Part shown: positions 1 to 64,000 of the stretch, in pieces
How positions within the stretch are numbered: the first letter of the stretch is position 1
Layout of the letters: each line of letters begins with the position of its first letter
Sequence record: PP430345
Length of the DNA stretch: 64,000 nt
Source of the DNA: Escherichia phage vB_EcoM-LTH01
Strand: one strand, 5' to 3'
Notes under the pieces: generated by a model
Told to the model about the DNA's origin: nothing
Seen by the model: the letters and a program-made list of their open reading frames with translations, nothing else
Databases searched by the model: none
Made by a program: the position numbers and the translations under genes

Positions 1-2
1 GA

Positions 3-164
3 TCAACGTCCTACATGAAGGCAGAGCACATTATTCGTATTCTTCCACTCGACCAGTTCGATGAAGAAGAAAAGAAAAAGGATAAACTTGTTTCCGATTA
101 TCGTGAAAAAGAACTTAAATTAAGACTTGACTTGTTGGAACAAGCTGGTGTAGACTATATCTAA
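3..164 (+). CDS. 3' end of a hypothetical protein (start lies upstream of the window)
   Basis: Frame is open from the window edge to TAA 162-164 (..LRLDLLEQAGVDYI*). Co-directional with the following gene train. Confidence 0.4.
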   Translation, partial: STSYMKAEHIIRILPLDQFDEEEKKKDKLVSDYREKELKLRLDLLEQAGVDYI

Positions 165-187
165 CTTGAAACGAAGAGGATAATATA

Positions 188-454
188 ATGTCAGAAAAAA
201 CTTTAGTTGGTATTGAAAAAGCTTTCATCGAATCTTTTGATGGGTGGGATGAAATTGATTGTGGGGTGATGTATTTTTACGACGTTGTGTTAAAAGAAGA
301 ATATAAGCATCTCGTACCAGAAGGAACTGCCTCTGTAGGTATGGCTGTTAGTTCGACTGAGAGCTATGTCCAATTTAATTTCTTCGACAAGGACGACAAA
401 GCTACAACAAAAGCTTTCGAGATTAATCTTACTTTAGGTAAAGAAAAGTTATAG
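188..454 (+). CDS. hypothetical protein (88 aa)
   Basis: ORF track. GAGGA SD upstream of the ATG. No recognisable motif. Confidence 0.6.
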   Translation: MSEKTLVGIEKAFIESFDGWDEIDCGVMYFYDVVLKEEYKHLVPEGTASVGMAVSSTESYVQFNFFDKDDKATTKAFEINLTLGKEKL

Positions 455-475
455 ACTACCGAGGGGAATAAATAA

Positions 476-733
476 ATGAAATTTTACTCAGCAAAACATA
501 AATTTAGCGGTGAATTTGTTTCATTTTGGCAGACTGCCGACGATGATGGTTTTGTACATACAAAATTAAGTCTTTCTAATAACGAAAGGGACACACCTTT
601 TGTGACCTCGTTAGAACAGGTAGCCAAACTGATCAAAGGTAATCTTAACAATGATTGGTCTATTATTGTATACGATGAGCTTAAGGAAGCTGTTGAAAAT
701 TCAATGCTTGAAATCGTAGTAATTGATATCTGA
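476..733 (+). CDS. hypothetical protein (85 aa)
   Basis: ORF track. GAGGGG SD upstream. Confidence 0.6.
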   Translation: MKFYSAKHKFSGEFVSFWQTADDDGFVHTKLSLSNNERDTPFVTSLEQVAKLIKGNLNNDWSIIVYDELKEAVENSMLEIVVIDI

Positions 734-915
734 TGAAAGTCAAAATCTTAGAATCAAAGACCAAACTGCTTGAGCAACTTAAGTATTACGGTGTCCAAAA
801 AGATTCAATTCTTTTCGTGACAAAAGAAAGCGCGTCTGGTACTATTATTGCGAATAAGGGCAAGGGCTATCAATTTATGCTCTTGAAAGATGAATACGAA
901 ATAGTTGAAGAATAG
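733..915 (+). CDS. hypothetical protein (60 aa)
   Basis: ATGA stop/start overlap with the upstream ORF suggests translational coupling. Confidence 0.55.
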   Translation: MKVKILESKTKLLEQLKYYGVQKDSILFVTKESASGTIIANKGKGYQFMLLKDEYEIVEE

Positions 916-923
916 GAGTCACC

Positions 924-1160
924 ATGTGGCCTTTTAAAAAGAAAGAAACTGAAGAAAACAAACCAAGTTGTAAACATGATTTTGTCATTACTCAATGTAA
1001 TCAAGTTACAAAGGTAATGTCTCGCTTCTACGATACAGAAGAGATCAAGACAACAGTTGTGTCACGTATTTGTCGGCAATGCCTTGTACAAGAGGCTCAC
1101 ACTGTTCCAGGTCACATTGATTATTCTAAAGCTTTAAATATTTTTGGAGGTACTCGATGA
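924..1160 (+). CDS. hypothetical Cys-containing protein (78 aa), possible zinc ribbon
   Basis: AGGAG SD. Cysteine pairs at CKH..C and CRQC. Confidence 0.55.
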   Translation: MWPFKKKETEENKPSCKHDFVITQCNQVTKVMSRFYDTEEIKTTVVSRICRQCLVQEAHTVPGHIDYSKALNIFGGTR

Positions 1161-1543
1161 GTTTATCAAAAAATAGAAAAGAGTTTAATGAATTTATTGA
1201 CAGCTTGGCAGGAAAGCCTTATATTAATGCCATCGTCTCTAAATATCCTTTGGCGCATCTGACCTTTGTTCCAGAAAAGCGATTGTACCAACTGGAAGAG
1301 GATGAAGTATTTTGCTGTACGTGCGGTTGTGGTGAGGTAAAACCTATTATGGTCCCTTACCCAACATTGAGTGTTGTATCACATACCGACGGACTGGAGG
1401 AGGCAGTAATCCACGGTTTTTGGGTATCACCTTGTAAACAAAAAAGTTCTTTTGATGATGAAGGTATTGTTGAATACTATGACATTGAAGTATTCAATGA
1501 TAAAACTGGTGAAATTGTTAAAGTGGAGATCAATTACGAATGA
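1157..1543 (+). CDS. hypothetical protein (128 aa)
   Basis: ATGA overlap with the upstream ORF. Contains a CCTCGCG cysteine cluster. Confidence 0.6.
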   Translation: MSLSKNRKEFNEFIDSLAGKPYINAIVSKYPLAHLTFVPEKRLYQLEEDEVFCCTCGCGEVKPIMVPYPTLSVVSHTDGLEEAVIHGFWVSPCKQKSSFDDEGIVEYYDIEVFNDKTGEIVKVEINYE

Positions 1544-1857
1544 AAATTGTATGGGGTTTTACTAAAATAATCTTTATGATCCTGTGCCTTGCTGTACTAA
1601 ACCCACATCGTTTACTGCTGGCCTTGATTCACCTTTTAGCTGCAATATTTAGTTTTATCGCTTGGCGACTAGAAGACCTCGCGGGCTTTATGGGGAAGTG
1701 CGTTAAGAAAGGCATGAAGAAATTCTGGCTTTTTGGTGAGAAGTTATTATCTGAGCCTTTACATAAGGAAATCGAAAAGCTGGATATTATTTTGAAGGCC
1801 GCAGAAAAGAAACTCAATCCGAATAATGTTGACAAGGAAAAGGATGATGGTGTATAA
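1540..1857 (+). CDS. small membrane protein (105 aa, 2 TM)
   Basis: ATGA overlap. Hydrophobic helices IIFMILCLAVL and LLALIHLLAAIFSFIAW are followed by a Lys/Glu-rich tail. Confidence 0.55.
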   Translation: MKIVWGFTKIIFMILCLAVLNPHRLLLALIHLLAAIFSFIAWRLEDLAGFMGKCVKKGMKKFWLFGEKLLSEPLHKEIEKLDIILKAAEKKLNPNNVDKEKDDGV

Positions 1858-2050
1858 AGTATTCTGCGAATGGGATATTGGTCAAGAAGGTATTGCATTT
1901 GTTTCAGAAAAGGCAGCACTCAATTGGATAGAGGGTCAAAAAGATATTCTTCTGTCTGACATTGATGAGACTATAAAAAGTCTTATGAAGCAACGTCTTT
2001 TAGTTATTGAGCCACTAATTGTTATTGATGAAAAAGGAGAAAGAGTATGA
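1844..2050 (+). CDS. hypothetical protein (68 aa)
   Basis: Track ORF is 1826..2050. ATG 1844 follows AAGGAAAAGG and is the better-placed start. Confidence 0.5.
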   Translation: MMVYKVFCEWDIGQEGIAFVSEKAALNWIEGQKDILLSDIDETIKSLMKQRLLVIEPLIVIDEKGERV

Positions 2051-2655
2051 TCAAGAAGTTTGTTGCTTGGGTAAAATCGCTGTTTATTCCTCTGGAAGTA
2101 GAAACTGCGGCGATCGACAAGTATATTGCAAAGCAGGCCGAACAGCGTAAGGAGACTGAAAGCGTTAAATTCGGCCCAGTTGAAACACGCGATCTGGAAG
2201 AACCATTAAAAGAAAATGAGGTATTGGTTGGGGTAAACATCAAAGATAAGACGATGAAGGTTGTTGATATCTCTGTTGAACGACCAAAATCACAGGCTAC
2301 GCCGCCGAAACCGTTGGATGAACAACTGAAGGGTGTTGAATTACCGTCCTATGCTCAAGGTAAGAAATTACCACCGAAGGCAAAGCGACAGTATATTGAT
2401 CAGGCCCGTCGGGCAGCACCACGTAAGATGAGCGACTCTCCAAATGGGTATGGAACTAGCCAGGTTGATCCTCAGGTGGCAGCTTTAGGTGGTGTGGCAA
2501 CGTATACTGCTGTAATGTCCTCCAGTGAAGATCGTACAAGTAGTTCAAGTTCTCACTGTTCTTCAAGTCGGTCAAGTTCGTATGATAGCTCATCATCGTA
2601 TGATAGTTATTCTTCTGATAGTAGCAGCAGTAGTTCTTCAAGCAGTTGTGATTGA
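2047..2655 (+). CDS. hypothetical protein with poly-Ser C-terminus (202 aa)
   Basis: ATGA overlap. The last ~45 residues are almost pure Ser (SSSSHCSSSRSSSYDSSSSYDSYSSDSSSSSSSSSCD). Confidence 0.6.
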   Translation: MIKKFVAWVKSLFIPLEVETAAIDKYIAKQAEQRKETESVKFGPVETRDLEEPLKENEVLVGVNIKDKTMKVVDISVERPKSQATPPKPLDEQLKGVELPSYAQGKKLPPKAKRQYIDQARRAAPRKMSDSPNGYGTSQVDPQVAALGGVATYTAVMSSSEDRTSSSSSHCSSSRSSSYDSSSSYDSYSSDSSSSSSSSSCD

Positions 2656-2664
2656 TATTTAAGA

Positions 2665-2684
2665 GAGGGGCCGAAAGGCTCCTC
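2665..2684 (+). terminator. stable hairpin with GAAA tetraloop after the Ser-rich gene
   Basis: GAGGGGCC-GAAA-GGCTCCTC forms 8 bp including one G.U. There is no immediate U-run, so it may be a stability or processing element rather than a terminator. Confidence 0.4.
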
Positions 2685-2722
2685 ACATCGGGAGTAAGAG
2701 TTTTAATTAGAGGAGTGATGAA

Positions 2723-3124
2723 ATGCGTAAAGTATACCCTAAGAAGCCAAATGCCACTAAAACCCCACGCTACGGTTCTGAAGAATGTCCGCGAATCACG
2801 GATGAAGAATCTCGTATCGTTAAGGAAAATTTTGCAGAAATATTTTTGTTTGGTCCCACTAATAATGATCCGTACACTCTGTTGGCTGAACGTTTAGGCT
2901 CAGATCGCAATCGAGCAAAAACTGTATACTATGCTTGGGTTTATCGACAGAAAGGTCATTATTTTCGTCATGTTACTCGGGAGCGTCAAGTTCGTTCACG
3001 TTTAGTCTGTCGTATCAAAAAGTACACAGAATTCTTAAACAATCCAGAAACTATCTATCAGATTATGTGTCGTGCAGAAGATGAGGTTGACGAACTGATT
3101 GCTAAGGGGACTATCAAACAATGA
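2723..3124 (+). CDS. hypothetical basic protein (133 aa)
   Basis: ORF track. AGAGGAG SD upstream. Confidence 0.6.
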   Translation: MRKVYPKKPNATKTPRYGSEECPRITDEESRIVKENFAEIFLFGPTNNDPYTLLAERLGSDRNRAKTVYYAWVYRQKGHYFRHVTRERQVRSRLVCRIKKYTEFLNNPETIYQIMCRAEDEVDELIAKGTIKQ

Positions 3125-3276
3125 TGATTTCTCCAGAGATTTTTGTAACGTTTTTCATTATGGTTTCTCTTGCAGGATCAAGGTTTTTACCTTTCAACGT
3201 ACTAAGTGCGACATGGTTCATACTTGGGACAATATTTGCAGTAGAGACTACAAAATATTTTGGAGGTAGCTATTGA
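3121..3276 (+). CDS. small hydrophobic protein (51 aa)
   Basis: Absent from the track because it is under 60 aa. ATG 3121 overlaps the upstream TGA. Product MMISPEIFVTFFIMVSLAGSRF..WFILGTIFAV.. looks like 2 TM helices. Confidence 0.35.
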   Translation: MMISPEIFVTFFIMVSLAGSRFLPFNVLSATWFILGTIFAVETTKYFGGSY

Positions 3277-3572
3277 AAAGGTTAATCATTTTATGTATAC
3301 TTCTTCTTGTTGGTTGCGGAGAGGGTGAAGATGAGCAGACAAAGCGATACAAAAATCTACCTTCTCTGATGCCAACAGAGGTTAAGGAGTTACACGAATT
3401 TTGCAAGAAGCAACACAATTATTACAACAGTTATGCGGTTGTTGTTGATGGTGAAGCAAAATCTGTAATTTGCAAGTTCAAAGATAGTGAACGTGAAAAA
3501 GGTATCTCCTCAGGTTATACGTGGGATGCTCAAAGTTTAAGAGATAAAATGAAGGGGGTTAAAAATGAGTAA
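3273..3572 (+). CDS. lipoprotein (99 aa)
   Basis: TTG start. Signal peptide with lipobox MKRLIILCILLLVG|C. Confidence 0.6.
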   Translation: MKRLIILCILLLVGCGEGEDEQTKRYKNLPSLMPTEVKELHEFCKKQHNYYNSYAVVVDGEAKSVICKFKDSEREKGISSGYTWDAQSLRDKMKGVKNE

Positions 3573-3753
3573 TGATCTTAGTTCACATGCGGTAATGGGA
3601 CCTGGTGGTGCACTGATCGGGATCGCAATCACAAAAGGTATTGCAAATGAAATTATCATGGAGTTTCAAAAGAAAGGTCGAACGGGTTACTATGCAACCC
3701 CTGTAGAAAGTTGGATGTTAGATTACTTTAAAGACGATACCGAGGAGGCTTAA
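3565..3753 (+). CDS. hypothetical protein (62 aa)
   Basis: ORF track. Overlaps the upstream stop. Confidence 0.5.
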   Translation: MSNDLSSHAVMGPGGALIGIAITKGIANEIIMEFQKKGRTGYYATPVESWMLDYFKDDTEEA

Positions 3754-4340
3754 TGGAATACATTAGTTGGTTGTTTATCTTATCTGCGTGGGTTATCTTT
3801 GCTATCTGGTTAGCCCCTGTGATCATCGCTTTCCGTCGTAATCACAAGAACAAGGTTGTAATTTTAGCTTTGTCATTCTTTACTTCAATGATCCCTTACC
3901 CGCTTGCATTGTTTGCTTGTTGGATAGTTCTGTTGGCTTGGTCATTGTATAAAGTTTCAGTGGTCAATGATGGCTCAAAGTCTGCATATTTAGATTCTAA
4001 GTATCTTGAGTATGCAAAAGGACCGCAAGGTTTACCTGGTCCAATGGGTCCCCGTGGAGAGTCTGCTTATGAAACATACCTGAGAATTCTTCGTAAAGAA
4101 GATCCTAGCGCTATCCCACTAAATGAGAAGGATTGGCTGGATAGTTTAAAAGGGTTGGATGGTGACAAAGGTGATCGAGGGCCATCTGCATACGATCTGT
4201 ATTGCTTATCTGTATGGTCCAAAGGTGATGGTAAAGTACCTCTGTCTTTAGATGAGTGGCTAGAATCTCTCCGTGGTAAAGATGCAGACGAATTACCTTT
4301 ATCTAAAAAAGGTGTCGTTAGTCCACCAAAACGTCCTTGA
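3753..4340 (+). CDS. membrane protein: superinfection-immunity-like TM domain fused to collagen/tail-fibre repeats (195 aa)
   Basis: N-terminus WLAPVIIAFRRNHKNKVVILALSFF..WIVLLAWSL resembles the Imm_superinfect TM motif. C-terminus has a GPQGLPGPMGPRGE G-X-Y run and two 'SAY....W(L)(D/E)SL(K/R)G' tail-fibre repeats. Confidence 0.6.
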   Translation: MEYISWLFILSAWVIFAIWLAPVIIAFRRNHKNKVVILALSFFTSMIPYPLALFACWIVLLAWSLYKVSVVNDGSKSAYLDSKYLEYAKGPQGLPGPMGPRGESAYETYLRILRKEDPSAIPLNEKDWLDSLKGLDGDKGDRGPSAYDLYCLSVWSKGDGKVPLSLDEWLESLRGKDADELPLSKKGVVSPPKRP

Positions 4341-4373
4341 CAGAAAGTTAAGTGTGGGGCATAATGGCCCCAC
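4337..4373 (+). promoter_or_regulatory. sigma70-type promoter with embedded GGGG/CCCC stem-loop (PeSL-like)
   Basis: TTGACA (4337-4342, overlapping the upstream TGA stop), 17-nt spacer, CATAAT (4360-4365). Hairpin GTGGGGC-ATAATG-GCCCCAC spans 4354-4373. Confidence 0.55.
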
Positions 4374-4394
4374 TTAAACAACAGAGGAAAGAAG

Positions 4395-4775
4395 ATGAGT
4401 ATTTTTGACGGTAAAGATTATTTGGTTGCTGATTGGATTCCTATCTCTGCGACACGTAACATTCACATTTACGATGGTGTTAAGAATTTGAATACGACGA
4501 TCATCTACACAAACAGTGAAGAAGACCGTGAAATGCAAATCATGAGTGTCTTCGGTATTGATGATGAGAATAAGATTGAAAAAGGTCGTGCTCGTATTGG
4601 TATCGACATTTTCGACCTGTCTGGTGACCAAAGTGCAGATCCCGTAAACATTGACCGTTCTCGTGTGTTTGCTCACAAAGAAGAACAATTTACGGAAGAA
4701 CTTATTAAAGACTTGCAGATGATCAACACTTTGTTTGATAATGTTCATGAAAAAGTTAAGCGAGTTTATCTCTAA
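4395..4775 (+). CDS. hypothetical protein (126 aa)
   Basis: ORF track. GAGGAAAGAAG SD upstream. Confidence 0.6.
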   Translation: MSIFDGKDYLVADWIPISATRNIHIYDGVKNLNTTIIYTNSEEDREMQIMSVFGIDDENKIEKGRARIGIDIFDLSGDQSADPVNIDRSRVFAHKEEQFTEELIKDLQMINTLFDNVHEKVKRVYL

Positions 4776-4782
4776 AAGTTGT

Positions 4783-4811
4783 TTGCAATTCAAATAAGTT
4801 AGTTGTAATAT
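4783..4811 (+). promoter_or_regulatory. sigma70-type promoter upstream of ssb
   Basis: TTGCAA (4783-4788), 17-nt spacer, TAATAT (4806-4811). A strong SD AAAGGAG lies before ATG 4859. Confidence 0.55.
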
Positions 4812-4858
4812 AGTTTCTCGGCCTTAAGTGGTGTGTTCAATAGTTAAAGGAGATTTAA

Positions 4859-6034
4859 ATGTCTGAAGTTAAAGTTATCAATGCTGTATACGATGCTGTT
4901 TCCGATACCACAGTAAACATTGCAGCAGGTACGATTGAACGTATCCTCATTAAACGTATTAATGAAGATGGTAGTCCACGCGTTACCACCTTTAAAGATA
5001 AGAATACAGGTCAGCAAAAAAGCATTAACAATACCCACCGCTATGCAGTTCTTCTGAAAGAAGGTGAAGACCAGGCTTGGATTTCTTTTGGTGAAGGTGA
5101 AGTTAAAAACCTGAAGTATGAGAATCAGTTCCAGATTAAAAATCCTGAAGGTGGTTACACTGATCTTAAAGAAGGTATGAAAATTCGCTTACCTGTTGTT
5201 ATCAAGACCTACACCAAACAAGATGGTAGTCAGGGTTCTTCTACGGAAGGTAAGAAAGCACGTATCAAGATTACTGACGCATCCGGTGCTCGTGAGCCTC
5301 GTCAGCAACAGCAGCAATCAAGTGGTTCCCAACAGCAGCAAAAGCCGTCTGGTGGTGCAGCTAAGAAGATTTATGGTGATATCACATCTATCGAAGGCAA
5401 TAAGGTAGTTGTTAAGCTGGAAGACGGCACAGAAGTTACTGTAAACCTCACTGATGAACAGACGGGTCAGATTACAGAAGGTGGTCGTATTGCAGGTGTT
5501 CGTTCAGATGATGGTACGGTTACAAGCTTTAAAGCTTACGGTCCAAAAGGTGCAAATACTGGAACAGGATCACGTTCAGGTAAAGGTAAAGACGATCTGC
5601 CTATTCGTTTAGGTAATGCACTGTCTATCACAGATGCGATGTTCCCGAATGAAACGATCGCAAATCAGGGTATTGTTGTAGAGCAAGTTCTTGCAGCGAT
5701 GGACTCCATTAAAGCAAAACTTCGCGAAGAGTTTAAATCTATGGATGATTATTCTTTTGGTGCTCGTTTAGGCCAGTGTGGTATTCTTTCTGCCCGTTGG
5801 GGAAGTAATAACATTGAAACGTTTATTGCTAAAACAGAAGAGAATTTCCGATTTATCTGTCAGTTGGAAGATAAGATCCGTAACGGGGCTTCAACCCCTA
5901 AGCAAGAAGAAAAGAAATCTGAGCCGGAACCGCAGTTAACTCCGTCAGCAGAAGATTCACCTACACCTGATATCGAAGGCCATGTGAATATGTCTGTAGA
6001 TGATATGGATTTTGACGACGATATTCCGTTTTGA
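4859..6034 (+). CDS. ssb: single-stranded DNA-binding protein (391 aa)
   Basis: C-terminus ..DDMDFDDDIPF is identical to the E. coli SSB acidic tip. Has a Gln/Gly/Ser-rich linker (QQQQQSSGSQQQQKPSGG), a strong SD and biased codons. Confidence 0.8.
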   Translation: MSEVKVINAVYDAVSDTTVNIAAGTIERILIKRINEDGSPRVTTFKDKNTGQQKSINNTHRYAVLLKEGEDQAWISFGEGEVKNLKYENQFQIKNPEGGYTDLKEGMKIRLPVVIKTYTKQDGSQGSSTEGKKARIKITDASGAREPRQQQQQSSGSQQQQKPSGGAAKKIYGDITSIEGNKVVVKLEDGTEVTVNLTDEQTGQITEGGRIAGVRSDDGTVTSFKAYGPKGANTGTGSRSGKGKDDLPIRLGNALSITDAMFPNETIANQGIVVEQVLAAMDSIKAKLREEFKSMDDYSFGARLGQCGILSARWGSNNIETFIAKTEENFRFICQLEDKIRNGASTPKQEEKKSEPEPQLTPSAEDSPTPDIEGHVNMSVDDMDFDDDIPF

Positions 6035-6054
6035 TCGTAAAATTTAGATAAAAA

Positions 6055-6082
6055 TAAAGGCGCTCATTTGAGCGCCTTTTCT
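6055..6082. terminator. bidirectional rho-independent terminator at the convergence point
   Basis: GGCGCTC-ATTT-GAGCGCC (7 bp) is flanked by an A-run upstream and a T-run downstream. Sits between ssb (+) and the 411-aa gene (-). Confidence 0.7.
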
Positions 6083-7318
6083 TTATGCTGGAATAACTAT
6101 ACCTTCCAAGTTAAACTTCTGAGCTATCGTATTAGAGGCCGTAAAGTCAGCAGGGTACATAGCCCCTGTGTAACCTCTCCCTGTCCAGTAAAGATTACCA
6201 TTGCCACTAACAATTACTTTAAAAGTGTCAGCCAATGAGCCAGTCATATGGAGAATGCCGCCATCATCTATAATATCTTGATGTATGCTTTCAAAAGATG
6301 TTGCGTTGGTGGTTATAGGAAGATCTCTAAATAAGGAGTATGTGTATCCACCTTGTCCACCTGTCGATTGATAAACTCCATTAACCCTGTCAGAGATGAA
6401 TACTTGCAGTGCTGCCCTAGTGCTCACACTTGCGTTTGTATAACTGATCTGGTTAGTTAGGTAAACTTCAACTCCAGCAGGAATGCTTGCCATAGGTGCT
6501 AAATTAGGACCGAGGACGTTGGTTGAGTTTATCCCTGCTCTTGCTGCCGATCCAACTGCATCCCATGACCCATCTTCCCTCTGTGCAACAATAAGTATAA
6601 TAGATTGAGCACCTGAACCGCCAGCCGTGTTAGCCACTTGACCACGAGCACATTTTGCCCTAATATATCTTACAGAAGGGTCCCCAATAGTTGTCCAAGT
6701 TGATAATATTGTTCCGGCAGAAGTACCTGCTACTTGATCTACACCATTGTCGCCTCGGTATTTTAAAGTCCCATCAACCTCGACACGAATAGCATTATAG
6801 TTTGCAAAATACAGATATTTTGTTTTTTCACCCCAAGCTATTTGGGGTCCGTCTGGAAGAAGTCTATAAACAGTGCCGTCAGGTTGGATCGCATATGATC
6901 TAGCTATTTGTATTGCGGAAGATAAGATATTTACGCCGTCAACAATGTATGCAGATTCAGGCAAGACGTTCCAACTGTTTTGGAGAGTTGTGTCAACAGC
7001 GGGGAAGATTACGGCAGAGATATATTCATAGTGGTTATTATTTTTCTTAACCCATACACCGCCGTACAGTGTACTGTCTGTGCCTGCCTCATAAACTTCT
7101 TCGACACCCGTGTTAGTGAGTGTCCATCCAGAAGTTGCATTATTTGTGGTCCCTGTTTTACCAAGCCCGTTTAAATAATTAGATCCGGTTACATACAGAT
7201 GCCCATTAGTAAGCAAAATAAAAATATTTCCTGTACTGGTGCTTACGGCATATTTGATTGTAACGCCTACAGGCAGCGGAACACCGCCGCCGAAGTTAAT
7301 AATTGGAAAAGGGATCAT
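6083..7318 (-). CDS. putative distal tail-fibre / receptor-binding protein (411 aa)
   Basis: Immediately downstream of the 1077-aa fibre gene, with an AGGAGG SD. Gly/Thr/Asn-rich with recurring 'LY.TG..Y..G.G' strands suggesting a beta-propeller-like fold (inference). Confidence 0.5.
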   Translation of the reverse strand: MIPFPIINFGGGVPLPVGVTIKYAVSTSTGNIFILLTNGHLYVTGSNYLNGLGKTGTTNNATSGWTLTNTGVEEVYEAGTDSTLYGGVWVKKNNNHYEYISAVIFPAVDTTLQNSWNVLPESAYIVDGVNILSSAIQIARSYAIQPDGTVYRLLPDGPQIAWGEKTKYLYFANYNAIRVEVDGTLKYRGDNGVDQVAGTSAGTILSTWTTIGDPSVRYIRAKCARGQVANTAGGSGAQSIILIVAQREDGSWDAVGSAARAGINSTNVLGPNLAPMASIPAGVEVYLTNQISYTNASVSTRAALQVFISDRVNGVYQSTGGQGGYTYSLFRDLPITTNATSFESIHQDIIDDGGILHMTGSLADTFKVIVSGNGNLYWTGRGYTGAMYPADFTASNTIAQKFNLEGIVIPA

Positions 7319-7330
7319 TTATCCTCCTAA

Positions 7331-7353
7331 AAAGAAAAGGCCCCGAAGGGCCT
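7331..7353 (-). terminator. rho-independent terminator (UUCG tetraloop)
   Basis: Minus strand reads AGGCCC-TTCG-GGGCCT followed by TTTTCTTTTT. Confidence 0.7.
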
Positions 7354-7356
7354 CTA

Positions 7357-10300
7357 TTAGCGACGAGTGATGAATACGTCAATCAATGGGCCTTTGCCAC
7401 GATAAACCATGTTAACTACCGATACAGTGTTTGCATCTGTGTTGATGGTTTCAGTACCGTGTACAACAAACTCCGATCCGAATGTTACCGCATGTCCACC
7501 TGTACCATCCTGTTCAAAGAAGAGGAACACTGACTCACCTTTTCCTGAACTCAACAGGCCAATCGGTGCTTTCACTTCAACATCATTTATAACGTTTACG
7601 TTATATATGCTCGTTGAGCCGTCTGGGATATAAGAAGAAGAGGTGGTGCTTACTTCTTTTGGTGTGGTGCTGAACTTGCTTGCGGAAATGGCGTTTTCAG
7701 AACTAAGGGATTGAACATTTAACGGTACAGTCGGGATATTAAACTGACCAGTTACAGTCAGGTCTGTTATGTTCGCCGTCGTTAACGTAGCTGTCGTGGT
7801 AGACAAAGATGCAGGCTCGATCGCCTTTCCAGACAAGTCGATATTGCCAGAGATGTTACCAACAACAGTCAGGTTTCCACCAACTCGAAGGTTCTTGTTG
7901 ATGTTTGCACCGGAAAGAGAAGTTATCCCGTATGTAGGTGCACCTTCATAATCTTCACCGAATGTACCAGATAATCCAGTTACCGATGTACGAGACTCAA
8001 TGGAAAGGGCACTTACTGTTCCCGTTGAGGTCATAGAAGCAACGTTAACGTCTTGAGAGCTAAGGTCAATGTTGCCAGTTACAGTTCCTGTTACGTTAAG
8101 GTCGCCCTGAATCTCACCTGGTCCACGAACTTCAAGAGCAGGATCACTAGACCCGACAGTACGAGTGATAACCGTGTTACCTGAAGTTACTTTACCAGCA
8201 CGGATATCATCGGTGATGACTTGATCAATGTTGCCTATCCCTGAAACCTCTAAGCTTCCTGCCATTACTTGTCCAGTTGAAATCAAAGAACCAACTTCAG
8301 CTTGACCTGTGGCAACAATTGCAGTAGTCTGAATCTCAACTTGAGCGGTTACGCTACGGGGAGAGATATCTTTACCGTTTATGCTTTCCGCTGTCCCTAA
8401 GGCGTTACCATTCGCGTCCAGAAGAGATCCAAATACCTGTACGTCATTGAAGCTTGCTTGACCTTGAACAGATGTGATATTACCAGCGGTGATAGTCAAA
8501 CCATCATTTAAGGTAACAGCACCTTCCAAGAGGCTAGTCTCTTCGACACGTAGCGTTTTAGTTCTCACAGACGTTGCAGACTGCACACTATTTGGAAGAA
8601 TGTCTTGACCAGTGACGTTTGCAAAGAATTGCTCACCATTGGCATTTGTCAGGTTTCCAGTTACCTGAAGATCTACCGTAGTAATCTTTTGATTGTTGGT
8701 TATGTTATTAGCAGTAACCTCGTCAAAAGTTGATCCACGAGTAACCGTCAGGGTATTAACCTGAATGTCCCGCCCAGTGAGGTCTACTTCAAAACCTGTT
8801 ACAGTTCCCGTGATTGTCAGGTTATTTACCTGAGTTTCTCCAGTGGCTGTCAGGTTTGCCGTTGTAACGCTCTCAGAAGCTTCTACAGACGTTGTTTCCA
8901 CAGAGGATGGGAGAATGTCTTGTCCGTCAACATTTCCCGTTACAGTGATTCCTGTGGTGGTTCCTGTGACTACAAGATTGTTAACCGTTGTGGTCGAAGT
9001 TGTTCCTGCGGTAATGTCGCCACTAACTGAGAGGCTCGCACCATCAATTGCAGCAGCCGTTATGTCCCCAGTATCTAAGCTTTGGATACTTAACTCACCG
9101 TCTAGAGTAATATCACCACGAACACGCATGTTGTTACCAACATCGATGTTTCCTGTGGTTGTCACCGAAGAAGGAGAGATTGCTTCACCATCAATAGAGA
9201 CTGTAACTCCCGTCAGGTTTCCAGTGATCTCAAGATCCTTGATCGTTGCCTTGTTAGTCACTGTCAGATCTTGGAATTCAACAGCAGAAGTTCCAAAGTC
9301 GATATCGGCCCTGAGTGTTCCATTAACCGTCAGGTTGTTTACCGTAACATCGCCGGAAGCAGTAGTAGGTCCAGTAATGTTTAAGCTCTCTGCCACAGTA
9401 ACAGATGTTGCACTCACATTACGAGGGGAAATGTCTTTCCCGTCAACACCGATTCCAGCACCCGTGAGAGTACCTTCGATTCTTACATTTTTCAATACTG
9501 TATTGCCAGCAACGGCAAGATCTGCACCGAGAGTTGTATTTCCCTTGACCTCCGCAGTTCTTTCAACCACAATGCTGTTAGGATTAATATCCAGACCTTC
9601 AACGTCAGCCTTCAATCCTTCAATGGTGTTCGTCACACGAAGAGTATTTATTTCCGCAATACCGTCAACGATCAGCTGTGGGCGGTCTTCTGCGTTATTG
9701 GCATTACCCTCTAAGTGAAGATAGTCACCTTGCATGAATCCATCAACATCAAGAGAATTCGTGGAAACAGAGGTATTTCCAACCTTGATCTCTCTCGCAG
9801 TTATATTATCGCTATCAACAACACCAGTGGTGACTTGGAAAGGCTTTATATTTGTTCTTTTGGTTAACCCTGCCTGGGGTGGAACGCCATTTTGTTCAAA
9901 TGCGATTTCTGCGTCTGTGCCTGTCATTCGTAATCTTTTTAAAGATAATTCGGCATCAAGAGCAGCGATCCTGTCGCCAGTGAAGATGGTTTCTCCACTT
10001 ACATAGAGATCTTTCAGACTCGCATCATCTGCAACGATAATGTTTTGGAATTCACCTTTGGACTCTTCAAGAACCTCACCACGTACTTTTTCTATTTCTC
10101 GGCTAACCCAAGCGGTGTTCGCGATAGTAAATGAGCTATCACCTTCAGCAGCAAGAGGTACAGTAGGGTTTCCACGGAAGACAGGGGAAAGGATAGGGGC
10201 GTAAGTTTCTTGAATGTTACCTTTATCGAAGAAAGGTCTGAACTTCCCGTCGTTGATCGGACTGTCTCGCATAACGACAGGGGTACTAGTAGTTGCACCT

Positions 10301-10590
10301 GGGGCATACCACCAAGTTACGTTGCCATTTACATCGGTAAAGGCATACAACTGATTGAATTCAATAACTGAACTTCCATTTCTCCACGGTAACGGTGGAG
10401 TTTTGAAATAAAAGTTATCAATTATTGCTTTACGTACACTCGGGATTAAGCTACCATCTTCTGTAACAGCTTGTTCAGTTGCTGTGCCGTTGACGATCAA
10501 ATGAAGTCTTCGAGAGTCTTCGATGATCTGATCAACAGCAAGGTCTGCTTCGGTGCTTACCAGTGCCAATATATCAGTATTAGACGACAC
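7357..10590 (-). CDS. long tail fibre / tail spike protein (1077 aa)
   Basis: GTG start. About 8 degenerate repeats of 'G(K/Q/E)(D/A)I.P.SV..T.....L.VTG' consistent with a beta-helical shaft. Located in the tail-fibre block. Confidence 0.75.
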   Translation of the reverse strand: MSSNTDILALVSTEADLAVDQIIEDSRRLHLIVNGTATEQAVTEDGSLIPSVRKAIIDNFYFKTPPLPWRNGSSVIEFNQLYAFTDVNGNVTWWYAPGATTSTPVVMRDSPINDGKFRPFFDKGNIQETYAPILSPVFRGNPTVPLAAEGDSSFTIANTAWVSREIEKVRGEVLEESKGEFQNIIVADDASLKDLYVSGETIFTGDRIAALDAELSLKRLRMTGTDAEIAFEQNGVPPQAGLTKRTNIKPFQVTTGVVDSDNITAREIKVGNTSVSTNSLDVDGFMQGDYLHLEGNANNAEDRPQLIVDGIAEINTLRVTNTIEGLKADVEGLDINPNSIVVERTAEVKGNTTLGADLAVAGNTVLKNVRIEGTLTGAGIGVDGKDISPRNVSATSVTVAESLNITGPTTASGDVTVNNLTVNGTLRADIDFGTSAVEFQDLTVTNKATIKDLEITGNLTGVTVSIDGEAISPSSVTTTGNIDVGNNMRVRGDITLDGELSIQSLDTGDITAAAIDGASLSVSGDITAGTTSTTTVNNLVVTGTTTGITVTGNVDGQDILPSSVETTSVEASESVTTANLTATGETQVNNLTITGTVTGFEVDLTGRDIQVNTLTVTRGSTFDEVTANNITNNQKITTVDLQVTGNLTNANGEQFFANVTGQDILPNSVQSATSVRTKTLRVEETSLLEGAVTLNDGLTITAGNITSVQGQASFNDVQVFGSLLDANGNALGTAESINGKDISPRSVTAQVEIQTTAIVATGQAEVGSLISTGQVMAGSLEVSGIGNIDQVITDDIRAGKVTSGNTVITRTVGSSDPALEVRGPGEIQGDLNVTGTVTGNIDLSSQDVNVASMTSTGTVSALSIESRTSVTGLSGTFGEDYEGAPTYGITSLSGANINKNLRVGGNLTVVGNISGNIDLSGKAIEPASLSTTTATLTTANITDLTVTGQFNIPTVPLNVQSLSSENAISASKFSTTPKEVSTTSSSYIPDGSTSIYNVNVINDVEVKAPIGLLSSGKGESVFLFFEQDGTGGHAVTFGSEFVVHGTETINTDANTVSVVNMVYRGKGPLIDVFITRR

Positions 10591-10602
10591 AGTTTTCTCC
10601 TC

Positions 10603-10863
10603 TTACTTGTTTTCGTCGGAAGGGTCTTTATCTTTTTTCAAAGATAATCCCCAACGGAGGTTGATGAGGTCACTCAACAGGTGTGGGGCCACTACCGTAG
10701 GGGCATAAAGCCATACGTACCATTCAGGCAATGTATTGTTGAATCCATACCAGAGAAAGACGGCAGTCATAGCAGCCATACCTACGTTAGACCAAAACTT
10801 CGTATGAGAAGCTTTATCTGGTTCCACCGCAGAGGTCACTAGGTCTTTGAGAAATTTTAACAT
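10603..10863 (-). CDS. small membrane protein, holin-like (86 aa)
   Basis: Two hydrophobic helices (NVGMAAMTAVFLWYGF, VWLYAPTVVAPHLL) and a charged C-tail KKDKDPSDENK. Confidence 0.45.
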   Translation of the reverse strand: MLKFLKDLVTSAVEPDKASHTKFWSNVGMAAMTAVFLWYGFNNTLPEWYVWLYAPTVVAPHLLSDLINLRWGLSLKKDKDPSDENK

Positions 10864-10885
10864 AGATCACCTTCATTATCAATGT

Positions 10886-11344
10886 TCATACCATGTGGGC
10901 AATGAGCACTAGAAATATCACTACTGCTGTTCTTATCCATTCCGGTACGGTATTATCCTTCCAAGAATAAACGAACACAAAGGTTTCTATGAAATATTTG
11001 TGAGCGTCTCTAAGAGCGAATTCGTAAACCCATAAGGGGAACAATTCTGGATATTGGATTGCAAACACTTGAATAAGCATGAACGGAATACTTAGGCATA
11101 CGATAAGTTTTTGTCGTAATCCTTTCACTGTACAACCCATAGTGAAAAGCAGTATCGAATCCAATGTCCAGACGACATTAAAATAAAGAGTGATATCGAA
11201 ATTGATTTGCGTAGAGAAGAACCAAAGGATCAGGTTCTCCAATACGAGATAGGCCAGGCAAAGCCCAGCCATTATCTTTGTTCCACTCTCTTTTCGAGTA
11301 GCAAGGATTACGAAACAAATGCCATATATTATGGCTGTAATCAT
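10886..11344 (-). CDS. polytopic membrane protein (152 aa, ~5 TM)
   Basis: Hydrophobic segments run throughout. Start overlaps the upstream gene. Confidence 0.5.
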   Translation of the reverse strand: MITAIIYGICFVILATRKESGTKIMAGLCLAYLVLENLILWFFSTQINFDITLYFNVVWTLDSILLFTMGCTVKGLRQKLIVCLSIPFMLIQVFAIQYPELFPLWVYEFALRDAHKYFIETFVFVYSWKDNTVPEWIRTAVVIFLVLIAHMV

Positions 11345-11673
11345 TTGCGGTTCTCAATAATTTTGTTTAGTAATTCTCGAATATCCTTCTGTAGAGCGTG
11401 GTTTTCTTCTTTTGCTTCCTTTCGCATATCTGTGATATCGGTCCTAATATCTTGGATCGTATCGGTGATATGTTTTATCTTACGGTCAAGAATGGCATCG
11501 ATACTATCCTTAGTAACCGCAGATTCCTTCAAGCGAAGAACATCTTTTTCAAGCTCACTTTGACGTGACTCTAATTTTTTAAAGTCGGTGTAAAAGATCT
11601 TTAATGCACCCAGCAAAATGAATGTTAAAAGACCCCAAAGTGCTTTCAGAACTGCCATTATATCAACAATCAT
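11341..11673 (-). CDS. membrane-anchored coiled-coil protein (110 aa)
   Basis: The track start at 11706 lies inside the upstream terminator hairpin. ATG 11673 follows a GGAG SD. N-terminal TM (ALWGLLTFILLGAL) with a heptad-rich C-terminus. Confidence 0.5.
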   Translation of the reverse strand: MIVDIMAVLKALWGLLTFILLGALKIFYTDFKKLESRQSELEKDVLRLKESAVTKDSIDAILDRKIKHITDTIQDIRTDITDMRKEAKEENHALQKDIRELLNKIIENRK

Positions 11674-11683
11674 AAGTCTCCAT

Positions 11684-11703
11684 AGTCGGGCCGAAGCCCG
11701 ACT
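11684..11703 (-). terminator. hairpin with UUCG tetraloop after the tail-fibre assembly gene
   Basis: Minus strand reads AGTCGGGC-TTCG-GCCCGACT (8 bp). No long U-run follows. Confidence 0.5.
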
Positions 11704-11712
11704 CATCTAAGG

Positions 11713-12225
11713 TTAAAAGGTGAACTCTGACCAGTCGATATCACCAGGGGAGGTGCTATCAGGGATACGCATGACTTTAACTCTCATCTTGCGAAGATCG
11801 TTATATCTCTCAAGCTCATCGTCTGTAGCATCTCCCAATTCAACAGCATCCTGAAGCGGAACGATAACAGAACCGATCACTTGCAGAATGCCAGCCTTTC
11901 TTGCAGCGGTGCTAAAAGCAGGGTCATAATCTGCCTTAACTACCTGTTTACCGTTGAATGACCAAACACCGCCTTGCAAAGAAAAATCTTTGGGAAGTGT
12001 ATTAAGATCCACAACAGACAAACCACCTGGGTGAAGACGAGTAACCTCTTCACTCTTTGCCCAGCCACGGACAATACTATGTTCATCAAAGAAAACAACA
12101 TATTTCTTTTTGAACAGTTCGCGAGAGTCGTAGAAATCACGACCTTTATCGTCCTGAAAATACTGAACACCTTCTCCAAAAGCTTTAACTTCCGGTGTAT
12201 AAAGCTTGAAGTTATTCATTCTCAT
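11713..12225 (-). CDS. tail fibre assembly chaperone (171 aa)
   Basis: C-terminus PLQDAVELGDATDDELERYNDLRKMRVKVMRIPDSTSPGDIDW matches the lambda Tfa / P2 gpG-type signature. ATG 12225 has a GGAGGG SD. The track start at 12333 would overlap the fibre gene. Confidence 0.75.
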   Translation of the reverse strand: MRMNNFKLYTPEVKAFGEGVQYFQDDKGRDFYDSRELFKKKYVVFFDEHSIVRGWAKSEEVTRLHPGGLSVVDLNTLPKDFSLQGGVWSFNGKQVVKADYDPAFSTAARKAGILQVIGSVIVPLQDAVELGDATDDELERYNDLRKMRVKVMRIPDSTSPGDIDWSEFTF

Positions 12226-12227
12226 AA

Positions 12228-13862
12228 TTAGCCCTCCACCGTTACCCATACGCCAGACATACGCTTCTGGATTGGTTTGTAATAACCTTGGTTTAATCCA
12301 AGTCCCGCTGAAACAACACCAGTGATTACGCAACCTGCCGGAGCACGTACAGGACTGGTATAGTTGTCCCCATTCATTGTCGTTTGTTGCTCAATACCTA
12401 AACGAACATCTTCGATAGTTTGAACAACTACGGCTGGAATAACTGTAACCTGCCTTGTTGCTTGGATTCCCGTAATAGATCCACGAACAGTAATAACAGC
12501 AGTACCTGGAGCAACACCCGATACATATCCACTTTGTGTAACGACAGCAACGTTAGCATTACTGGTGGAATACACTAGCGGCTCGTTGGAGTTGGCAGGT
12601 GTTCTGTTAACAGGGATCACTTCAGAATCGTTAACTTCCACACTAGGGATGCTGCCGATACTGATCGCTGTCAATGGTGTGTATGAAACTATTTTAACCT
12701 GTGCCGATATACCTGTGGAGATAGAGGCAATGATGTTAGTTTCACCTGGTCCAGTCAATCTTACATTACCAGCGCTATCCACGGTTGCAACATTACCATT
12801 CTGAGAGGTCCAAGTAACAGGATATTGGCTCGCCAAGTTTGCAGGGAGAACTTGAGCAGATATCCCTTGGGTAAAACCTACACGATTTGTAATGCTATCT
12901 GGTGTAGTAACAAGTGCAGTTGGTGACAGACTTCCAGTACCTTGTGCCTGATCAGTCTTGATAATGTACATCACTGCGACGTTCTTAGGTCTGTTTTCCG
13001 GTGCAGTCGGAACTACACGGCTTGCATCGAATCGAACATCACCTGCTGGGTTTTTACGATCGTGGTCAGGACCCGAGTTTGAGTTATATTGCGTATAAAG
13101 CGCACCTTGTTCACGATAACCGTGATCAGTACGGATACTTTCGTAACCCATTACACCCGTAATGTTTCGAATCGCATCACCTTGAATAGAACCTAAAGCA
13201 CGACCAGAGTCAGGGTCGTAAGCTCCAGATCCGTGCGCCCATCCACGAAGGAACAATCCACGATAATCAGGGACTACGTTTCGTCCTAAAACTTGGTACA
13301 GTCGTGGGTTCTGAGATGTACTGAATACTTGCCCGTTACACTCCAAGAATCCCGCCGGAGGAACTTGACCAGCCCAAGTAAGAATTGCACCAATCGGAAC
13401 CAGACGAGGCTCAAGCTCATCAATACGTGCGTTTAATCGGGAAACTGCATTATCTAAGTCTTGAGATAAACGAGTAACACGCTGATCAACCGCAGTGATC
13501 TCACGACGAAGATCTGCAACAGTCTGCTCTACATAAGTTCTTAAAGTTGCAACAGATTGTCTTACGTTCGCAACATCTTCACGAATAACTTCCAGTTGAT
13601 TGTTTACTCGTGTTTCGAGTTCCTGAATCAGTCGCTTGTATTCTTCTTCAACCTCTGGAAACTTCTCTTCTACGATCCAATTAAGCCAAGCACCAGACTG
13701 GTGAAGAATATAGTTGAATTCTTCTGCCGCTGGTTTTTGCCCTTTGTCATAGCCCTTTGCTAAAAGGTCATCAATCGGTTTTGATTTGTTAGGTCTTCCA
13801 GTACCAGGAAGGTTAACATCTTGTGCCGCAAAGACAACAATCGGTGTTGTTGGTCTAGCCAT
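12228..13862 (-). CDS. tail fibre protein with tail-collar and Big_2 domains (544 aa)
   Basis: N-terminal coiled coil. Collar motif PIGAILTWAG..PAGFLECNGQ..PDYRGLFLRGW. Two Ig-like (Big_2-type) repeats (..VTWTSQNGNVATVDSAGNVRLTGPGETNIIAS..). Confidence 0.75.
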   Translation of the reverse strand: MARPTTPIVVFAAQDVNLPGTGRPNKSKPIDDLLAKGYDKGQKPAAEEFNYILHQSGAWLNWIVEEKFPEVEEEYKRLIQELETRVNNQLEVIREDVANVRQSVATLRTYVEQTVADLRREITAVDQRVTRLSQDLDNAVSRLNARIDELEPRLVPIGAILTWAGQVPPAGFLECNGQVFSTSQNPRLYQVLGRNVVPDYRGLFLRGWAHGSGAYDPDSGRALGSIQGDAIRNITGVMGYESIRTDHGYREQGALYTQYNSNSGPDHDRKNPAGDVRFDASRVVPTAPENRPKNVAVMYIIKTDQAQGTGSLSPTALVTTPDSITNRVGFTQGISAQVLPANLASQYPVTWTSQNGNVATVDSAGNVRLTGPGETNIIASISTGISAQVKIVSYTPLTAISIGSIPSVEVNDSEVIPVNRTPANSNEPLVYSTSNANVAVVTQSGYVSGVAPGTAVITVRGSITGIQATRQVTVIPAVVVQTIEDVRLGIEQQTTMNGDNYTSPVRAPAGCVITGVVSAGLGLNQGYYKPIQKRMSGVWVTVEG

Positions 13863-13874
13863 TAAATTCTCCCA

Positions 13875-14516
13875 TTAAAAGCCCCAAGGGTCTTCGTCGT
13901 CAGATACATAAACTAAAGTTGCAAGTCCACCCGCGCCAGTACGATCAGTGTCGTAGACGGATGCCCACCCAAATGCTTGTTCGTCACCCTCAAATCCAAA
14001 CGGGTATCCCTGATTCTCCACAACTCGCAAGTGAGTCACCAGAGGGAGCATATCAAGTATTTGGTCAAGAATAAGCTCAACTTCCACACAGGTATTGAAG
14101 ATGTTAATATCCATACGGTAATTTCTACCCTTATAGGTAGTCACACCCTCCTCACCGAATAATTGCTTCAGTGTGGATATAATTTCAGATCTTGTTCCAC
14201 TTTTAGATCCAATAGCTGTAAGGATTATAATAACAGCCCTGTACTCAGGATCATTCAATCCGTTACGGAAGATACCGTTTTGTCTGCCTATTTCGTCGAG
14301 AGTGTCGCCCTCTGCATTGATGATTGTTCTCATCTCTGCCAGTTCAACAGCTTTCTGATCTATGAGTTCAAGACGTTTCAAGAAGATCTCAAGGACCTTT
14401 TGGATGTTATCTTTATTCTCAAAGATCTCAGGGGGTAAATAATCAATACCCCCTTTGACGAAATCAGGCAGAGGATGGATGTGGTTAACATCCTTCTTTT
14501 CTGTAACCTCTGCCAT
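13875..14516 (-). CDS. baseplate protein, P2 gpI / Mu gp48-like (213 aa)
   Basis: Positioned after the J-like gene. N-terminus ..YLPPEIFENKDNIQKVLEIF..INAEGDTLDEIGRQNG resembles the DUF2313 tail protein family. Confidence 0.55.
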   Translation of the reverse strand: MAEVTEKKDVNHIHPLPDFVKGGIDYLPPEIFENKDNIQKVLEIFLKRLELIDQKAVELAEMRTIINAEGDTLDEIGRQNGIFRNGLNDPEYRAVIIILTAIGSKSGTRSEIISTLKQLFGEEGVTTYKGRNYRMDINIFNTCVEVELILDQILDMLPLVTHLRVVENQGYPFGFEGDEQAFGWASVYDTDRTGAGGLATLVYVSDDEDPWGF

Positions 14517-14525
14517 TCTTTCTCC

Positions 14526-16010
14526 TTAAACTATCTGACGGAATTCAATATTCTCTGCGGACAGGGCGAATACTTCAGTAACATCGGCAGATACATCTGT
14601 TCCAACATAGGAAGACTCAGGTTCTTCTACGTTCTTAATCTCAACAAAAACTTGAGTGAAACGAGATGATGCCGTTGAACTGATAACTGTACCTACCAAC
14701 TGAACGTTGTACAGAGTTCCGGCTATAATAGTCCCATTTATCGCAGTAATCAAGCTATTTGAGATAGTTGTTTCTTCGACAACAGAAAGAGGTCTTCCAC
14801 GATAGCTGATTCTCATACTCAGGTTACGAGCTTGGGCCTTCGTGTGCCAGATTGTTTCTACTTGGTCATCTTCAGTGGTGATGTTGTAGAAAGTACTCCC
14901 TGACGTATTGTTGGAACCAGCGATAGTGTCGTAAAGTACCTGACTGATTTCAGCAGTGTTACCACCGTAAACAACAGGCATGAAGGAGTAAGGAGGCACA
15001 CCAACAGAGTTTGTCTTGTCGGTATTGTTTGCAAAGATCCTTACCTTCTCTATACCCTCAACTTTGTTCAGCAGTGCAGAAAGGATCGCTGCACGAGTGG
15101 CCTTTCCTGTGTTAACTGCATCAATTGCACGGAGACGGTATTCATTATCTGATTCTACGTCTGACCCTGGGGTGAATGCAATCAGGTTCGTCAAGTCAAG
15201 GAAACCCGCCGGAACCGGACTTATTCCACGAACACTGAAAGCATCACGAGATGTTAAACCAGGCTCCGTAGCTCTAACATCCATTGTGATAGTTCTAGTA
15301 CCTGCCAATGGTTGAGTACGGAAATCGATTCTGCTTGACAAGCCGATAAGGTTCTTGTTACTATCATACCCAATGTGGATAGAGTTGGCTACGGAATCAA
15401 TAATGATTTTATCACGGTTGGACAGGATAGTGTTCTCCACAATGAAATCTTTAATTGCAGAGAAGAATGCGATAACAGGCGCACCAGTGGTGGCTGTCAA
15501 TTGATATGTCATGGTCTTGATCGATTGATCATTGATGTTCTGGATCTGTAATCGGTAACTTCCGACAGAAAGATCCGAACCACGGATGACCTGAGCAAAA
15601 ATGTTTCCTGCAACCTGAACATCGTTAGATAGACGATAATCGTTGTCGATGGTGTATGCAGAGGCAGAGTAAATCATGTTGTAAGGGATAGTGGAATCAA
15701 TGGTCAACTGAACCTGACCTGTGCTTCGAGTCTTCCCGTTACGATAAATACCACGCTTAGATAAAAGGTCGTCAAGGTAAATACCTTCTGCACCTTGCAT
15801 TGTCTGTGCGTAATAAACAGAACCCATCAACAACCAGAGTTGATATTCACGTTCGTTAAAGATAGAAATGAGTTTGTCAGCAACTGAGTTACTTTCGGTA
15901 TTGAAATCTTCACCAAATTCATTCTTGAAAGTTTTCTTCGTTTCCTGAATCAAGTCTTCCATCGGCGGGAGGTTAAATCCACTACCCGTTAGACCGTAAT
16001 TGGACGCCAT
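14526..16010 (-). CDS. baseplate wedge protein, J-like (494 aa)
   Basis: Size and position (after the W-like gene, before the I-like gene) fit a Mu/P2-type baseplate order. Confidence 0.55.
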   Translation of the reverse strand: MASNYGLTGSGFNLPPMEDLIQETKKTFKNEFGEDFNTESNSVADKLISIFNEREYQLWLLMGSVYYAQTMQGAEGIYLDDLLSKRGIYRNGKTRSTGQVQLTIDSTIPYNMIYSASAYTIDNDYRLSNDVQVAGNIFAQVIRGSDLSVGSYRLQIQNINDQSIKTMTYQLTATTGAPVIAFFSAIKDFIVENTILSNRDKIIIDSVANSIHIGYDSNKNLIGLSSRIDFRTQPLAGTRTITMDVRATEPGLTSRDAFSVRGISPVPAGFLDLTNLIAFTPGSDVESDNEYRLRAIDAVNTGKATRAAILSALLNKVEGIEKVRIFANNTDKTNSVGVPPYSFMPVVYGGNTAEISQVLYDTIAGSNNTSGSTFYNITTEDDQVETIWHTKAQARNLSMRISYRGRPLSVVEETTISNSLITAINGTIIAGTLYNVQLVGTVISSTASSRFTQVFVEIKNVEEPESSYVGTDVSADVTEVFALSAENIEFRQIV

Positions 16011-16044
16011 TGTTCCTCCTGCTCCAAAATTAGACGATAAGCGT

Positions 16045-16053
16045 ATTTTATCA
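16045..16053 (-). promoter_or_regulatory. extended -10 element TGaTAAAAT (late cassette)
   Basis: Lies directly downstream of terminator 16070-16095 and 35 nt upstream of ATG 16010. Confidence 0.45.
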
Positions 16054-16069
16054 TAATATCCAGAGAATT

Positions 16070-16095
16070 AAAAGAAAAGGGAGCACGAGGCTCCC
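16070..16095 (-). terminator. rho-independent terminator
   Basis: Minus strand has stem GGGAGC / GCUCCC (6 bp, loop CUCGU) followed by TTTTCTTTT. Confidence 0.65.
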
Positions 16096-16101
16096 TTGAG
16101 G

Positions 16102-16626
16102 TTATTTCCAGGTATTGACCCAAGTAGAGTCACCATATTTCGGTAATCTGAAGTTAATCAGGTAGTAAAGCTTGTTCTTGAATTCAATTAAAGAACCTTC
16201 GTCACCACACAGTTCAACGTTACCTTCCGGCGGTGTTGGATACTCATAAGTATCATCACCTAAGAATGCGAAGTTAATCTCTTCACCCTCTGACGTTACA
16301 ACCGTAAAGAAGCATTTATAACTACGGCTGTAAATCTCTACAGAGGAATTGAAATCTTTTATCGCGATCACATCCGGCTCTTGACGAACCTCTTGCTTTA
16401 TCCTATTATCCAGTACAGTTTTTGATAGTTTCTTGGCAATAAACATTCCGTAAGGGAAGCCTATTGTTTCATCGAAATACCAAGTTCCCTGCCAGATCCC
16501 GAAGCGAAGATAAAGCCTTTGACGTAAACTCATCTGGTTAGAGGTAACAACCTGCAAAGTCCTTGTCGAGAAATCAAGATCCCCTGTTAAGGGATCTAAA
16601 AGGAAGTCTTTAAATACTGTAGCCAT
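16102..16626 (-). CDS. baseplate protein, gpW/gp25-position (174 aa)
   Basis: Position after the spike gene. Motif SLRQRLYLRFGIWQGTWYFDETIGFPY resembles XkdS/DUF2634-type baseplate proteins. Confidence 0.5.
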   Translation of the reverse strand: MATVFKDFLLDPLTGDLDFSTRTLQVVTSNQMSLRQRLYLRFGIWQGTWYFDETIGFPYGMFIAKKLSKTVLDNRIKQEVRQEPDVIAIKDFNSSVEIYSRSYKCFFTVVTSEGEEINFAFLGDDTYEYPTPPEGNVELCGDEGSLIEFKNKLYYLINFRLPKYGDSTWVNTWK

Positions 16627-17318
16627 TATACTTTAACCCCACTGGTATCACCACCTCTTTCAACGCCACTATGTCTATGGTTGAGGTAGTCGGCATAAAA
16701 ATCTTCCAGATCAACACCGGAAGCTGTGATCACGTTACCGGAGGTTGTTATGGTGCAACCATTCACCCTTACCATTCCAGACTCCATCACTTCTATGTTG
16801 GCAGGACCATTCGAAAACGTCATCTTACCACTTTGCTCAATCTTTAGATTGGCAGCAGGATTCTGAAACGTCATCGTCCCATCAGGCATCAGTGTCATAA
16901 CACCTTTATCGTTCTCAAGAACAACGTTGTCGGGATGAGCAGCCTTTCCATTACCTTCGGTAAATATCTGCGTCACAGCCCAACCAGGGAATAATTGATG
17001 GGTATTCACATCCTTAAAGTCACCTTCGTTCCTTTCAGAGAAAGCAACACCCACCAAATCTCCGACTTTTATAGGCATAGATAATCTTGCCTTTCCACCT
17101 GCGCCGGAAGGGAAGTTAATCGGAACATCGTAAATAACTGGATAAGCTTCTACTGTTCCGTTATCAAATTCCGTTTGTGCCATAGGTTTAACATCGACAG
17201 AGGGGATGGCGTAATTAACGCCAACCACTGTTCCTCGGATGTTAGTATGCACGTTGTTTCGCAGATATCTTCCGACAAAGACAGATAGTGCTGCATCATA
17301 ACGATCTACGTAAGCCAT
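16626..17318 (-). CDS. baseplate spike / assembly protein V-like (230 aa)
   Basis: N-terminus looks like an OB fold (GTVVGVNYAIPSVDVKP, KVGDLVGVAF). C-terminus is Gly/Asn-rich and beta-helix-like. Confidence 0.6.
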   Translation of the reverse strand: MAYVDRYDAALSVFVGRYLRNNVHTNIRGTVVGVNYAIPSVDVKPMAQTEFDNGTVEAYPVIYDVPINFPSGAGGKARLSMPIKVGDLVGVAFSERNEGDFKDVNTHQLFPGWAVTQIFTEGNGKAAHPDNVVLENDKGVMTLMPDGTMTFQNPAANLKIEQSGKMTFSNGPANIEVMESGMVRVNGCTITTSGNVITASGVDLEDFYADYLNHRHSGVERGGDTSGVKV

Positions 17319-17321
17319 AAG

Positions 17322-18278
17322 TTATCTTATCAACTCCCCTCGTGTTTCTGCAAGACCTAATTCGGTTACCCAGTCGCCTGTTTCGTAACCGCCCCTGTGT
17401 GTCAACTCAATGACTTTGTAAAAACCCTTAATGTATCGAGTGTTCAGGTATACTGTAGACTCAGGAAGGATCGCACCATTAAGGAGTGTAGTCACTGTCA
17501 AACCAACGTCCTCCTTTACATTCTTCTCCTTCTTCTTTGAAGTCTCTTTTGTATCTTTTTTCTTTTTCTTCTTCGAGATGTTTGGTTGCTTTAACGTTGG
17601 AGTGCCAACCATCCCGCCTTCCTCGGAGATCTCGAACATCACATTTGCAAACCTGGAGCCTTCTTTTGTCCAATAAACAGCACCATCCTGTATGGAAAAG
17701 GTAGATCCAGTATTTTTTGCAAGGTTTTCTAAGTTCTGTGCCGCATTACCAGTAAATGCCATAGAACTCTGCAATGTGTCAGCACTAAAAGGAACAACAC
17801 GCCCTTTGGGTAGCTTAAGATCAGAGATAAGGTCATTAAGAACCTGATTCACAGGCGTTCCCTTTCGGTAAGATCGGGAGGTTGTGGCGGTAGTCAAGTT
17901 TAGCGTTCCATCACCAAAAATAAACTTAGTCTCTCGTGTTTCCTCTGAGAAAGTATCCTCTACAAACTCGATTGTTCCAGAAAAGATAAGTTTTTCGTCA
18001 CCATTGTACCCCGCTTTTAAAAGGACAGCGAGGGATTCTCTTTGGTTTATACTGAGGTAGTTAACAACGTCATCGGAAAGGTTAAATACACTTACGTATC
18101 CCTTGTTAGGTTCCTTTGAGTTGTCTTTCTTTAACTGAAAGGTAATATGAAGATCCTTGATCTCATATGCTTCACCTTGGTTACTGTTACTGGCGTAGCG
18201 CTCAATGTTGACGGGCTTTTCACCAATATAAACAGGTCTTCCGATAACTAAAGTATATGTCCTTTCCAATGCCTTCAT
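17322..18278 (-). CDS. baseplate hub protein (gpD-like position, 318 aa)
   Basis: Call is by position. Contains an unusual Lys-rich insert NISKKKKKKDTKETSKKKEKNVKED. Confidence 0.45.
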   Translation of the reverse strand: MKALERTYTLVIGRPVYIGEKPVNIERYASNSNQGEAYEIKDLHITFQLKKDNSKEPNKGYVSVFNLSDDVVNYLSINQRESLAVLLKAGYNGDEKLIFSGTIEFVEDTFSEETRETKFIFGDGTLNLTTATTSRSYRKGTPVNQVLNDLISDLKLPKGRVVPFSADTLQSSMAFTGNAAQNLENLAKNTGSTFSIQDGAVYWTKEGSRFANVMFEISEEGGMVGTPTLKQPNISKKKKKKDTKETSKKKEKNVKEDVGLTVTTLLNGAILPESTVYLNTRYIKGFYKVIELTHRGGYETGDWVTELGLAETRGELIR

Positions 18279-18646
18279 TAATTAATCGCCTCCACATCTT
18301 CCTCTCTGGATGCATAAATCATCTGGACACCAGAAAGAGGTCCAACATTATAACGACCCACACGAGTAGCAATATCTCGCAATGGGAATAAATACAGGTT
18401 ACCATCGGGAACATTATCCAAATAACGATAAGGTCCGATAATATCACTATAGCAAGTCAATTTGGTAGTTATCGTAGGAGAAACACCGATATCACCTAAA
18501 GAGAATAACCAAGACTCATCCCTTTCATTCCATGTAAAACGAACCTCGTAAGTTACGGAGTCGAGGACCACACGGAATGTTTCGTCAGGGTATCCAGTCA
18601 ATTCAAAATCGAATGTTCTCACATATTTCTTGTTAAGATCAATCAT
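18278..18646 (-). CDS. tail/baseplate protein (122 aa)
   Basis: Sits in the baseplate operon with overlapping start/stop on both sides. Confidence 0.45.
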   Translation of the reverse strand: MIDLNKKYVRTFDFELTGYPDETFRVVLDSVTYEVRFTWNERDESWLFSLGDIGVSPTITTKLTCYSDIIGPYRYLDNVPDGNLYLFPLRDIATRVGRYNVGPLSGVQMIYASREEDVEAIN

Positions 18647-18648
18647 TA

Positions 18649-19524
18649 TTACCTCTTCAAAGATGCTGGATCAAATTCATATTTCTTACCTGCCTCTCCA
18701 GAGAAATCTGTCGTTCCTGTAAGTGCGTTTTCGATTCGCTCTTTTGCAGCAGCATTCTTTCCGAGATACGGTGTTTTACGCTTACCTTGAGCGTTGTCGC
18801 TAACAGAACCATTCTCTGCGGTCTGTTTAGTGCCAGAGTTTACATTCTTAGCTTTCTTAGGATCAGCAGTAGTTCTTGCTAAAACTGTTTTAGAAATATC
18901 ACGGAAACGGAACTCTTCTAGGGTCAAACTAACAGCAATGCTACCTCCCTGACCATTGTCACGAGTAACAGAGAAGTTTGTGATCACATAGTTCGTCAGG
19001 ATATCATCTTCTGTTACCAAGGTAACAAGTTGATGACCATCACCAATTTGCTTAAGGATCTCTACAGCTTTTGCTGGACGCTTGGATTGTAACGGGTTAT
19101 TTTTGTCTGTATCGAAATCAATATAGTTTCTCTCGTTTATAATTAAAGGAGAGTCAGTGATGACTGCCGAAAAACTAAATTTACCATCTTGAGTTACAAC
19201 ATGATCAGATGCTTTAGCTTTTGACTCTACAGCATAGCTGGTCTTGTTATAATCCTTTGTGTAGGTGTGGGTAGTAACAACGTCAAACAGGATAGCAATA
19301 TCGTCTGTTTGGTTCTTGTCGTAAAGAAGTGGTGCTCTACCTGTATTTATACCAGAAGCGAAGAGTGTGTATTGAACATCTTCACGCAACTTGGTATTCT
19401 GTGCCGTCTGTTTTTGACGGGCCTCTTCAGCTTGACCTTGCTGATACGCCTTGTCGATAGCAGCAATCTGCTCAGGTGAATACGTACCCATTTTGTAAGT
19501 GCTAGGTTTTAAATCAGTAGCCAT
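18649..19524 (-). CDS. tail/baseplate protein following the tape measure (291 aa)
   Basis: Occupies the position of the DNA-circulation / tail-tip protein in Mu-like modules. Confidence 0.4.
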   Translation of the reverse strand: MATDLKPSTYKMGTYSPEQIAAIDKAYQQGQAEEARQKQTAQNTKLREDVQYTLFASGINTGRAPLLYDKNQTDDIAILFDVVTTHTYTKDYNKTSYAVESKAKASDHVVTQDGKFSFSAVITDSPLIINERNYIDFDTDKNNPLQSKRPAKAVEILKQIGDGHQLVTLVTEDDILTNYVITNFSVTRDNGQGGSIAVSLTLEEFRFRDISKTVLARTTADPKKAKNVNSGTKQTAENGSVSDNAQGKRKTPYLGKNAAAKERIENALTGTTDFSGEAGKKYEFDPASLKR

Positions 19525-19542
19525 AAGTTTCCTCCTTTCAGT

Positions 19543-19551
19543 ATTTTAACA
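19543..19551 (-). promoter_or_regulatory. extended -10 element TGtTAAAAT (late cassette)
   Basis: Directly downstream of terminator 19565-19587 and upstream of SD AAAGGAGG / ATG 19524. Confidence 0.4.
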
Positions 19552-19564
19552 CGAATAAGTACAA

Positions 19565-19587
19565 TAAAAAAGGGGGCCGAAGCCCCC
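19565..19587 (-). terminator. rho-independent terminator (UUCG tetraloop)
   Basis: Minus strand reads GGGGGC-TTCG-GCCCCC followed by TTTTTTATT. Confidence 0.7.
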
Positions 19588-19592
19588 TGTAA

Positions 19593-22016
19593 TTATTGGT
19601 TACCACCCTGAGTGAGCAGGTTGATATTGAATCCGTTCTCTTCATCCACAATTGCACGGATATATTGACGAATCTCTCCACTCTTGATCTCAACGGTGAT
19701 CTTACCTTCAGGTGGTGCTGCTGGAGTTTCCAGAGGAAATCCGCTAGGGCGAATACCAGATGGAGTCGAGATAGTGTTAGGATCTACAGTTATGTCACGA
19801 GAGCCACCAAACAACTCTCTGAACACATCAGTTAACCCGACAGGTTGTGGAGTTACACCATATTGCTGCTGGAAAGCTGTTGCGTCAAGCCCTGCTCCAG
19901 CCAATCGGCTCTCTCCACTTTGGATAAAGCGGTCATTGATTTCTGACCCTGCTGAATAAAGCGTACCAAGGCCAAAAAGATTACCAAGCTTACCAAGTTG
20001 ACTGAATCTTCCAGCTACACTTGTCTTACCTGGGGTAGTTGCGCCACCAGAGGCTGTGGTGTTTGCACCAGTTGTGGTTTTTCCACCCGTAGCTAAATCT
20101 CCACCAAGGGTTCCACGAATCTCCTTAAGTGCACCTTTTAATCCTGCAATCTTAGCTAGGATATTAAACACTTTAGTTAGACCGCCGAGGAACAATCCGA
20201 TACCAAGGAGATAAGAACCCCAATCAAACACTTGACGAAGAGTATCACCTTCAACACCTATTTTCTTGAAGTAATAAGACACCACACGATCCAAAAGGAC
20301 AAGGTTATCATGTATTTCAAGAACCATGTCTGTAAATCCTTCAATTACGTTACCGAAGAATCTACCGATGGTGCTTGCAACGTTACCATTACTTGATAGG
20401 ATTGTAGCTAAGTTATTGAAAACTCTTGTCAGTTGTTCACCAAAGCCACCTTGGAATATTCTGTTTTGAAACTCTGCAAAAGTCTGAGTTAAACGCTGGT
20501 AAGCAACACGGTTACTTTCCAAAGCTTTATCCAGTGCACCACCTTTGTTAGCAGCCTCTGCATAGTATTTACCAACCAAAGGTATGATCTTGGAGGCTTT
20601 CAATTCACCATCTTCCATCAACTTCAACAATTTTGCAATGTCGATAGAGGTGTCGCCGAATGCTTCTTGAGTTGCTTTCAAGAATACCTGTAAAGAACCA
20701 GGAATTGCTTCAGCCAACTGACCCTTTAGTTCTTCAGCCATTACTTGACCTTTACCAAGGATCTGTTGAATTGCTGTAATGCCACGCTGATATCTTACAG
20801 GATCGACCTGAAGTGCGGTGGAATATTCAGAAAATGCACTAAATAATTCGTCTGTTTGAGATTTACTAATAACACCATCAGCAGAGATCGCTAACTGGGT
20901 AAATCCCTGCGATGCAGTTTTCAGATCCAAACCTAAACGGTATGCTTCGTCACGAACAAACTTAACACGCTGACCAGCTTCTTCTGCCGAATCAGAGATC
21001 AACAGAGATGTTGCATTGATTCCTTCGAAGAATTGACCTTGACGAGTTATTGATGCACCTGCTGAGAAAACTCCATATGCGGCAGTAGCACTTACCAAGC
21101 TGGAACGAACATCTTTAAGTGTGGAAGAGAAAGATCCAGCACTTGACTGTGCAGCACGGAATTGTCTTTCTAGCGCCTGTATGCTTTGACGATACTGCCC
21201 AGATGATAACGTACCAGCACGAAATTGTCTATTAAGATCTTCAATCCCACGACCTTCCGAGTCACGACCCAAAGCACCTGCATAACCACGACCATATCGA
21301 GAGGATAGACGAATACGTTGTTGTGCTGTAACATCATCAATACGGGCAGCAGCACGAGCAGCGCGGACACGTTCACGTTCCTGTTCTTGAGTTTGTTGCT
21401 TCTGCATTCTCTCTTTGATACGAGAACTACGTTGCATCGCTCTGTTTTGTGCAGCAATTAAATCAGGGTTGAATCGGCTATTAGGATCTCCAACAATACC
21501 TGACCCTGGCTCTCTGTTACCGCGAGATAATAATTGATTTGCAGCTTCCACACGTTGGATGTTGAAAGGCGGTAAAGGTGTCGCTGTACGGTTTGCAGAT
21601 CTTGCAGCAGCACGGGCAGCTTTCTCCTGTTCCTGATAGAACTTTCTCATCTCAGCAGAACCAGGGGATGCAGCCGTCAGGCTTTTAACCTGTTGTCGTA
21701 TTCTTGCAGCAGAAACCTTCTGAATTGCCTCTTTTGCCTTGGCTTCTTTCTTTGCCAGAGCAATACGATAATCAGTGGCCTTCTTCTCCTCACGCTTCCG
21801 AGTTTCTTCCAGACGTTTACTGACTAGTCTCATTTCACGAGCGGATTGTTTATAAGCCTCAGCAGGAGAATTCTTTCCGGCAGCGGTAGCCTCTGTTGAA
21901 GCCTTTTTCCATTCGTTGGAGAGTTTTCGGATCTCCTCACGAGCTTTTCGATAGGAACCTTTGTCAGTTTCAAATATGACTCGGTTCTTTGTTGTTGCAA
22001 TTACTTCAACAGCCAT
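19593..22016 (-). CDS. tail tape measure protein (807 aa)
   Basis: Large Ala/Gln/Arg-rich helical protein lying between the chaperone pair and the baseplate genes. Hydrophobic segment LLGIGLFLGGL. Confidence 0.8.
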   Translation of the reverse strand: MAVEVIATTKNRVIFETDKGSYRKAREEIRKLSNEWKKASTEATAAGKNSPAEAYKQSAREMRLVSKRLEETRKREEKKATDYRIALAKKEAKAKEAIQKVSAARIRQQVKSLTAASPGSAEMRKFYQEQEKAARAAARSANRTATPLPPFNIQRVEAANQLLSRGNREPGSGIVGDPNSRFNPDLIAAQNRAMQRSSRIKERMQKQQTQEQERERVRAARAAARIDDVTAQQRIRLSSRYGRGYAGALGRDSEGRGIEDLNRQFRAGTLSSGQYRQSIQALERQFRAAQSSAGSFSSTLKDVRSSLVSATAAYGVFSAGASITRQGQFFEGINATSLLISDSAEEAGQRVKFVRDEAYRLGLDLKTASQGFTQLAISADGVISKSQTDELFSAFSEYSTALQVDPVRYQRGITAIQQILGKGQVMAEELKGQLAEAIPGSLQVFLKATQEAFGDTSIDIAKLLKLMEDGELKASKIIPLVGKYYAEAANKGGALDKALESNRVAYQRLTQTFAEFQNRIFQGGFGEQLTRVFNNLATILSSNGNVASTIGRFFGNVIEGFTDMVLEIHDNLVLLDRVVSYYFKKIGVEGDTLRQVFDWGSYLLGIGLFLGGLTKVFNILAKIAGLKGALKEIRGTLGGDLATGGKTTTGANTTASGGATTPGKTSVAGRFSQLGKLGNLFGLGTLYSAGSEINDRFIQSGESRLAGAGLDATAFQQQYGVTPQPVGLTDVFRELFGGSRDITVDPNTISTPSGIRPSGFPLETPAAPPEGKITVEIKSGEIRQYIRAIVDEENGFNINLLTQGGNQ

Positions 22017-22029
22017 TTCGACTCCTCAT

Positions 22030-22065
22030 AATAAAAATAAAGGCCAGAGTCTTTCGACTCCAGCC
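22030..22065 (-). terminator. hairpin plus U-run between chaperone and tape measure genes
   Basis: Minus strand reads GGCTGGAGTC-GAAA-GACTCTGGCC (two internal mismatches) followed by TTTATTTTTATT. Confidence 0.5.
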
Positions 22066-22073
22066 CTATTTAT

Positions 22074-22810
22074 TTACTTTCTCCGTTTTAACTGGGCCTC
22101 TTGTTGTTCCATTCGCTGGCGTTCGTATTCCTTCTCTTTCTCTTGAACACCTTCCAAATATTCTTGAATATCTATATATTCATTTTTCTTAAGAAGGTCT
22201 TCCATGTCCCCACTTTCAATAGAAAGTTCATTAACTCCCTTGAATTTCTCCATGACACGGAAATAAAGATAGTCATACCATTTCAGACTGGAGTTTTTCC
22301 TACAATACTCCAAGGCCCTTTCCACCGTACTCAGCGGCCTCAGGCTTCCGTCTGATCCAGTTGGTCCACCTTGCGAACCAGACCGAACTTCTGAAGGAGA
22401 TTTTCGATTGTCCCGAAACCGCTCTTGCCGAAAAAACAGCCGTAGTTCACCTGTATGATTTCAGCAAGTAACTTGAACAAATCTTCTACGTGACCATCAA
22501 ACACTTCATCGATATCAATCGGGCCGCCCATGTTGTCTACTTCAACGCCTTCCAGTAAAAGGTTGATAATTTCCAGACCACCTTCATCGATACGATCCAG
22601 AATATAAAGAATTGCGGTTGGGACAGCATCTTGAAAATCTTGTCCACCGGAAATAGCAGAGCCTGCCATTGTACCCAAAGGAACAGCTACCAGCTTGCCA
22701 ATTTTAGGCATATTACGGATAACTTGAGTAGGCGACCAATGATAAATCGTGAATCGCTTACCGCCGCAGAGAGTGATCTCTGTAGTCTTTTTAAATTTAA
22801 AACCTTGCAC
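22074..22810 (-). CDS. tail assembly chaperone, -1 frameshift fusion product (gpGT-like)
   Basis: The -1 frame is open without stops from the slippery heptamer (22436-22430) through track ORF 22074..22325. The coordinate phases (1 vs 2 mod 3) fit a -1 shift. Confidence 0.6.
22340..22810 (-). CDS. tail assembly chaperone, short product (156 aa)
   Basis: GTG start. Located between the tube and tape measure genes. Carries the slippery site near its 3' end. Confidence 0.7.
   Translation of the reverse strand: MQGFKFKKTTEITLCGGKRFTIYHWSPTQVIRNMPKIGKLVAVPLGTMAGSAISGGQDFQDAVPTAILYILDRIDEGGLEIINLLLEGVEVDNMGGPIDIDEVFDGHVEDLFKLLAEIIQVNYGCFFGKSGFGTIENLLQKFGLVRKVDQLDQTEA
22430..22436 (-). promoter_or_regulatory. 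programmed -1 ribosomal frameshift slippery heptamer T_TTT_TTC
   Basis: Minus strand tgT TTT TTC ggc is in the zero frame of ORF 22340..22810 (..GCFFGK..). This is a classical X_XXY_YYZ site. Confidence 0.6.
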
Positions 22811-22889
22811 GTTTACACTCCTGTGTCCACTTTGTTAATATAAATATGTCCATAGCGTGAGAAGGGCCTCATCCTTGAGGCTCACGTAA

Positions 22890-23372
22890 TTATTGATCCA
22901 GTCCGAGTATTCCACCGATACCAGCAGCAACGCCTTGAATCTGATCAGCGCTCAACTGTGCATCGACTACGCCAATTTCCCAGTCCATCTGACCTACTTC
23001 AGAACCGTAGGTCAGGTCTGGTTGACGTTGAATCCATCCGAAGGTGTTCAGAGATAGACCCTGAGAACCTTCAATCTGAATCGGGAAGTAAACAAGTCCG
23101 GTAAGACGGGCTTGCAACTGCCATTGAGAGAGATAACCGTTCCATACAGAGGTATTCTGCAAAGAGATGGTCACTACGCCGGAGTTATCACGGACGATAG
23201 CAGAACTCACTTCACCATCTACACCCGACAGCGGAGTAATGTTATCATTGTTACGAGAAACAACGACTTTCGTATCAGCGGCGAATCCAGAAACACGTTG
23301 ACCACCGATAAAGATCAGGACTTTGGCTGGGTCATACGCCTGGAGACTAATTAACTTAGGATTCAGTGCCAT
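22890..23372 (-). CDS. tail tube protein (160 aa)
   Basis: Lies 3 nt downstream of the sheath gene. Size and beta-rich sequence are typical of myovirus tube proteins. Confidence 0.8.
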   Translation of the reverse strand: MALNPKLISLQAYDPAKVLIFIGGQRVSGFAADTKVVVSRNNDNITPLSGVDGEVSSAIVRDNSGVVTISLQNTSVWNGYLSQWQLQARLTGLVYFPIQIEGSQGLSLNTFGWIQRQPDLTYGSEVGQMDWEIGVVDAQLSADQIQGVAAGIGGILGLDQ

Positions 23373-23375
23373 CTA

Positions 23376-24791
23376 TTACACCCCTACAGAAGAAGTAGTG
23401 AAAGAAGTCTGAGTGCTTTGGGTCGTAGTTTGAGGACGATCCAGAACAACAGCAGCGCGAATTTTAACGTAGTGCAGGGAGTTGTTGTAAACTACTTCAA
23501 CTTTAACATCACGCAGGATACGGTTAGCCAAGTCGTTGCTTGGAATTTCAGCACGACGAGGAATAGTAATGATTGGATCGTAGCTCACACGGTTCACTGT
23601 ATCATAACCAGTCAGAATACCACCGTTACGAATACCGATGTTGATTGGATTATTGAACAGGATAGAACGCAGAACCGGAAGATCTTCATCACTCATCTTC
23701 ATGGACTGGCCTTGATCAGAACGACGCTTCATGTATCCGAATACAGATTCTTCCATGCGGAATTTCAGCCAATGGGAGAAACGAATAACGTCAACATACT
23801 GACCGCTGGAGGTACGACCTTCGATGTAGCTGTTAGTGCCGTACATTGCACGATAGATGTTTGCGTTACGTCCCCAAGCGTTGCTACGCTGAGTTTCGGA
23901 GATGGTAGAAGGCTTCATGCCAGGCATTGTCTTCAGGTGAATAGAGTCACCGTAAGAAGGATCGTTGGCAGCCATTGCACCGATAACAGAACCTTCGGTG
24001 AATTCTACATCCGCTTCTTTGTCGTAAGTACCCAGAGAGTTGTAACCCAGAGCTTTCAGTGTATCAAACACGGAAGCGCTTTGGTTAGCTGCTGCCAGAG
24101 CATCGCTGTCACTGGAATTATATACGTGCAGTTTATAATTGGCTTGTGCAAATTCAGCCGCTGCAACGATATCTGCATCAGAACGTTGTTCGTGAGACAG
24201 GAAGTACCAGTTGTGGTTTTCAGCAAGTACCTGCGGAAGAACAGTTGCAACAGTTTCAACAGAGGTGTTTACAATCTTGTAATTACCTTCGCCTTTTCCT
24301 ACGCTGATAATTTCTGCGGATTGTACAACAACGACGACACCACCTTCAACAGTTGCAGTAACGCGACCAGCCAAATCCGCATCGTTGTTAATGCCTTCTG
24401 CCAGAGCGGTTGCGATCTGACCAGGGGTGTTTCCAACGTTAACCAAAATGGTGATTGCTTTAACAACCTTATTGATGGTAATATTTACAACAACACGTTC
24501 GGTATTGGTAGTGCCAGTAAAGTCGATTCGAGAACCCGACATAGACATACGACCAATAGCCACCAGTTGCGGAGCAAAAGAACCGCCAAATGCATTGGAT
24601 GCAAACTGATGCGCTGCGGAACCAACTGCAAATCCATCACCAACCAGACTTTCCAAAGACCCGTACAGACGGAGACGTTCAGGGAAGTTGTTGTGTACTG
24701 CTAAGAACATTGGGGTTTCAAACCCTACGGTATCAATAGGTTGAGTGCCAAGAGTTACCTCGACGTCAACTACCTTATCTTCATAAGCCAT
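23376..24791 (-). CDS. contractile tail sheath protein (471 aa)
   Basis: Size and position before the tube gene. Strong codon bias, with no TTA/CTA/TCA codons across the ~430 codons covered by the 428-codon aligned antisense ORF. Confidence 0.85.
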   Translation of the reverse strand: MAYEDKVVDVEVTLGTQPIDTVGFETPMFLAVHNNFPERLRLYGSLESLVGDGFAVGSAAHQFASNAFGGSFAPQLVAIGRMSMSGSRIDFTGTTNTERVVVNITINKVVKAITILVNVGNTPGQIATALAEGINNDADLAGRVTATVEGGVVVVVQSAEIISVGKGEGNYKIVNTSVETVATVLPQVLAENHNWYFLSHEQRSDADIVAAAEFAQANYKLHVYNSSDSDALAAANQSASVFDTLKALGYNSLGTYDKEADVEFTEGSVIGAMAANDPSYGDSIHLKTMPGMKPSTISETQRSNAWGRNANIYRAMYGTNSYIEGRTSSGQYVDVIRFSHWLKFRMEESVFGYMKRRSDQGQSMKMSDEDLPVLRSILFNNPINIGIRNGGILTGYDTVNRVSYDPIITIPRRAEIPSNDLANRILRDVKVEVVYNNSLHYVKIRAAVVLDRPQTTTQSTQTSFTTSSVGV

Positions 24792-24846
24792 GTTTATCCT
24801 CTGCTTCTAGACGATTATTGACTAGCACCGGAAGTGCCAATTGATT

Positions 24847-24862
24847 AGGGGCCGAAGCCCCT
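24847..24862 (-). terminator. hairpin with UUCG tetraloop upstream of the sheath gene
   Basis: Minus strand reads AGGGGC-TTCG-GCCCCT. Confidence 0.45.
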
Positions 24863-24902
24863 CATTTGTCACTGATAAGCGTGGGCCTATCAATAACCGG
24901 AT

Positions 24903-25562
24903 TTACTTCTCGTTTACAGTAACGATAGTATCGATGTAAGTGAAAGGAATATCCGGTTCTGGCGGGATACTAGGACCATCACCACCTGGTTTGACGTTGA
25001 TATCGATAAGGGCTTCATTTTCGATCTTGTTTCCAGAGGGATCTGAAACACTAGTGTCGATAATGATGCTTTCGATATTTTCAAACTGACCGAAGTCACT
25101 TTCAACGAATGTAACGTTAAAGGTAATCAGTACCCTTGCCCTGTTTTCGTAATATTGCTCATTAAGGGGAATTCTTAATCTTGCAATAGAAGAAGTGGAC
25201 GAGTAAGCATAAGGTGATCCGACAGGGAAGTATTTATCTCTTATCCATGCAAGGCTCAATGCCTGATGAAAACGAGTCAATGCCCAGTGAGGTTTTCCAC
25301 GATATGCGGTGAGTGTGTATGTTGCAGTGTAGTTGTGAACAGTGTGGGTGATACCATTCTCAACAATCTGATTTGTTTCCCAATCGAGAGGGCTTAAATC
25401 TGATAGGTCTACGAGGATGAATGGTCCCTCAACTTTAGGGATTGTTTCACCAGCTTCAACCACCTTGTAAGTGGTTACGTCTTTCAAGAGACGACCGATA
25501 ACCTTTGTGAGATTGCCCATAATCTCGTCGGAGTTTGTAAACTCATTAGGCAATTGATCCAT
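24903..25562 (-). CDS. neck / tail-completion protein (219 aa)
   Basis: Last gene of the head-tail joining cluster, before the sheath. Call is by position only. Confidence 0.4.
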   Translation of the reverse strand: MDQLPNEFTNSDEIMGNLTKVIGRLLKDVTTYKVVEAGETIPKVEGPFILVDLSDLSPLDWETNQIVENGITHTVHNYTATYTLTAYRGKPHWALTRFHQALSLAWIRDKYFPVGSPYAYSSTSSIARLRIPLNEQYYENRARVLITFNVTFVESDFGQFENIESIIIDTSVSDPSGNKIENEALIDINVKPGGDGPSIPPEPDIPFTYIDTIVTVNEK

Positions 25563-26002
25563 TATAATCCACCCTCTGTTCCAACAGGTACAGCGATCAG
25601 ATAGTAACGATATCTCATGTTGCCTGCACTTGGATAACGGTCAGCTTTCATTACTGTAAACCAACTGTTCTCACCAACAGAATTGGGAAGCCACAATTGA
25701 TCAGAAAGTTTATCCGTTCCTTCTTGTGCACGATACAATACAGTTTCTGAATACACAGTATAGGAGTCGTAATCTTCCTCACCTGCTGTAGTCAGTTGGT
25801 TGTTTTGATCACGAAGCGCTTTGCCTCGGATTGGTTGAATGACACACTCAACAGCCGTGAATGGTGTGTATTCAATTTCCAGACCACCGTTGTCGAATGG
25901 GTCATCCAAATCAACCTTTTTATAAGAACGTCTGCGACCTTCAACCTCGATACGAGGGATAAGCTGGTTGCGACGACTTAACAATAAATAGCCACGAGAC
26001 AT
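25562..26002 (-). CDS. head-tail connector protein (146 aa)
   Basis: Call is by position. Start and stop overlap the neighbouring genes. Confidence 0.4.
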   Translation of the reverse strand: MSRGYLLLSRRNQLIPRIEVEGRRRSYKKVDLDDPFDNGGLEIEYTPFTAVECVIQPIRGKALRDQNNQLTTAGEEDYDSYTVYSETVLYRAQEGTDKLSDQLWLPNSVGENSWFTVMKADRYPSAGNMRYRYYLIAVPVGTEGGL

Positions 26003-26011
26003 TATGCCTCC

Positions 26012-26473
26012 TTAGTCTTTCGTAAGAGGAACAATCTTAAACTTCGCTGCATCTGAAAGATCGCCGTAATGGATCATTGCATCACTGAATCCTTTATAGC
26101 TCGCCCATGCAGTGGATACTCGGTTATTGGAGAACGTACCTTGATCAATTGTAAAACGAATGCTGTCAGCGTAGTCCTTACCGATTTTCTTGAGTGCAGG
26201 GCTATATGACTTACCTTTCAGCAAATCATCATTAAGCCTTTTGAGGTTCTTGATGAGTCCACCGCGATAATGAATCGAAGTAGAAAGCATGAAGTTACGT
26301 TCAGGAAGATTGTTCCATCCTAATTCGTGAATTGCTGCAAGAGTCGCCATATTTAGACCAGAATAGTGAGCCTCATCAAAGAAGCCCACCTCAATCTCTT
26401 TTGTTTCCAATTCAGAGAGTTGGTCGAAATAGTGATCCATGACAGAAAAATCAACTGTTGATGTTTTCTTCAC
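26012..26473 (-). CDS. head-tail connector protein (153 aa)
   Basis: GTG start with GGAG SD. Call is by position. Confidence 0.4.
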   Translation of the reverse strand: MKKTSTVDFSVMDHYFDQLSELETKEIEVGFFDEAHYSGLNMATLAAIHELGWNNLPERNFMLSTSIHYRGGLIKNLKRLNDDLLKGKSYSPALKKIGKDYADSIRFTIDQGTFSNNRVSTAWASYKGFSDAMIHYGDLSDAAKFKIVPLTKD

Positions 26474-26494
26474 GGTTATTTCTCCATGAAAGTT

Positions 26495-26503
26495 ATTTTA
26501 CCA
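26495..26503 (-). promoter_or_regulatory. extended -10 element TGgTAAAAT (late cassette), with a possible -35 TTGCTT 17 nt upstream
   Basis: Lies in the 63-nt gap upstream of GTG 26473. Confidence 0.45.
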
Positions 26504-26536
26504 CAATAGATGAGCAAAAGCAACAAAGTCAAAGCT

Positions 26537-27061
26537 TTAGTTGACCATCCAAGGATTACGCTTTCTTACACCAGTTCTTGTACCCACAGCAGGGAAAATA
26601 CCTGGTTCCATGAATCCATTGAAGGAATCCCGATTTCTTTTAACTCTCGCAAATTCACCATTCCTTGTTCCACCGATAATGATCAAACCGAGGCCAGAAC
26701 CTACGGCGTTGTCTTTAAGGCACGGGTCAATATACTCAGGATGCTCAGTCAACCAGTCGAGAAAGTCTTGCCAGTTTCCAGAGTTAGACCCGTATTTCAC
26801 AGATATGGTTTCATCGCCAACTTTTTCGAATCGTTCACGAATTGAAGAAGCACCACTTGAAACTTCCTGAACAATAAGCCAACGTACACAATCAAGAACG
26901 GTATTGTAAAGAATGATGGAGAACTGATCCGGCCTGTTTTCTAGGTCGTAACAAATCTTCCATTTATTATAGAAAAACAGAATCATGCTGTCAGGCATTT
27001 CATCTTCAGTAAGTCCACCTAAAAAGTTACGGACAAGTTGTACTACTTCTTCATCAGTCAT
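26537..27061 (-). CDS. head-tail adaptor candidate (174 aa)
   Basis: The track start at GTG 27094 would cover the promoter. ATG 27061 follows GGAGGATAAC. Functional call is by position. Confidence 0.45.
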   Translation of the reverse strand: MTDEEVVQLVRNFLGGLTEDEMPDSMILFFYNKWKICYDLENRPDQFSIILYNTVLDCVRWLIVQEVSSGASSIRERFEKVGDETISVKYGSNSGNWQDFLDWLTEHPEYIDPCLKDNAVGSGLGLIIIGGTRNGEFARVKRNRDSFNGFMEPGIFPAVGTRTGVRKRNPWMVN

Positions 27062-27084
27062 GTTATCCTCCAGTGTATTAAAAC

Positions 27085-27093
27085 ATATTATCA
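27085..27093 (-). promoter_or_regulatory. extended -10 element TGaTAATAT (late cassette)
   Basis: Downstream of terminator 27121-27144 and 24 nt upstream of ATG 27061. Confidence 0.45.
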
Positions 27094-27120
27094 CAAAATA
27101 AAGAGAAAGTCATTTGTATA

Positions 27121-27144
27121 AAAATAAAGCCACCCGAAGGTGGC
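27121..27144 (-). terminator. rho-independent terminator (UUCG tetraloop)
   Basis: Minus strand reads GCCACC-TTCG-GGTGGC followed by TTTATTTT. Confidence 0.6.
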
Positions 27145-27153
27145 CTTATACAT

Positions 27154-28851
27154 TTAATAGACATTACCGGTTTGAATAGTTTGTGTAGCTCCGTCAAAAA
27201 TACAAATAGAATATATTGACAATCTCCCACCTGTGTCACTTGAAGAAGATTTATTCATCGTTGCTGTTATCCAAACCCTCCAACAACTTCCGTCGTTATT
27301 GTCTGTAACAACAAGGTGCATTGTATCTGGATACCCTACAGTCGCCGACGCATTTTCAACATAAGCAACAGTATTGCTCAATGTTGCATTACTTACCCTC
27401 CCTGTTTTTATTCTATTAATATCCGTGTAGTTAGCCGTCAAGTACCATCCAAAATTTATTTGTCTGGAAGAAGACGATGTTCCTGCGGAGAAACCTACCT
27501 TAACTTGACTAGCCAAACCTGCGGCGTCAATAATAAGCCTTACATTACCATTATTAGTACCGGGTAAAGGTAACCACATTTTTTTAGTCCCAGTAGGTGT
27601 ATTATAAACCCCAGCTAAGGTAGGAGTAGCAGCTGGACCTACATCTCCTTTATCCCCTTTGTCCCCTTTCTCGCCCTTAGGACCTTGAGGGCCTATCATA
27701 CCTGCCGGACCTTGTGGTCCAATAGCACCTGTCTCCCCCTGAGGGCCAGTCGGACCCCTGATACCCTGAGGGCCAGCTATGCCTTGAGTGCCTTGAGGGC
27801 CTGCTGGGCCGATATCTCCTTTATCTCCCTTAGGACCTTGCGGACCCTCTGGGCCAGTTGGTCCTGCATCACCCTTCACTCCCTGGGGACCTTGTGGACC
27901 TTGAGGACCAGTCGGACCTATATTACCTTGAGGGCCAGTTGGACCCGTTGCACCAATTGGACCTTGAGGACCTTCAGGGCCTGCTGGACCTTCAGCGCCT
28001 ATATCCCCTTTAGGTCCTTGTGGTCCCATAGGACCCTGAGGTCCTTCAGCACCTTGATCACCTTTGGGACCAACAGCGCCTGCAATCCCCTGAATACCCT
28101 GGGGACCCTGAGGGCCTGTTGGCCCTTGTTCCCCCCTTGCACCTTGATCACCTTTTGGACCCTGCGGTCCTTGTGGACCTGTTGGCCCTTGAGATCCTTC
28201 TAAGGCTAAGATAACCCAATCTTCATTTGTACCAGGTTCTGAGCCAATACTGGCAGAACTGGCAAAATACGTTGAACCATTGTAAGAAACCGAATCATTT
28301 TCAGAATAAGATTCCTCAGCGTCCCAAGTACCTTTGAAAGTCAAACCAGCAGGGCCAACCTCACCTTTTTCCCCTTTAGGGCCTGTAAGTCCGATCGGTC
28401 CTTGCGGACCTTCTGCTCCAGTCTCACCCTTAGGACCTTCAGGGCCAACAAGTCCCTGAGGACCTTGCTCACCTTTTTGTCCTTGTGGCCCTTGCGGACC
28501 CATAGGTCCTTGAGGGCCAACAATACCAGCTGCCCCCGCTATACCTGCGGGACCTTGTTCTCCTTTATCACCCTTAGGACCTGTAAGGCCACGGACACCT
28601 TCATCTCCTTTGGGACCAATAGGACCTTGCGGTCCAATATCCCCTTTTGGACCCTGAGGGCCAGCAGGTCCAACTGGACCTTGTTCTCCCTGAGGTCCGC
28701 GAGGACCAGTGTTACCAACATCACCTTGTTCTCCGACACGGGAAAACAAATCTTTAAACAAATACCTCTTTCTTGCATTAAGATCGTAAACGGCAGTCCC
28801 GAAATAAACCCCGCTGTGATCTCCCGTAATACCTTTAGCTGTAGAAGGCAT
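27154..28851 (-). CDS. collagen-like fibre protein (565 aa)
   Basis: Two long G-X-Y tracts ([23 protein letters not shown]..) are split by a CBM5/12-like motif ([37 protein letters not shown]). The non-collagen C-terminal globular domain is ~170 aa. Confidence 0.8.
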
Positions 28852-28863
28852 AGATTACTCCTA

Positions 28864-29502
28864 TTAAACAGTGCGGAAAGATTCAGGTACGGAAGGAAGT
28901 TCTTCAATATTTTTTGCAATATTCACTTCTTTAATAAAAGTCCCCATATTATTGTAACTTTCTACATAAACGGAGATTATTTCTTTGATAAGTTCGATTA
29001 CATCTAGACGAAGATGCTCGATCACTTTATTATCATAAGTTAACAGACTAAATAATTGATCGTCTTCAGCCAGTTCTGCAACAGAAAGAATGGAGTGATA
29101 AAGAGACAGTGAATTTGAATCTACAGAATAGAAACTACCATCAACCTCTACGCCGCCCATGTTTTCATTTTCGAAATTAGATTTGGCAGAGTAGATTAAT
29201 TGTTCTTTTTCACGAGTCAAGTTATCAGCTAACTCTTCCTCGGTAAAATCCCTAACGTTCCAAGTTCTGTACCAGAAACCGTCTTCTCGCAATTCTGGAA
29301 GTCCTTCCGTCACAACATCCCCTTGCGGCATCGGTACATCATAAACCGCATGATATCCAACTTCAGCCATACCGACAGCGTAAACAAAGCTACCAATAGA
29401 TACGTTAGGATATTCAGCACGGTAGTCGGCCAGGTATACCGGATAACGCATGTCAGACATGCGGATCATGGGGGTCCAGCCATAAATCTTATCGATCACC
29501 AT
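28864..29502 (-). CDS. hypothetical protein between the two collagen genes (212 aa)
   Basis: ORF track. A possible fibre chaperone by position only. Confidence 0.5.
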   Translation of the reverse strand: MVIDKIYGWTPMIRMSDMRYPVYLADYRAEYPNVSIGSFVYAVGMAEVGYHAVYDVPMPQGDVVTEGLPELREDGFWYRTWNVRDFTEEELADNLTREKEQLIYSAKSNFENENMGGVEVDGSFYSVDSNSLSLYHSILSVAELAEDDQLFSLLTYDNKVIEHLRLDVIELIKEIISVYVESYNNMGTFIKEVNIAKNIEELPSVPESFRTV

Positions 29503-29522
29503 ATTAATTCCTTTCTGAAAGA

Positions 29523-29538
29523 GGGGGCCTAAGCCCCC
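29523..29538 (-). terminator. hairpin GGGGGC-UUAG-GCCCCC after the giant collagen gene
   Basis: 6-bp GC stem with no long U-run. Confidence 0.4.
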
Positions 29539-29547
29539 ATTTAAAAA

Positions 29548-32500
29548 TTAACCTATAGTCATTGCTTGAGTACCCGTCAGGAACTCACCATCCCAGAACA
29601 AGGTCAGGATAGTGCGAGTAGCCCCGAGAGTAGGTGCTGTTCCGTTAGACCAAGCGATCTGGCTATCCCAGTTAATCTGACCACCGTTACCAGTGAATCG
29701 TAAGACTATGGTTTTAGCCCTTCCTGCTGGCAATCCGGTGATGACTAAGGATTTGTTGGTAGTCCCATCTAAAGTCCAAGCGTTACCTGTGCTTGCATCA
29801 ATTGCCCCTGTAGAAGCAACAACACGCAAATCGTACTGGTCCAGCTTAACCCATGCGCCGTTTTCACGAACATAGAACCCACCTTCCAGCGGTGCTTCCA
29901 GAACTGGAACCGTCAATGTAGACCAAGCACCATCTTTACGGACGTACTGGTTACCATCACGAGGTGCTTCCAGAACTTCTGCGGTAGGCAGTTCAGTCCA
30001 ATCACCGTCGGTACGGACATACAGCTTTCCGTCCCCTGGTGCGTCATACACGTTACCACCACCTAAGAATCCGAGCAGTGCCCAGTTCGTTGCGGAAGTT
30101 TTACGGTAATATTCCAGAGTGGAAGAGTTCAGGTACAAATCGTTAAGACGACCATCGCTAACCATCGGTGCACGAGGGAAAACAACCCACAATGTACCTT
30201 GATCACCTTTAGCACCTGTCGGACCAGAAGGGCCTTGCGGACCTTGGTTACCCGTTGGACCAACTGGTCCTACTGGACCTTGGATACGTCCTAAGTTTTC
30301 GTATGCTGCACCAGTCCAACCCCAGAAGTCACCTTGGATAAGATAACCTTGACCCAAAGTACCAGTTGAAGGTAATTCATCAGAGGTATCAAATCGACCA
30401 ATGATCTCTACACCAGGACCAATATCTCCCTGAGGACCTTGCTCACCCTGTGGGCCTTGGTCGCCTTGTGGTCCTACTTCACCACGTTCACCCTGAGGAC
30501 CTTGCTCCCCTTGTGGCCCTGTGGCTCCAGTATCACCTTTGTCACCTTTAGCGCCAGTCAATCCCTGAGGGCCCTGAGTACCCTGAGGACCTTGCTCCCC
30601 TTGTGGGCCACGGGCAACCCCAGCCTCTACAAAAGCAGTTCCGTCGAAAGCGTAACCGATCCCAGTGTCGTCTGTGACATAGAAATCACCTACAGCACCA
30701 GTTTGAGGAAGGTCTGCTTGAGATGGTACAGTTCCTTTAGGGATCAGGCCAGAGCCAACATCCCCCTTGTCGCCTTTGTCTCCTTTTGCACCAGTTTCAC
30801 CAGCAGGTCCTTGTGGTCCTTGGTCACCCGTAGAACCTTTCTCACCTTGTGGACCTTGAGGACCAACTTCTCCTTGAGGGCCGACCTCACCCTGCGGTCC
30901 GCGAACGGTTCCGGCAGAAACGAATTCCACGCCATCCCAAGCGTAACCGATCCCAGTGTCTTCAGCTACGTAGAAGTCACCTAATTCAGCAGTAGAAGGA
31001 AGTTCAGCGGAGGTTGCAACCAAACCTTTCAGCTTCAGTGCATCACCTGCGTCGCCTTTGTCTCCTTTGTCTCCTTTCTCACCAGTGTCGCCTTTGTCGC
31101 CCTTCAGACCCTGAGGTCCACGAGTAAGACCAGTCAGTACCCATGCAGTGCCATCCCAAGCATAACCATTACCTTCAGACTCTACAACGTAGAAGTCACC
31201 AGTGGTGGCATCGGCAGGAAGTGCTTCTTGAGTTGCAACAATACCACGAGCAACGATACCAATTCCAGTATCACCCTTATCACCCTTATCGCCCTTGTCA
31301 CCTTTTTCGCCAGTCTCACCCTGTGGACCAATACCACCTTGTGGACCAGTCTCACCTTGGGGGCCAGCAGGACCTTGTGCCCCTGTTGCACCCTGCGGTC
31401 CTTGTGCACCAGTCAGACCAATAGGACCTTGTGGACCTTGTGGTCCTACATCCCCTTGGGGACCTTTGATGTTACCAACGTTAGTCCACTGACCGCCAGT
31501 AAAGATATAAAGATCAGCTTCAATCAGATAAGCATCACCTTCACTAATACCAGTCTGAGGCAATTGGTCTTCGGAAGCTACTGAGCCAAGGATATTCAGA
31601 CCCGCACCAACAGGACCTTGTTCACCTTGTGGACCAGTTAATCCACGAGGGCCAGTTGCACCCACGTCACCTTTTTCACCCTTCAAGGTTGCAAGGTATT
31701 CATTAACTGAACCTTCGAAACCGTTAGCAACCGCGATAGTGTAGTTGTCGTCTCCTTTATCGCCTTTATCGCCTTTGTCCCCTTTATCGCCTTTATCACC
31801 CTTAGCACCAACTGGGCCTTGTGGGCCTTGGAAAGATCCCAAATCTTCCCAGTTACCAGTACCATCAGAAACGAAGACATTAGTTCCGATCAGGTAAGCA
31901 TCACCCGCATCAGCACCTGCTGGCAAACTTGCTTCATCGGCAACAGAACCTAAGATATTAATAGCGTTAGCATTCTTACCGTCAACACCAGGTTCACCCT
32001 GCGGTCCTTGTTCACCAACATCCCCTTTCTCACCCTTCAGCGATTCAAGAAATTCACGTTGAGAACCAACGTTACCGTTAGCCAGCCAGACCTGATAAGC
32101 AGAACGACCTTCAGGGCCAATCTGGCCTACTGGTTGCCATTTATCGGTATCTCCCGTCCAAACATACATCTTTTCTTGAATGATGTAGGCATCACCAGGT
32201 TTGTTCTCTTCTTGAGGAAGATCTTCGATACGCTGGAAAGAACCAAGGAGTTGCAGACCTATACCGTCAGCACCACGAAGGGTAGCCAACCAGTCATCGA
32301 CTGTTCCAACAAAGCCTGCGGTTTCAGCAACTTCAAATGCAGAAAGACCTTCAGGTCCAGCGAAGTTACCTACGTTTCTCCATTGTTTGATACCACCTTC
32401 AGTGATAACGGTAAAGAAACTCTGTCCGATTACGTATGTATCACCATTCGCAAGATCAACAACAGAAGGCAATTGATCTTCAGATGCCAAGGTGTCGAGG

Positions 32501-33348
32501 ATGTTGATACCAATACCAGCAGGGCCACGAGGACCTTCTACACCACGAGGGCCAGTTGCTCCAGTCAGACCGATAGGTCCAGTTGCGCCAGCAGGACCGA
32601 CTTCTCCAGTATCCCCTTTATCCCCTTTTTCACCCTGCGGGCCAACAGGTCCAGTTTCTCCGGCTGGGCCTTGTGGACCTGCTGGTCCTTGTTCACCCTG
32701 ATCGCCTTTGTCACCTTTGATGGTTTCTACAAACAGACCATCTGAACGTTGTTCCAGTTTGTTACCTGCATCTTGAGAAATGTCAGCACCAACTGGAGCC
32801 ACATACAGTGCACCTTCACGAACTTGCAAGCTGTTGTCGATAGCGGGGGAAACTTTAACTGCCAAACCATCAGGGTCTACAGACAAAGCGTTAGTTGAAG
32901 AGGTGGAAACTTTCAGGGATATACGGGAGTTTTTAGCAACCAGAGGATCTGCGGTAATTTCCAGTGCGTCACCAACAGCGGTAGTGGTAGCATGAACTGG
33001 CTCAACCAGAACACCTTCCAAACTGGCATCACCTTGAGCAGCAGCTTCTTCCGCAGTGACGTATTTTGCAACGTTCGCCTGAGAGGTAGATACTTTAGCA
33101 TCTCCAGCGGAAGCAAACAAGCCTTCCTCGTTATCAGTCTGAACCAGAGTCAGGGCGTTACCTGCACGGCGAGATAGCTTAACTTGAGCTTGCAGAGGGG
33201 AAGAGGTAGTACCATTACCAACTAACAGGGTAGATACAGTATCTTCCGTTTCAATACCGTTAAAAATAACTCCACCACCAGTGGTAGTTACGACAGGATC
33301 AGGAGCAGTAACGAATGCTTCCACGACCTTATCATTATATTCAGCCAT
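29548..33348 (-). CDS. giant collagen-like 'beads-on-a-string' fibre protein (1266 aa)
   Basis: About 10 G-X-Y tracts alternate with 8 copies of a ~48-aa globular module (..I.G.V.S...LP.....GD.Y.......Y.W.G..W...G...GPQG) and with tail-fibre repeats (SAY....G..G....(F/W)L.(S/T)LKG). C-terminus has 3 copies of 'AP.DG..YVR..G.W..L'. Confidence 0.85.
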
Positions 33349-33373
33349 TTATAAAATTCTCCTAGGGATTTAA

Positions 33374-33389
33374 GCCCCTGAACAGGGGC
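33374..33389 (-). terminator. hairpin GCCCCU-GUUC-AGGGGC upstream of the giant collagen gene
   Basis: 6-bp stem directly after the stop of 33401..33994. Confidence 0.4.
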
Positions 33390-33400
33390 ATGAGGTGAGA

Positions 33401-33994
33401 TTAAAGTGCAGCAGCTAAATCTTCAAGCATCCCATCAAAGGTTTTACCTTTGCTCAGTGAAATGCCGTATTCCACAGCGAAAGCTTCCAATGCCGCCTTA
33501 GATGCAGACTTTTTGCTGTCGTCACGCAGTTCTTCAGCCTTGGCTAAGATCTGAGATTTTTCTTCTTCAGTACGAGCAGTTAATTCTTCCTTTACTTCAA
33601 CTTCTTTAACTTCTTCAACTTTAGTGTTGACAAGTACAGACTCTTCCATTACCTTAGTTGGAGTATCAGTAACAATGGCTTCTTTGACAGCCTCAATTTT
33701 CTTAACATCCAAACGGAATTTTAAAGGATCTTTAGGCTTCTCTTTAAAGAATACTAGGAAACTTGTACCTTTTTGCACAGAAGCAAGGGTGTCGATACCG
33801 AGAGCGGTCATCTTTTCCATTTGAGTTAGAAAATCATAAAGGCCACGGGCAAGGACTAGTTTTCCGTCGTAGCTGTAAAGGAATGCACCTAAACGTGCAG
33901 AGGTGTTTACATCAAGCTTTTCTAGATATTCACCGAAGAACTTGAGCATGTGATATTCACTTTTAAAAATTTCCAAGTGAGTTTGCTTAGACAT
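33401..33994 (-). CDS. hypothetical protein (197 aa)
   Basis: ORF track. First gene after the capsid gene terminator. Glu/Lys-rich helical C-terminus. Confidence 0.55.
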   Translation of the reverse strand: MSKQTHLEIFKSEYHMLKFFGEYLEKLDVNTSARLGAFLYSYDGKLVLARGLYDFLTQMEKMTALGIDTLASVQKGTSFLVFFKEKPKDPLKFRLDVKKIEAVKEAIVTDTPTKVMEESVLVNTKVEEVKEVEVKEELTARTEEEKSQILAKAEELRDDSKKSASKAALEAFAVEYGISLSKGKTFDGMLEDLAAAL

Positions 33995-34074
33995 TAAATT
34001 ACTCCTTCGTCATTGATTAGATTAATAGCCTATCTTATAATGGTACACTATTTTGCCTAAATTGTACAGGCATA

Positions 34075-34100
34075 ATAAAAAAGGCCACCCGAAGGTGACC
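34075..34100 (-). terminator. rho-independent terminator after the major capsid gene (UUCG tetraloop)
   Basis: Minus strand reads GGTCACC-TTCG-GGTGGCC followed by TTTTTTATT. Confidence 0.7.
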
Positions 34101-34118
34101 TTTAATCAGTTATTAAGA

Positions 34119-35114
34119 TTATTCAAACTTACCAACAGACTTAACTACCAGTTCAGGACGGTTGTTAACAGTCAGGAAGGAAGTTTCAGATTCGATCTTC
34201 GCTTCACGCAGGTACTGAGATTCTTTGAAGAATACATACAGTTCCTGAGCTACTTGGTTAGCACCTTCCAGAGTGTCGCTCGGCGCGTAATAGATTTCGA
34301 ACATACGATCGATACCACGAGGGAAGATGTATGCTTCACCAGCAGGGATGTTACCGGAAATGTCTTCGATGAACAGGATGTTCTTGTGTTCGAAGATACG
34401 GTTGTTGGCATTACCGCCCAGACGACGACGCAGGACTTCCTGAGTAGAAGGGTACTGAGAATATGCACCAGTTACCTGCGGGTGAGCGATCAGAGCAGAG
34501 AACCACTGACGGGATGCCATAACGACGATCTCGTAGTTGTCACCTTGGTCACCAGCGTAATCGATGATGTGTGCACGAGCTTCAGCTTCCAGCACTTCAA
34601 TCGGGTCAATAGCCAGAGCGGTGAAGTCAACGTCAGCAGTCTGCTGGGTTACACCCCAAACATCGTAGTAGTCGTAATCACAAACCGGATCGTTAGGGGA
34701 CCAGGAAGTACCTTTCAGAGCAGCGTACATTGCCTTGGATTTCAGAACCGCATGACTACGACGGATACGGGCCAAGTGACGAGCCACTTCAGCTTCAACA
34801 GTTGCCGGAGCGTTGTCAGTACCGAATTCACGGAAGTTCTGAATGTCTGCACGGTCGATAGAACGGTCAAGAGGGAAGAACGGGATGTTCAGGTTTACGA
34901 TCTTTTTACGATCATTACCCAGGTGCTGACGAACGCTACCACGCTGTACAGCATTGATCTGACCAGCACCGTCATCACGACGTTCGATTTTAGCGATAGT
35001 AGTACGACCAAAGTTCTCAGTGAACAGGTTCATGCTTTGAAGCAGGGTATCAACACGCGGCAGAGTAGAGATCAGGCCAGTGTAATCCAGGATTTGAAAA
35101 TCACCATTTTGCAT
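34119..35114 (-). CDS. major capsid protein, lambda gpE-like (331 aa)
   Basis: Size and position after the decoration/scaffold genes. Sequence resembles the Phage_cap_E family. Extreme codon bias (no TTA/CTA/TCA codons). Confidence 0.8.
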   Translation of the reverse strand: MQNGDFQILDYTGLISTLPRVDTLLQSMNLFTENFGRTTIAKIERRDDGAGQINAVQRGSVRQHLGNDRKKIVNLNIPFFPLDRSIDRADIQNFREFGTDNAPATVEAEVARHLARIRRSHAVLKSKAMYAALKGTSWSPNDPVCDYDYYDVWGVTQQTADVDFTALAIDPIEVLEAEARAHIIDYAGDQGDNYEIVVMASRQWFSALIAHPQVTGAYSQYPSTQEVLRRRLGGNANNRIFEHKNILFIEDISGNIPAGEAYIFPRGIDRMFEIYYAPSDTLEGANQVAQELYVFFKESQYLREAKIESETSFLTVNNRPELVVKSVGKFE

Positions 35115-35137
35115 TTAAATATTCTCCTTCGAAAAAG

Positions 35138-35569
35138 TTACAGGACAGCGCCGAGGAATTCGGTAGCTACTACACGATCAGTTACTTGGTTACCAGCTTT
35201 AGACAGTGCCAGCTTACCAGCATCGTCAATTGCAGTACCGTCAGCGTAGACCAGTTTGGTTGCGTTCAGGGTCAGACCACGAACAGCGATAGTCATAGGA
35301 AGCTTCTCACCAGCCATCGGGGTAGCGCCGTCATGCTTGGTAACACCAGGCAGAACTTTACGGTCAACCAGAACACCGTAAACGTCAGCAGCGTCTGCAA
35401 CAGCAGCCGGAGTACCATCAGCTTTAACCAGCAGACCTGCGACCAGATCAGCAGTATAATCCATTTCTACTTCTTCAAAGTTCCAACCAGTGTCACCAAA
35501 TGCAACAACACGGCCCAGTACGATATCAGAGTAGTTACCTTCGAGAGTTACAACATGTGCTTTAGCCAT
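35138..35569 (-). CDS. head decoration protein candidate (143 aa)
   Basis: Small Ala/Gly/Val-rich protein immediately upstream of the capsid gene, as with lambda gpD / gpE. Confidence 0.5.
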   Translation of the reverse strand: MAKAHVVTLEGNYSDIVLGRVVAFGDTGWNFEEVEMDYTADLVAGLLVKADGTPAAVADAADVYGVLVDRKVLPGVTKHDGATPMAGEKLPMTIAVRGLTLNATKLVYADGTAIDDAGKLALSKAGNQVTDRVVATEFLGAVL

Positions 35570-35589
35570 TCTATTCGTTTCCTCAATAA

Positions 35590-36684
35590 TTAGGCGTTAA
35601 TAAATTCAGCATTGCCGTTAGCAGCCTTAGCGATCTCTGCTGCACGTTCTGCGATTACTCGGTTCAAACGAGCCTGAGCGTCTTCAGAGCCTTTAGCAAC
35701 TTCAGTCAGTTGACCATCAGCACCTACTTCTTTGCCGTCAGCGAAGGATTTTTTGATCTCTTCGATTTCTGCATCTTTAGCGACGAGAGCTTCGTCTTTC
35801 TCTTTAAGAGCAGCAGCAGCTTTTTCCAGCACAGCAACAACAGATGCTTTAGCTGGGTCTTCGATCAGGTCAGCAACAGCTTCACGTTGGTCATCAGCAA
35901 CAAAACCAAAACTTGCAGCTTTGTTCAAGGCAACTTCACGTTTTGCAACAGCCTGAGCTTTAACGATTTCTTGAGCAGCGGTGAAGGTTTCTTTCATACC
36001 TTCAACCTGAGCCATCAACGCTTCATTAGCTTTCATCAGATCAATGAATTGTTGGGACTTGGTTACATCTACTTCTTTTTCCACAGGAGTCTCCTTGATG
36101 GTTGTGGTCGCTCCAGCGGAGCTTACAGGTTCAGGCTTAGTAGCTGATTTAACTACTTCACCAGTTTCTGGTTTGCGTAATTCTGAATTGTCACCAAAGT
36201 CAAGGCCCAATTCTTTACATCCGTCTTCAAACTGCTTGCGAGTCTTAATTAACTCGAAGCGTTCAACGAGAGAAAGGTCAGCACCTTCTTTTGCTTTCTT
36301 GATGATAGTGATTGTTTCAAGCTTCTCATCGAGATATTCTTGATGACGACGGATGTAATCAGCCGTATAAGAATCCAAGTCTTCAGGATCTTTATCAGCA
36401 TATTCGTCTTCGAAGGTAGTTGTGAAGCCCAGCAGCTTAGTAAGTAACTCAGCATCATCATAATACATGTGGAAGAAGCGACGTAAAAACTCTTCCATAC
36501 TGATAGTTACTTGAACTTGCTCAAGGGCTTTGATAACATCAACCGTCAGTTTGCTGGGGTCAATGTCAGATTTAGTGAGAAGGCTTACGTGGCGATTGTT
36601 CGCACTGTAACCTTGATCTCGGTGAGTTAGAGCAATTCCGCGAGATTTAATCTGGCGACCTTTCTCTATAAGGGTCTTAATCAT
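35590..36684 (-). CDS. scaffolding protein (364 aa)
   Basis: Acidic, Ala/Glu/Lys-rich helical protein lying between the protease and capsid genes. Confidence 0.6.
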   Translation of the reverse strand: MIKTLIEKGRQIKSRGIALTHRDQGYSANNRHVSLLTKSDIDPSKLTVDVIKALEQVQVTISMEEFLRRFFHMYYDDAELLTKLLGFTTTFEDEYADKDPEDLDSYTADYIRRHQEYLDEKLETITIIKKAKEGADLSLVERFELIKTRKQFEDGCKELGLDFGDNSELRKPETGEVVKSATKPEPVSSAGATTTIKETPVEKEVDVTKSQQFIDLMKANEALMAQVEGMKETFTAAQEIVKAQAVAKREVALNKAASFGFVADDQREAVADLIEDPAKASVVAVLEKAAAALKEKDEALVAKDAEIEEIKKSFADGKEVGADGQLTEVAKGSEDAQARLNRVIAERAAEIAKAANGNAEFINA

Positions 36685-37256
36685 TATTCTTCCTCTTCCA
36701 ATTCGATACTGAAATCAAGATCGGATAGCTCATTTGTTTCCTCATTCAACATACCACCGCACTGAAGAGATAATCCACCGACGATGCCAGCTTTCTTTAA
36801 CTCCCATGCTTCAGGTGAATATTGAACCTTTGCTACCCATGATCCTGCTTTTATGATTTCTCCTGTTTGTGTGACAGTTACATCAATTTCTGGCTGAATC
36901 CAATGATCTACGATCTTGAATGCTTCGGTATCAACCAAGTGGTACAAGTTCTCAGTTACCGCACCGATTTCTTGAGCTTTCTTGAAATCTTGTTGTGCTT
37001 TAACTAGTGTCTCTTTGCTCATCCATTGTCCATGAGCATCCGGCGTATCAGGTTCGTAAATGATCTCGTAAGAAATCATCTCTTCTTTCTGTGCAGCTTT
37101 TTGGACAAGAACGGAGCCAATGGCTCCAGAAATAGAAGCCTCTTTATTGAAGCCCTGTTTAAGTAGCTCATTGGCCTTTTTCACAGCCCGTCCCTTTTGG
37201 ATTCGGGACAGATAGGTTTGTGAAGGAAGGTCGGAGATAGTAATGTTTTCCATCAT
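36684..37256 (-). CDS. prohead protease candidate, XkdF-like (190 aa)
   Basis: Positioned after the portal gene. Motif ..YEPDTPDAHGQWMSKETLVKAQQDF..NLYHLVDT.. resembles XkdF-family proteases. ATG 37256 has a GGGAG SD (the track uses TTG 37301). Confidence 0.5.
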   Translation of the reverse strand: MMENITISDLPSQTYLSRIQKGRAVKKANELLKQGFNKEASISGAIGSVLVQKAAQKEEMISYEIIYEPDTPDAHGQWMSKETLVKAQQDFKKAQEIGAVTENLYHLVDTEAFKIVDHWIQPEIDVTVTQTGEIIKAGSWVAKVQYSPEAWELKKAGIVGGLSLQCGGMLNEETNELSDLDFSIELEEEE

Positions 37257-37322
37257 TGCTCCCGTGATATTTATTTTAACACTGAACGATTCGTTTTGCA
37301 AGAGTCTGATTTAAATCAAAGA

Positions 37323-38855
37323 TCAATTTTCTAAATTAGAAACTGAATTATCTCTTGTTCCGCTAATCTTTGCAGTCCCGTTTCCAGAAGTCCCCTGTGC
37401 AAAGCCATCGCCAGAACGACTGGTATTATCTCCAAGGAGAAGCATAAGTTCTTCTTGCGAAATATCTTCACCAACTTGATAATCGATTCCAAGAACATCA
37501 AGAATGCGATTAATAACTTCCGGTGTCTTAGGCAAGTAGCCGACAGCACCCATACGCTGAACCGCTTTAGAGAAACCTTCCATGTCTGTATCAACGATCT
37601 GACCAAATTTAACGAATGGCATTTCTTTTTCTGCCAGACGAATACCGTTCAGAGCCAGAAGCTGAGGGAGCAGGTTTTCATTCAGTGCTTCAGCGATAAT
37701 TTCATTAACACGTTGTACAAATTGAGTATGGATAGTTTGTTTTGATTCCGACAGGTTGTATGAACCAGAAGCATCATTACCTACGTTCAGGAATCCCGCG
37801 CCCAGACGATCAAGGATTGATTTTTTACGATCACTGATCAGGTCACGAGTACTGTACTGTTTACCCATACCGTCAATGCCCTTCAGAGACATTGAGTACA
37901 GGGGTGAGTTATCTTTAACGTCAGACGGTAACATAAAGAAAGATTGCTCGCCTGAGTGGGCGTTTGCGGCATCCATCATTAGACCTTGAACCATCTCAGC
38001 TTCGTAGCTGGAAGGGTCGATAGCTGCTTTGTTAAGAATAGCAGAAGGAATCTTCAGTTCGATAACACCACCCATGTCTTTCGTAGCACCAACAACTTCA
38101 AGGTTCTCGATAAGAACTTTTTCACGCCAAGGTCGGTAACAAGCAACCAGCGGAGAAACGCCGAGCGCTTGAGAAGAAGAACCGCCAGTCGTCATGATCA
38201 TCAGCTTGTTTGCTGGAATAACAACATCATTCCCTCTACGAGAACCAGTCAGGCCACTCATAGAAGCACCAAGTGGACTATCTGTGTAGTTCTTGAAAGA
38301 ATCAAGTGACTGTTTAACACCAATAACACGAGAACCATCATCGCTGTACACGAGAGGGTTTTTACGACTCAGAGAAGCCTGTGGACGGAATGCAAGGTTT
38401 TTAATCTTAAATCGTCCTGCATATTCACCAGTCTGGATCTGAGTATATACCTTCTCAACTACAGAGATGCCGTATTCGTTAAATGTGGCAGCGTCACGGG
38501 CAAATTGACGCAGGGTTTGACCTTCCATGTTACGAAGGCAGAAGGTAATGAACTCGGCTGCGTCTTGAGACTCTTTAGATTTGCCAGGGATTACTTTGAA
38601 GTCCTTGAATGCTTTCTCTACGAAAGTGTAAAGCATATCAAGACCAGTCGCTACCGTAGCATCTTGTTTCATAGCTTCAACTGTACCGATCAATTGAGGC
38701 CATTTAATTTCTTCAGCTTTCATGCGTTCAGTTTCTACCTGAACCTTAGCTAAAGCAAAAGTACCTTGCTCACTCATTCGTAAACGAGCAACGTTTAATT
38801 CTTCGCTCGTCGCTTTACGAACCTGTGTGTTGCGACCTTTATTCTTCTTCTTCAA
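37323..38855 (-). CDS. portal protein (510 aa)
   Basis: Size and position immediately after the large terminase. TTG start with GAGGGG SD. Confidence 0.8.
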   Translation of the reverse strand: MKKKNKGRNTQVRKATSEELNVARLRMSEQGTFALAKVQVETERMKAEEIKWPQLIGTVEAMKQDATVATGLDMLYTFVEKAFKDFKVIPGKSKESQDAAEFITFCLRNMEGQTLRQFARDAATFNEYGISVVEKVYTQIQTGEYAGRFKIKNLAFRPQASLSRKNPLVYSDDGSRVIGVKQSLDSFKNYTDSPLGASMSGLTGSRRGNDVVIPANKLMIMTTGGSSSQALGVSPLVACYRPWREKVLIENLEVVGATKDMGGVIELKIPSAILNKAAIDPSSYEAEMVQGLMMDAANAHSGEQSFFMLPSDVKDNSPLYSMSLKGIDGMGKQYSTRDLISDRKKSILDRLGAGFLNVGNDASGSYNLSESKQTIHTQFVQRVNEIIAEALNENLLPQLLALNGIRLAEKEMPFVKFGQIVDTDMEGFSKAVQRMGAVGYLPKTPEVINRILDVLGIDYQVGEDISQEELMLLLGDNTSRSGDGFAQGTSGNGTAKISGTRDNSVSNLEN

Positions 38856-38870
38856 AATAATTCCCCTCAG

Positions 38871-40358
38871 TTATCGTCTATACCTGGAATACATCGTAGG
38901 GGCGTGAGGTCGTGGTATTGGAACAGCACGGACAATTTCTGTTTTCTCCAGATAGTTAATACCCGAAGAGATGGCATCCACCCAGTCGTCCTTACGTGAT
39001 CCAGTTGACCTCTCGCCGTCGAAAGATTCAAGTTCCTTCAATAAAGCTTCTAATGTGTCCACAGGGAAAGATTTCTCAACAATCCGTACAAATCCGTTCT
39101 GTGCTAAGTTAGCGAACGGAGAGAAGCGTACAAGCTTCTTTTTGTTACCTGGTGTTGGGTCTTTCTCAACCATGAACCCTTGATTCAATAACTCACGAGA
39201 AGATGTAGTAAATTCGGATAGACCTGCTTGACCAGGGTCAACAGGGAAGATGATCCTAACGTCATCTCCGTCATGTATTGCCTGTTTAAGAATAATCTTG
39301 TCACGCTCACCTGCTTTTTTGCAGAAGCGTCCGGCTTGTCCAGTGGACCAATCGCCAGTATCAACGAATTCATCACAATAATCACCGAACAGGTAGTAGA
39401 ACCCATCCTGATCTCGCGCTACACCTATACCTGCCGTGAAGTCAGGTGTTTTGTTACCTGTGGAACGCTCTGTACCTGCTTTATCGTAAGATCTAACCTT
39501 GTCGCAATTAAGCGGGAGATGATCTACATTTTTGAGGAAAGAACGTTTAAAATAGTTTGCACCCTGCGGACGAGCATCCCAGTTACCATGAAGAAGTCGT
39601 GCACGGTCAACCTCGTTAAGACCTTCCAACTGAGCAAGGTATTCGGGGTTGTTGATAAGCATTGGCGGGTTGTCATAAATAGTGGAAGATATGAATGTGA
39701 ACGATACGGGCTTACATTTCTTACCATAACGTTTCTTCAACTCCTCTACTGAGTCTCCCCACATGTATTGGTCATCCACACGGACGAAATAACGAATAAC
39801 TCCGTCTTTTTCAGGATTAGGATAGCCATCCTTATCGAGATACCAGTCAACCATCTTACGAAGGTAATGATCAGGATCAGGGTTGCAACTTATTACCATA
39901 CGGGAAGGGTATTTTGAGTTTGAACGCAAACGGGACATCATATATTCCAACTGTTCCCATTCGAACTGTGTTCCTTCGTCAACTCCGATAAAGGTAAACT
40001 CCAATCCCTGAATATCGAATTTATCGCTTACGTGTTGCATAGACTGCCATTTAACGGTAGCCCCGTTAGGAAATGTTGCAGTCATTTCATTTTCTTTAAA
40101 CTTAGGCTTAACTACCGGAGGTAGTTGGTTGTAAATATCCTTAGCTTTGTCGAACAAACCACCTTGTCCACGAATCTGAGGGACGGTACGACGGAACATG
40201 ATACATGCTGTTCTGGGGTCGTTTACAATCAACAAAGGCATCAACTGGAGCAGGTAGGACTTACCTGATCCTGCTGCACCACCTATAACCATTATTTGTG
40301 CGTCAGATTCGAGAACCATTTGTTGCTTTCGACTCGCTGGTGCGAATGTAGCAGACAT
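38871..40358 (-). CDS. terL: terminase large subunit (495 aa)
   Basis: Walker A motif VIGGAAGSGKSYLL. Walker B / coupling region FIGVDEGTQF. C-terminal nuclease-type acidic motifs. Confidence 0.9.
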   Translation of the reverse strand: MSATFAPASRKQQMVLESDAQIMVIGGAAGSGKSYLLQLMPLLIVNDPRTACIMFRRTVPQIRGQGGLFDKAKDIYNQLPPVVKPKFKENEMTATFPNGATVKWQSMQHVSDKFDIQGLEFTFIGVDEGTQFEWEQLEYMMSRLRSNSKYPSRMVISCNPDPDHYLRKMVDWYLDKDGYPNPEKDGVIRYFVRVDDQYMWGDSVEELKKRYGKKCKPVSFTFISSTIYDNPPMLINNPEYLAQLEGLNEVDRARLLHGNWDARPQGANYFKRSFLKNVDHLPLNCDKVRSYDKAGTERSTGNKTPDFTAGIGVARDQDGFYYLFGDYCDEFVDTGDWSTGQAGRFCKKAGERDKIILKQAIHDGDDVRIIFPVDPGQAGLSEFTTSSRELLNQGFMVEKDPTPGNKKKLVRFSPFANLAQNGFVRIVEKSFPVDTLEALLKELESFDGERSTGSRKDDWVDAISSGINYLEKTEIVRAVPIPRPHAPTMYSRYRR

Positions 40359-40396
40359 AATTCTCCTTTAGTTCTTGACTTGAACTGATAAAAGGT

Positions 40397-40405
40397 ATAT
40401 TACCA
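40397..40405 (-). promoter_or_regulatory. extended -10 element TGgTAATAT (late cassette) upstream of terL
   Basis: Downstream of terminator 40412-40451 and 39 nt upstream of ATG 40358. Confidence 0.45.
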
Positions 40406-40411
40406 TAAAAA

Positions 40412-40451
40412 GGATAAAAAATAAAGGCCAATGCATAAAAGCACTGACCTT
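40412..40451 (-). terminator. rho-independent terminator after the spanin genes
   Basis: Minus strand reads AAGGUCAGUGC-UUUUAU-GCAUUGGCCUU (11 bp including 2 G.U) followed by TATTTTTTAT. Confidence 0.6.
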
Positions 40452-40458
40452 GTCAACA

Positions 40459-40758
40459 TTATTTGCAGAACTCTGGTGGATTTTCTTTAAAAATATTACA
40501 AACGTAGGTCTGTAATCCTTCAGCACGTCTTTCTATTCTTGCAGCACGAAGATTGTTATGACTAAGAACGTCAGCAACAGTTGTCTTTGCAGAGCGTTTT
40601 TCCATAACCAGCTTAGGACCTTCTTTCTTCATAAGTTCAAGATCCGGCTTTTCGATCAGCTTTTCTATCTTAACTTCTTCAGTAGGACCACAAATTTCTT
40701 TACTCTGACAACCAACAAGACCAAAACAAAGGATAATTCCGGCGATAATCTTCTTCAT
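40459..40758 (-). CDS. outer-membrane spanin lipoprotein (o-spanin, 99 aa)
   Basis: Signal peptide with lipobox MKKIIAGIILCFGLVG|C. Directly follows the i-spanin gene with a 1-nt overlap. Confidence 0.65.
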   Translation of the reverse strand: MKKIIAGIILCFGLVGCQSKEICGPTEEVKIEKLIEKPDLELMKKEGPKLVMEKRSAKTTVADVLSHNNLRAARIERRAEGLQTYVCNIFKENPPEFCK

Positions 40759-41117
40759 TATTCCCCCAGTGATTTGTTATAGATATCAACTATCTCATCA
40801 TCCATAAATATTTCTTGTCCCTTTTTAGATTTTGCATAGTCGATTCTCATTGCCTCTACTTCATCACGTAATTTTTCCTCAGCGATGATCCGTTTTGCAT
40901 TTGCATAAGAAAGTTCTTCATTCAATCTCTTATTCTCTTCCAATGTAGAGTCAAGCTTTCCTTTGTACTCAGTAGCTTTCTTTATCCAAGCCGTGTTTGC
41001 AGCATCGTAGCCTTTGTCATATCCCACAGACTCAACGTGTCCGAGATACAGTTTTCCAGAAGTAAATAACGCAACGCCGATCATTGCGTAAATGAAATAT
41101 TTTTTAGCGGGTAACAT
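40758..41117 (-). CDS. inner-membrane spanin (i-spanin, 119 aa)
   Basis: ATG 41117 has an AAAGGAGGA SD. N-terminal TM (YFIYAMIGVALFTSG) followed by a coiled coil (LEENKRLNEELSYANAKRIIAEEKLRDEVEAM). Confidence 0.6.
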   Translation of the reverse strand: MLPAKKYFIYAMIGVALFTSGKLYLGHVESVGYDKGYDAANTAWIKKATEYKGKLDSTLEENKRLNEELSYANAKRIIAEEKLRDEVEAMRIDYAKSKKGQEIFMDDEIVDIYNKSLGE

Positions 41118-41136
41118 ATAAATCCTCCTTTTGGAT

Positions 41137-41145
41137 ATTTTATCA
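41137..41145 (-). promoter_or_regulatory. extended -10 element TGaTAAAAT (late cassette) upstream of the spanins
   Basis: Downstream of the tRNA-operon terminator and 20 nt upstream of ATG 41117. Confidence 0.45.
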
Positions 41146-41155
41146 CCGAAATCAC

Positions 41156-41185
41156 AAATAAAAAAGCCTCCCAAATGAGGGAGGC
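41156..41185 (-). terminator. rho-independent terminator closing the tRNA operon
   Basis: Minus strand reads GCCTCCC-TCATTT-GGGAGGC followed by TTTTTATTT. Confidence 0.7.
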
Positions 41186-41234
41186 TGAGGCGAAGGAGAG
41201 GAGATTATATTATTGTTATTATATGAGGGTAAAT

Positions 41235-41309
41235 TGGCTGGGGATACTGGACTCGAACCAGTGAATGTTGGAATCAAAATCCAATGCCTTACCGCTTGGC
41301 TAATCCCCA
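41235..41309 (-). tRNA. tRNA-Gln (anticodon UUG), CCA encoded
   Basis: Hand-folded canonical cloverleaf. Acceptor TGGGGAT/ATCCCCA, anticodon arm TTGGA-TTTTGAT-TCCAA, T arm ACTGG-TTCGAGT-CCAGT. Confidence 0.9.
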
Positions 41310-41317
41310 TTTTTGTT

Positions 41318-41393
41318 TGGAGCGGATAACGAGACTCGAACTCGTGACATTCTGATTGGAAATCAGAAGCTCTACCAACTGAGCTATACCCGC
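41318..41393 (-). tRNA. tRNA-Gly (anticodon UCC), CCA encoded
   Basis: Acceptor GCGGGTA/TATCCGC, D arm AGCTCAGTTGGTAGAGC, anticodon arm TCTGA-TTTCCAA-TCAGA, T arm ACGAG-TTCGAGT-CTCGT. Confidence 0.9.
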
Positions 41394-41398
41394 ATATT

Positions 41399-41475
41399 TG
41401 GTCGGTGTACGAGGATTTGAACCTCGAACCTAATGCTCCCAAAGCATTCGCGCTACCAAGTTGCGCTATACACCG
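41399..41475 (-). tRNA. tRNA-Pro (anticodon UGG), CCA encoded
   Basis: Acceptor CGGTGTA/TACACCG, anticodon arm AATGC-TTTGGGA-GCATT, T arm CGAGG-TTCAAAT-CCTCG. Confidence 0.9.
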
Positions 41476-41479
41476 TATT

Positions 41480-41560
41480 TGGCGTGAAGGTGAAGAGTCG
41501 AACTCCTTACGACTGGTTTTGGAGGCCAGCTTGCCACCGTGACAATTATGTTACCCGCAC
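41480..41560 (-). tRNA. tRNA-Trp-like (anticodon CCA), atypical 81-nt form
   Basis: Canonical loop CTCCAAA, T loop TTCGACT and CCA. However, the acceptor GTGCGGG/CCTTCAC has a C.U mismatch, and 8 nt rather than 2 precede a TTGTCA-CGG-TGGCAA D hairpin. Confidence 0.55.
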
Positions 41561-41567
41561 ATTAATT

Positions 41568-41642
41568 TGGTTTCCGTACTGGATTCGAACCAGTATCACA
41601 ACGAGACGTTGCGGGAATCTTATCCTATAAGCCTAACGGAAA
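41568..41642 (-). tRNA. tRNA-Arg(UCU)-like with a closed anticodon loop
   Basis: Perfect acceptor TTTCCGT/ACGGAAA, T arm ACTGG-TTCGAAT-CCAGT and CCA. The anticodon arm is CGCAACG-TCT-CGTTGTG (opened, the loop is CGUCUCG with no U33). D arm is CTTAT-AGG-ATAAG. Confidence 0.5.
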
Positions 41643-41645
41643 ATT

Positions 41646-41732
41646 TGGTGCATTGTGATGGAGTCGAACCACCCGAGTTCTATGAACAGCAGATTTACAG
41701 TCTGCCCCGCTACCCCTACGGTCTAACAATGC
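41646..41732 (-). tRNA. tRNA-Tyr (anticodon GUA), type II, CCA encoded
   Basis: Acceptor GCATTGT/ACAATGC, anticodon arm GCAGA-CTGTAAA-TCTGC, variable arm GTTC-ATA-GAAC, T arm GGTGG-TTCGACT-CCATC. The D region is irregular, with 4 nt before the CCG/CGG stem. Confidence 0.7.
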
Positions 41733-42040
41733 CTTATCCTACGGTCACACAAGTCTGACCATCTATCTCTGAGCAAGGGATTTCAAAATGTCTCCCGTCC
41801 CCAAATACATCTCGCCACATAGTCTATTCGGAAGCGGGAGTCTATGCACACCCCTTGCGGTAAGTGACCTCACTTTGAGATCAGCATCTTCCTTATTCGA
41901 CGAGTTAAATTCTCTTTAAGGTAGCCAGTGTTCGCAGCACTAACTATGAGGTATCCGTAAGATGATTTCAGTCATCTACCGAAAAATTACACCAAGCAAC
42001 TACCTTAAAGAGAACTTCTTAGTAAAGGCCCTTGCGAGCC
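41733..42040 (-). ncRNA. candidate structured stable RNA(s) inside the tRNA operon (~300 nt, ORF-free)
   Basis: No ORF. A 15-bp perfect long-range helix (41910-41924 / 42000-42014) encloses two hairpins. Further hairpins lie at about 41742-41759, 41856-41873 and 42025-42042. Confidence 0.35.
41910..42014 (-). repeat. 15-bp perfect inverted repeat (TTCTCTTTAAGGTAG / CTACCTTAAAGAGAA) separated by 75 nt
   Basis: Read directly from the sequence. The loop contains AGATGA-CTGAAA-TCATCT and AGTG-CTGCGAA-CACT hairpins (minus-strand sense). Confidence 0.8.
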
Positions 42041-42042
42041 TT
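42025..42042 (-). terminator. strand-specific hairpin with GCAA tetraloop at the ORF stop
   Basis: Minus strand reads AAGGCUC-GCAA-GGGCCUU (7 bp, one G.U). The same position is a C.A mismatch on the plus strand. No U-run, so it is likely a processing or stability element. Confidence 0.45.
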
Positions 42043-42415
42043 AATCTTCACCTTCTGCCATTTTATACTCACGAATCTGAGTAGTTAATGGAATAGCATC
42101 TTTAAATGCATCAGAAGGGCCTTGATGAGTTTCTGAATTTGCAGAAGTAGTTCCTCCTGCCAGATCCTCTTCATTATCTTCCATTGTGTACAGATTGTTT
42201 GCCTTTTCAGCTTGCTCAAGAATATACTTCGCAGTAGTTTCTTTAACTTTCTCTGTACCGGAAGTCAGTAGACCTTCCAGAGTTTTAATTGCTTGAGGAG
42301 TAAGTCTTGCAAACTCGGAACGAGCATGAAGAATTGCTCTCTCAGTATTGATTGCAATGCTTTCCTCTGTAGTAGGCCGACCGCGTTTTCGAGTAACGAT
42401 TTCAGCTTTAGCCAT
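42041..42415 (-). CDS. putative DNA-binding protein embedded in the tRNA operon (124 aa)
   Basis: ATG 42415 lies 6 nt after GAGG. N-terminus MAKAEIVTRKRGRPTTEE carries an AT-hook-like GRP followed by helical HTH-like segments. It resembles small-terminase N-termini, but this is unproven. Confidence 0.5.
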   Translation of the reverse strand: MAKAEIVTRKRGRPTTEESIAINTERAILHARSEFARLTPQAIKTLEGLLTSGTEKVKETTAKYILEQAEKANNLYTMEDNEEDLAGGTTSANSETHQGPSDAFKDAIPLTTQIREYKMAEGED

Positions 42416-42442
42416 AAACACCTCAATTCAGTCGATATAACT

Positions 42443-42471
42443 ATATTAGCAGTATAATAGGATTATGTCAA
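42443..42471 (-). promoter_or_regulatory. sigma70-type promoter internal to the tRNA operon
   Basis: Minus strand reads TTGACA (42471-42466), 17-nt spacer, TAATAT (42448-42443). Confidence 0.6.
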
Positions 42472-42607
42472 GAACTTATTGAAATGTATTAAGAAATGAA
42501 ATGGGGGTGCGCCGTTTCTGCTGTAATCTACGTCGTTATCGTTGAGGGAACTCGTAGTCAGGGAACATCAGTCCGACGACTTATCGGGAGCGACCCGACT
42601 TCTTATG
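42472..42607 (-). ncRNA. ORF-free spacer RNA downstream of tRNA-Met
   Basis: Contains hairpin CGGG-TCGCT-CCCG and direct repeats AAGTCG x2 and GTTCCCT x2 (minus sense). No T-loop motif. Confidence 0.2.
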
Positions 42608-42682
42608 TGGTGGCCCTGGGTGGAATCGAACCACCGTCTGGCGATTATGAGTCGCTTGCTTGAACCGTCCAGCTACAGGGCC
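42608..42682 (-). tRNA. tRNA-Met (anticodon CAU; could instead be an Ile2-type), CCA encoded
   Basis: Acceptor GGCCCTG/CAGGGCC, anticodon arm AGCGA-CTCATAA-TCGCC (A.C at positions 27-43), T arm GGTGG-TTCGATT-CCACC. Confidence 0.85.
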
Positions 42683-42698
42683 TGTATTTAAAAGAACT

Positions 42699-42784
42699 TA
42701 GCGCGGGAGGAAGGACTCGAACCTTCATACTCCAATTACTCGATTAACGACGGTTTAGAAGACCGTTGAGATACACCCGCGCTA
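42699..42784 (-). tRNA. tRNA-like element: UCU anticodon loop, long variable arm, no D arm, no encoded CCA
   Basis: 9-bp terminal stem TAGCGCGGG/CCCGCGCTA. T arm GAAGG-TTCGAGT-CCTTC. Anticodon arm ACGGT-CTTCTAA-ACCGT begins only 9 nt after the acceptor. A 23-nt variable region carries the hairpin TTAAT-CGAGTA-ATTGG. Confidence 0.45.
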
Positions 42785-42786
42785 AA

Positions 42787-43093
42787 TTCTCTTGTGGGTG
42801 GTGACAGGTTTTGGATATTTAACGACAGGATAACCTTAAACCTCGTCATCATGACAAGGGGTACACCGTAAAAGATTGTCGTGGTATTAAAACTATAATG
42901 ATCCGTGGATCACTAATCAGACGATCTTCGACGGCTCCCCGATATACACAGGGATGGACTGGGCATCCCATTTAGTCGCAGTCAACCAAAAGCGTAAATC
43001 GCGGCGGTGGTATATTGGTTCCAACATATATTTATCCACCCAGCCTTCAAGATGACTAATCTCTCAGGCAACAAAATAATCTTACATATTTAA
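42787..43093 (-). ncRNA. candidate structured RNA / long leader upstream of the tRNA-like element (~300 nt, ORF-free)
   Basis: Hairpins at 42841-42859 (7 bp), 42899-42912, 42951-42969 (GGGATG/CATCCC) and 43006-43040 (GGTGG..CCACC composite). Confidence 0.3.
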
Positions 43094-43267
43094 TCAGCTA
43101 TTGTCAACAGGTTTTTTACCATTAATGCAGAGATTACACATCACTGATCTCTTTGGTCCTAAAAACCTGTAACCGCAAACAAAACACTGACAAGTGTAGC
43201 CTTTTTGTTTTTCATGGTTGCGAGGATCATCGAAACTTAGAGATTCAAAGGTCTGGTCTTTCATCAT
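43094..43267 (-). CDS. small zinc-ribbon protein (57 aa)
   Basis: CQCFVCG..CNLC forms two CxxC pairs. ATG 43267 overlaps the stop of a 23-codon upstream mini-ORF (ATGA). Confidence 0.5.
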   Translation of the reverse strand: MMKDQTFESLSFDDPRNHEKQKGYTCQCFVCGYRFLGPKRSVMCNLCINGKKPVDNS

Positions 43268-43335
43268 ACATCCCAATTCTCCTCGTTAATAATTCCTTCT
43301 CCGAATCCTACGAAACCATCAAATTCGTCTTTCAT
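43264..43335 (-). CDS. possible 23-aa mini-ORF (MKDEFDGFVGFGEGIINEENWDV)
   Basis: ATG 43335. Its TGA overlaps the next ATG. Too short to support strongly. Confidence 0.2.
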   Translation of the reverse strand: MKDEFDGFVGFGEGIINEENWDV

Positions 43336-43371
43336 TAACCTTCTCCGTATCCAATCATGTATCTTCTCCTA

Positions 43372-43590
43372 TTACAGTTTAACAACACTAACGCTAAAGC
43401 CAGGTATGGTTTTACACTCAGCTTCCATAGATTCAAGAGTCCCTTCAACAAGTTCTTTTTCTACAGCTTCGAAAATCTCTTCGATGCTCAAGCCGGACTT
43501 TTCCATCTTAGCTTTTAACATCTCTTCCATATCTTCGTTAGTGTAGTCAATTTCATAAGTAACCTTGAGTTCTACAACCTGTTTAGTCAT
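43372..43590 (-). CDS. hypothetical acidic protein (72 aa), paralogue of 43583..43807
   Basis: ORF track. Shares the pattern ..(V/F)T(Y/V)(E/D)..TNE....EM...(K/S)(E/M)..G(L/I)(S/T)(I/V)EE(I/L)(F/Y).. with its neighbour. Confidence 0.6.
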   Translation of the reverse strand: MTKQVVELKVTYEIDYTNEDMEEMLKAKMEKSGLSIEEIFEAVEKELVEGTLESMEAECKTIPGFSVSVVKL

Positions 43591-43807
43591 TGGCGATCTC
43601 CGAAACGGTAACTTCAGTAGTTAACCCAGGGAATTCTGAATCATCATTAGGGAACTGTTCTACAAACCCCTCAAGAAATTGCTGCGGGAATGTCTTGTAG
43701 AGTTCTTCAACTGTAATACCTTGACGCTCAGAAGCTTCTTTCATTTCTTTGCTAAGAGCTTCATTAGTCTTATCTACGGTAAAGTTCAATGTAATGCTAA
43801 ATTTCAT
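43583..43807 (-). CDS. hypothetical acidic protein (74 aa), paralogue of 43372..43590
   Basis: ORF track. The tandem duplicate overlaps its neighbour by 8 nt. Confidence 0.6.
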   Translation of the reverse strand: MKFSITLNFTVDKTNEALSKEMKEASERQGITVEELYKTFPQQFLEGFVEQFPNDDSEFPGLTTEVTVSEIAND

Positions 43808-44052
43808 TTTGCCTCCATAAAAGTCATCTTGTAACGAGAAGTTAAGTCACCCTCGTTGGGGTAGAAGAAGTATATTCGATTTCCTTTCCCAAAGTCAATC
43901 TTTTTCCAACACTCCAGAGAAAACCCTGTAGTCTCAAAAGCAATGTCGTTACCCTCATCGAAAGCTTCATCATAGCTGTTAAAGGTATCGATATACTCTT
44001 CCGTTACGTATCCAGCAGCACCGTATTCCAGTGCAAGTTTAAAGTTTTTCAT
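43804..44052 (-). CDS. hypothetical protein (82 aa)
   Basis: ORF track. ATGA overlap with the next gene. Confidence 0.55.
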   Translation of the reverse strand: MKNFKLALEYGAAGYVTEEYIDTFNSYDEAFDEGNDIAFETTGFSLECWKKIDFGKGNRIYFFYPNEGDLTSRYKMTFMEAK

Positions 44053-44110
44053 ATTAGTTAACCAGTCAAATAAAAGTATACCTCCATTTTACTGGCATAA
44101 CCAATGATAG

Positions 44111-44356
44111 TCAATGTAACTCAAGCGATTGAAGAAGTCCAGAAATTTCTTCTTCAAGTTTAGACTCTATTTGAATCTCCTTACATGGAATCATAAACTC
44201 TGGAACCATATCGGCATAAACTCTCTCAGAAACGATTTGAGCGTTCATTGCACTCCAGTCAAGAAAAGACATGACTTCATCTGTTTCTTTCATGAGAGAG
44301 CTTCCTATTGCGTTTAAACGGCATTCTGAAACCTGATTCACGATTACCTCCATCAA
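44111..44356 (-). CDS. hypothetical protein (81 aa)
   Basis: ORF track. Overlaps the upstream stop. Confidence 0.55.
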   Translation of the reverse strand: MMEVIVNQVSECRLNAIGSSLMKETDEVMSFLDWSAMNAQIVSERVYADMVPEFMIPCKEIQIESKLEEEISGLLQSLELH

Positions 44357-44739
44357 TATCCGTACTTCTCTTTAAGTATTGGGTCGTTAACCACAATGTA
44401 ATGACGTGGTTTCGACTTCCCGTTGATTATCACCTTATCTCTGTAAATCCTGATGTAACCGCCAGTCTCCATCTTCTTAAGGAATGCACTTACCTTGGCT
44501 TGACTGGTCGGTGACATTTGAAACAACTCACACAATGCCACCTGTGATTCATAGAAACACGTTTCCACTGATTCGCCCTGTCGAGAAGCAAACTCCGCAA
44601 AGAATGAAAATCTCCACCTCAAAAGTATCATCCTCTTTAAATCCTCGCCGGACATTTCAGTAACCCAACGAAGAGGAAGCATGGCGAACGCATCGTCTTC
44701 AAAAGTCTTCTTCCCAACAGAGGTGTTTATCTCAAACAT
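44353..44739 (-). CDS. winged-helix DNA-binding protein, candidate regulator / origin-binding protein (128 aa)
   Basis: First gene of the leftward operon, with a GAGGAGGG SD. The wHTH-like segment is QVALCELFQMSPTSQAKVSAFLKKMETGGYIRIYRDKV. Confidence 0.5.
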   Translation of the reverse strand: MFEINTSVGKKTFEDDAFAMLPLRWVTEMSGEDLKRMILLRWRFSFFAEFASRQGESVETCFYESQVALCELFQMSPTSQAKVSAFLKKMETGGYIRIYRDKVIINGKSKPRHYIVVNDPILKEKYGY

Positions 44740-44767
44740 AGACCCTCCTCTTAATCTTACCTTCGCT

Positions 44768-44795
44768 ATCTTACATGACTATCCCAACATGTCAA
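44768..44795 (-). promoter_or_regulatory. leftward sigma70-type promoter
   Basis: Minus strand reads TTGACA (44795-44790), 16-nt spacer, TAAGAT (44773-44768). Confidence 0.45.
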
Positions 44796-44879
44796 ACCCT
44801 TTATGCCCGTTTAGGCATACAATACTATATTAGATTTCCCTGGCTCGAAGCCTCTCGCCAAACCCTTTATCATTATAAT

Positions 44880-44929
44880 TTATTCATTTCATTCATAAAT
44901 TATATAATAATTATTCATTTCATTCATAA
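44880..44929. repeat. two 19-nt direct repeats TTATTCATTTCATTCATAA (44880-44898 and 44911-44929), period 31 bp
   Basis: Read directly. Each copy contains an internal TCATT triple. Iteron-like. Confidence 0.8.
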
Positions 44930-44952
44930 TTATTATTAAAAACAATAAAAAC

Positions 44953-45020
44953 AAGATCTTTTATAAGATCTTTTTATATATATGATCTATAGATCTACAG
45001 ATCTTAAAGGATCTTTTATA
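44953..45020. repeat. GATC / AGATCT box cluster with GATCTTTT(T)ATA repeats
   Basis: GATC at 44955, 44967, 44984, 44992, 45000 and 45010. Four are full AGATCT palindromes. Three copies of GATCTTTT(T)ATA. Confidence 0.8.
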
Positions 45021-45052
45021 GATTTTATACTAAATTTTTTAAATTTAAAGTC

Positions 45053-45081
45053 TTGACATGGAGTTTTTACATAGGTATAGT
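45053..45081 (+). promoter_or_regulatory. rightward sigma70-type promoter
   Basis: TTGACA (45053-45058), 17-nt spacer, TATAGT (45076-45081). Confidence 0.65.
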
Positions 45082-45116
45082 GACTCTACTTTAACAAACA
45101 ACAGGTTATCTTTATA

Positions 45117-45398
45117 ATGATTTTGAATAATAAATGTAAAAAGTTATCAGAGAATGAATTAAGTCATCTTCAAGCTATGAGAGAAGCTTGGCATTCAGCA
45201 AAAGCTGGACTGAAAGTATGTGTTGTGACTGTTTACGAATGTGACTGGTACACCATTTTGGGGAACTATTACGGAGTAATGAATCAGTATGTGGAAAAAG
45301 GCTTGATTTATCATCGTGTGGAAGATAGTATGAATCCTGACTTACAGCTTGTGGCTGAAGATTTGGATAATGTACTAATAACTTTGGAGATGATCTAA
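45117..45398 (+). CDS. hypothetical protein (93 aa)
   Basis: First gene of the rightward block, 36 nt downstream of the promoter -10. Confidence 0.6.
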   Translation: MILNNKCKKLSENELSHLQAMREAWHSAKAGLKVCVVTVYECDWYTILGNYYGVMNQYVEKGLIYHRVEDSMNPDLQLVAEDLDNVLITLEMI

Positions 45399-45541
45399 TG
45401 AAAGAGTGTAACGATATTGTTGCGTTTGGATTGAACATCGTGGAGTTTGGAACAGTGTGGTTTCTGATGCTAATAGCATTTGGTGTCAGTTTGGTTAAGT
45501 ATCTTAACAAAGGTATTGGAGAGAGGAAAAGTAAATCATGA
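45398..45541 (+). CDS. small membrane protein (47 aa)
   Basis: Absent from the track. ATG 45398 abuts the upstream TAA (TAATG) and its TGA overlaps the next ATG. TM segment VEFGTVWFLMLIAFGVSLV. Confidence 0.4.
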   Translation: MKECNDIVAFGLNIVEFGTVWFLMLIAFGVSLVKYLNKGIGERKSKS

Positions 45542-45837
45542 AATTGATCTTTAGTGATGAATTAAGCGAGCAGTTGGAAAACATCTTTCGTGCACAGGAA
45601 AAGCCTCGGTTCTACTTGTGGTGTACAGAACTGAATGACCAGTTTAAATACCTCGAAGAAATCCTCGAAGGGAGGGGTGTAGAACTCACTGTGGCGAAAG
45701 TAAGACAGAACTGTGACAACTTATGCCTCTCTGTGATTGGTGACGCTGACGAGGTTGCTTGGATGGATATGGCCCTATTGGTCTATTCACATAATCATCG
45801 TTATAAGCACCTTCTTGTTTTGGAGCATATGGAATGA
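45538..45837 (+). CDS. hypothetical protein (99 aa)
   Basis: ORF track. ATGA coupling on both sides. Confidence 0.6.
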   Translation: MKLIFSDELSEQLENIFRAQEKPRFYLWCTELNDQFKYLEEILEGRGVELTVAKVRQNCDNLCLSVIGDADEVAWMDMALLVYSHNHRYKHLLVLEHME

Positions 45838-46172
45838 AAAAGTCTATTGTGGCGTACAAGTTGTTTAGAGTCAGGAAAGACGGTACAATAGGCCCCCTAT
45901 TTATCAATAGATCTTTAGTCGTAGAAAAGAATAAGTGGATGGAAGCTGAAAATCATCCTACTCGGGGATTTTCTGTACGACCAGGTTGGCATTGTACACT
46001 TAAACCTGAAGCTCCTCATCTGAAGATAAACCTTAAATCGGGAGAGATCCGTAAATGGTTCAAGGTTGAAGTTCAAGGCACTGTTAATTTTCAAAGACCT
46101 GAATCTCAAGGCGGCACTTGGATATTGGCAGAAAGATTACGCGTTCTGGAGGAGGTATCTGGCAGTGTGTGA
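45834..46172 (+). CDS. hypothetical protein (112 aa)
   Basis: ORF track. Carries a conserved-looking motif AYKLFRVRKDGTIGPLFIN..RPGWH..APHL. Confidence 0.6.
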   Translation: MKKSIVAYKLFRVRKDGTIGPLFINRSLVVEKNKWMEAENHPTRGFSVRPGWHCTLKPEAPHLKINLKSGEIRKWFKVEVQGTVNFQRPESQGGTWILAERLRVLEEVSGSV

Positions 46173-46404
46173 ATGTGATAATTGTAAGCTTGGGAAAAGG
46201 ATCGGGGATGTTCGAGAATACCTGAAAGATCGCCCTGATCTTGTTGACACTCTTGATGAACTGTATAGTGAATACATTCATGTAAGTACGGATCTTGAGT
46301 GGCTTGAGAACGTTGTAAATAAAAGGTGGCCTAATTACCAGGGGTGTATGAAGGCTTATGGTTGGGTAGAGGACAAAAAGGAGACTAATGATGAAAGTTG
46401 TTGA
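46165..46404 (+). CDS. hypothetical protein (79 aa; start uncertain)
   Basis: Track ORF 46066..46404 overlaps the previous gene by 107 nt. GTG 46165 after GGAGGAGG is the more economical start. Confidence 0.4.
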   Translation: MCECDNCKLGKRIGDVREYLKDRPDLVDTLDELYSEYIHVSTDLEWLENVVNKRWPNYQGCMKAYGWVEDKKETNDESC

Positions 46405-46582
46405 TATAGAGATCAGTGAGAACATTGCTGGTGGGTATTCTCTTCTGGTATGTAATCGTGAAGGTGGTGAGATTGTTCACGGCTATAAGGTTGGTGGGAT
46501 GGACACTGTAGAGTCATTCACTGTTCCTTTGGACGTATTACTGGAAGCAATCAAGAATAACACCTACGATACTGAAGAGTGA
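46388..46582 (+). CDS. hypothetical protein (64 aa)
   Basis: ORF track. AAGGAG SD upstream. Confidence 0.55.
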   Translation: MMKVVDIEISENIAGGYSLLVCNREGGEIVHGYKVGGMDTVESFTVPLDVLLEAIKNNTYDTEE

Positions 46583-46586
46583 TGCT

Positions 46587-46958
46587 ATGACGACAGAGAA
46601 GAAGCCTTTTGACAAGACGGCCTTTGTTTTTAATACGCCAGTTGAAAAACTTGAAGAATGTTTGTTGACATGCAATGAAGAGTTGAGTAGACTGCTCACT
46701 ATTCCGAAACCGGACCCTTGGGTACAGGATCGTATCGACGATCTGTCTTATTGGTTGGGTATTTGGGAGCTACAGCTTCCTGACGCTAAGAGACGGAAGA
46801 TGACAACCGTTCCTATGAGTGCGATAGAAAGAGTCGTGCTTGGGCTGTATGAGAAGCCAGAGGAGCCTAAAAAGGCTTGGACCAAACCGAAAAAGAAAGC
46901 ACCACCAAAGGTGGAAAAGGAGAAGAAACGTGTCACAAAAAAGAAAAAGTCTGTCTGA
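46587..46958 (+). CDS. hypothetical protein with Lys-rich tail (123 aa)
   Basis: C-terminus KPKKKAPPKVEKEKKRVTKKKKSV may bind nucleic acid. Confidence 0.6.
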   Translation: MTTEKKPFDKTAFVFNTPVEKLEECLLTCNEELSRLLTIPKPDPWVQDRIDDLSYWLGIWELQLPDAKRRKMTTVPMSAIERVVLGLYEKPEEPKKAWTKPKKKAPPKVEKEKKRVTKKKKSV

Positions 46959-46977
46959 GAAATGGCTTAGTAACGGA

Positions 46978-47331
46978 ATGTCAAACCAGTGGATTGATTC
47001 TGGATTGGCAACCTGCTTGAAAAAGCCAAACAAGACGCTCATCGAAGAAGAACCAAAAGATGAAGTTTTCGAATCTCCGAATGGAAGTGTTTGGATTGTG
47101 GCTGTCGATTACAGTGGACGGGTAACCGTCCTTAAAGCACCAAATATTCATCCTGCATTGCTTGACGAGGGTCCTGAAGCGGAGTATATTGGTCTTCCAC
47201 CTGATTCAGATTCTGGCCCTGGTGTTTACCGTTGGACGTGTAGTTATCATGAAAGTAAGGATCGAGAATCTAATCTTGTGGACGGTTTTGAGTTTCATGT
47301 GGAGAAAGAAGAGGTTCTTTTCTCTGTTTAG
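46978..47331 (+). CDS. hypothetical protein (117 aa; start uncertain)
   Basis: The track start at 46840 overlaps the previous gene by 119 nt. ATG 46978 is the first start after that gene's stop. Confidence 0.45.
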   Translation: MSNQWIDSGLATCLKKPNKTLIEEEPKDEVFESPNGSVWIVAVDYSGRVTVLKAPNIHPALLDEGPEAEYIGLPPDSDSGPGVYRWTCSYHESKDRESNLVDGFEFHVEKEEVLFSV

Positions 47332-47340
47332 GAGGAAACA

Positions 47341-47562
47341 ATGAGGATAAGTAAGAAGACTCATCCGTTTTATTTCACCAATGTCTATATGGGTGGGGAA
47401 CTGAAGAAATCCAGCTTTGATGCTTGGTATCGAGGGATCAAAGCATTCGCATTTCTCCGTCGGAACATTGGTGGCATCATTAAAAAGAATGATCAGTTCT
47501 TTAAAGAGAATCCTGATTATGTTGAAGGTGCTCTTTGTGGAAAACTAAAGGAGACTAAATGA
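47341..47562 (+). CDS. hypothetical protein (73 aa)
   Basis: ORF track. AGGAGGAAACA SD upstream. Confidence 0.6.
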   Translation: MRISKKTHPFYFTNVYMGGELKKSSFDAWYRGIKAFAFLRRNIGGIIKKNDQFFKENPDYVEGALCGKLKETK

Positions 47563-47894
47563 AATATCGGTTCAATGGCTACAAAACTAAATTTACCTCT
47601 CTTAAGTTTGTTGTTGGTAAGGTATATGATTTCAAAGATCGAGTTTTTGAAGTTGCTAATGAAGATGGGATCATGCTATCGGGTAGCGACGAGAATGGTA
47701 CAACCGGAGTGATCGTATTTTTTAAGGACTATGATTTCGAAGTTGTTGGGGAGGGAAGTCCTGAGATACGGTATATTGTTAGTGGCAAGAATGTAACTAA
47801 AGAGGTCTTTGAAGAGGTTAAAAAATCCCTAGAAGATCTTGACAAGATTGGGTTTGGTCTGGCAAAATACACATTAGAAATCAAAGCAAACTAA
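47559..47894 (+). CDS. hypothetical protein (111 aa)
   Basis: ORF track. ATGA overlap. Confidence 0.6.
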   Translation: MKYRFNGYKTKFTSLKFVVGKVYDFKDRVFEVANEDGIMLSGSDENGTTGVIVFFKDYDFEVVGEGSPEIRYIVSGKNVTKEVFEEVKKSLEDLDKIGFGLAKYTLEIKAN

Positions 47895-47903
47895 GGAGAA
47901 GTG

Positions 47904-49271
47904 ATGAGCGTAACTAAGATTATCGAACAACTGGCAGCAACCGGATCAACAAAAGAAAAAGAAGCGATCTTACGTAGTCATGCGGATAACGATGGCCTGC
48001 GTGAAGTATTTCGGGTAGCATATAGCAAAGAGTTAAACTTCTTTGTTCGCAGTTTTAAGGTTGATCCTGCAACTTTCCACCAAGGAAGCCGTAATCTGCA
48101 AGAGAGTATTGATCTTATCGTCAACGATGTTGCAAGCCGTATGTACACTGGGCATGAAGCTCGTGATGTTCTCACGAATGCCGTTCAACTGTGTGAAGAA
48201 CCCGAAACCCTGATAAAGATCATCAACCGCGATCTTGAGTGTGGTATCCAGACAACTCTGACCAACAAGGTTTGGAAGGACCTGATTACAGAGCCTCCTT
48301 ACCAGAGCTATACTCTTTTCAAAGAGGATCTCCTTCGTAATTTCAACTATGAGGGTGCTTTCTCCGACGAGAAGATGGACGGACTTTATGCAGACATTAT
48401 GGTTTGGCCTGAGCAGGTCATTTATCGTTCACGATCAGGGAAAGAGCTTAATTTCCGGTGTATTACTTCACTTGAGCAAAACCTGAAAGAAAAAGCCAAT
48501 TCTGATGGTCCTTTTGTTATGCACGGGGAAGGTTTAGTTATTGACCTGTCATACCCGCACGGGGTTCAACCACGAGAGATCGGTAACGGATATCTTAACC
48601 AAGATCCTGAAAACATTGATCCTAATCTGGTACGTTTGGTTGTTTGGGATGTTGTTTCTATGGACGAGTATATCGCACGTAAATCCAAGAAAAAATATAA
48701 AGACCGTCGTAAGCAGGTTGAAAATATTGTCAACTATGTTGATGAGTCTTCTCATTTCCAGATGATCCGTGGTCGTCAGATAGGCAGTCTTAAAGAGGCT
48801 ATTGACCACTTTATCGAAATGCGTTTGCAGAAGAAAGAGGGTACGGTTCTTAAAGAAGCGAATATGCCTTGGGGAGATAACAAGACTAAGAAAGGGATCA
48901 AACTTAAAAATGAGTTCGATGTTGATCTTGAGGTTGTGGCGACAACGCCTCACAAGAAGAAGCCTGGGCTTATTGGATCTCTGGTCTGCCGGACTCGTGA
49001 TGGACTTCTTGAAGTTGGTGCTGGGTCTGGACTTACTGATGCGCTTCGTAAAAAGCCGAGTGAGTATTTCATTGGGCAGATTATTACGATCAAGGCTAAT
49101 GACATTACTGATGCGGAGAATAAAGATCTGAAATCGCTGTTTTTGCCACGTTTAAATTATAAGTTTGTTGAACTTCGCTTTGATAAGAGCGTAGCCAACA
49201 GCCTGGAAGAAGTGATCGAAGCATCGAACTCTCTTCTGGATCTTCTTCGTAAAATTGCAGAGGAGGTTTAA
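47904..49271 (+). CDS. ATP-dependent DNA ligase, T4 gp30-like (455 aa)
   Basis: Adenylation motif EKMDGLY (KxDG). N-terminus IIEQLAATGSTKEKEAILRSHADNDGLREVFRVAYSKELNFFV parallels the T4 ligase N-terminus. AAGGAG SD upstream. Confidence 0.85.
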   Translation: MSVTKIIEQLAATGSTKEKEAILRSHADNDGLREVFRVAYSKELNFFVRSFKVDPATFHQGSRNLQESIDLIVNDVASRMYTGHEARDVLTNAVQLCEEPETLIKIINRDLECGIQTTLTNKVWKDLITEPPYQSYTLFKEDLLRNFNYEGAFSDEKMDGLYADIMVWPEQVIYRSRSGKELNFRCITSLEQNLKEKANSDGPFVMHGEGLVIDLSYPHGVQPREIGNGYLNQDPENIDPNLVRLVVWDVVSMDEYIARKSKKKYKDRRKQVENIVNYVDESSHFQMIRGRQIGSLKEAIDHFIEMRLQKKEGTVLKEANMPWGDNKTKKGIKLKNEFDVDLEVVATTPHKKKPGLIGSLVCRTRDGLLEVGAGSGLTDALRKKPSEYFIGQIITIKANDITDAENKDLKSLFLPRLNYKFVELRFDKSVANSLEEVIEASNSLLDLLRKIAEEV

Positions 49272-49273
49272 TA

Positions 49274-49735
49274 GTGGAAGCTTTAATTATCGCTGTTGTG
49301 GGGATTACACTTTACCTTTCCGTAATTTTGGGCGTTCCCGTGTTGCTTACTCGTAAGCCAGCAGGTAAGATCTTGAAGTTGATTCGTGAAGGATCTTCTC
49401 GGTTTGAGGTACATTCTGGAGTTTTTGTTCCTGAGGGCCATGAAGATCCTTGTGAGGATAATGATGATCTTTGGTATGTTGATTATACAATTGTTGATAC
49501 GGTCACAGGTAAGGTTACTTACATTGAAAAGGTTTGTGGTATTATCTCCGATAGCCTTTTCGTAAATGGCGATCTGTTCTGGATGAATGATTATGAAGGT
49601 ACACGACTTTACCACACCTGTCGTCGAATCGTTAAGCGACGTAATAAGGCTTCAAAAAAGGACAAACGATCTAAGTTCGAGATCGAAAAGGATGAAGCAC
49701 GTAAAGTTGCACTAGAAACTTATAAAGACTGTTGA
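49274..49735 (+). CDS. membrane-anchored hypothetical protein (153 aa)
   Basis: GTG start. N-terminal TM ALIIAVVGITLYLSVILGVPVLL. Confidence 0.55.
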   Translation: MEALIIAVVGITLYLSVILGVPVLLTRKPAGKILKLIREGSSRFEVHSGVFVPEGHEDPCEDNDDLWYVDYTIVDTVTGKVTYIEKVCGIISDSLFVNGDLFWMNDYEGTRLYHTCRRIVKRRNKASKKDKRSKFEIEKDEARKVALETYKDC

Positions 49736-49761
49736 CAATGATAAGGGGCCATTATACATGA
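49732..49761 (+). promoter_or_regulatory. PeSL-like promoter / stem-loop
   Basis: TTGACA (49732-49737) overlaps the upstream TGA stop. Hairpin GGGGCCAT-TATAC-ATGACCCC (49745-49765, one mismatch) carries the A/T-rich -10-like loop. The spacer is shorter than ideal at 15-16 nt. Confidence 0.4.
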
Positions 49762-49788
49762 CCCCAAGTTAAACGAAAGGAGATTAAA

Positions 49789-50526
49789 TTGAAATACAAT
49801 GAATTGAGTACTGATCAAAAAACCTTTATTTCCGAGATGATTGATGTTAAGGGCAATAGCTTCTTTCGGGAAGCAGCAGAGCGAGTAAAAAATTGGAATT
49901 TTGTTGCTCGTGGTTTTCATGACTTCTCTGAAGATGTTTCAAAATTCCAAAAAACTCTTGTTATGGAAGAGTACAATGAACTTTATGATCTTGGTTTAAC
50001 TAAAAAGAATCGTAAGGAAATCATAGATGCACTTTGCGACTTGTTTGTAGTTGGATCATATTACAACTTCTTGAAAGGTGGTTCTGAAAACATCTGTCCT
50101 GCTGACAATGTTGGTACGTATAATCTGACTTCGCTTTATCGAACTCTTGATCAATTTATCGAGAGTGACAATACAAACGGGATCGTTATGGCGGTTGTTG
50201 CAATCATGCAGAACTCCAACTTTAATGCTCATCGTGCTTTAAATGAGGTTTTGGATTCAAATGATTCCAAGATCCCAACCGTGAAAGAATTTACAGAAGG
50301 TTTCTACAAGACGTATTACTTTTTTGCAGAAGCTGATTTTGATCTTGATGCCATGATGCGTTTGGAAGCAGAACAGATTGAACTGCGTAACCGTAACCGT
50401 TATCATGGTGTGAAGGGAAGTATCGTAAAAGGTGGTGATGGTATGGATCGAGTAGTATTTAAAGATAAGAACGGCAAGATCATGAAGCCGATCACTTATT
50501 TTGAAGCAAACCTAGAGGGAATGTAA
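49789..50526 (+). CDS. all-alpha NTP pyrophosphohydrolase (MazG/dimeric dUTPase-like) candidate (245 aa)
   Basis: TTG start after AAGGAG. Motif LVMEEYNELYD..EIIDALCDLFVV is typical of the MazG-type metal-binding EExxE/D helices. Confidence 0.4.
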   Translation: MKYNELSTDQKTFISEMIDVKGNSFFREAAERVKNWNFVARGFHDFSEDVSKFQKTLVMEEYNELYDLGLTKKNRKEIIDALCDLFVVGSYYNFLKGGSENICPADNVGTYNLTSLYRTLDQFIESDNTNGIVMAVVAIMQNSNFNAHRALNEVLDSNDSKIPTVKEFTEGFYKTYYFFAEADFDLDAMMRLEAEQIELRNRNRYHGVKGSIVKGGDGMDRVVFKDKNGKIMKPITYFEANLEGM

Positions 50527-50529
50527 TTA

Positions 50530-50706
50530 ATGCCGTTGTATTCTTACAAATGTGAAAAATGTGGTGAAGTTTTCGATCAAAATAGAAAGATCGCAGAACG
50601 TGAAAATGCTCCTTGCAAGTGTGGAGAGATTGCAGTAAAATGTTTGTCTGCTCCACGAGGAATTAAAAACGGTTATTGTGACCAGGGTAAAATGTTTGTA
50701 CGATAG
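50530..50706 (+). CDS. FmdB-type zinc-ribbon protein (58 aa)
   Basis: Absent from the track. MPLYSYKCEKCGEVFDQ..APCKCGE. The 'Y.Y.C..CG..F' opening is the FmdB/CxxC_CxxC_SSSS signature. Confidence 0.55.
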   Translation: MPLYSYKCEKCGEVFDQNRKIAERENAPCKCGEIAVKCLSAPRGIKNGYCDQGKMFVR

Positions 50707-50714
50707 GGGGAATT

Positions 50715-51059
50715 ATGAATCAAGAAAAAGATGTTGAAAAACCTGGCTTACCTGTGTATGATGGTTCTCAGACTAAAATTTCTTTTGATGGTTTAGTTAT
50801 TACGGGTCTTGCAAGTGGTAAAAAATATGCTCGTCGTCCAAACGGTTATCATGAGATCTATGTCAGTGCATTAAGTCCTTTTGTCCGTCAGTTCCAAATT
50901 GGACTAAAAGGTAATTTAACCTTGAAGATCCATACGGGTTATGAAACATTTGCAACGTGTACTTTACCTTGTGAAACTGTAGCTCTGCTTGTGTCAGAGA
51001 TCAGTGATGAAATCCCAGTCTTTCAGGTTGTTTTTAAAGAACTTAAAAATCCTGCTTGA
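50715..51059 (+). CDS. hypothetical protein (114 aa)
   Basis: ORF track. GGGGGAATT SD upstream. Confidence 0.6.
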   Translation: MNQEKDVEKPGLPVYDGSQTKISFDGLVITGLASGKKYARRPNGYHEIYVSALSPFVRQFQIGLKGNLTLKIHTGYETFATCTLPCETVALLVSEISDEIPVFQVVFKELKNPA

Positions 51060-51092
51060 CATAAGATATTGAATGGGGTATTCTTACCCCAT
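51056..51092 (+). promoter_or_regulatory. PeSL-like promoter / stem-loop
   Basis: TTGACA (51056-51061, overlapping a TGA stop), 17-nt spacer, TATTCT (51079-51084). A perfect 8-bp hairpin ATGGGGTA-TTCT-TACCCCAT spans 51073-51092. Confidence 0.55.
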
Positions 51093-51144
51093 CGAAGCAA
51101 AGAAGTTAACTTACTATTTAAACATTAAAGAGGAGAAATACAAA

Positions 51145-51456
51145 ATGGCTAAATCTAAAACTGACCTGATCACTACCCTGCCTTCTGACCTGGAAGTTCG
51201 TAAGCGTCTGGCTAACATTGTTCAGGAAGGTGTTGAAGCTGTTCGTCGTCAGAAAGATGCTGCTGAAGATCTGAAAAGCATCCTGGCGATCACTAAAGAA
51301 GACCTGAACATCGACCCTAAATTCCTACGTACCCTGATCAACGGTGAATATGATAAGCAAGATGCAGCAGAGAAGAAACGTGCAGCGCTTGAAAGCCAGA
51401 TTGAACAACTGAACGAACTTGATATCTTGATGGGCCGTGAAGTTGGTGAAGAATAA
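51145..51456 (+). CDS. abundant small helical protein, GapR/DUF2312-like candidate (103 aa)
   Basis: ATG 51145 after AGAGGAGAAATACAAA (the track start at 51073 lies inside the promoter hairpin). 9 of 13 Leu codons are CTG and 7 of 7 Arg codons are CGT. The segment ..AEDLKSILAITKEDLNIDPKFLRTLI..ALESQIEQL..LMG resembles GapR. Confidence 0.6.
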   Translation: MAKSKTDLITTLPSDLEVRKRLANIVQEGVEAVRRQKDAAEDLKSILAITKEDLNIDPKFLRTLINGEYDKQDAAEKKRAALESQIEQLNELDILMGREVGEE

Positions 51457-51496
51457 TATAAAGTTAATATCTTAAACTTCTATAAGGAGAAATTCT

Positions 51497-51718
51497 GTGA
51501 ATATCAAAGAAGTTAATCCAGGGCAGACAGTTAAGTTCAACCCACTGGGTAATTATGAGGATCGCTATAATTTGTACGGTGTTCAAGTTGGTGATACAGG
51601 TGTTGTTGAATTCGTTGATGAAGAATGTGAATATGTCACTGTTGCATTCACACGTCAGGACGGTGTTATCGTTGATGGTTTCTACGCAGAAGCTGAAGAT
51701 TTAGAACTCGTAGCTTAA
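51497..51718 (+). CDS. hypothetical protein (73 aa)
   Basis: GTG start 7 nt after AAGGAG. Confidence 0.55.
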   Translation: MNIKEVNPGQTVKFNPLGNYEDRYNLYGVQVGDTGVVEFVDEECEYVTVAFTRQDGVIVDGFYAEAEDLELVA

Positions 51719-51727
51719 GTAACGATC

Positions 51728-51747
51728 GGGCCACATTAGTGTGGCCC
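51728..51747 (+). terminator. hairpin GGGCCACA-TTAG-TGTGGCCC
   Basis: 8-bp stem 10 nt after the stop. Followed by TTATAAT rather than a U-run. Confidence 0.4.
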
Positions 51748-51781
51748 TTATAATGAAAAATACAAAAAAGGAGATACAAAT

Positions 51782-52024
51782 ATGAATATTAATTTTAACG
51801 ACGCAACTTACGAAAAACTGAAATACCTGGCTACTCTGGAAGGTCGATCAGTTGCAGCGTATATCTCCCAAAAGATGGATGAGCTTACAGGTCAACTGGT
51901 AAATGTTGAATATTCACTGAATGATATTCCAGAAGGTACGCCTCTTGCTCATATGGATCTAACTCCAAAGCCACGAATCGTAGATCGTGACACTGATGAA
52001 CAAGATGGTTACGCAAATTGGTAA
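51782..52024 (+). CDS. ribbon-helix-helix (CopG/Arc-like) DNA-binding protein (80 aa)
   Basis: MNINFNDATYEKLKYLATLEGRSVAAYISQKMDEL shows the beta-strand plus two-helix RHH pattern, with an acidic tail. Confidence 0.55.
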   Translation: MNINFNDATYEKLKYLATLEGRSVAAYISQKMDELTGQLVNVEYSLNDIPEGTPLAHMDLTPKPRIVDRDTDEQDGYANW

Positions 52025-52034
52025 AAATTTTTAA

Positions 52035-52058
52035 GCCGCCCTTCGGGGCGGTTTTTCT
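52035..52058 (+). terminator. rho-independent terminator (UUCG tetraloop)
   Basis: CCGCCC-TTCG-GGGCGG followed by TTTTTCTTT. The same 16-mer recurs at 59497. Confidence 0.75.
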
Positions 52059-52069
52059 TTATCTATCTC

Positions 52070-52097
52070 TTGACACCTGCCTCCAGTTCTGTATAAT
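52070..52097 (+). promoter_or_regulatory. sigma70-type promoter
   Basis: TTGACA (52070-52075), 16-nt spacer, TATAAT (52092-52097). Confidence 0.65.
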
Positions 52098-52126
52098 ACC
52101 TATATCAACCAACAACAGGAGATAAA

Positions 52127-52315
52127 ATGAATATTAAACTTACAAAAGAAATGATTGCCGTGTTTATGCAAATTTCGTCAGTTCGTGATGGGATGAGTAA
52201 AGAATCTAAGAGTATTAAGTTACCTGAAGTTGACTCTCTCGTAACACTTCTTGAAAATGTTGGAGCACTTATTCTTCGTGAAATGACCAAGCAAGATTCT
52301 ACTACAGAGGGGTGA
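52127..52315 (+). CDS. hypothetical protein (62 aa)
   Basis: ORF track. CAGGAG SD upstream. Confidence 0.55.
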
Positions 52316-52319
52316 TCAA

Positions 52320-52784
52320 TTGAAAACTTTTAAAGAACGTATGGAATTGTTAGATAAAGCTTTGTCTCGTGAAACTCCAGAGAGTTTGTTTGAAAAACTA
52401 CAGTCATACGGAAATGCTGATTACTCTTTCGAAGATATGATGGATGAGATTCCTGAGATCTGTTGGCAAACATGTTATTGGAATAACGATCAAAAAGTTC
52501 AACGTACTATTGTATGTGCAGCTAATCGGTTTAAATTGAAAGATGGTGGAACTCTGATTATCCCTGGATCTCGTCATTACTCTAAGGATATGGCAGAAGT
52601 GCTTGATGTGGTGGGGCCACAATTAGTATCTCAGCAAGTTTGTGGAGACGATCAAGGCTTTATCGACCAATACGGTAATTATTGGAATCGTGAAGAAGCA
52701 ATGATTATTGCAACTTATGCCGGACAGGTACGTATCGAACGTGGTGGAAGTGAGAAAGAACTTTACTCGGAGGACCTTTACTGA
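52320..52784 (+). CDS. hypothetical protein (154 aa)
   Basis: TTG start 9 nt after GAGGGG. The C-terminal half has a conserved-looking motif [36 protein letters not shown]. Confidence 0.55.
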
Positions 52785-53056
52785 TGAACACTAAACAGCT
52801 TACTATTGAAGCTTTGCAGCTTAAGATAAAACAAATCGAGTATCTTAACCAGATGATGAAAGAGGGTTGGGGTACGTATACTAATCAGCCTGCCTGGGAG
52901 GCTTTAGGTCATCCATACCTGAACGATGCTTGTAATGGTAATATTCCTCGTGATGGGTTGAAACCTTTCTTACGGGATATGTACATTAAGGTTAACGAAG
53001 AGATCATTGATTCCCTTTACTATCAGATCAGGAAACTCGAAAATGAGAGTAATTGA
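52784..53056 (+). CDS. hypothetical protein (90 aa)
   Basis: ATGA overlap. Confidence 0.55.
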   Translation: MNTKQLTIEALQLKIKQIEYLNQMMKEGWGTYTNQPAWEALGHPYLNDACNGNIPRDGLKPFLRDMYIKVNEEIIDSLYYQIRKLENESN

Positions 53057-53243
53057 TTCTAAAAGTGATTATTTCAATTCTTTAAATGATAAGGACAAGA
53101 CTAAGATTCGTCACTTCATCGTAGAGATGGGATACACCAACTCTGAAGATTTGAAAGAGCATATTCTCGAATGTTACGTAGCTAAGAAATTTTCTTTGAC
53201 AAGTAAGTGTTTAAATGAGATTATACAGCACTACACGGCTTAA
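53043..53243 (+). CDS. hypothetical protein (66 aa)
   Basis: The track start at 53007 overlaps the upstream gene by 50 nt. ATG 53043 is closer to the upstream stop. Confidence 0.45.
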   Translation: MRVIDSKSDYFNSLNDKDKTKIRHFIVEMGYTNSEDLKEHILECYVAKKFSLTSKCLNEIIQHYTA

Positions 53244-53256
53244 GGGGGATAGTTGA

Positions 53257-53589
53257 ATGGGTAAATTAGTTGTTTTGGAAGTTCGGGCAGCAGACTTAGC
53301 AAAGGCAGTTGGTTTCTTTAAATTTGAAGATTCTGAATTTCGTGAGCGATGGGGACTTAACTTACCATCCAAAATCTGTGGTCTTTTTAAGGCAAGTCAG
53401 ATCGAAGACCTGATTATTAAAAAGATTGTTAATCTTGATGGTGTGGAATTTAATAATATTGTCGTTTTCGACGAAGACTTTGATTGGTCTGCCTATTGCA
53501 GCCTTTCAGATTGGATTGCTAAATTCCCGATGGCAGAAAACTGTTCTGTTTCAATTCCTGGATCTTTACTGGAGATTGTGAATGTATAA
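53257..53589 (+). CDS. hypothetical protein (110 aa)
   Basis: ORF track. GGGGGATAG SD upstream. Confidence 0.55.
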   Translation: MGKLVVLEVRAADLAKAVGFFKFEDSEFRERWGLNLPSKICGLFKASQIEDLIIKKIVNLDGVEFNNIVVFDEDFDWSAYCSLSDWIAKFPMAENCSVSIPGSLLEIVNV

Positions 53590-53818
53590 TCAAGATATCG
53601 AAACGATTAAAGAAAGGCTTAAGTTGATGACAGCTTCGCCCAATGTAACGACTAAGGATGTTGATCTTATTCGTCAAACACTTCATGTAATAAATTCATT
53701 AGAAGAGGAGATCAAGTCTCTCAATGTTGATGTAGGTTGTTACAAACATGCTTATGTTGCGTTTGCTGACATTACGAAGATTATGGCTCGGGAGTTAGAA
53801 AAATCGAAACATTCTTAG
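53582..53818 (+). CDS. hypothetical protein (78 aa)
   Basis: ORF track. 8-nt overlap with the upstream gene. Confidence 0.55.
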   Translation: MYNQDIETIKERLKLMTASPNVTTKDVDLIRQTLHVINSLEEEIKSLNVDVGCYKHAYVAFADITKIMARELEKSKHS

Positions 53819-53954
53819 GGGTTATCGTTTTAATACTGGCATTCTACCTCTTCACAAGAGCGTGCTGGATTGGATTTTTCAGTACGCCTGACGGATTACT
53901 TTCGGTAGTGCTATTCTTGATTTCAATATCTGCATTGGATCTATAGGAGTTTTT

Positions 53955-54506
53955 ATGCGAGTCACTGATAAACATGTGTTCTTTTATTCTTATCGCGATG
54001 TTTTTAGTAATCATTACCAGGAGATCTCTCCATTCTCAAACTTCGACCAGAAGATGAAGGGGGTTTATTTCCACACTGGTGAGCATTACATGATGTATGA
54101 AAAGGCTATGCTTTTCGGTGACAAAGCTTCAGCGGAAAGGATCATTAAGGCCGTAACGCCGCAAGGTGCTAAAACGCTCGGTCGTAAGGTAAAGAATTTT
54201 GATCAGGCAGTTTGGGATGAAAATAAATTTAACATTGTGACCCGTTTAGTGTATAGTCGTATGTGTGATAATGGTAATCTCCGTGAACTTGCGGTAGGTT
54301 ACCGTAAAAAGGGTTTGAAGTTTGTAGAAGCCTCGCCGAGAGATCGTATATGGGGGATCGGTATGGACGAGAATCATCCTATGGTAGATGATGAAAGTTT
54401 CTGGTATGGAGAGAATCTTTTGGGGAAAGCCTGGGACGAAGCAACGGATATGATTATCGATGTTTCGGAAGCTATGAATATGATTGGTAAATGTGAGGCA
54501 TACTAA
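53955..54506 (+). CDS. NADAR (YbiA/DUF1768) family protein (183 aa)
   Basis: Family motifs FFYSYRDVFSNHY, YFHTGEHYMMYEKAMLFGD, WDENKFNIV and SPRDRIWGIGMDENHP..W.GENLLGKAW. Confidence 0.75.
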   Translation: MRVTDKHVFFYSYRDVFSNHYQEISPFSNFDQKMKGVYFHTGEHYMMYEKAMLFGDKASAERIIKAVTPQGAKTLGRKVKNFDQAVWDENKFNIVTRLVYSRMCDNGNLRELAVGYRKKGLKFVEASPRDRIWGIGMDENHPMVDDESFWYGENLLGKAWDEATDMIIDVSEAMNMIGKCEAY

Positions 54507-55010
54507 ATGAAATTAACTATCGAATTAATCCCAAGCACAGCTTGGGACAACAACCTTCGGTCTTACCTTACCCAATCTGGTTGGGACAAAGTTCGTCGAA
54601 AGTGCTATCAAGAAGCAAACTACCACTGTGAGGTTTGTGGAGGTCAAGGTGGAAATGGACGTAAGCATCCATGTGAAGCTCACGAGGTATGGGACTTTGT
54701 TGATGGGGAAGTTGTGTTAAGGGGTGTGATCGCTTTATGTCCTCCTTGCCACGAAGTAAAACATATCGGTCGTGCTCAAGCGACTGGTAACATGACTCGT
54801 GCAATACGACACTTTATGAAAGTTAACGGTGTTGACAAGAAGGCTGCTGAAGAATACATTAGGCAAGCTGCGGCATTGTGGCGAGAAAGAAGTAAGCAAG
54901 AGTGGTCTTTGAATATCGATTATCTGTATGAATACATGGGTAAAGATTTCAAATTCAAGCGACCAGTAAAAGAAGTTAAAGAAGACGAAGATTACGGCGA
55001 AGCATTTTAA
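54507..55010 (+). CDS. HNH / zinc-finger nuclease-like protein (167 aa)
   Basis: Starts 1 nt after the NADAR stop. Motif CEVCGG..H.CEAHEVW..ALCPPCHEVKHIG carries Cys4/His ligands. Confidence 0.5.
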   Translation: MKLTIELIPSTAWDNNLRSYLTQSGWDKVRRKCYQEANYHCEVCGGQGGNGRKHPCEAHEVWDFVDGEVVLRGVIALCPPCHEVKHIGRAQATGNMTRAIRHFMKVNGVDKKAAEEYIRQAAALWRERSKQEWSLNIDYLYEYMGKDFKFKRPVKEVKEDEDYGEAF

Positions 55011-55023
55011 TAAGGAGAGGTCT

Positions 55024-56133
55024 ATGGGTTATCCGGTAATTGAAGATTGGTCAGGTATTATCGAAGACAACGTGGTTGTTGCACTTGATCTCGATCAAAC
55101 TTGCTATGTTGCTGCGGCTGGTGCAGAAAAAAGAACGATCATCGCTCGACACAAGGAGACTGGAAGGGAAAAAGAATTTCGCAACAAAACAGAGTTTTGG
55201 GGTCGCCAAAAGAATGTTGTTGGTGGATGGTTAAAAGACCAAAACATTAATATGGAAGCAAAAGCGGTTGCTCGCGGAAAAGAATTTACTCCGTGGACCC
55301 GTGATGATTTCGAGATCATTGAAAAGCAAACTCCAGAACCAGTGGAGAACTGTCTTCACTTATTGAAGATTAAGATCAATGCTATTCTTGAACACGTAGG
55401 ATCAGCAAACGGGCTTGGTGTTTTAGGTGGGAGTGGTAACTTCCGTCTTGCACTCCCGACCCCTGAGATCTATAAGGGTAACCGTGAAGATACTTTACGT
55501 CCTCTGTTGCTTGGGGAGACTCGTCGATATGTTCAGCAGAAGTATGGTGCGATCATTGTGGATGGTATTGAGGCAGATGATTATTTATCGATCCTTGGTT
55601 ACAAAGGTTATTTAAATTATCGAAAGACTGGAAAGTTCAGTCATATTGTGGCATCCTTTGATAAGGATCAGGTTCAGGTTCCTTCTCTGTTGTTTAACAC
55701 GATGCGTGATTCAACAGAGCGTACTTGGAAACATCCTGAACTCTGGTTGATTGATGATTCTATGGGTGAGATCTGGATGGAGTCTGGAAAGGTAAAAGGC
55801 TGGGGTAAGAAATTCTTCGGTTACCAAATGCTATTTGGTGATGCAGCGGATAACGTTAAACCATATCAAACCTTCGAGGGTCTTCGCTTTGGTGAAACAT
55901 CGGCTTTCCAGGTCATCTCCCCTTGTGCAGACGAGAAGAGTATGTGGTTAGCTATTATTGATCAGTATAAGAAGTGGTTTCCTGAGGGTGTTGAATATAC
56001 AGACCACTTAGGGAATCATCGTAAGTTTTCAGCGGGTCAGTGGGCTTCTGTCATTTTCCAGTGTGTTTATATGAAGCGCACAGAAAATGATAAGACAACA
56101 TTATCCTCAACTTTAAAACGGGTAGGTATTTAA
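55024..56133 (+). CDS. 5'-3' exonuclease / flap endonuclease (T7 gp6 / FEN family, 369 aa)
   Basis: Ordered FEN motifs: LDLD, YKGNRED, GIEADDYL, ASFDKDQ and FGDAADNVKP. Confidence 0.7.
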   Translation: MGYPVIEDWSGIIEDNVVVALDLDQTCYVAAAGAEKRTIIARHKETGREKEFRNKTEFWGRQKNVVGGWLKDQNINMEAKAVARGKEFTPWTRDDFEIIEKQTPEPVENCLHLLKIKINAILEHVGSANGLGVLGGSGNFRLALPTPEIYKGNREDTLRPLLLGETRRYVQQKYGAIIVDGIEADDYLSILGYKGYLNYRKTGKFSHIVASFDKDQVQVPSLLFNTMRDSTERTWKHPELWLIDDSMGEIWMESGKVKGWGKKFFGYQMLFGDAADNVKPYQTFEGLRFGETSAFQVISPCADEKSMWLAIIDQYKKWFPEGVEYTDHLGNHRKFSAGQWASVIFQCVYMKRTENDKTTLSSTLKRVGI

Positions 56134-56444
56134 TGTCAGGCTTTTCTGAGAGTTTTGATGATGTTATGATCGCTGACGAAATTCGTGCAGCACTCGTTCC
56201 TGGCGCAAAGCGCCAGGTCTACAAGATTGAAGAACCTTGGACTATGCTGGAGGAGCCTTGGAGAATTCAATGGTTTGACAAGCGTGTTGATTCTATCTGT
56301 CAGGTCTATGTTGTTGGTGATCCGTTCTACGATGAGAAATATGTAACTTTTATGGTTTACATGGACGGAGAAGTAAAGAACTATGTGTTCTTAATCGACC
56401 AATATCATTATCTTGATAATACCGAAGAAGGGGAATCAGCGTGA
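56133..56444 (+). CDS. hypothetical protein (103 aa)
   Basis: TAATG junction: ATG 56133 overlaps the upstream TAA stop by 1 nt. Confidence 0.55.
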   Translation: MSGFSESFDDVMIADEIRAALVPGAKRQVYKIEEPWTMLEEPWRIQWFDKRVDSICQVYVVGDPFYDEKYVTFMVYMDGEVKNYVFLIDQYHYLDNTEEGESA

Positions 56445-57019
56445 AAATTTTATCCATCGATCAGAGTATGGCTTCTTGTGCATGTGTAGTTTTTGACGGT
56501 AATGAACCGATCTTTAAAGAAGTATTGAAAACAACAGGATCTGCAAATGCCAAAGACTGGCAGATTCGTTTTGATAATCCTGTTGAGCAGATGGCATACA
56601 TTTCTCGACACATTGCGGATATTTGTGAGTCTTTCCAGGTCGAGAAGATCGTGCTGGAGTCTTTGAGCTTTGGATCTGCTGGTAATGCCACAAGGGATCT
56701 TGCAGGATTATTTTTCTGTATTCAGTTGACACTACTTCGAGATGGATATAGTATGGACAACATACACACCATTGCACCAACATCTGTTAAATCTTGGGCG
56801 CGAGGTAAATTACCTGGTGAGGAACAAGAGGTGATGAATGCAAAAGGTACGAAGATGGAAAAAATTAAAATGGATAAAGATCAAATGATGAAGGTTTGCG
56901 AGTTGATGGAACCTGGGTTTTTAGCTGGATATTCAAAGACAGGTAAGAACGGCGGGGCTACAGATCTTGCAGATGCCTACTTAATTGGGAGATGCTACCT
57001 TGAACGAAACGGTTATTGA
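56441..57019 (+). CDS. RuvC-like Holliday junction resolvase (192 aa)
   Basis: GTG start overlapping the upstream TGA. Catalytic acidic positions at MKILSIDQS, KIVLESLSFG and TDLADAYLIG. Confidence 0.65.
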   Translation: MKILSIDQSMASCACVVFDGNEPIFKEVLKTTGSANAKDWQIRFDNPVEQMAYISRHIADICESFQVEKIVLESLSFGSAGNATRDLAGLFFCIQLTLLRDGYSMDNIHTIAPTSVKSWARGKLPGEEQEVMNAKGTKMEKIKMDKDQMMKVCELMEPGFLAGYSKTGKNGGATDLADAYLIGRCYLERNGY

Positions 57020-57653
57020 ACGCTACGAATCTGAAGAGTTTTACCAGAGTAAGAAATTAGTGATCTGTTGGAATACCCTCGAAAGGGGGGATTTCATTGC
57101 TAAACTAAAGCACACTGCAAATAAGTTGGGGTTTGGTTCTTATCAGAAGGATCGTAGTGGTTACGATATAAACCTGTTTAATGAGCGATCTAAGCTGAAC
57201 ATGCACATTCAGACGATCAGTTCTGCACAGTGGTCTTTTTGGCAAAAAGTCAGAGGTATGTGTTTTGACGAAATCATCATCAGTGGGTATTCTTTTAAGT
57301 CTGTTTCTGATAAAGCTTCACTGAAAGAATTACTTTATTTGACGAAGCAAAAAGGTAATCCGATTTTTGATAATGCTTTAAGGGTTTTTATAAACTCAAG
57401 TCGATCTGAATTCTTTAAGGATTTTGATTCGAACGTTCCATCAGAGTTTAAAAATAATGTTGACAACAGTCTGTTTAGTAATATAAACTTTCCAATGTCA
57501 CTTTATCGCTTCGGAATGGAAGAGTATTTTGAAAACCCTGTTGCACCTACACACGGTGAGTTCTTAATGGCTTTGGCCTTGGAGGGAGTACATGCGAGTA
57601 CCGAGAGTGAGGAAGCGGCGGTCAAAGAGGCCACTATTCACAGCGAAGGATAA
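56985..57653 (+). CDS. hypothetical protein (222 aa; start uncertain)
   Basis: Only TTG starts (56985 or 57000) are available. Its 3' end overlaps the next gene by 62 nt. Confidence 0.45.
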   Translation: MGDATLNETVIERYESEEFYQSKKLVICWNTLERGDFIAKLKHTANKLGFGSYQKDRSGYDINLFNERSKLNMHIQTISSAQWSFWQKVRGMCFDEIIISGYSFKSVSDKASLKELLYLTKQKGNPIFDNALRVFINSSRSEFFKDFDSNVPSEFKNNVDNSLFSNINFPMSLYRFGMEEYFENPVAPTHGEFLMALALEGVHASTESEEAAVKEATIHSEG

Positions 57654-58170
57654 GGCAACTACACCTATCCGTGTTAAATTGAATAAGGATCTTTGGGTGA
57701 GTGGGTCGAAGGAAATAGCAAAATATCGTGATGAAATATTGCTTGACCAACAGGGAGTTTGTGCTATACTAGGTGAAGTTATGGAGAAGCCTTGTTTAGA
57801 CCATGATCACTTTGATGGAAAGGTTAGGGGTGTTATTGGAAGCACCCTGAACCTTTTCGAAGGTGGTGTACAAAAACTTTGGTCTAAACACATGGAAGAT
57901 AAAACAGACTTGACAATGAGTGAAGTTCTACGTAGAATGGCTGACTATCTCGAAAGGGATTACTCTTCAAGAAAGTTTCATGGTGAGATTGTTGCTGACC
58001 TGAAAAAATATTTGAAGAGATTAAAGAAAGAAACAATTGCAATGAACGCTTTATTGAGGTACAATGTAGTTATCGATGATAGTTTGGATAAAGGTGAAAT
58101 GATAACTCTTTATGTGAAAGCGTTTATCGATAAACTTGAGGAGGGTTATCTGTATGAGTCAAGAAGTTGA
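57592..58170 (+). CDS. endonuclease VII (T4 gp49-like) homologue lacking the zinc cysteines (192 aa)
   Basis: GGAGGGAG SD 4 nt upstream. Motif QQGVCAILGE..CLDHDHFDGKVRGVIGSTLNLFEG aligns with T4 gp49 GKCLICQ..HLDHDH..GKVRGLLCNLCNAAEG. Confidence 0.65.
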   Translation: MRVPRVRKRRSKRPLFTAKDKATTPIRVKLNKDLWVSGSKEIAKYRDEILLDQQGVCAILGEVMEKPCLDHDHFDGKVRGVIGSTLNLFEGGVQKLWSKHMEDKTDLTMSEVLRRMADYLERDYSSRKFHGEIVADLKKYLKRLKKETIAMNALLRYNVVIDDSLDKGEMITLYVKAFIDKLEEGYLYESRS

Positions 58171-58381
58171 CAATAACACCTACGGTTTACCAACCCTGCG
58201 GTTTTATTATCGCAATTGGAAAGGTGATTGTGGTTATCGTACTGTAACTGGTACGCCAGTGATGTGGTATGGTGAATCGCCGTATCATCGTGGCGAACAG
58301 TGGTTTATGAAAGCGTATGATGTAGATAAACAAGATATCCGTGACTTTGCTGTTGCCGATGTAATCGAATTTTTTAAATAA
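58154..58381 (+). CDS. hypothetical protein (75 aa)
   Basis: ATG 58154 follows GAGGAGGG (the track start is 58136). Confidence 0.5.
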   Translation: MSQEVDNNTYGLPTLRFYYRNWKGDCGYRTVTGTPVMWYGESPYHRGEQWFMKAYDVDKQDIRDFAVADVIEFFK

Positions 58382-58391
58382 GGAGTTTTTA

Positions 58392-59486
58392 GTGACTAAT
58401 AAAGTAACTTTTACTGTTGAACAAGTTCTGCAACTGATGAAACACGGTTTGTCTCAGCGCGAAGTAGCTCGCCAATTGGGTAAAGAGTCTCAGGAATCTA
58501 CGGTTCGTAATATGATCCGTCGTGAAATTCAAAAGAATGATGTTTCAAGTGTTAAGGAACTCCTTGAAATCACCCCAGCTTATGAAGATTACGAAAACTA
58601 TGCAGAATATATGCAGCAGAAAGAGTCAGGTGGGGAGTCTGTCGCTAAGATTGAAAAAGATTTCATTGAAAAGATCAAAGAGCAGAACCCAGGTGCTAAA
58701 GTTTTCCTTGGTGACATTGAAACATCTCCTTCTATAGCATATTCGTTTGGACGATTTAAACAGTTCATTGCACCGAAGCAGGTAATTATGGAACCGTACA
58801 TGCTGACATTCGCTGGTAAGTGGCTGCACAACCCATCGATCTTCAGCCGGAAGCTGACTGACTATCCAGAAGAGTTTGCACGAGATCACCAGTCAGATCG
58901 CAAGTTGATCGAAGACCTGTGGAAAGTTCTGGACGAATGTGATATCTTTATCGCACATAATGCTCGCTTTGACCGTGGTTGGGCAAATCAGCGTTTCGCA
59001 TATTACGGTATGCAACCGCCAAGCCCCTACATCACGATCGATACATTGGCTGCACTGAAAGAAGCTTTCTCTCTTCCTTCAAATGCACTTGAAGCAGCAT
59101 GTAACTATTTTGAACTTGATAGTCGTAAGCTGTCGCATGAAGGTTTCAGTCTGTGGCGACGTTGTGTTGAAGGTGACCCAACCGCATTTGAAGAGATGGA
59201 AGAATATAACATTGGTGATATTCCAACGCTGGAAGAACTGTATCTGACTGTACGACCTTTCATGCGGAAACATCCGAACATTGCATTGTTCCACAAAGAT
59301 CAATCAACTATGCGTTGTGTTCGTTGTGGTAGTGACGACTTAGTTATTGAGGAAGGTAAGTCAGCAGTAACGTTCTTGTCTAAGTTCAAGGTGTATCGTT
59401 GCCAGGAATGTGGTTCTTGTGCACGAGATCGTCAGAATGTTCGCGAGAAGGCAGCGATGAAGAAAACGCTGGCAAACATTCTGTAA
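58392..59486 (+). CDS. DnaQ/RNase-H-fold 3'-5' exonuclease with N-terminal HTH and C-terminal zinc ribbon (364 aa)
   Basis: GTG start after AAGGAG. HTH segment LSQREVARQLGKESQESTVRNMIRR. Exo motifs GDIETSP and IAHNARFDRGW. Zinc ribbon CVRCGS..CQECGSC. Confidence 0.6.
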   Translation: MTNKVTFTVEQVLQLMKHGLSQREVARQLGKESQESTVRNMIRREIQKNDVSSVKELLEITPAYEDYENYAEYMQQKESGGESVAKIEKDFIEKIKEQNPGAKVFLGDIETSPSIAYSFGRFKQFIAPKQVIMEPYMLTFAGKWLHNPSIFSRKLTDYPEEFARDHQSDRKLIEDLWKVLDECDIFIAHNARFDRGWANQRFAYYGMQPPSPYITIDTLAALKEAFSLPSNALEAACNYFELDSRKLSHEGFSLWRRCVEGDPTAFEEMEEYNIGDIPTLEELYLTVRPFMRKHPNIALFHKDQSTMRCVRCGSDDLVIEEGKSAVTFLSKFKVYRCQECGSCARDRQNVREKAAMKKTLANIL

Positions 59487-59496
59487 TTTTATTTAA

Positions 59497-59521
59497 CCGC
59501 CCTTCGGGGCGGTTTTTTTTA
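59497..59521 (+). terminator. rho-independent terminator (UUCG tetraloop)
   Basis: CCGCCC-TTCG-GGGCGG followed by TTTTTTTTATT. Confidence 0.8.
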
Positions 59522-59545
59522 TTGTGAAAATGAGAGGAGATTAGT

Positions 59546-60184
59546 ATGAAATTCATTAATTTAAATGGTCCTGCTTTTTCTGGTAAAGATGCTCTTGCTA
59601 AAGAGATTGCAGAGTTAGTTACGGTAGATAATAACGTAGGTATTCATGTTGAGTTTAAAGGTTCCCTTATCGATCTAGCTATTCGTATTGCAGGTATTAA
59701 TCGTGAACTGTGGGATGCACTTTACCACCGCGATTATAAAGAAGTACCTCAACCATATTTTAATGTTGCAGGTAAACAAGTGTCCCCACGTAACTGGCTG
59801 ATCCATATCTCTGAGAATGTTGCGAAGCCTCTCTTCGGAGAAGAATACTTTGGTGTTGCTCTTGCCAAGCGTGTTAAAGATATTGCGAAAGGTATGGAAA
59901 TGAATGGTTATACCTGTACGTTTATTAGCTCTGATGGTGGATTTGTTCATGAAAGTGTTCCGGTAGTGAAGGCGGTAAATGGCGATTACACATTGATCCG
60001 TCTGCACCGTACTGATCCACGAACTGGTAATAAATTAACTTTTGAAGGCGATTCTCGTAATTATATTTACTCTGAGAATTTTCCTGAAAGTGCACGACCT
60101 AGAGATTTCGACGTTGAAAACGTTAATGGTAAGCTAACTGAAACTGCAAAATTAATTATCAAACTCTCAGAGGGGAAAGAGTAA
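59546..60184 (+). CDS. deoxynucleoside monophosphate kinase candidate (212 aa)
   Basis: P-loop NLNGPAFSGKD at the N-terminus. Size and neighbourhood match phage dNMP kinases. Confidence 0.55.
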   Translation: MKFINLNGPAFSGKDALAKEIAELVTVDNNVGIHVEFKGSLIDLAIRIAGINRELWDALYHRDYKEVPQPYFNVAGKQVSPRNWLIHISENVAKPLFGEEYFGVALAKRVKDIAKGMEMNGYTCTFISSDGGFVHESVPVVKAVNGDYTLIRLHRTDPRTGNKLTFEGDSRNYIYSENFPESARPRDFDVENVNGKLTETAKLIIKLSEGKE

Positions 60185-60790
60185 ATGAAAAAAGCGATCA
60201 TTGTGGATGTTGACTTAACTATCGTTGATTCTGGATGGCCTTGGTTGCACTGGATGGAAAGCATCTATAATATGGAGGCTGATTCTGACCTTATGGAAAA
60301 GGACATTAGCGAGAATGGGTATTTTGATTACAATCTTTCTCGGTACTTTCCTGATCGCTGTAAGAAGGCTATCCCTCCATATGATTATTGGGAAGACCCT
60401 TTCTTGTATGATAAGATGTTCCCTATTGCGGGAGCAGTAGAGGCAATCAATAAGTTACATGCCGCAGGATTCCCTATTCGGTTTGTGTCTTATTGCAAGA
60501 AAGGTCATTTTAGTAGTAAAGTTCGTTTCTTGAAGCGACACTTCCCTAACCTGGATCTTGAAAATGGAACAGACGGGTGTGGTTTTTATGCTACAAAGTA
60601 CAAGGCTGGAGTTTCGGGTGATTACATCATTGATGATCGTAATAAATTTTTGAATCAATTTAGTGACAAGGTAGTAAAAATCAAGTATGATACACCCTTC
60701 AGTCAAGACGAAGAAGAGATCGGGTGTTACGACTTGGTAACTAGCGATTGGGCATCAATTGCTGAATTTATTTTGGAGAGAGAATCTTGA
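60185..60790 (+). CDS. HAD-superfamily (deoxy)nucleotidase candidate (201 aa)
   Basis: Starts immediately after the kinase gene's TAA stop (adjacent, no overlap). Motif I is AIIVDVDLTIVDS (DxDxT). A distal IIDDR acidic motif is present. Confidence 0.5.
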   Translation: MKKAIIVDVDLTIVDSGWPWLHWMESIYNMEADSDLMEKDISENGYFDYNLSRYFPDRCKKAIPPYDYWEDPFLYDKMFPIAGAVEAINKLHAAGFPIRFVSYCKKGHFSSKVRFLKRHFPNLDLENGTDGCGFYATKYKAGVSGDYIIDDRNKFLNQFSDKVVKIKYDTPFSQDEEEIGCYDLVTSDWASIAEFILERES

Positions 60791-60972
60791 GATGTGGTAA
60801 AGGAAGATGGGTAGTTAGGGAAGGTGATTATGTAGAGATCCTTTCTAAAGAAAAGGGAAGCCTTTTGGCTTCCTTCAAAGTAAAAAGCGACATGTGCAAA
60901 GAAATGTTTGACATGTATCTTCACATTATGTACGATATTAGCGTTGATTACAAAATCAGGAAAATAAAATGA
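60787..60972 (+). CDS. hypothetical protein (61 aa)
   Basis: TTG start overlapping the upstream TGA. GGAGAGAG SD upstream. Confidence 0.4.
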   Translation: MRCGKGRWVVREGDYVEILSKEKGSLLASFKVKSDMCKEMFDMYLHIMYDISVDYKIRKIK

Positions 60973-61175
60973 ATATAGTATTTTTCGAAGGTGAAGATTG
61001 GGAAGGTATTTATGTTGACGGTAAGTTAGTGTTAGAAGGCCACAGGGTAGACATTAAGGAATTTATTTCTTACTTGGCAAAGAAAAGACTTGCTAACTTA
61101 GAGATTGTAAGGGAAAATGATTTGAGTAGTCCAATTGAAGATTACTTGCCACAATTTGTTGAAGATTTAAATTAA
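60969..61175 (+). CDS. hypothetical protein (68 aa)
   Basis: ATGA overlap. Confidence 0.55.
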   Translation: MNIVFFEGEDWEGIYVDGKLVLEGHRVDIKEFISYLAKKRLANLEIVRENDLSSPIEDYLPQFVEDLN

Positions 61176-61191
61176 TAGAGAGGAGATTTGA

Positions 61192-62220
61192 ATGTCCATG
61201 ATTGAAGCCCGTATTATTGCAGATTCTGTTGGCTATCGTAGTAAAGCTCGTATCACCACGTTTGAATTGACCTATCCTCGATTCATTCACTCAGAACTTA
61301 TGACACACCGACTGTTTAGTAGAAATGCAATGTCTTCTCGTGCAGTGCCGATCAAGACAATGGTTAAACTGATCCGTGAAAATATGGCAATGCCTGTTCG
61401 ATTTGGTGCTAACCAACCTGGTATGCAGGATAAAGGAACAGAACATGATGGTAAAGTATGGTATGATTGGGTGGAAGATACAAGTGGCGTGTGTCATGAA
61501 CTGTACTGTACCGGACGAGAAGCTTGGGCGAAGGCTGCGGAAAATGCCTGTGAATGGGCAGAACGTTTCGAGGCAGCGGGGTTCCATAAGCAGATTGCTA
61601 ACCGATTGATCGAGCCGTTCCAGATGATGAAGACTATCGTTACAGCAACAGAATTTGAAAACTTCTTCTGGTTACGTGTTGATGCAGACGCAGACCCAAC
61701 GATCGAAGTATTGGCTAAGAAAATGCACGAAGCTTATAAAGCTTCTACTCCAGAATGGTTACAACCTGGTGTGTGGCATACGCCTTACGTAGACCATTGT
61801 TTCGACTCTGGACCTTTGGGTGATGGGCATATTTTTGCAGGGTATTGTGTACAGGATGAAGATGGAAATCACATTATGCTGTCCGAAGAAGAGGCTTTGT
61901 CTATCTCTTCCTCTTGTTGTGGACAGGTAAGTTATCGTCGTCTTAACAATACGAAAGATAAGGCTTTGGATATTTATGCCAAGCTCGTATCCGGTAAAAA
62001 GGTCCACGCTTCTCCGTTCGAGCATCAGGCGAAGGAGATAGAAGAGACATTTGAACCCGATGAAGTACAAGACGGTTACAATATGGTAAATGTCCCTTGG
62101 TGTTCAGCATCTTGGGAAGAGGGTATTACTCACGTAGATCGTGACGGTAACTTCTGGAGTGGAAACCTGAAAGGGTTTGTTCAACATCGTCAGTTAATTC
62201 CTGGTCATGTTGCAAAATAA
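61192..62220 (+). CDS. thyX: flavin-dependent thymidylate synthase ThyX (342 aa)
   Basis: ThyX signature THRLFSRNAMSSRA ((R)HRxxSxxxxSxR). GAGAGGAG SD upstream. Confidence 0.8.
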   Translation: MSMIEARIIADSVGYRSKARITTFELTYPRFIHSELMTHRLFSRNAMSSRAVPIKTMVKLIRENMAMPVRFGANQPGMQDKGTEHDGKVWYDWVEDTSGVCHELYCTGREAWAKAAENACEWAERFEAAGFHKQIANRLIEPFQMMKTIVTATEFENFFWLRVDADADPTIEVLAKKMHEAYKASTPEWLQPGVWHTPYVDHCFDSGPLGDGHIFAGYCVQDEDGNHIMLSEEEALSISSSCCGQVSYRRLNNTKDKALDIYAKLVSGKKVHASPFEHQAKEIEETFEPDEVQDGYNMVNVPWCSASWEEGITHVDRDGNFWSGNLKGFVQHRQLIPGHVAK

Positions 62221-62223
62221 GTG

Positions 62224-62277
62224 TTGACATTGGTTAGTTAATTTTATATTATTATCGGCGCTGGGGCATATTGCCCC
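62224..62277 (+). promoter_or_regulatory. PeSL-like promoter followed by a GGGG/CCCC stem-loop
   Basis: TTGACA (62224-62229), 17-nt spacer, TATTAT (62247-62252). Hairpin GGGGCA-TAT-TGCCCC (62263-62277) is then followed by TCTTTTT. Confidence 0.55.
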
Positions 62278-62308
62278 TCTTTTTAAAATGTTGTACGAGG
62301 AGATTAAA

Positions 62309-62782
62309 ATGGGTTTTAAGAAAGAAGTTAAATACGGTGCAGTAACTCTGGATTTCATTTTGGAATGTGCAAAAATCATGAACTTCGACCCGAAGGATGA
62401 CAAAACTCTTCGTAAAGTCCTTCACCTGATCGGTTTCCAAGTTTCAATTCTGAATGAAGAGACTGGTGAGTATAAACCTTGCCAGATTGACCGAATTAAC
62501 CGAGTGAATGTGCGTTGTATTGATAAACCGTACCTTTGCCGTGAAACAACAGTGTTTTCTGGACGTTTACGTGACAAATCAGAATTCCCACTGGTAGATA
62601 TCTACGAAAAGATGGATATCTTAGATGTTAGCAGTTCTAAAGCAACAGCTTTTGTTAATTCTTTGGATTTTGATATTCCGGTTGTTGAAAAAGTGAATAC
62701 CCGTAAATACACACGAAAAGAAGATCGTTCTGAAACAATCGTTATGGATCTTCCTGAGTTTTCTGAGACACTGATTAAATAA
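62309..62782 (+). CDS. hypothetical protein (157 aa)
   Basis: ATG 62309 follows GAGGAG (the track start at 62288 lies just 3' of the stem-loop, in its U-run). Confidence 0.55.
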   Translation: MGFKKEVKYGAVTLDFILECAKIMNFDPKDDKTLRKVLHLIGFQVSILNEETGEYKPCQIDRINRVNVRCIDKPYLCRETTVFSGRLRDKSEFPLVDIYEKMDILDVSSSKATAFVNSLDFDIPVVEKVNTRKYTRKEDRSETIVMDLPEFSETLIK

Positions 62783-62796
62783 TAAGGAGAAATTTT

Positions 62797-63045
62797 ATGG
62801 GTAAAGCTAAATTAACAGTTCCGGTTGAGCAGACTAAGTGGTTCCAACGTGGTTTTGCAAGCAAGCATGAATACTTGGGTTGGTTGCAGTTTAATGATCT
62901 GGTTGATGATTCGTTTGGTTATGACGACACTTACCACGATCAGTACTCTGGATTAACTGTTCGATTAGGTGAACCGACATTTGAAAATGTCGATAAATAT
63001 GATACACTGATCAACAAGTCTGCAACTAAAACTGAAACTAAATAA
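62797..63045 (+). CDS. hypothetical protein (82 aa)
   Basis: ORF track. AAGGAG SD upstream. Confidence 0.55.
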   Translation: MGKAKLTVPVEQTKWFQRGFASKHEYLGWLQFNDLVDDSFGYDDTYHDQYSGLTVRLGEPTFENVDKYDTLINKSATKTETK

Positions 63046-63056
63046 GGAGAAATAAA

Positions 63057-64000
63057 TTGGGTATTACTGTTCGTAAGCGTAATGGTTCTGTAGAGAAATT
63101 CGAAGCTGAGAAGATCAACCGTGTTGTAGTTTGGTCTTGTGAAGGGGTTAATGATGTAAGTCCTTCTGATATCCTGATGAAATCTCAGATTCAGATGTAT
63201 GATGGTGTAGAAACCGACGCGATTCACGATACCCTGATCAAGTCCGCAGCGGACCTAATTAGTGTAGAAAGTCCAAACTATCAGTATCCAGCAGCACGTC
63301 TGCTTCTGTTTAAACTGCGTAAGCAGGCTTATGGTGGTTTTGAACCTCGTCCACTGTACGCTCACATTCTTATGACTGTAGCTCGCGGTAAATACGATGA
63401 ACATCTGATTTCAGATTACACGAAAGAAGAGATTGAATTTTTAGATACAGTTATCGATCATGACCGTGATTTTGATTACACTTACGCAGCTATGCGTCAG
63501 TACGAAGATAAATATCTGGTCAAGGATCGTGTAACAGGTGAAATCTTTGAATCTCCTCAGACAGCACTGATGCTGATCGCAATGTGCTTGATGAGTAAAG
63601 AAGATCCTAAGAAGCGTCTACAAAAAGTGATTGATCTGTACAACATGGTTTCTACCATGAAGGTTTCTCTGCCTACTCCGATTATGGGTGGTGTACGAAC
63701 TCCGACTCGCCAATTCAGTTCTTGTGTTCTGATTGAATCAGGTGATGATATTAACCAGATCTTTGCAGCAGTTGAAGCACAAGGTAAGTATGCAGCACAG
63801 CGAGCAGGCATTGGTTTGAACTTTGGCGCTATTCGTGGACAGGACGCTCCTATTCGCGGTGGGGAAGTTAAACATGCAGGTACGGTCGGCATTGTTCGAA
63901 TGTATCAAGAATCTTTAGGTTGGGCATCTCAAGGTGGTCTGCGTAAAGCTTCAGCTAACTACTTTTATCCGATTTGGCACTGGGACTTTGAAAACCTGAT
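63057..64000 (+). CDS. nrdA: ribonucleotide reductase class Ia alpha subunit, N-terminal part (runs off the window)
   Basis: TTG start after AAGGAG. ATP-cone ITVRKRNGSVEKFEAEKINRV. The segment SLPTPIMGGVRTPTRQFSSCVLIE is nearly identical to E. coli NrdA. Frame is open to the window end. Confidence 0.95.
   Translation, partial: MGITVRKRNGSVEKFEAEKINRVVVWSCEGVNDVSPSDILMKSQIQMYDGVETDAIHDTLIKSAADLISVESPNYQYPAARLLLFKLRKQAYGGFEPRPLYAHILMTVARGKYDEHLISDYTKEEIEFLDTVIDHDRDFDYTYAAMRQYEDKYLVKDRVTGEIFESPQTALMLIAMCLMSKEDPKKRLQKVIDLYNMVSTMKVSLPTPIMGGVRTPTRQFSSCVLIESGDDINQIFAAVEAQGKYAAQRAGIGLNFGAIRGQDAPIRGGEVKHAGTVGIVRMYQESLGWASQGGLRKASANYFYPIWHWDFENL

Follow-up and report, generated by a model that had tools for sequence, protein, structure and literature searches.

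Is the single point of strand divergence in a long stretch of Vequintavirinae DNA a replication origin, a control region for transcription, or both? For the Vequintavirinae, we know of no established replication origin. The DNA analysed here, a 64,000-nt stretch (the window) of Escherichia phage vB_EcoM-LTH01 (sequence record PP430345), comes from a member of this group sharing 96-97% identity with the Escherichia phages A7_1 and UPEC06. The locus in question, hereafter the hub, is the gap at 44740-45116 between a leftward ORF of 128 aa (44353-44739) and a rightward ORF of 93 aa (45117-45398), and the ORF layout confirms that it is the sole strand-divergence point of the window. From left to right it carries a palindrome, a G+C box, two A/T-only dyads, a phased A-tract block and an AAGATCT cluster (Table 1). 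These elements and their conservation identify the locus as a conserved nucleoprotein hub, and the reading favoured here, with a probability of roughly 45%, is that of a replication origin with autoregulation that also stands at the head of both transcription arms.

Table 1. Coordinates of the hub elements and flanking genes in the window
Feature	Position	Strand	Basis or remark
128-aa winged-helix protein, first gene of leftward arm	44353..44739	-	PHROG 8453
Leftward sigma70-type promoter, TTGACA-N16-TAAGAT	44768..44795	-	10/12 consensus match; start near 44761 inferred
12-nt direct repeat CAAACCCTTTAT, copy 1	44793..44804	+	Overlaps leftward -35 and start of 38-bp element
38-bp element: perfect palindrome TATGCC-N6-GGCATA (44802-44819), then CAATACTATATTAGAT	44797..44834		Abuts leftward -35
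G+C-rich box CTGGCTCGAAGCCTCTCGCC with small GGCT/AGCC inverted repeat	44840..44865		Sequence inspection, relatives compared
12-nt direct repeat CAAACCCTTTAT, copy 2	44859..44870	+	Abuts dyad U1
Dyad U1, arms TATAATTTAT / ATAAATTATA, centre TCATTTCATTC (44884-44894)	44874..44904		Inverted repeat and arm covariation
Dyad U2, arms ATAATAATTAT / ATAATTATTAT, centre TCATTTCATTC (44915-44925)	44904..44936		Inverted repeat and arm covariation
A-tract block TAAAAACAATAAAAACA, two tandem 9-mers	44937..44953		Repeat search
Box cluster, six GATC (44955, 44967, 44984, 44992, 45000, 45010), four AGATCT (44954, 44966, 44991, 44999)	44954..45021		Motif positions, shared 8-mers
A/T-rich UP-like tract and rightward sigma70-type early promoter, TTGACA-N17-TATAGT (core 45053-45081)	45022..45081	+	11/12 match
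93-aa protein, first gene of rightward arm	45117..45398	+	PHROG 12865

The A/T-richness described for the gap in the first-pass annotation holds, with 73% AT over its whole length and 89% at 44867-44966, the latter being the maximum of the window and of the 145-kb A7_1 genome (A7_1 runner-up 76-78%). Genome-wide ranks of AT content, duplex stability and GATC density were computed on the homologous locus of A7_1, where the hub segment is the least stable 100-bp duplex (z=5.3; next-ranked z=3.0-3.4), as would be expected of a putative A/T-rich unwinding element. In addition, the GATC cluster is the densest in the window (P ~0.011 under random placement), and its homologue is the densest in the A7_1 genome.

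Within this segment, the two previously described 19-nt direct repeats TTATTCATTTCATTCATAA were recovered at 44880 and 44911 with a period of 31 bp. No other match with up to 3 mismatches occurs in the window (0.04 expected), and the A7_1 genome likewise holds no extra copy at this threshold, its sole additional match requiring 4 mismatches; because the core is unique in the genome, a role as a general promoter or terminator motif was rejected. A degenerate form of the 19-mer scanned across viral contigs returned single chance matches only. The term iteron, however, does not suit these repeats, since there are only two of them, their spacing varies (31 bp here, 38 bp in Certrevirus, about 46 bp in Kashira), and comparison among relatives indicates that they are the cores of two covarying stem-loop-type dyads, the first repeat lying in U1 and the second in U2. 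The dyads are built around a conserved asymmetric centre, TCnTTnCAnTC, with perfect arms of 9-11 bp in all 18 dyad units from 9 lineages. Arm positions pair in 96.4% of cells versus 73% in shuffles (0 of 500 shuffles as high), 7 of the 11 arm pairs are altered on both sides, and slid controls pair at 29-68%. Among the compensatory changes in U2, L148 and Kashira show C-G and G-C pairs, and in A73 and W70 both repeat cores carry the same T to A change. Single-strand folding of the dyads is modestly better than in shuffles (z=-2.05). The dyads are missing in Seunavirus, Mydovirus and Henunavirus relatives and in distant members that retain the rest of the hub, and PVP-SE1-type relatives lack the 19-nt repeats. 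The pseudo-ToxI repeats of phiTE were also considered as counterparts and rejected, as they are unrelated in sequence and found about 7 kb off, between phiTE_202 and 203.

Next to the dyads, AAAACAATAAAACA of the A-tract block is kept in most lineages, and the A/T tracts of the hub are spaced 9-12.5 bp. The adjoining cluster comprises, exactly as first described, six GATC sites, four AGATCT palindromes and three GATCTTTT(T)ATA units. Of all 8-mers, AAGATCTT and TAAGATCT are shared most widely, occurring in 7 of 8 clade representatives compared with a shuffle maximum of 5, and the box copy number differs by a 10-bp unit among phages that are 97% identical. The cluster had been regarded as a Dam/SeqA target; the clustering itself stands, but GATC is not strictly conserved, with some lineages carrying AAGACTT or AAGACCT where AAGATCT stands here, and the conserved box, judged from these alignments, is AAGATCT(T) rather than GATC as such. 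Methylation therefore cannot be the whole function of the boxes. The DNA of a relative is Dam-methylated (PMC7344957), and the annotated adenine methyltransferase of A7_1 has weak Pfam support (E=0.046).

On the left side of the hub, the palindrome adjoins the leftward -35 without covering it, at -41 to -58 relative to the inferred start. It lies directly beside the -35 of the winged-helix gene in every lineage; in lineages other than this one its half-sites are altered yet symmetric (TGTGCC/GGCACA, TGTCCC/GGGACA, TGACCA/TGGTCA, ATTCCC/GGGAAT) and are usually followed by ACAATACT, and PVP-SE1-type phages carry two tandem palindromes and, past the -10 but ahead of the start codon, a third sequence of similar kind. 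The 38-bp element has a second copy elsewhere in the A7_1 genome (37 of 38 positions matching), and each of five close relatives holds two copies. In A7_1, the second copy, flanked by a stop codon and a terminator-like hairpin, falls in a transcribed 3' region, and the two copies are inverted and almost opposite on the circular map (70.6 of 144.8 kb); one could mark the origin and the other the terminus, or the pair could support recombination that reorients forks. In Certrevirus, BLAST places the palindrome element at two sites per genome, but an exact-pattern search did not find the second copy, so this second place is probably a partial match. The two short repeats 66 bp apart are present as proposed, although they measure 12 nt rather than 11 (CAAACCCTTTAT, beginning at 44793 and 44859); copy 1 is the same in six close relatives, where its conservation ends. 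Certrevirus, SSBI34 and Kashira have a comparable box, GCT(A)CG ... CTCGC, at the place of the G+C-rich one.

In at least six lineages, the hub and the winged-helix gene are kept together where two long transcription arms begin, which gives good support to the earlier description of the locus as a master control region. Compared with Certrevirus and SSBI34, the repeat core is 86-91% identical, versus 60-67% for the winged-helix and 76-78% for the 93-aa coding sequence; the 93-aa protein itself shows 71-74% identity in these phages and is syntenic with the winged-helix gene. In every lineage, including distant members recovered by profile search, the winged-helix gene comes first beside a long divergent gap, thereby placing a predicted regulator gene next to candidate operators throughout.

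The protein encoded by the first leftward gene can be assigned with confidence to the winged-helix fold, in line with the wHTH prediction made from the sequence, and the recognition helix and wing are nearly invariant in its family. Its nearest structural neighbours are replication-initiator domains (RepA_N, ORC2/Cdc6), and its fold is like that of the RepA_N / DnaD-type DNA-binding domain, with the initiator-domain match exceeding ordinary regulators by only about 1.5 Z units. In Pfam and NCBIfam, the protein reached no family threshold and matched no Rep family; RepA_N, DnaD/DnaB_2, HTH_36 and DUF6945 all stayed below threshold, and the matches found were sub-threshold winged-helix ones (Cdc6_C, E=0.08), while distant relatives come near HTH_36 and DUF6945. 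It consists of a single winged-helix domain and has no recruitment domain. Unlike RepA_N initiators (pSK41 / pTZ2162 RepA, PDB 4pta) and DnaD-type organisers, it lies outside their sequence families and lacks their C-terminal domain that recruits host replication proteins. The RefSeq "replication initiation protein" rv5_gp075 was rejected as a counterpart, being at best very remote (hhalign probability 15%), and its name provides no test.

Several features argue for an origin, namely the uniqueness of the hub in the genome, its constraint, the dyad covariation, the gene-hub association, the shared motif, the position and the Dam-methylated DNA of a relative, and the initiator-like fold of the 128-aa protein together with the location of the dyads in the least stable DNA also favours this reading. 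In such an origin, the winged-helix protein would be made immediately from the leftward early promoter, and its dimer would bind the palindrome and tune its own promoter, by analogy with the Rep proteins of iteron plasmids; it may also occupy the AAGATCT boxes, the dyad cores with their TTATTC, or both. Negative supercoiling between the diverging promoters, combined with protein binding and A-tract bending, would open or extrude the A/T dyads, and the opened dyads would provide the entry point for the phage T7-type primase-helicase. Through Dam methylation of its GATC boxes, the state of the hub may be coupled to replication. That the dyads are extruded as cruciforms by promoter-driven supercoiling, with the TCnTTnCAnTC loops read single-stranded, is considered unlikely; candidate readers of such loops would be the 128-aa winged helix or the T7-type primase-helicase directly.

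The origin proposal of the first-pass annotation is plausible, but parts of the reasoning behind it, namely the GC-skew test, the iterons and GATC as such, do not hold. The cumulative GC-skew check that it suggested was run on the full genome and proved uninformative. The global minimum does fall at the hub, but each of the four skew switches falls where gene orientation also changes, and the coding strand has a positive skew throughout all blocks, with nothing added beside the hub. GC skew was therefore rejected as origin evidence, since the coding strand fully explains it. The skew of rV5 likewise tracks gene orientation, and published skew analyses did not locate a Vequintavirinae origin (PMC3606486). 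The hub contains no DnaA box TTATNCACA within one mismatch, IHF-like matches in it are at chance level, and its best matches to oriC-type 13-mers GATCTnTTnTTTT have 2-3 mismatches in 11 specified positions; tandem oriC 13-mers were not found, with six matches of up to 2 mismatches across the window. An iteron array would comprise at least three directly repeated units of 17-22 bp in regular helical phase, as opposed to the two copies here, and in place of a two-domain Rep_3-type initiator the adjoining gene encodes one winged-helix domain. The presence of only two repeats with variable spacing and the lack of DnaA and IHF sites thus count against an origin, as do the single 128-aa domain, which reaches no family threshold and has a small structural lead, the absence of the dyads from some hub-bearing relatives, folding only modestly above shuffles, and the orientation of both promoters away from the A/T segment.

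The rV5 genus has neither the winged-helix gene nor the hub, in keeping with the association of the two. That rV5-type phages, whose replisome is of the same kind, do without the hub also weighs against an origin. One of them, Bas54, has a convergent non-coding region of 2.5 kb, distinct from the hub, in which transposon insertions are not tolerated, and the positional counterpart of this region in A7_1 is repeat-rich. This insertion-free region elsewhere, together with the location of the replication genes tens of kb from the hub in another arm, argues in the same direction. As essentiality data for the hub, however, the HIDEN-SEQ results were set aside because the Bas54 region is a convergence point at another locus, and they do not bear on the winged-helix gene, since Bas54 and rV5 lack this protein family.

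The closest known systems include iteron-type origins with a GATC cluster (plasmid P1 oriR; pPS10, F, pSC101). The hub resembles them in its adjoining initiator-like winged-helix gene, repeated 19-nt motif, melting-prone A/T segment and Dam-site cluster, and autoregulation could work through the inverted repeat that lies at the promoter of the protein's gene. However, it differs in having two repeats within covarying dyads, no DnaA boxes, a single-domain 128-aa protein and GATC sites that are not strictly conserved, and in residing in a virulent phage with its own T7-type primase-helicase. HSV-1 oriS/oriL and SV40 also combine a hairpin-capable A/T palindromic centre with repeated boxes between divergent genes, but their proteins and hosts are unrelated and the likeness is one of layout only. 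The T7 primary origin and T4 oriF and oriG are likewise found in virulent phages and have strong promoters beside an A/T-rich unwinding segment. At these origins, transcription runs from a promoter into the A/T segment and supplies the priming RNA, whereas both recognised hub promoters face away from it.

The main competing explanation is a region that controls transcription only, in which the winged-helix protein is an early regulator that activates, represses or times both early promoters and replication starts elsewhere; this is quite possible. The palindrome, AAGATCT boxes and dyads would then be bound, SeqA/Dam possibly acting at the GATC boxes upstream of the rightward promoter, and the A/T segment would serve promoter strength (UP, bending). 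The two outward-facing sigma70-type sites predicted in the first-pass annotation are present and look real: although the promoter scan total (6 sites versus 4.5 expected) does not exceed shuffles, both -35 boxes are kept in distant relatives, the leftward one (TGTCAA on the + strand) in nearly all lineages, and AAATTTTAAATTTAAAGTaTTGACA of the rightward promoter region is conserved across genera. SeqA activates lambda pR via upstream GATC sites, which is counted in favour of transcriptional control. Like other Dam/SeqA-responsive promoters (lambda pR, IS10, the dnaA promoter), the hub has GATC sites 73-134 bp upstream of a strong early promoter, but unlike them it carries AAGACTT or AAGACCT in some lineages. 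In Certrevirus, the spacer of the rightward promoter itself holds two GATC sites. The published early promoters of that genus, which lie upstream of small early genes and have an UP element, follow an AAAA(N3)TGTTGAC(N19)TATAAT-like consensus (PMC7344957); it is matched by AAATTTAAAGTCTTGACA-N17-TATAGT at 45040-45081, a putative promoter conserved across genera. The likeness covers the rightward promoter and the A/T-rich tract upstream of it; PMC7344957 describes the promoter class only, without the dyads, boxes, palindrome element or neighbouring protein. The constant position of the palindrome beside the protein's own -35, its extra copies in PVP-SE1-type phages, the replication of rV5-type phages without the hub and the insertion-free region of Bas54 all fit transcriptional control as well. 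However, the most constrained elements, the dyads and boxes, sit 73-215 bp upstream of the inferred starts of both promoters and not over the promoter cores, so that the classical repressor-operator switch offered in the first-pass annotation as the alternative appears to fit poorly. Moreover, covarying arms around an asymmetric centre are a structural rather than a duplex-operator signature, none of the other early promoters of the genome has a comparable A/T segment, and the structural neighbours of the 128-aa protein are initiator domains.

Covarying stems with conserved loops are also typical of RNA, and the dyads and palindrome might act as a small non-coding transcript or leader from an unrecognised internal promoter, for which the TATATT of the 38-bp element is a candidate -10; the second 38-bp copy does lie in a transcribed 3' region. 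This explanation is nevertheless very unlikely, given that the candidate -10 has no sigma70-like -35 partner, the recognised promoters both fire away from the segment, and the A/U-only stems are weak, as reflected in their folding score relative to shuffles. A known RNA family at the hub was rejected, the Rfam search yielding one noise-level match only.

Even less probable is a signal for packaging or for a genome end, in which methylation would control cleavage at the GATC cluster, as known from the pac site of phage P1. The exceptional GATC density, the position of the hub at the head of the arm leading to the terminase gene (38871-40358) and the termination of long contigs of several public assemblies within the gap would suit such a signal. 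However, the contigs break about 30 nt into the palindrome element, as a k=31 assembler would at an exact repeat, and they were rejected as physical ends because this element has a second copy. The terminase gene is 4.4 kb from the hub with about a dozen genes between, and for the relatives CB7 and phiTE read depth and BAL-31 point to T4-like circular permutation without preferred ends (PMC7344957); a P1-type pac site with Dam-controlled cleavage was rejected on these grounds. Finally, the notion of an ordinary A/T-rich spacer with repeats as low-complexity by-products, which could appeal to the ease with which perfect 10-bp inverted repeats arise at random in A/T-only sequence and to the unremarkable promoter scan, has hardly any probability left and is already contradicted by the comparative data, namely a repeat core better conserved than neighbouring genes across genera, compensatory arm changes, an 8-mer sharing above the shuffle maximum, and stability and AT values that are whole-genome outliers.

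Collectively, the hub is a plausible and good, but unproven, origin candidate for a group of large virulent phages that are widely considered for therapy and biocontrol. The place to look for the origin is now a segment of 200 bp whose anatomy is defined and whose candidate binding protein has been named, segment and protein alike being conserved in several genera. With the apparent iterons seen as covarying stem-loop dyads, there is also a different mechanism to test. If true, the cruciform-loop reading would represent an origin activated by transcription and specific for DNA structure, a type with no described precedent in tailed phages. Whatever the outcome, its place at the start of both long transcription arms makes the hub a key site in any attempt to understand or engineer early expression.

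The divergent pair formed by a leftward 128-aa winged-helix gene and a rightward 93-aa gene, which bound the hub, is syntenic in Certrevirus (CR3, CR8, CR9, phiTE, and others) and SSBI34, with protein identities of 50-57% and 71-74%, respectively. Elsewhere only the winged-helix gene is shared: it comes first at a divergence point in Seunavirus (PVP-SE1), Mydovirus (KB57, Ro1), Henunavirus (Hena1), Kashira, and Av-05/TH18, and likewise in metagenomic members that only a profile search detected. A 3-kb stretch surrounding the hub shares 96-97% identity with Escherichia phages A7_1, UPEC06, A5-4, A73, and W70, unclassified Vequintavirinae of 137-145 kb. The repeat core of the hub retains 86-91% identity to relatives whose flanking coding sequences reach only 60-67% and 76-78%. 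Read from the left, the common layout comprises the winged-helix gene, its promoter (-35 TGTCAA on the + strand), one or two perfect palindromes usually followed by ACAATACT, a G+C box with two dyads in a subset of lineages only, AAAACAATAAAACA, two to six AAGATCT(T) boxes, and a UP-like tract with the rightward promoter. The most widely shared 8-mers, AAGATCTT and TAAGATCT, occur in 7/8 clade representatives, against a shuffle maximum of 5.

Coordinates of the hub and related features (window positions unless another sequence is named)
Feature	Position	Orientation	Details
Winged-helix gene	44353-44739	leftward	128 aa
Hub	44740-45116
38-bp palindrome element	44797-44834		TATGCC-N6-GGCATA then CAATACTATATTAGAT; abuts leftward -35
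Repeat core	44866-44953
Most A/T-rich stretch	44867-44966		89% AT; next-highest stretch 76%
Dyad unit U1	44874-44904		arms TATAATTTAT / ATAAATTATA, perfectly complementary
Dyad unit U2	44904-44936		arms ATAATAATTAT / ATAATTATTAT, perfectly complementary
10-bp box unit	44982-44991		ATGATCTATA
Second promoter-like site	45091-45118		TTAACA-N16-TATAAT, 11/12; -10 overlaps ATG of 93-aa gene
93-aa gene	45117-45398	rightward
Two large tail-fibre-like proteins	27154-28851; 29548-33348	-	long collagen triple-helix repeats
Second palindrome element copy	A7_1 69452-69489 (outside the window)	inverted	37/38 positions matching
Repeat-rich convergence gap	A7_1 89534-90508 (outside the window)		1 kb, non-coding
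Certrevirus rightward early promoter	~1430-1465 (L006, L007, L009, L010, L011)		two GATC between -35 and -10 (TTGACAnGAGGATCATnGGATCATAGAAT)
rV5 gp075 (bas54_0212)	L025:809-1159		116 aa

Gene orientation in the window switches by convergence near 6.05 kb and by divergence at the hub. The leftward arm opens with the 128-aa gene and some dozen small genes and goes on to those for terminase, portal, capsid, tape measure, and collagen-repeat tail fibres; the rightward arm opens with the 93-aa gene, followed by small genes and then DNA ligase, NADAR, an exonuclease, and ThyX. One of the two tail-fibre-like proteins also carries a fibritin C-terminal domain. Whole-genome context was taken from the complete A7_1 genome, rebuilt for the analysis, which has four transcription blocks with two divergence and two convergence points; the other divergence point is a plain 120 bp at 64.5 kb.

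The elements listed in the first-pass annotation were recovered in place: six GATC sites, four of them within AGATCT, three GATCTTTT(T)ATA units, two exact 19-mers with a 31-bp period (chance expectation 0.04), and two outward-facing promoter-like sites. The repeat pair 66 bp apart is also exact, at 12 rather than 11 nt. The six GATC in 60 bp form the densest such cluster in the window (P ~0.011 under random placement), and GATC is over-represented in the window as a whole (386 sites versus 261 expected from shuffles, none of which reached 386). Across the whole A7_1 genome, the locus ranks first in AT content (89%; runner-up 78%) and in low duplex stability over 100 bp (z=5.3; runner-up 3.4), and no other place has at least 5 GATC within 100 bp. 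A7_1 annotates an adenine methyltransferase with weak Pfam support, and the DNA of CB7, a relative, is Dam-methylated (PMC7344957). Some boxes in Hena1 and Ro1 read AAGACTT or AAGACCT, indicating that conservation attaches to the box and not to the Dam site itself. Box copy number differs by one 10-bp unit among 97%-identical phages; the window and UPEC06 have this unit, equal to one helical turn, and A7_1, A5-4, A73, and W70 lack it. The promoter scan as a whole showed no excess over shuffles (6 sites, 4.5 expected), so the promoters rest on conservation and not on the scan. The second promoter-like site could be a false match or a promoter for genes further downstream. Unlike its Certrevirus counterpart, the window's rightward promoter has no GATC between -35 and -10.

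The 19-mers, previously taken for iterons, proved to be the cores of 31-33-bp dyad units whose 10-11-bp perfectly complementary arms enclose an asymmetric centre, TCATTTCATTC. Perfect 9-11-bp arms are kept in all 18 units from nine lineages despite differing arm sequences (Certrevirus U2, ATAATTATTAT / ATAATAATTAT; L148, ATAACTATTAT / ATAATAGTTAT; Kashira, TTATAGTTAT / ATAACTATAA). In the pooled alignment, 96.4% of cells pair, versus 73% in shuffles (0/500 reach 96.4%) and 29-68% in slid registers; 7/11 pairs show changes on both sides, and the covariation score is 0.517 versus 0.123, for a set of 15 distinct, related unit sequences in which paralogous units are pooled. The loop (TCnTTnCAnTC) and four inner stem pairs are constant while the outer arms covary, a pattern typical of a stem-loop or cruciform and not of a duplex operator. 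When folded as single-stranded DNA, the segment adopts these two hairpins and no others, only a modest improvement on shuffles (z=-2.05). A73 and W70 share the same T-to-A change in both dyad centres, and unit-to-unit spacing varies by lineage (31, 38, or ~46 bp). Among the hub regions compared, the dyads are missing from PVP-SE1-type phages, Hena1, TH18, L163, and L165.

The palindrome element is present in exactly two copies per genome in 5/5 close relatives. In A7_1, the second copy is flanked by a stop codon and a terminator-like hairpin and lies 70.6 kb from the first on the 144.8-kb map, almost opposite. The Certrevirus element differs in sequence and likewise occurs at two sites per genome; two tandem copies are found in PVP-SE1-type phages, L163, and L165. 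Half-sites vary by lineage (TATGCC, TGTGCC, TGTCCC, TGACCA, ATTCCC), all of them symmetric. The element is the best candidate for a dimer-binding site at the winged-helix protein's own promoter. Long public contigs from three lineages (L155, L158, L159, L160, and L164; 19-81 kb, except L158 at 2 kb) stop ~30 nt into the element, 86-91 bp upstream of the winged-helix gene; such breaks are expected of an assembler with k=31 on reaching an exact repeat and do not suggest physical genome ends.

The winged-helix protein, whose family is found in only 73 phage records, is assigned only to PHROG 8453 (unknown function), with sub-threshold winged-helix matches. In a confident AlphaFold2 model (pLDDT 90), the chain starts with a beta-hairpin, continues through a long helix and a helix-turn-helix into a long beta-hairpin wing, and ends in a C-terminal helix. 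Foldseek matches in the PDB were generic; in a viral structure library, most of the named neighbours were phage proteins of greater length annotated as replication initiators, DUF6945, or HTH_36-type; names are not tests, and the margins of these matches were small. Across all clades, hardly any variation is seen in the recognition helix (S-x-x-S-[QR]-x-K-V-S-x-F-L) or the wing tip (KPRHYIxVN), which points to a common target motif, for which the AAGATCT box and ACAATACT are candidates. Distant homologues (P0025, P0027, and P0028; 233-253 aa) carry low-complexity acidic tails ending in DWVPF, DTVPF, or DPPF, absent from the window protein; these tails resemble the SSB C-terminal tip, which recruits replication proteins. 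The third gene of the corresponding rV5 arm encodes gp075, an HTH_36/DUF6945-like protein named 'replication initiation protein' in RefSeq, at best a very remote relative of the window protein. Its Bas54 orthologue tolerates insertions, though with low read counts ('Intermediate') (bioRxiv 10.1101/2025.11.20.689424).

A replication origin with autoregulation is the leading reading, at a probability of about 45%. The most constrained parts are the structure-forming A/T dyads and repeated boxes, not the promoter cores, and they lie in the genome's most easily melted DNA, adjoining a protein of initiator-like fold. However, the repeats number only two, both promoters are directed away from the A/T segment, DnaA and IHF sites in the hub are not above chance, and likeness to the oriC 13-mer is weak. 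The cumulative GC-skew minimum of A7_1 does fall at the locus, but all four sign changes fall at gene-orientation switches, so the main computational test proposed in the first-pass annotation decides nothing. Coding-strand skew is positive in all four blocks (+0.077, +0.156, +0.106, and +0.171), the two flanking the locus being no more skewed than the others, and skew was likewise concluded to track gene orientation in rV5 (PMC3606486) and CB7 (PMC7344957). Also against an origin, the protein family is limited to the 73 phage records and absent from the rV5/Bas54 genus, where the equivalent gap in rV5 is 100 bp. In Bas54, transposon mapping detected no insertions between bas54_0134 (+) and bas54_0135 (-), a 2.5-kb non-coding convergence point (bioRxiv 10.1101/2025.11.20.689424). 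Its positional counterpart in A7_1 is full of direct repeats (e.g., ACTCTGTGGACAAT... twice in tandem and GTCAACCAAAATGGTTTACAT twice), though poorly conserved even among close relatives, and competes seriously with the hub as the place of an essential cis-element.

A hub serving transcription only is a close competitor, at somewhat lower probability than the origin reading, with the outward promoters in its favour and the constraint on dyads and boxes against it. A packaging site, an RNA element, or an ordinary spacer is improbable even jointly, and a small remainder of the probability goes to none of these readings; packaging is a weak reading, the relatives being circularly permuted.

No description of the hub anatomy was found in the literature searched, in which the CB7 paper gives a promoter class only (PMC7344957) and the rV5 origin could not be placed (PMC3606486). 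The hub is a real and conserved feature tied to the winged-helix gene beside it, and both the sequence and its conservation support the predicted promoter function well.

Follow-up and report, generated by a model that had tools for sequence, protein, structure and literature searches.

Anatomy of the cassettes

We report the analysis of a 64-kb stretch of the genome of Escherichia phage vB_EcoM-LTH01 (PP430345), referred to throughout as the window, in which predicted early promoters are combined with G/C-rich hairpins in the short spaces between neighbouring genes. The records closest to the window belong to the rV5-like phages of the Vequintavirinae, namely Septuagintavirus A5-4, A73, W70, A7_1 and UPEC06. 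A preliminary description had named four sites (4337, 49732, 51056 and 62224), all of which are present where it had placed them; they are listed here, the first three as cassettes 1 to 3, with one further intergenic hairpin.

4337..4342, plus strand: cassette 1, -35 hexamer TTGACA; its TGA (4338-4340) is the stop codon of the ORF 3753..4340
4354..4373, plus strand: cassette 1, hairpin GTGGGGC-ataatg-GCCCCAC (folding energy and z score below)
4360-4365, plus strand: cassette 1, predicted -10 hexamer CATAAT, N17 after the -35, running from the last stem base into the loop
49732..49737, plus strand: cassette 2, -35 hexamer TTGACA; its TGA (49733-49735) is the stop codon of the ORF 49274..49735
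49745..49765, plus strand: cassette 2, hairpin GGGGCCAT-tatac-ATGACCCC, containing a C.A mismatch
51056..51061, plus strand: cassette 3, -35 hexamer TTGACA; its TGA (51057-51059) is the stop codon of the ORF 50715..51059
51073..51092, plus strand: cassette 3, hairpin ATGGGGTA-ttct-TACCCCAT (folding energy and z score below)
51079-51084, plus strand: cassette 3, predicted -10 hexamer TATTCT, N17 after the -35, covering the stem end and the loop
51728-51747, plus strand: extra intergenic hairpin GGGCCACA-ttag-TGTGGCCC, with neither a -35 hexamer nor a T-run
51749-51754, plus strand: TATAAT, beginning two bases past the stem of the extra hairpin
62224..62252, plus strand: predicted promoter TTGACA-N17-TATTAT, 4 nt past the TAA stop codon of the ORF 61192..62220
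62263-62277, plus strand: hairpin GGGGCA-tat-TGCCCC, followed by TCTTTTT to 62284; terminator-like

The predicted promoters at 4337, 51056 and 62224 are near-consensus, each with TTGACA and a 17-nt spacer, and in three copies the stop codon of the upstream gene lies within the -35 hexamer, as had been described. The stems are of 7-8 bp with GGGG/CCCC and stand over the -10 at three sites; the geometry of 62224 is different, its hairpin being downstream of the -10 and at about +4 to +25 of the predicted transcript. Across sites 1, 2 and 3 the gap from GGGG to CCCC is 8, 13 and 8 nt, and the stems are GTGGGGC, GGGGTCAT and ATGGGGTA. Sites 1 and 2 have ATAATGGCCCCA in common, and this same 3' sequence pairs in different registers with different 5' arms, forming a stem in both.

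Sites 4337 and 51056 have the same geometry, with the TGA in the -35, the -10 in the loop and the predicted start (about 4372 and about 51091, respectively) in the 3' arm. The earlier statement that the -10 sits in the hairpin loop in three copies stands for these two sites; at 49732 it is true of the relatives only, there being no acceptable plus-strand -10 hexamer in the window at this site, which is absent from the list of our promoter scan. The string TGTATAAT was considered as an extended -10 element and rejected, because its TG lies at -14/-13, touching the hexamer, rather than at -15/-14.

Folding of the site 1 hairpin as RNA gives a minimum free energy (MFE) of -15.4 kcal/mol (z -3.7 against shuffled sequence). 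It is unchanged in A7_1, A73 and A5-4, and in the distant relative L027 the homologous cassette has replaced one G-C by A-T, a compensatory change, and contains one G.T pair. The site 3 hairpin (MFE -13.8, z -4.2 against shuffled sequence) occurs among the relatives with two loop alleles and one stem-breaking allele, a C to G change in A5-4. The hairpin at 51728 has an MFE of -15.6 (z -4.2), and that at 62263..62284 (MFE -10.7, z -1.4) has no significant excess over shuffled sequence. A search of the window against Rfam returned five tRNAs and nothing else, and we rejected a known RNA family as the identity of the hairpins.

The gene downstream of site 3 most likely starts at the ATG at 51145, after the Shine-Dalgarno (SD) sequence AAGAGGAG, and the start annotated at 51073 in these phages, which falls within the hairpin, is probably wrong. 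The conserved gene just 3' of site 3 is called a transcriptional regulator in some records. In A73 and W70 an HNH gene is inserted 3' of the hairpin.

Two of the roles that had been suggested for the hairpins, 5' stabiliser of RNA and, in its canonical sense, terminator, do not fit the three that stand over a -10. As in Rho-independent terminators, a G/C-rich stem follows directly on a stop codon, but the sequences after the three stems (CTTAAACAAC, AAGTTAAACG and CGAAGCAAAG) contain no U-tract, and of the four hairpins only that at 62263-62284 is followed by a T-run. Canonical terminators with TTCG loops and T-runs are present elsewhere in the window and, unlike these, the three -10 hairpins have longer, AT-rich loops. 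Stabilising stem-loops of the ompA type lie at the 5' ends of bacterial and phage mRNAs. The hairpin at 62224, together with those of about a dozen A5-4 cassettes, resembles them in that a G/C stem-loop lies a few nucleotides past the predicted start, and the role is possible there. At 4337, 49732 and 51056, by contrast, the predicted start, 7 nt past the -10, lies within the 3' arm, and the cassette's own transcript would therefore lack the 5' arm; this geometry excludes a 5' stabiliser.

A natural inversion at the second cassette

In all 15 of 15 close relatives site 2 reads TTGACA-N16-TATAAT and its hairpin has the form GGGGTCATGTATAATGGCCCC, of which positions 49745-49765 of the window are the exact reverse complement. 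The smallest segment that can have been inverted is 49749-49761. The change is exact: it accounts for 7 differences within 21 bp, between flanks identical to those of the relatives, and it is the sole inversion among 194 mismatch clusters in the 64 kb. As a result the plus-strand -10 is lost here, and TATAAT now reads on the minus strand, from 49756 to 49751. We would predict that the flip silences the promoter. The predicted hairpin in sense-strand RNA is also weakened, with an MFE of -9.4 here (z -2.1) compared to -15.3 in the relatives. Neither the -10 of site 2 nor an intact stem at site 3 is essential, since this phage tolerates the loss of the former and A5-4 tolerates a break in the latter.

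The search for other copies of site 2 covered several collections. The flipped form was found nowhere in IMG/VR and the forward form only in phiTE, CR3 and one contig; the IMG/VR scans gave no match to the site within the flanks that are typical of this lineage. Both metagenome scans were empty for either orientation, as were the E. coli genomes, and an exact-protein look-up with the ORF upstream of site 2 gave no match. Extra relatives were reached only through the 90% cluster of the 245-aa protein that is encoded downstream of the site.

Template switching between short inverted repeats has been described as a way in which a spacer becomes inverted (PMC8604942), and quasipalindromes of E. 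coli are treated in PMC7202029. Site 2 resembles quasipalindrome multinucleotide mutation in that the substrate is a short, imperfect inverted repeat, a spacer with its inner arm is converted to the exact reverse complement in a single event, and this event looks like 7 'substitutions' clustered within 21 bp. Unlike the general case, the inverted spacer is here the -10 hexamer of a promoter, and the regulatory consequence is therefore predictable. No description of a spacer inversion within a phage promoter came up in the literature that was searched, though absence there is no proof, and a study of inverted repeats in Proteobacteria (PMC5941160) makes no mention of inversions. The event also differs from the programmed switches of the fimS/hin type, in which a segment between inverted repeats is turned by a dedicated recombinase and both orientations are present in populations; the segment at site 2 is only 13-21 bp long, with one orientation in 15/15 relatives and the other only in this genome.

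Enrichment and conservation of the hairpins

A search of the whole window for TTGACA-N5-20-GGGG-N3-14-CCCC upholds the view that the motif is more frequent than in shuffled sequence, with three matches observed against 0.08 expected and none of 100 shuffles reaching three; a strict form of the motif gives two matches against 0.02 expected. In the complete genome of A5-4, hairpin centres are in excess at +15..29 from TTGAC[AT], with 8 found against 2.8 expected, and at +45..54, with 12 against 1.4. About 7 copies in that genome stand over the spacer or the -10, and some 12-14 others just past the predicted start, the latter located in an array of small ORFs. This downstream class of A5-4, which lies outside the window, is more uniform in sequence. 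Most strong promoters of the window, including those at 45053, 52070, 53196 and 60908 and the ones on the minus strand, are without a hairpin.

The arrangement is maintained over considerable divergence. In the orthologous intergenic region the stop codon in the -35, the hairpin around the -10 and the SD sequence are kept in phages in which the flanking protein is only 37-48% identical, and they are kept also in Certrevirus P7_Pc, phiTE and CR3; different genera, with divergent flanks, share an identical 21-bp core, GGGGTCATGTATAATGGCCCC. Among 9 distinct hairpins compared, 98.6% of the cells pair. Covariation is seen at pair 1 (GC/GU/AU), pair 5 (UG/CG/UA) and pair 7 (AU/GU). It is statistically modest: 24 of 500 shuffles reach its score, double-sided change is confined to a single pair, and the set includes several related sequences. 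Each non-Watson-Crick pair in these stems, the loop-closing G/A of swan01 excepted, is a G.T on the sense strand, which would make it an A.C on the antisense strand; outside these stems, pairing is broken in the flipped copy of the window and in the stem-breaking A5-4 allele of site 3. The hairpin at 51728 is conserved in the same way as the cassette stems, its alleles following a path from C-G through T.G to T-A, and in the seven stem pairs that all five alleles share every non-Watson-Crick pair is a G.T on the sense strand.

These comparisons indicate that the orthologous and paralogous stems of distant relatives are kept by compensatory and G.U changes, and on the sense strand only. Pairing that is kept on that strand alone argues for a hairpin in the RNA of read-through transcripts, rather than for a 5' stabiliser, and such a hairpin, having no U-tract after it, would not be a canonical terminator. 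Part of the conservation of the arms could reflect promoter function instead of structure, as the arms also form the spacer and the discriminator of the promoter.

Discussion

[quoted passage not shown] In RB49/phi1 the stems are of the form Gn-loop-Cn (PMC4122927). The likeness to PeSL that the preliminary description had noted is borne out as far as anatomy is concerned: the cassettes have a near-consensus TTGACA-N17-TATAAT promoter with a Gn-loop-Cn stem between the -35 and -10 or over the -10 (PMC2839356; PMC4122927), enclose the stop codon upstream and the SD and ATG downstream, fall into several positional subclasses per genome (PMC2839356), and form a repeated motif, with three or four copies in the window, among small early genes to which no function is assigned. 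It does not extend to the T4-type setting, the genome belonging to the Vequintavirinae (Septuagintavirus) and not to the T4-type myoviruses of the Straboviridae, nor to the conservation of the copies. Copies of PeSL are conserved over nearly 100 bp, enough for homologous recombination (Arbiol 2010; Comeau 2014), whereas those of the window agree in no more than the hexamers, the runs of G and C and brief strings like ATAATGGCCCCA, and with so little shared sequence would be poor substrates for it. The sequence upstream of the cassettes is, moreover, mostly coding rather than an AT-rich spacer. The cassettes thus appear to be PeSL-type, a known kind, and what is new would be the rV5-like host and one natural inversion that removes a -10. 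No paper combining PeSL with rV5 or Vequintavirinae was found in a literature search, and the paper describing Septuagintavirus mentions no promoters, terminators or hairpins.

That the cassettes mediate modular gene shuffling, as proposed for PeSL of T4-type phages, is weakly suggested by a single arrangement, a homologous cassette before a non-homologous gene in L027. At the site 3 position of that phage a gene lies between a site-1-like cassette and a hairpin-less promoter, ahead of a non-homologous gene; homology between the genes behind site 1 and behind the L027:5301 cassette (DUF7325 and FRD2) was rejected (BLASTP E = 20). None of the indels relative to the relatives that we examined by sequence or coordinates has cassettes at both ends. 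Among them are the HNH insertion of A73 and W70, a small-gene indel 3' of the promoter at 52070, and two more at 45838-46167 and 55010-55024, these two placed from alignment coordinates only.

We favour, with a probability of roughly 0.6, a reading in which the sites are composite PeSL-type cassettes of an rV5-like Septuagintavirus coliphage, combining a promoter with a hairpin that is formed in read-through RNA. The same inverted repeats might instead act in DNA, extruding as a cruciform or hairpin that modulates promoter opening, or the flip at site 2 might be reversible and so switch the promoter off or redirect it. The -10 is centred exactly in the palindrome at three sites and a real flip has moved TATAAT onto the other strand in this genome, but the G.T pairs of the sense strand are A.C on the other and would destabilise one arm of a cruciform. 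Stems of 7-8 bp with loops of 4-6 nt extrude poorly. The flip, furthermore, is confined to this genome (0/15 close relatives, no IMG/VR contig), the flipped -10 has no good -35, and we know of no invertase-type system that acts on a 21-bp element; on balance we regard an action in DNA as unlikely.

The arms might also be conserved as DNA sequence. If they served only to tune the promoter through a G-rich spacer and a GC-rich discriminator (GGCCCC), making it responsive, for example, to supercoiling or ppGpp, the arms would be complementary only incidentally, or else as a result of template switching, which is known to homogenise the arms of inverted repeats (PMC8604942). It agrees with this that the 5' arm is the spacer and the 3' arm the discriminator, with a string common to sites 1 and 2, but that one 3' sequence pairs in two registers at the two sites and forms stems in both, that compensatory changes are double-sided (GC to AU at pair 1, G-C to A-T in L027), and that the excess over shuffles is in complementarity, beyond G/C content, make this account quite unlikely. 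An operator over the -10, its GGGG..CCCC bound by a dimeric protein of the phage or the host that switches off the early promoters, would explain why the 21-bp core is constant across genera when its flanks are not, and the regulator annotation of the gene just 3' of site 3 is in keeping with it. We nevertheless consider it very unlikely, given that arm sequences and spacing vary among the copies within one genome, that changes preserve pairing and not sequence, and that the hairpin at 51728-51747, which is not part of a promoter, evolves likewise.

Working from the sequences themselves and from their observed enrichment, conservation, covariation, strand asymmetry and inversion, we infer promoter activity, start sites and a role in attenuation or stabilisation for the composite cassettes. 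An early promoter for host sigma70 would be fitted into the 50-90 nt separating two early genes, with the -35 hexamer also supplying the TGA that ends the upstream gene and the -10 lying in the loop of a G/C-rich stem of 7-8 bp, whose arms would take up the distal spacer and the discriminator. RNA initiated at the cassette would begin in the 3' arm and so be without the hairpin, having an unstructured, A-rich leader up to the SD. Read-through transcripts from upstream promoters would carry the full hairpin, 8-14 nt past the stop codon, where it would most likely act as an RNA element without a U-tract. By canonical rules, hairpins lacking U-tracts would not terminate efficiently, and the probable function would be to attenuate read-through and to shield the 3' end of the upstream cistron from exonucleases. 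A single sequence would in this way mark both the end of one transcription unit and the beginning of the one that follows. Being an inverted repeat in DNA, the element would be prone to spacer inversion, via template switching or recombination between its arms, and in this genome an inversion has occurred at 49749-49761.

Conclusions

The strand-specific wobble pairs provide a testable argument for a role of the hairpin in read-through RNA over one in DNA, and the flipped site 2 represents a natural mutant whose contrast with a relative such as A5-4 would separate the contributions of promoter and hairpin. A much broader proposition is that hairpin-embedded -10 boxes are a conserved class across unrelated coliphages (Vequintavirinae, T4-type phages and T1-like Drexlerviridae such as swan01), in which the same 20 nt would be both a promoter in DNA and a transcript-end element in RNA, and in which on/off flipping through spacer inversion, without a recombinase, would repeatedly give rise to regulatory variation in phage populations; this we put forward as a speculation with little probability. 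The present work would extend PeSL-type cassettes from the T4-type phages to the rV5-like subfamily, with a look-alike in a T1-like phage, and for this reason a G/C hairpin over the -10 may be a general means by which lytic coliphages pack the boundaries of transcription units into very short intergenic spaces.

The four promoter-hairpin sites

All four cassettes of the preliminary description, each combining a TTGACA -35 element with a G/C hairpin around or near the -10, are present in the window.

Site 1, 4337, plus strand: TTGACA-N17-CATAAT, with a perfect 7-bp stem enclosing the -10
Site 2, 49732, plus strand: -35 and hairpin, without a usable plus-strand -10
Site 3, 51056, plus strand: TTGACA-N17-TATTCT, with a perfect 8-bp stem enclosing the -10
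Fourth site, 62224, plus strand: good promoter, then GGGGCA-tat-TGCCCC and TCTTTTT 10 nt past the -10; hairpin called by the terminator scan

In three copies, as had been claimed, the TGA within TTGACA terminates the ORF before it (3753..4340, 49274..49735 and 50715..51059). The placement of the -10 in the hairpin loop holds for sites 1 and 3, which share one geometry (TTGACA-N13-GGGG-N8-CCCC, with the -10 at N17), and fails at site 2, which is absent from the promoter scan's list of window promoters, and at 62224, where the hairpin lies downstream in an arrangement unlike that of sites 1 and 3; for two of the four copies the description was inaccurate. The motif is commoner than in shuffled sequence, the relaxed form occurring 3 times in the window against 0.08 expected and the strict form twice against 0.02, and the stems at 4337 and 51056 fold far better than shuffles (z -3.7 and -4.2). 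The hairpin-promoter family is real and non-random.

Phage identity and genome layout

The region shares 93-96% identity with Escherichia phages A5-4, A73, W70, A7_1 and UPEC06, which are classified in the Vequintavirinae and described as Septuagintavirus, and phage vB_EcoM-LTH01 encodes a protein identical to the 245-aa product of 49789-50526. Plus-strand genes occupy 1-6034 and 45117-64000 as early-type clusters of small ORFs, and the stretch between them, with the structural genes, has its genes on the minus strand. Next to the tRNA genes are strong sigma70-like promoters on the minus strand, at 42471, 43107 and 44795.

41238-41475 and 42611-42780, minus strand: five tRNA genes in two clusters

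Within the region, T4-type phages are matched (~78%) by the arn-like gene block only. This block (52320-53056), of the T4 Y16D/Y16C families annotated 'anti-restriction nuclease', has ~78% DNA identity to hundreds of T4-type phages while its surroundings match Vequintavirinae only, which suggests gene exchange between the two groups.

Inversion of the site-2 hairpin

Every relative compared, five GenBank phages plus ten contigs found by way of the neighbouring protein, carries GGGGTCATGTATAATGGCCCC at the orthologous position. The window has its exact reverse complement, GGGGCCATTATACATGACCCC, over the 21 bp at 49745-49765, between identical flanks. The relatives' cassette reads TTGACA-N16-TATAAT, with the -10 inside the loop; in the window the TATAAT lies on the minus strand, without a good -35 upstream. 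This is the sole exact inversion among 194 mismatch clusters in the full alignment of the window with A5-4. A scan of IMG/VR returned the forward form in phiTE, CR3 and one further contig, and the flipped form was not found there. The flip converts a sense-strand U.G pair to a C.A mismatch, and predicted RNA stability changes from -15.3 to -9.4 kcal/mol. PMC8604942 describes polymerase template switching as a mutational mechanism by which a short, imperfect inverted repeat can have its spacer inverted. We read the flip as a single derived mutation that removed the -10 of the promoter before the 245-aa gene, which would then depend on read-through from upstream.

Conservation and covariation of the hairpins

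The orthologous site-2 intergenic region lies between an ORF of ~150 aa, following the ligase gene, and one of ~250 aa, and its entire architecture is kept in phages whose 250-aa protein is just 37-48% identical.

Distant relative L027: TTGATT..GGGTCAT-GTATA-ATGGCCC
Distant relative L029: TTGACA..GGGGTCGT-GTAAA-ATGACCCC
Serratia phage Kashira: TTGACA..GGGGTCAT-GTAAT-ATGGCCCC

An identical 21-mer occurs in Certrevirus P7_Pc, phiTE and CR3 with different flanks and a different downstream gene, and A5-4 holds a paralogue of the cassette. Across nine distinct sequences 98.6% of cells are paired and three pairs vary yet remain paired (GC/GU/AU, UG/CG/UA and AU/GU), for which the covariation shuffle control is just moderately convincing (24/500). 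Swan01, an Escherichia phage of the Drexlerviridae (T1-like siphovirus), has an intergenic TTGTTA..GGGGCCA-ggtataa-TGGCCC before an SD (L036 230-300), with 82% identity over 44 nt to the forward cassette (E = 0.04); this look-alike may reflect either convergence or promoter-cassette exchange between unrelated coliphages.

The site-1 homologue in L027 (~85% identity over 46 nt, manual count) has one G.T pair in its stem and a double change from G-C to A-T. A further intergenic hairpin has five alleles among relatives, all keeping the sense-strand pairing, and close relatives trace a path from C-G through T.G to T-A; TATAAT lies two bases past the stem, without a -35 or T-run.

51728-51747 (element to 51754): GGGCCACA-ttag-TGTGGCCC, MFE -15.6, z -4.2

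Non-Watson-Crick pairs in the compared stems are all G.T on the sense strand (A.C on the other), in about seven independent cases with no opposite case, except for the loop-closing G/A of swan01. Outside these stems the exceptions are the window's flipped copy and one site-3 allele in A5-4, where a 3'-arm C has become G (TACCGCAT; L001 ~6085, window 51088), breaking a G-C pair, so that the hairpin is not indispensable at site 3. The strand asymmetry is as predicted by an RNA hairpin in sense transcripts, and not by a symmetric DNA cruciform.

The A5-4 and A7_1 records begin the gene downstream of site 3 at an ATG within the hairpin (window 51073). An in-frame ATG further along, at 51145, lies behind a strong SD (AAGAGGAG), fits the orthologues' N-terminus (MAKSK...) and was chosen as the start in the UPEC06 record; the longer gene model is probably incorrect.

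Possible roles of the hairpin

Of the roles proposed for the hairpin, that of 5' stabiliser is excluded at 4337, 49732 and 51056 by the predicted start, 7 nt past the -10 and within the 3' arm: the promoter's own RNA would begin there (~4372, ~51091) and could not form the hairpin. Read-through RNA from upstream would bear it 8-14 nt past the stop codon. Termination is a poor fit, since all three hairpins lack a U-tract and canonical TTCG-loop terminators with T-runs occur elsewhere in this genome (e.g. 52033-52054, 59495-59514 and many minus-strand sites); the same evidence leads us to favour a putative attenuating and 3'-end-protecting role over efficient termination. In RB49 the stem-loop of one PeSL (promoter-early stem-loop) cassette is reported to dampen expression of a downstream lacZ by roughly as much as rrnB T1 does (PMC2839356).

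Comparison with PeSLs and modular shuffling

The analogy to PeSLs is apt. The cassettes agree closely with the published definition, which calls for a near-consensus sigma70 promoter, a stem of the Gn-loop-Cn type mostly in the spacer or over the -10, and a stop codon and SD inside. However, PeSL phages are T4-type and this phage is not, and, unlike the definition, the copies in the window have so little sequence in common that they would make poor substrates for recombination.

The complete A5-4 genome contains two positional classes of hairpin, one over the spacer/-10 (about 7 copies; 8 centres at +15..29 against 2.8 expected) and one a few nt past the start (12 centres at +45..54 against 1.4), the latter mostly in an array of very small ORFs outside the window. 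This plus-strand array (OP744025, ~75-90 kb; L009 36000-42000 and L010 1-8000) has ~25 ORFs, most behind a repeated cassette, aaaaagta(g)TTGACA-N16/17-TAAnnT-gtatcaca..-GGCGGC-aata-GCCGCC, in which a G/C stem-loop without a T-run starts ~10 nt past the -10. No other class in the phage group is as PeSL-like or as uniform.

Of the examined indels that separate the window from its relatives, none has a cassette at both ends.

Past the site-3 hairpin: inserted HNH gene in A73 and W70
Past promoter 52070: small gene
45838-46167 and 55010-55024: indels placed from alignment coordinates only

In A73 (L002 1771-2271, window ~51105) and W70 an extra 166-aa ORF with an HNH-like motif sits past the site-3 hairpin and ahead of the SD of the conserved gene downstream, and looks like a free-standing homing endonuclease using the cassette's promoter. 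At 52070-52130, A5-4 and A73 have an extra small gene with a signal-peptide-like N-terminus (MSKNRALVMGFALGCL...), which the window and UPEC06 lack; its junctions are in two SD/start regions, not promoter cassettes. The best hint of modularity comes from L027, in which, at the window's site-3 position, a site-1-like cassette precedes a non-homologous gene (FRD2, not DUF7325); behind that gene come another promoter, this one without a hairpin, and the conserved downstream gene. A shuffling role for the cassettes here is unproven.

In the searchable literature we found no paper combining PeSLs with rV5-like phages; the rV5 genome paper gives separate lists of promoters and terminators and the Septuagintavirus paper does not discuss regulatory sequences. 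The exact flip of the site-2 hairpin, with the loss of a promoter's -10, is the most informative new fact.
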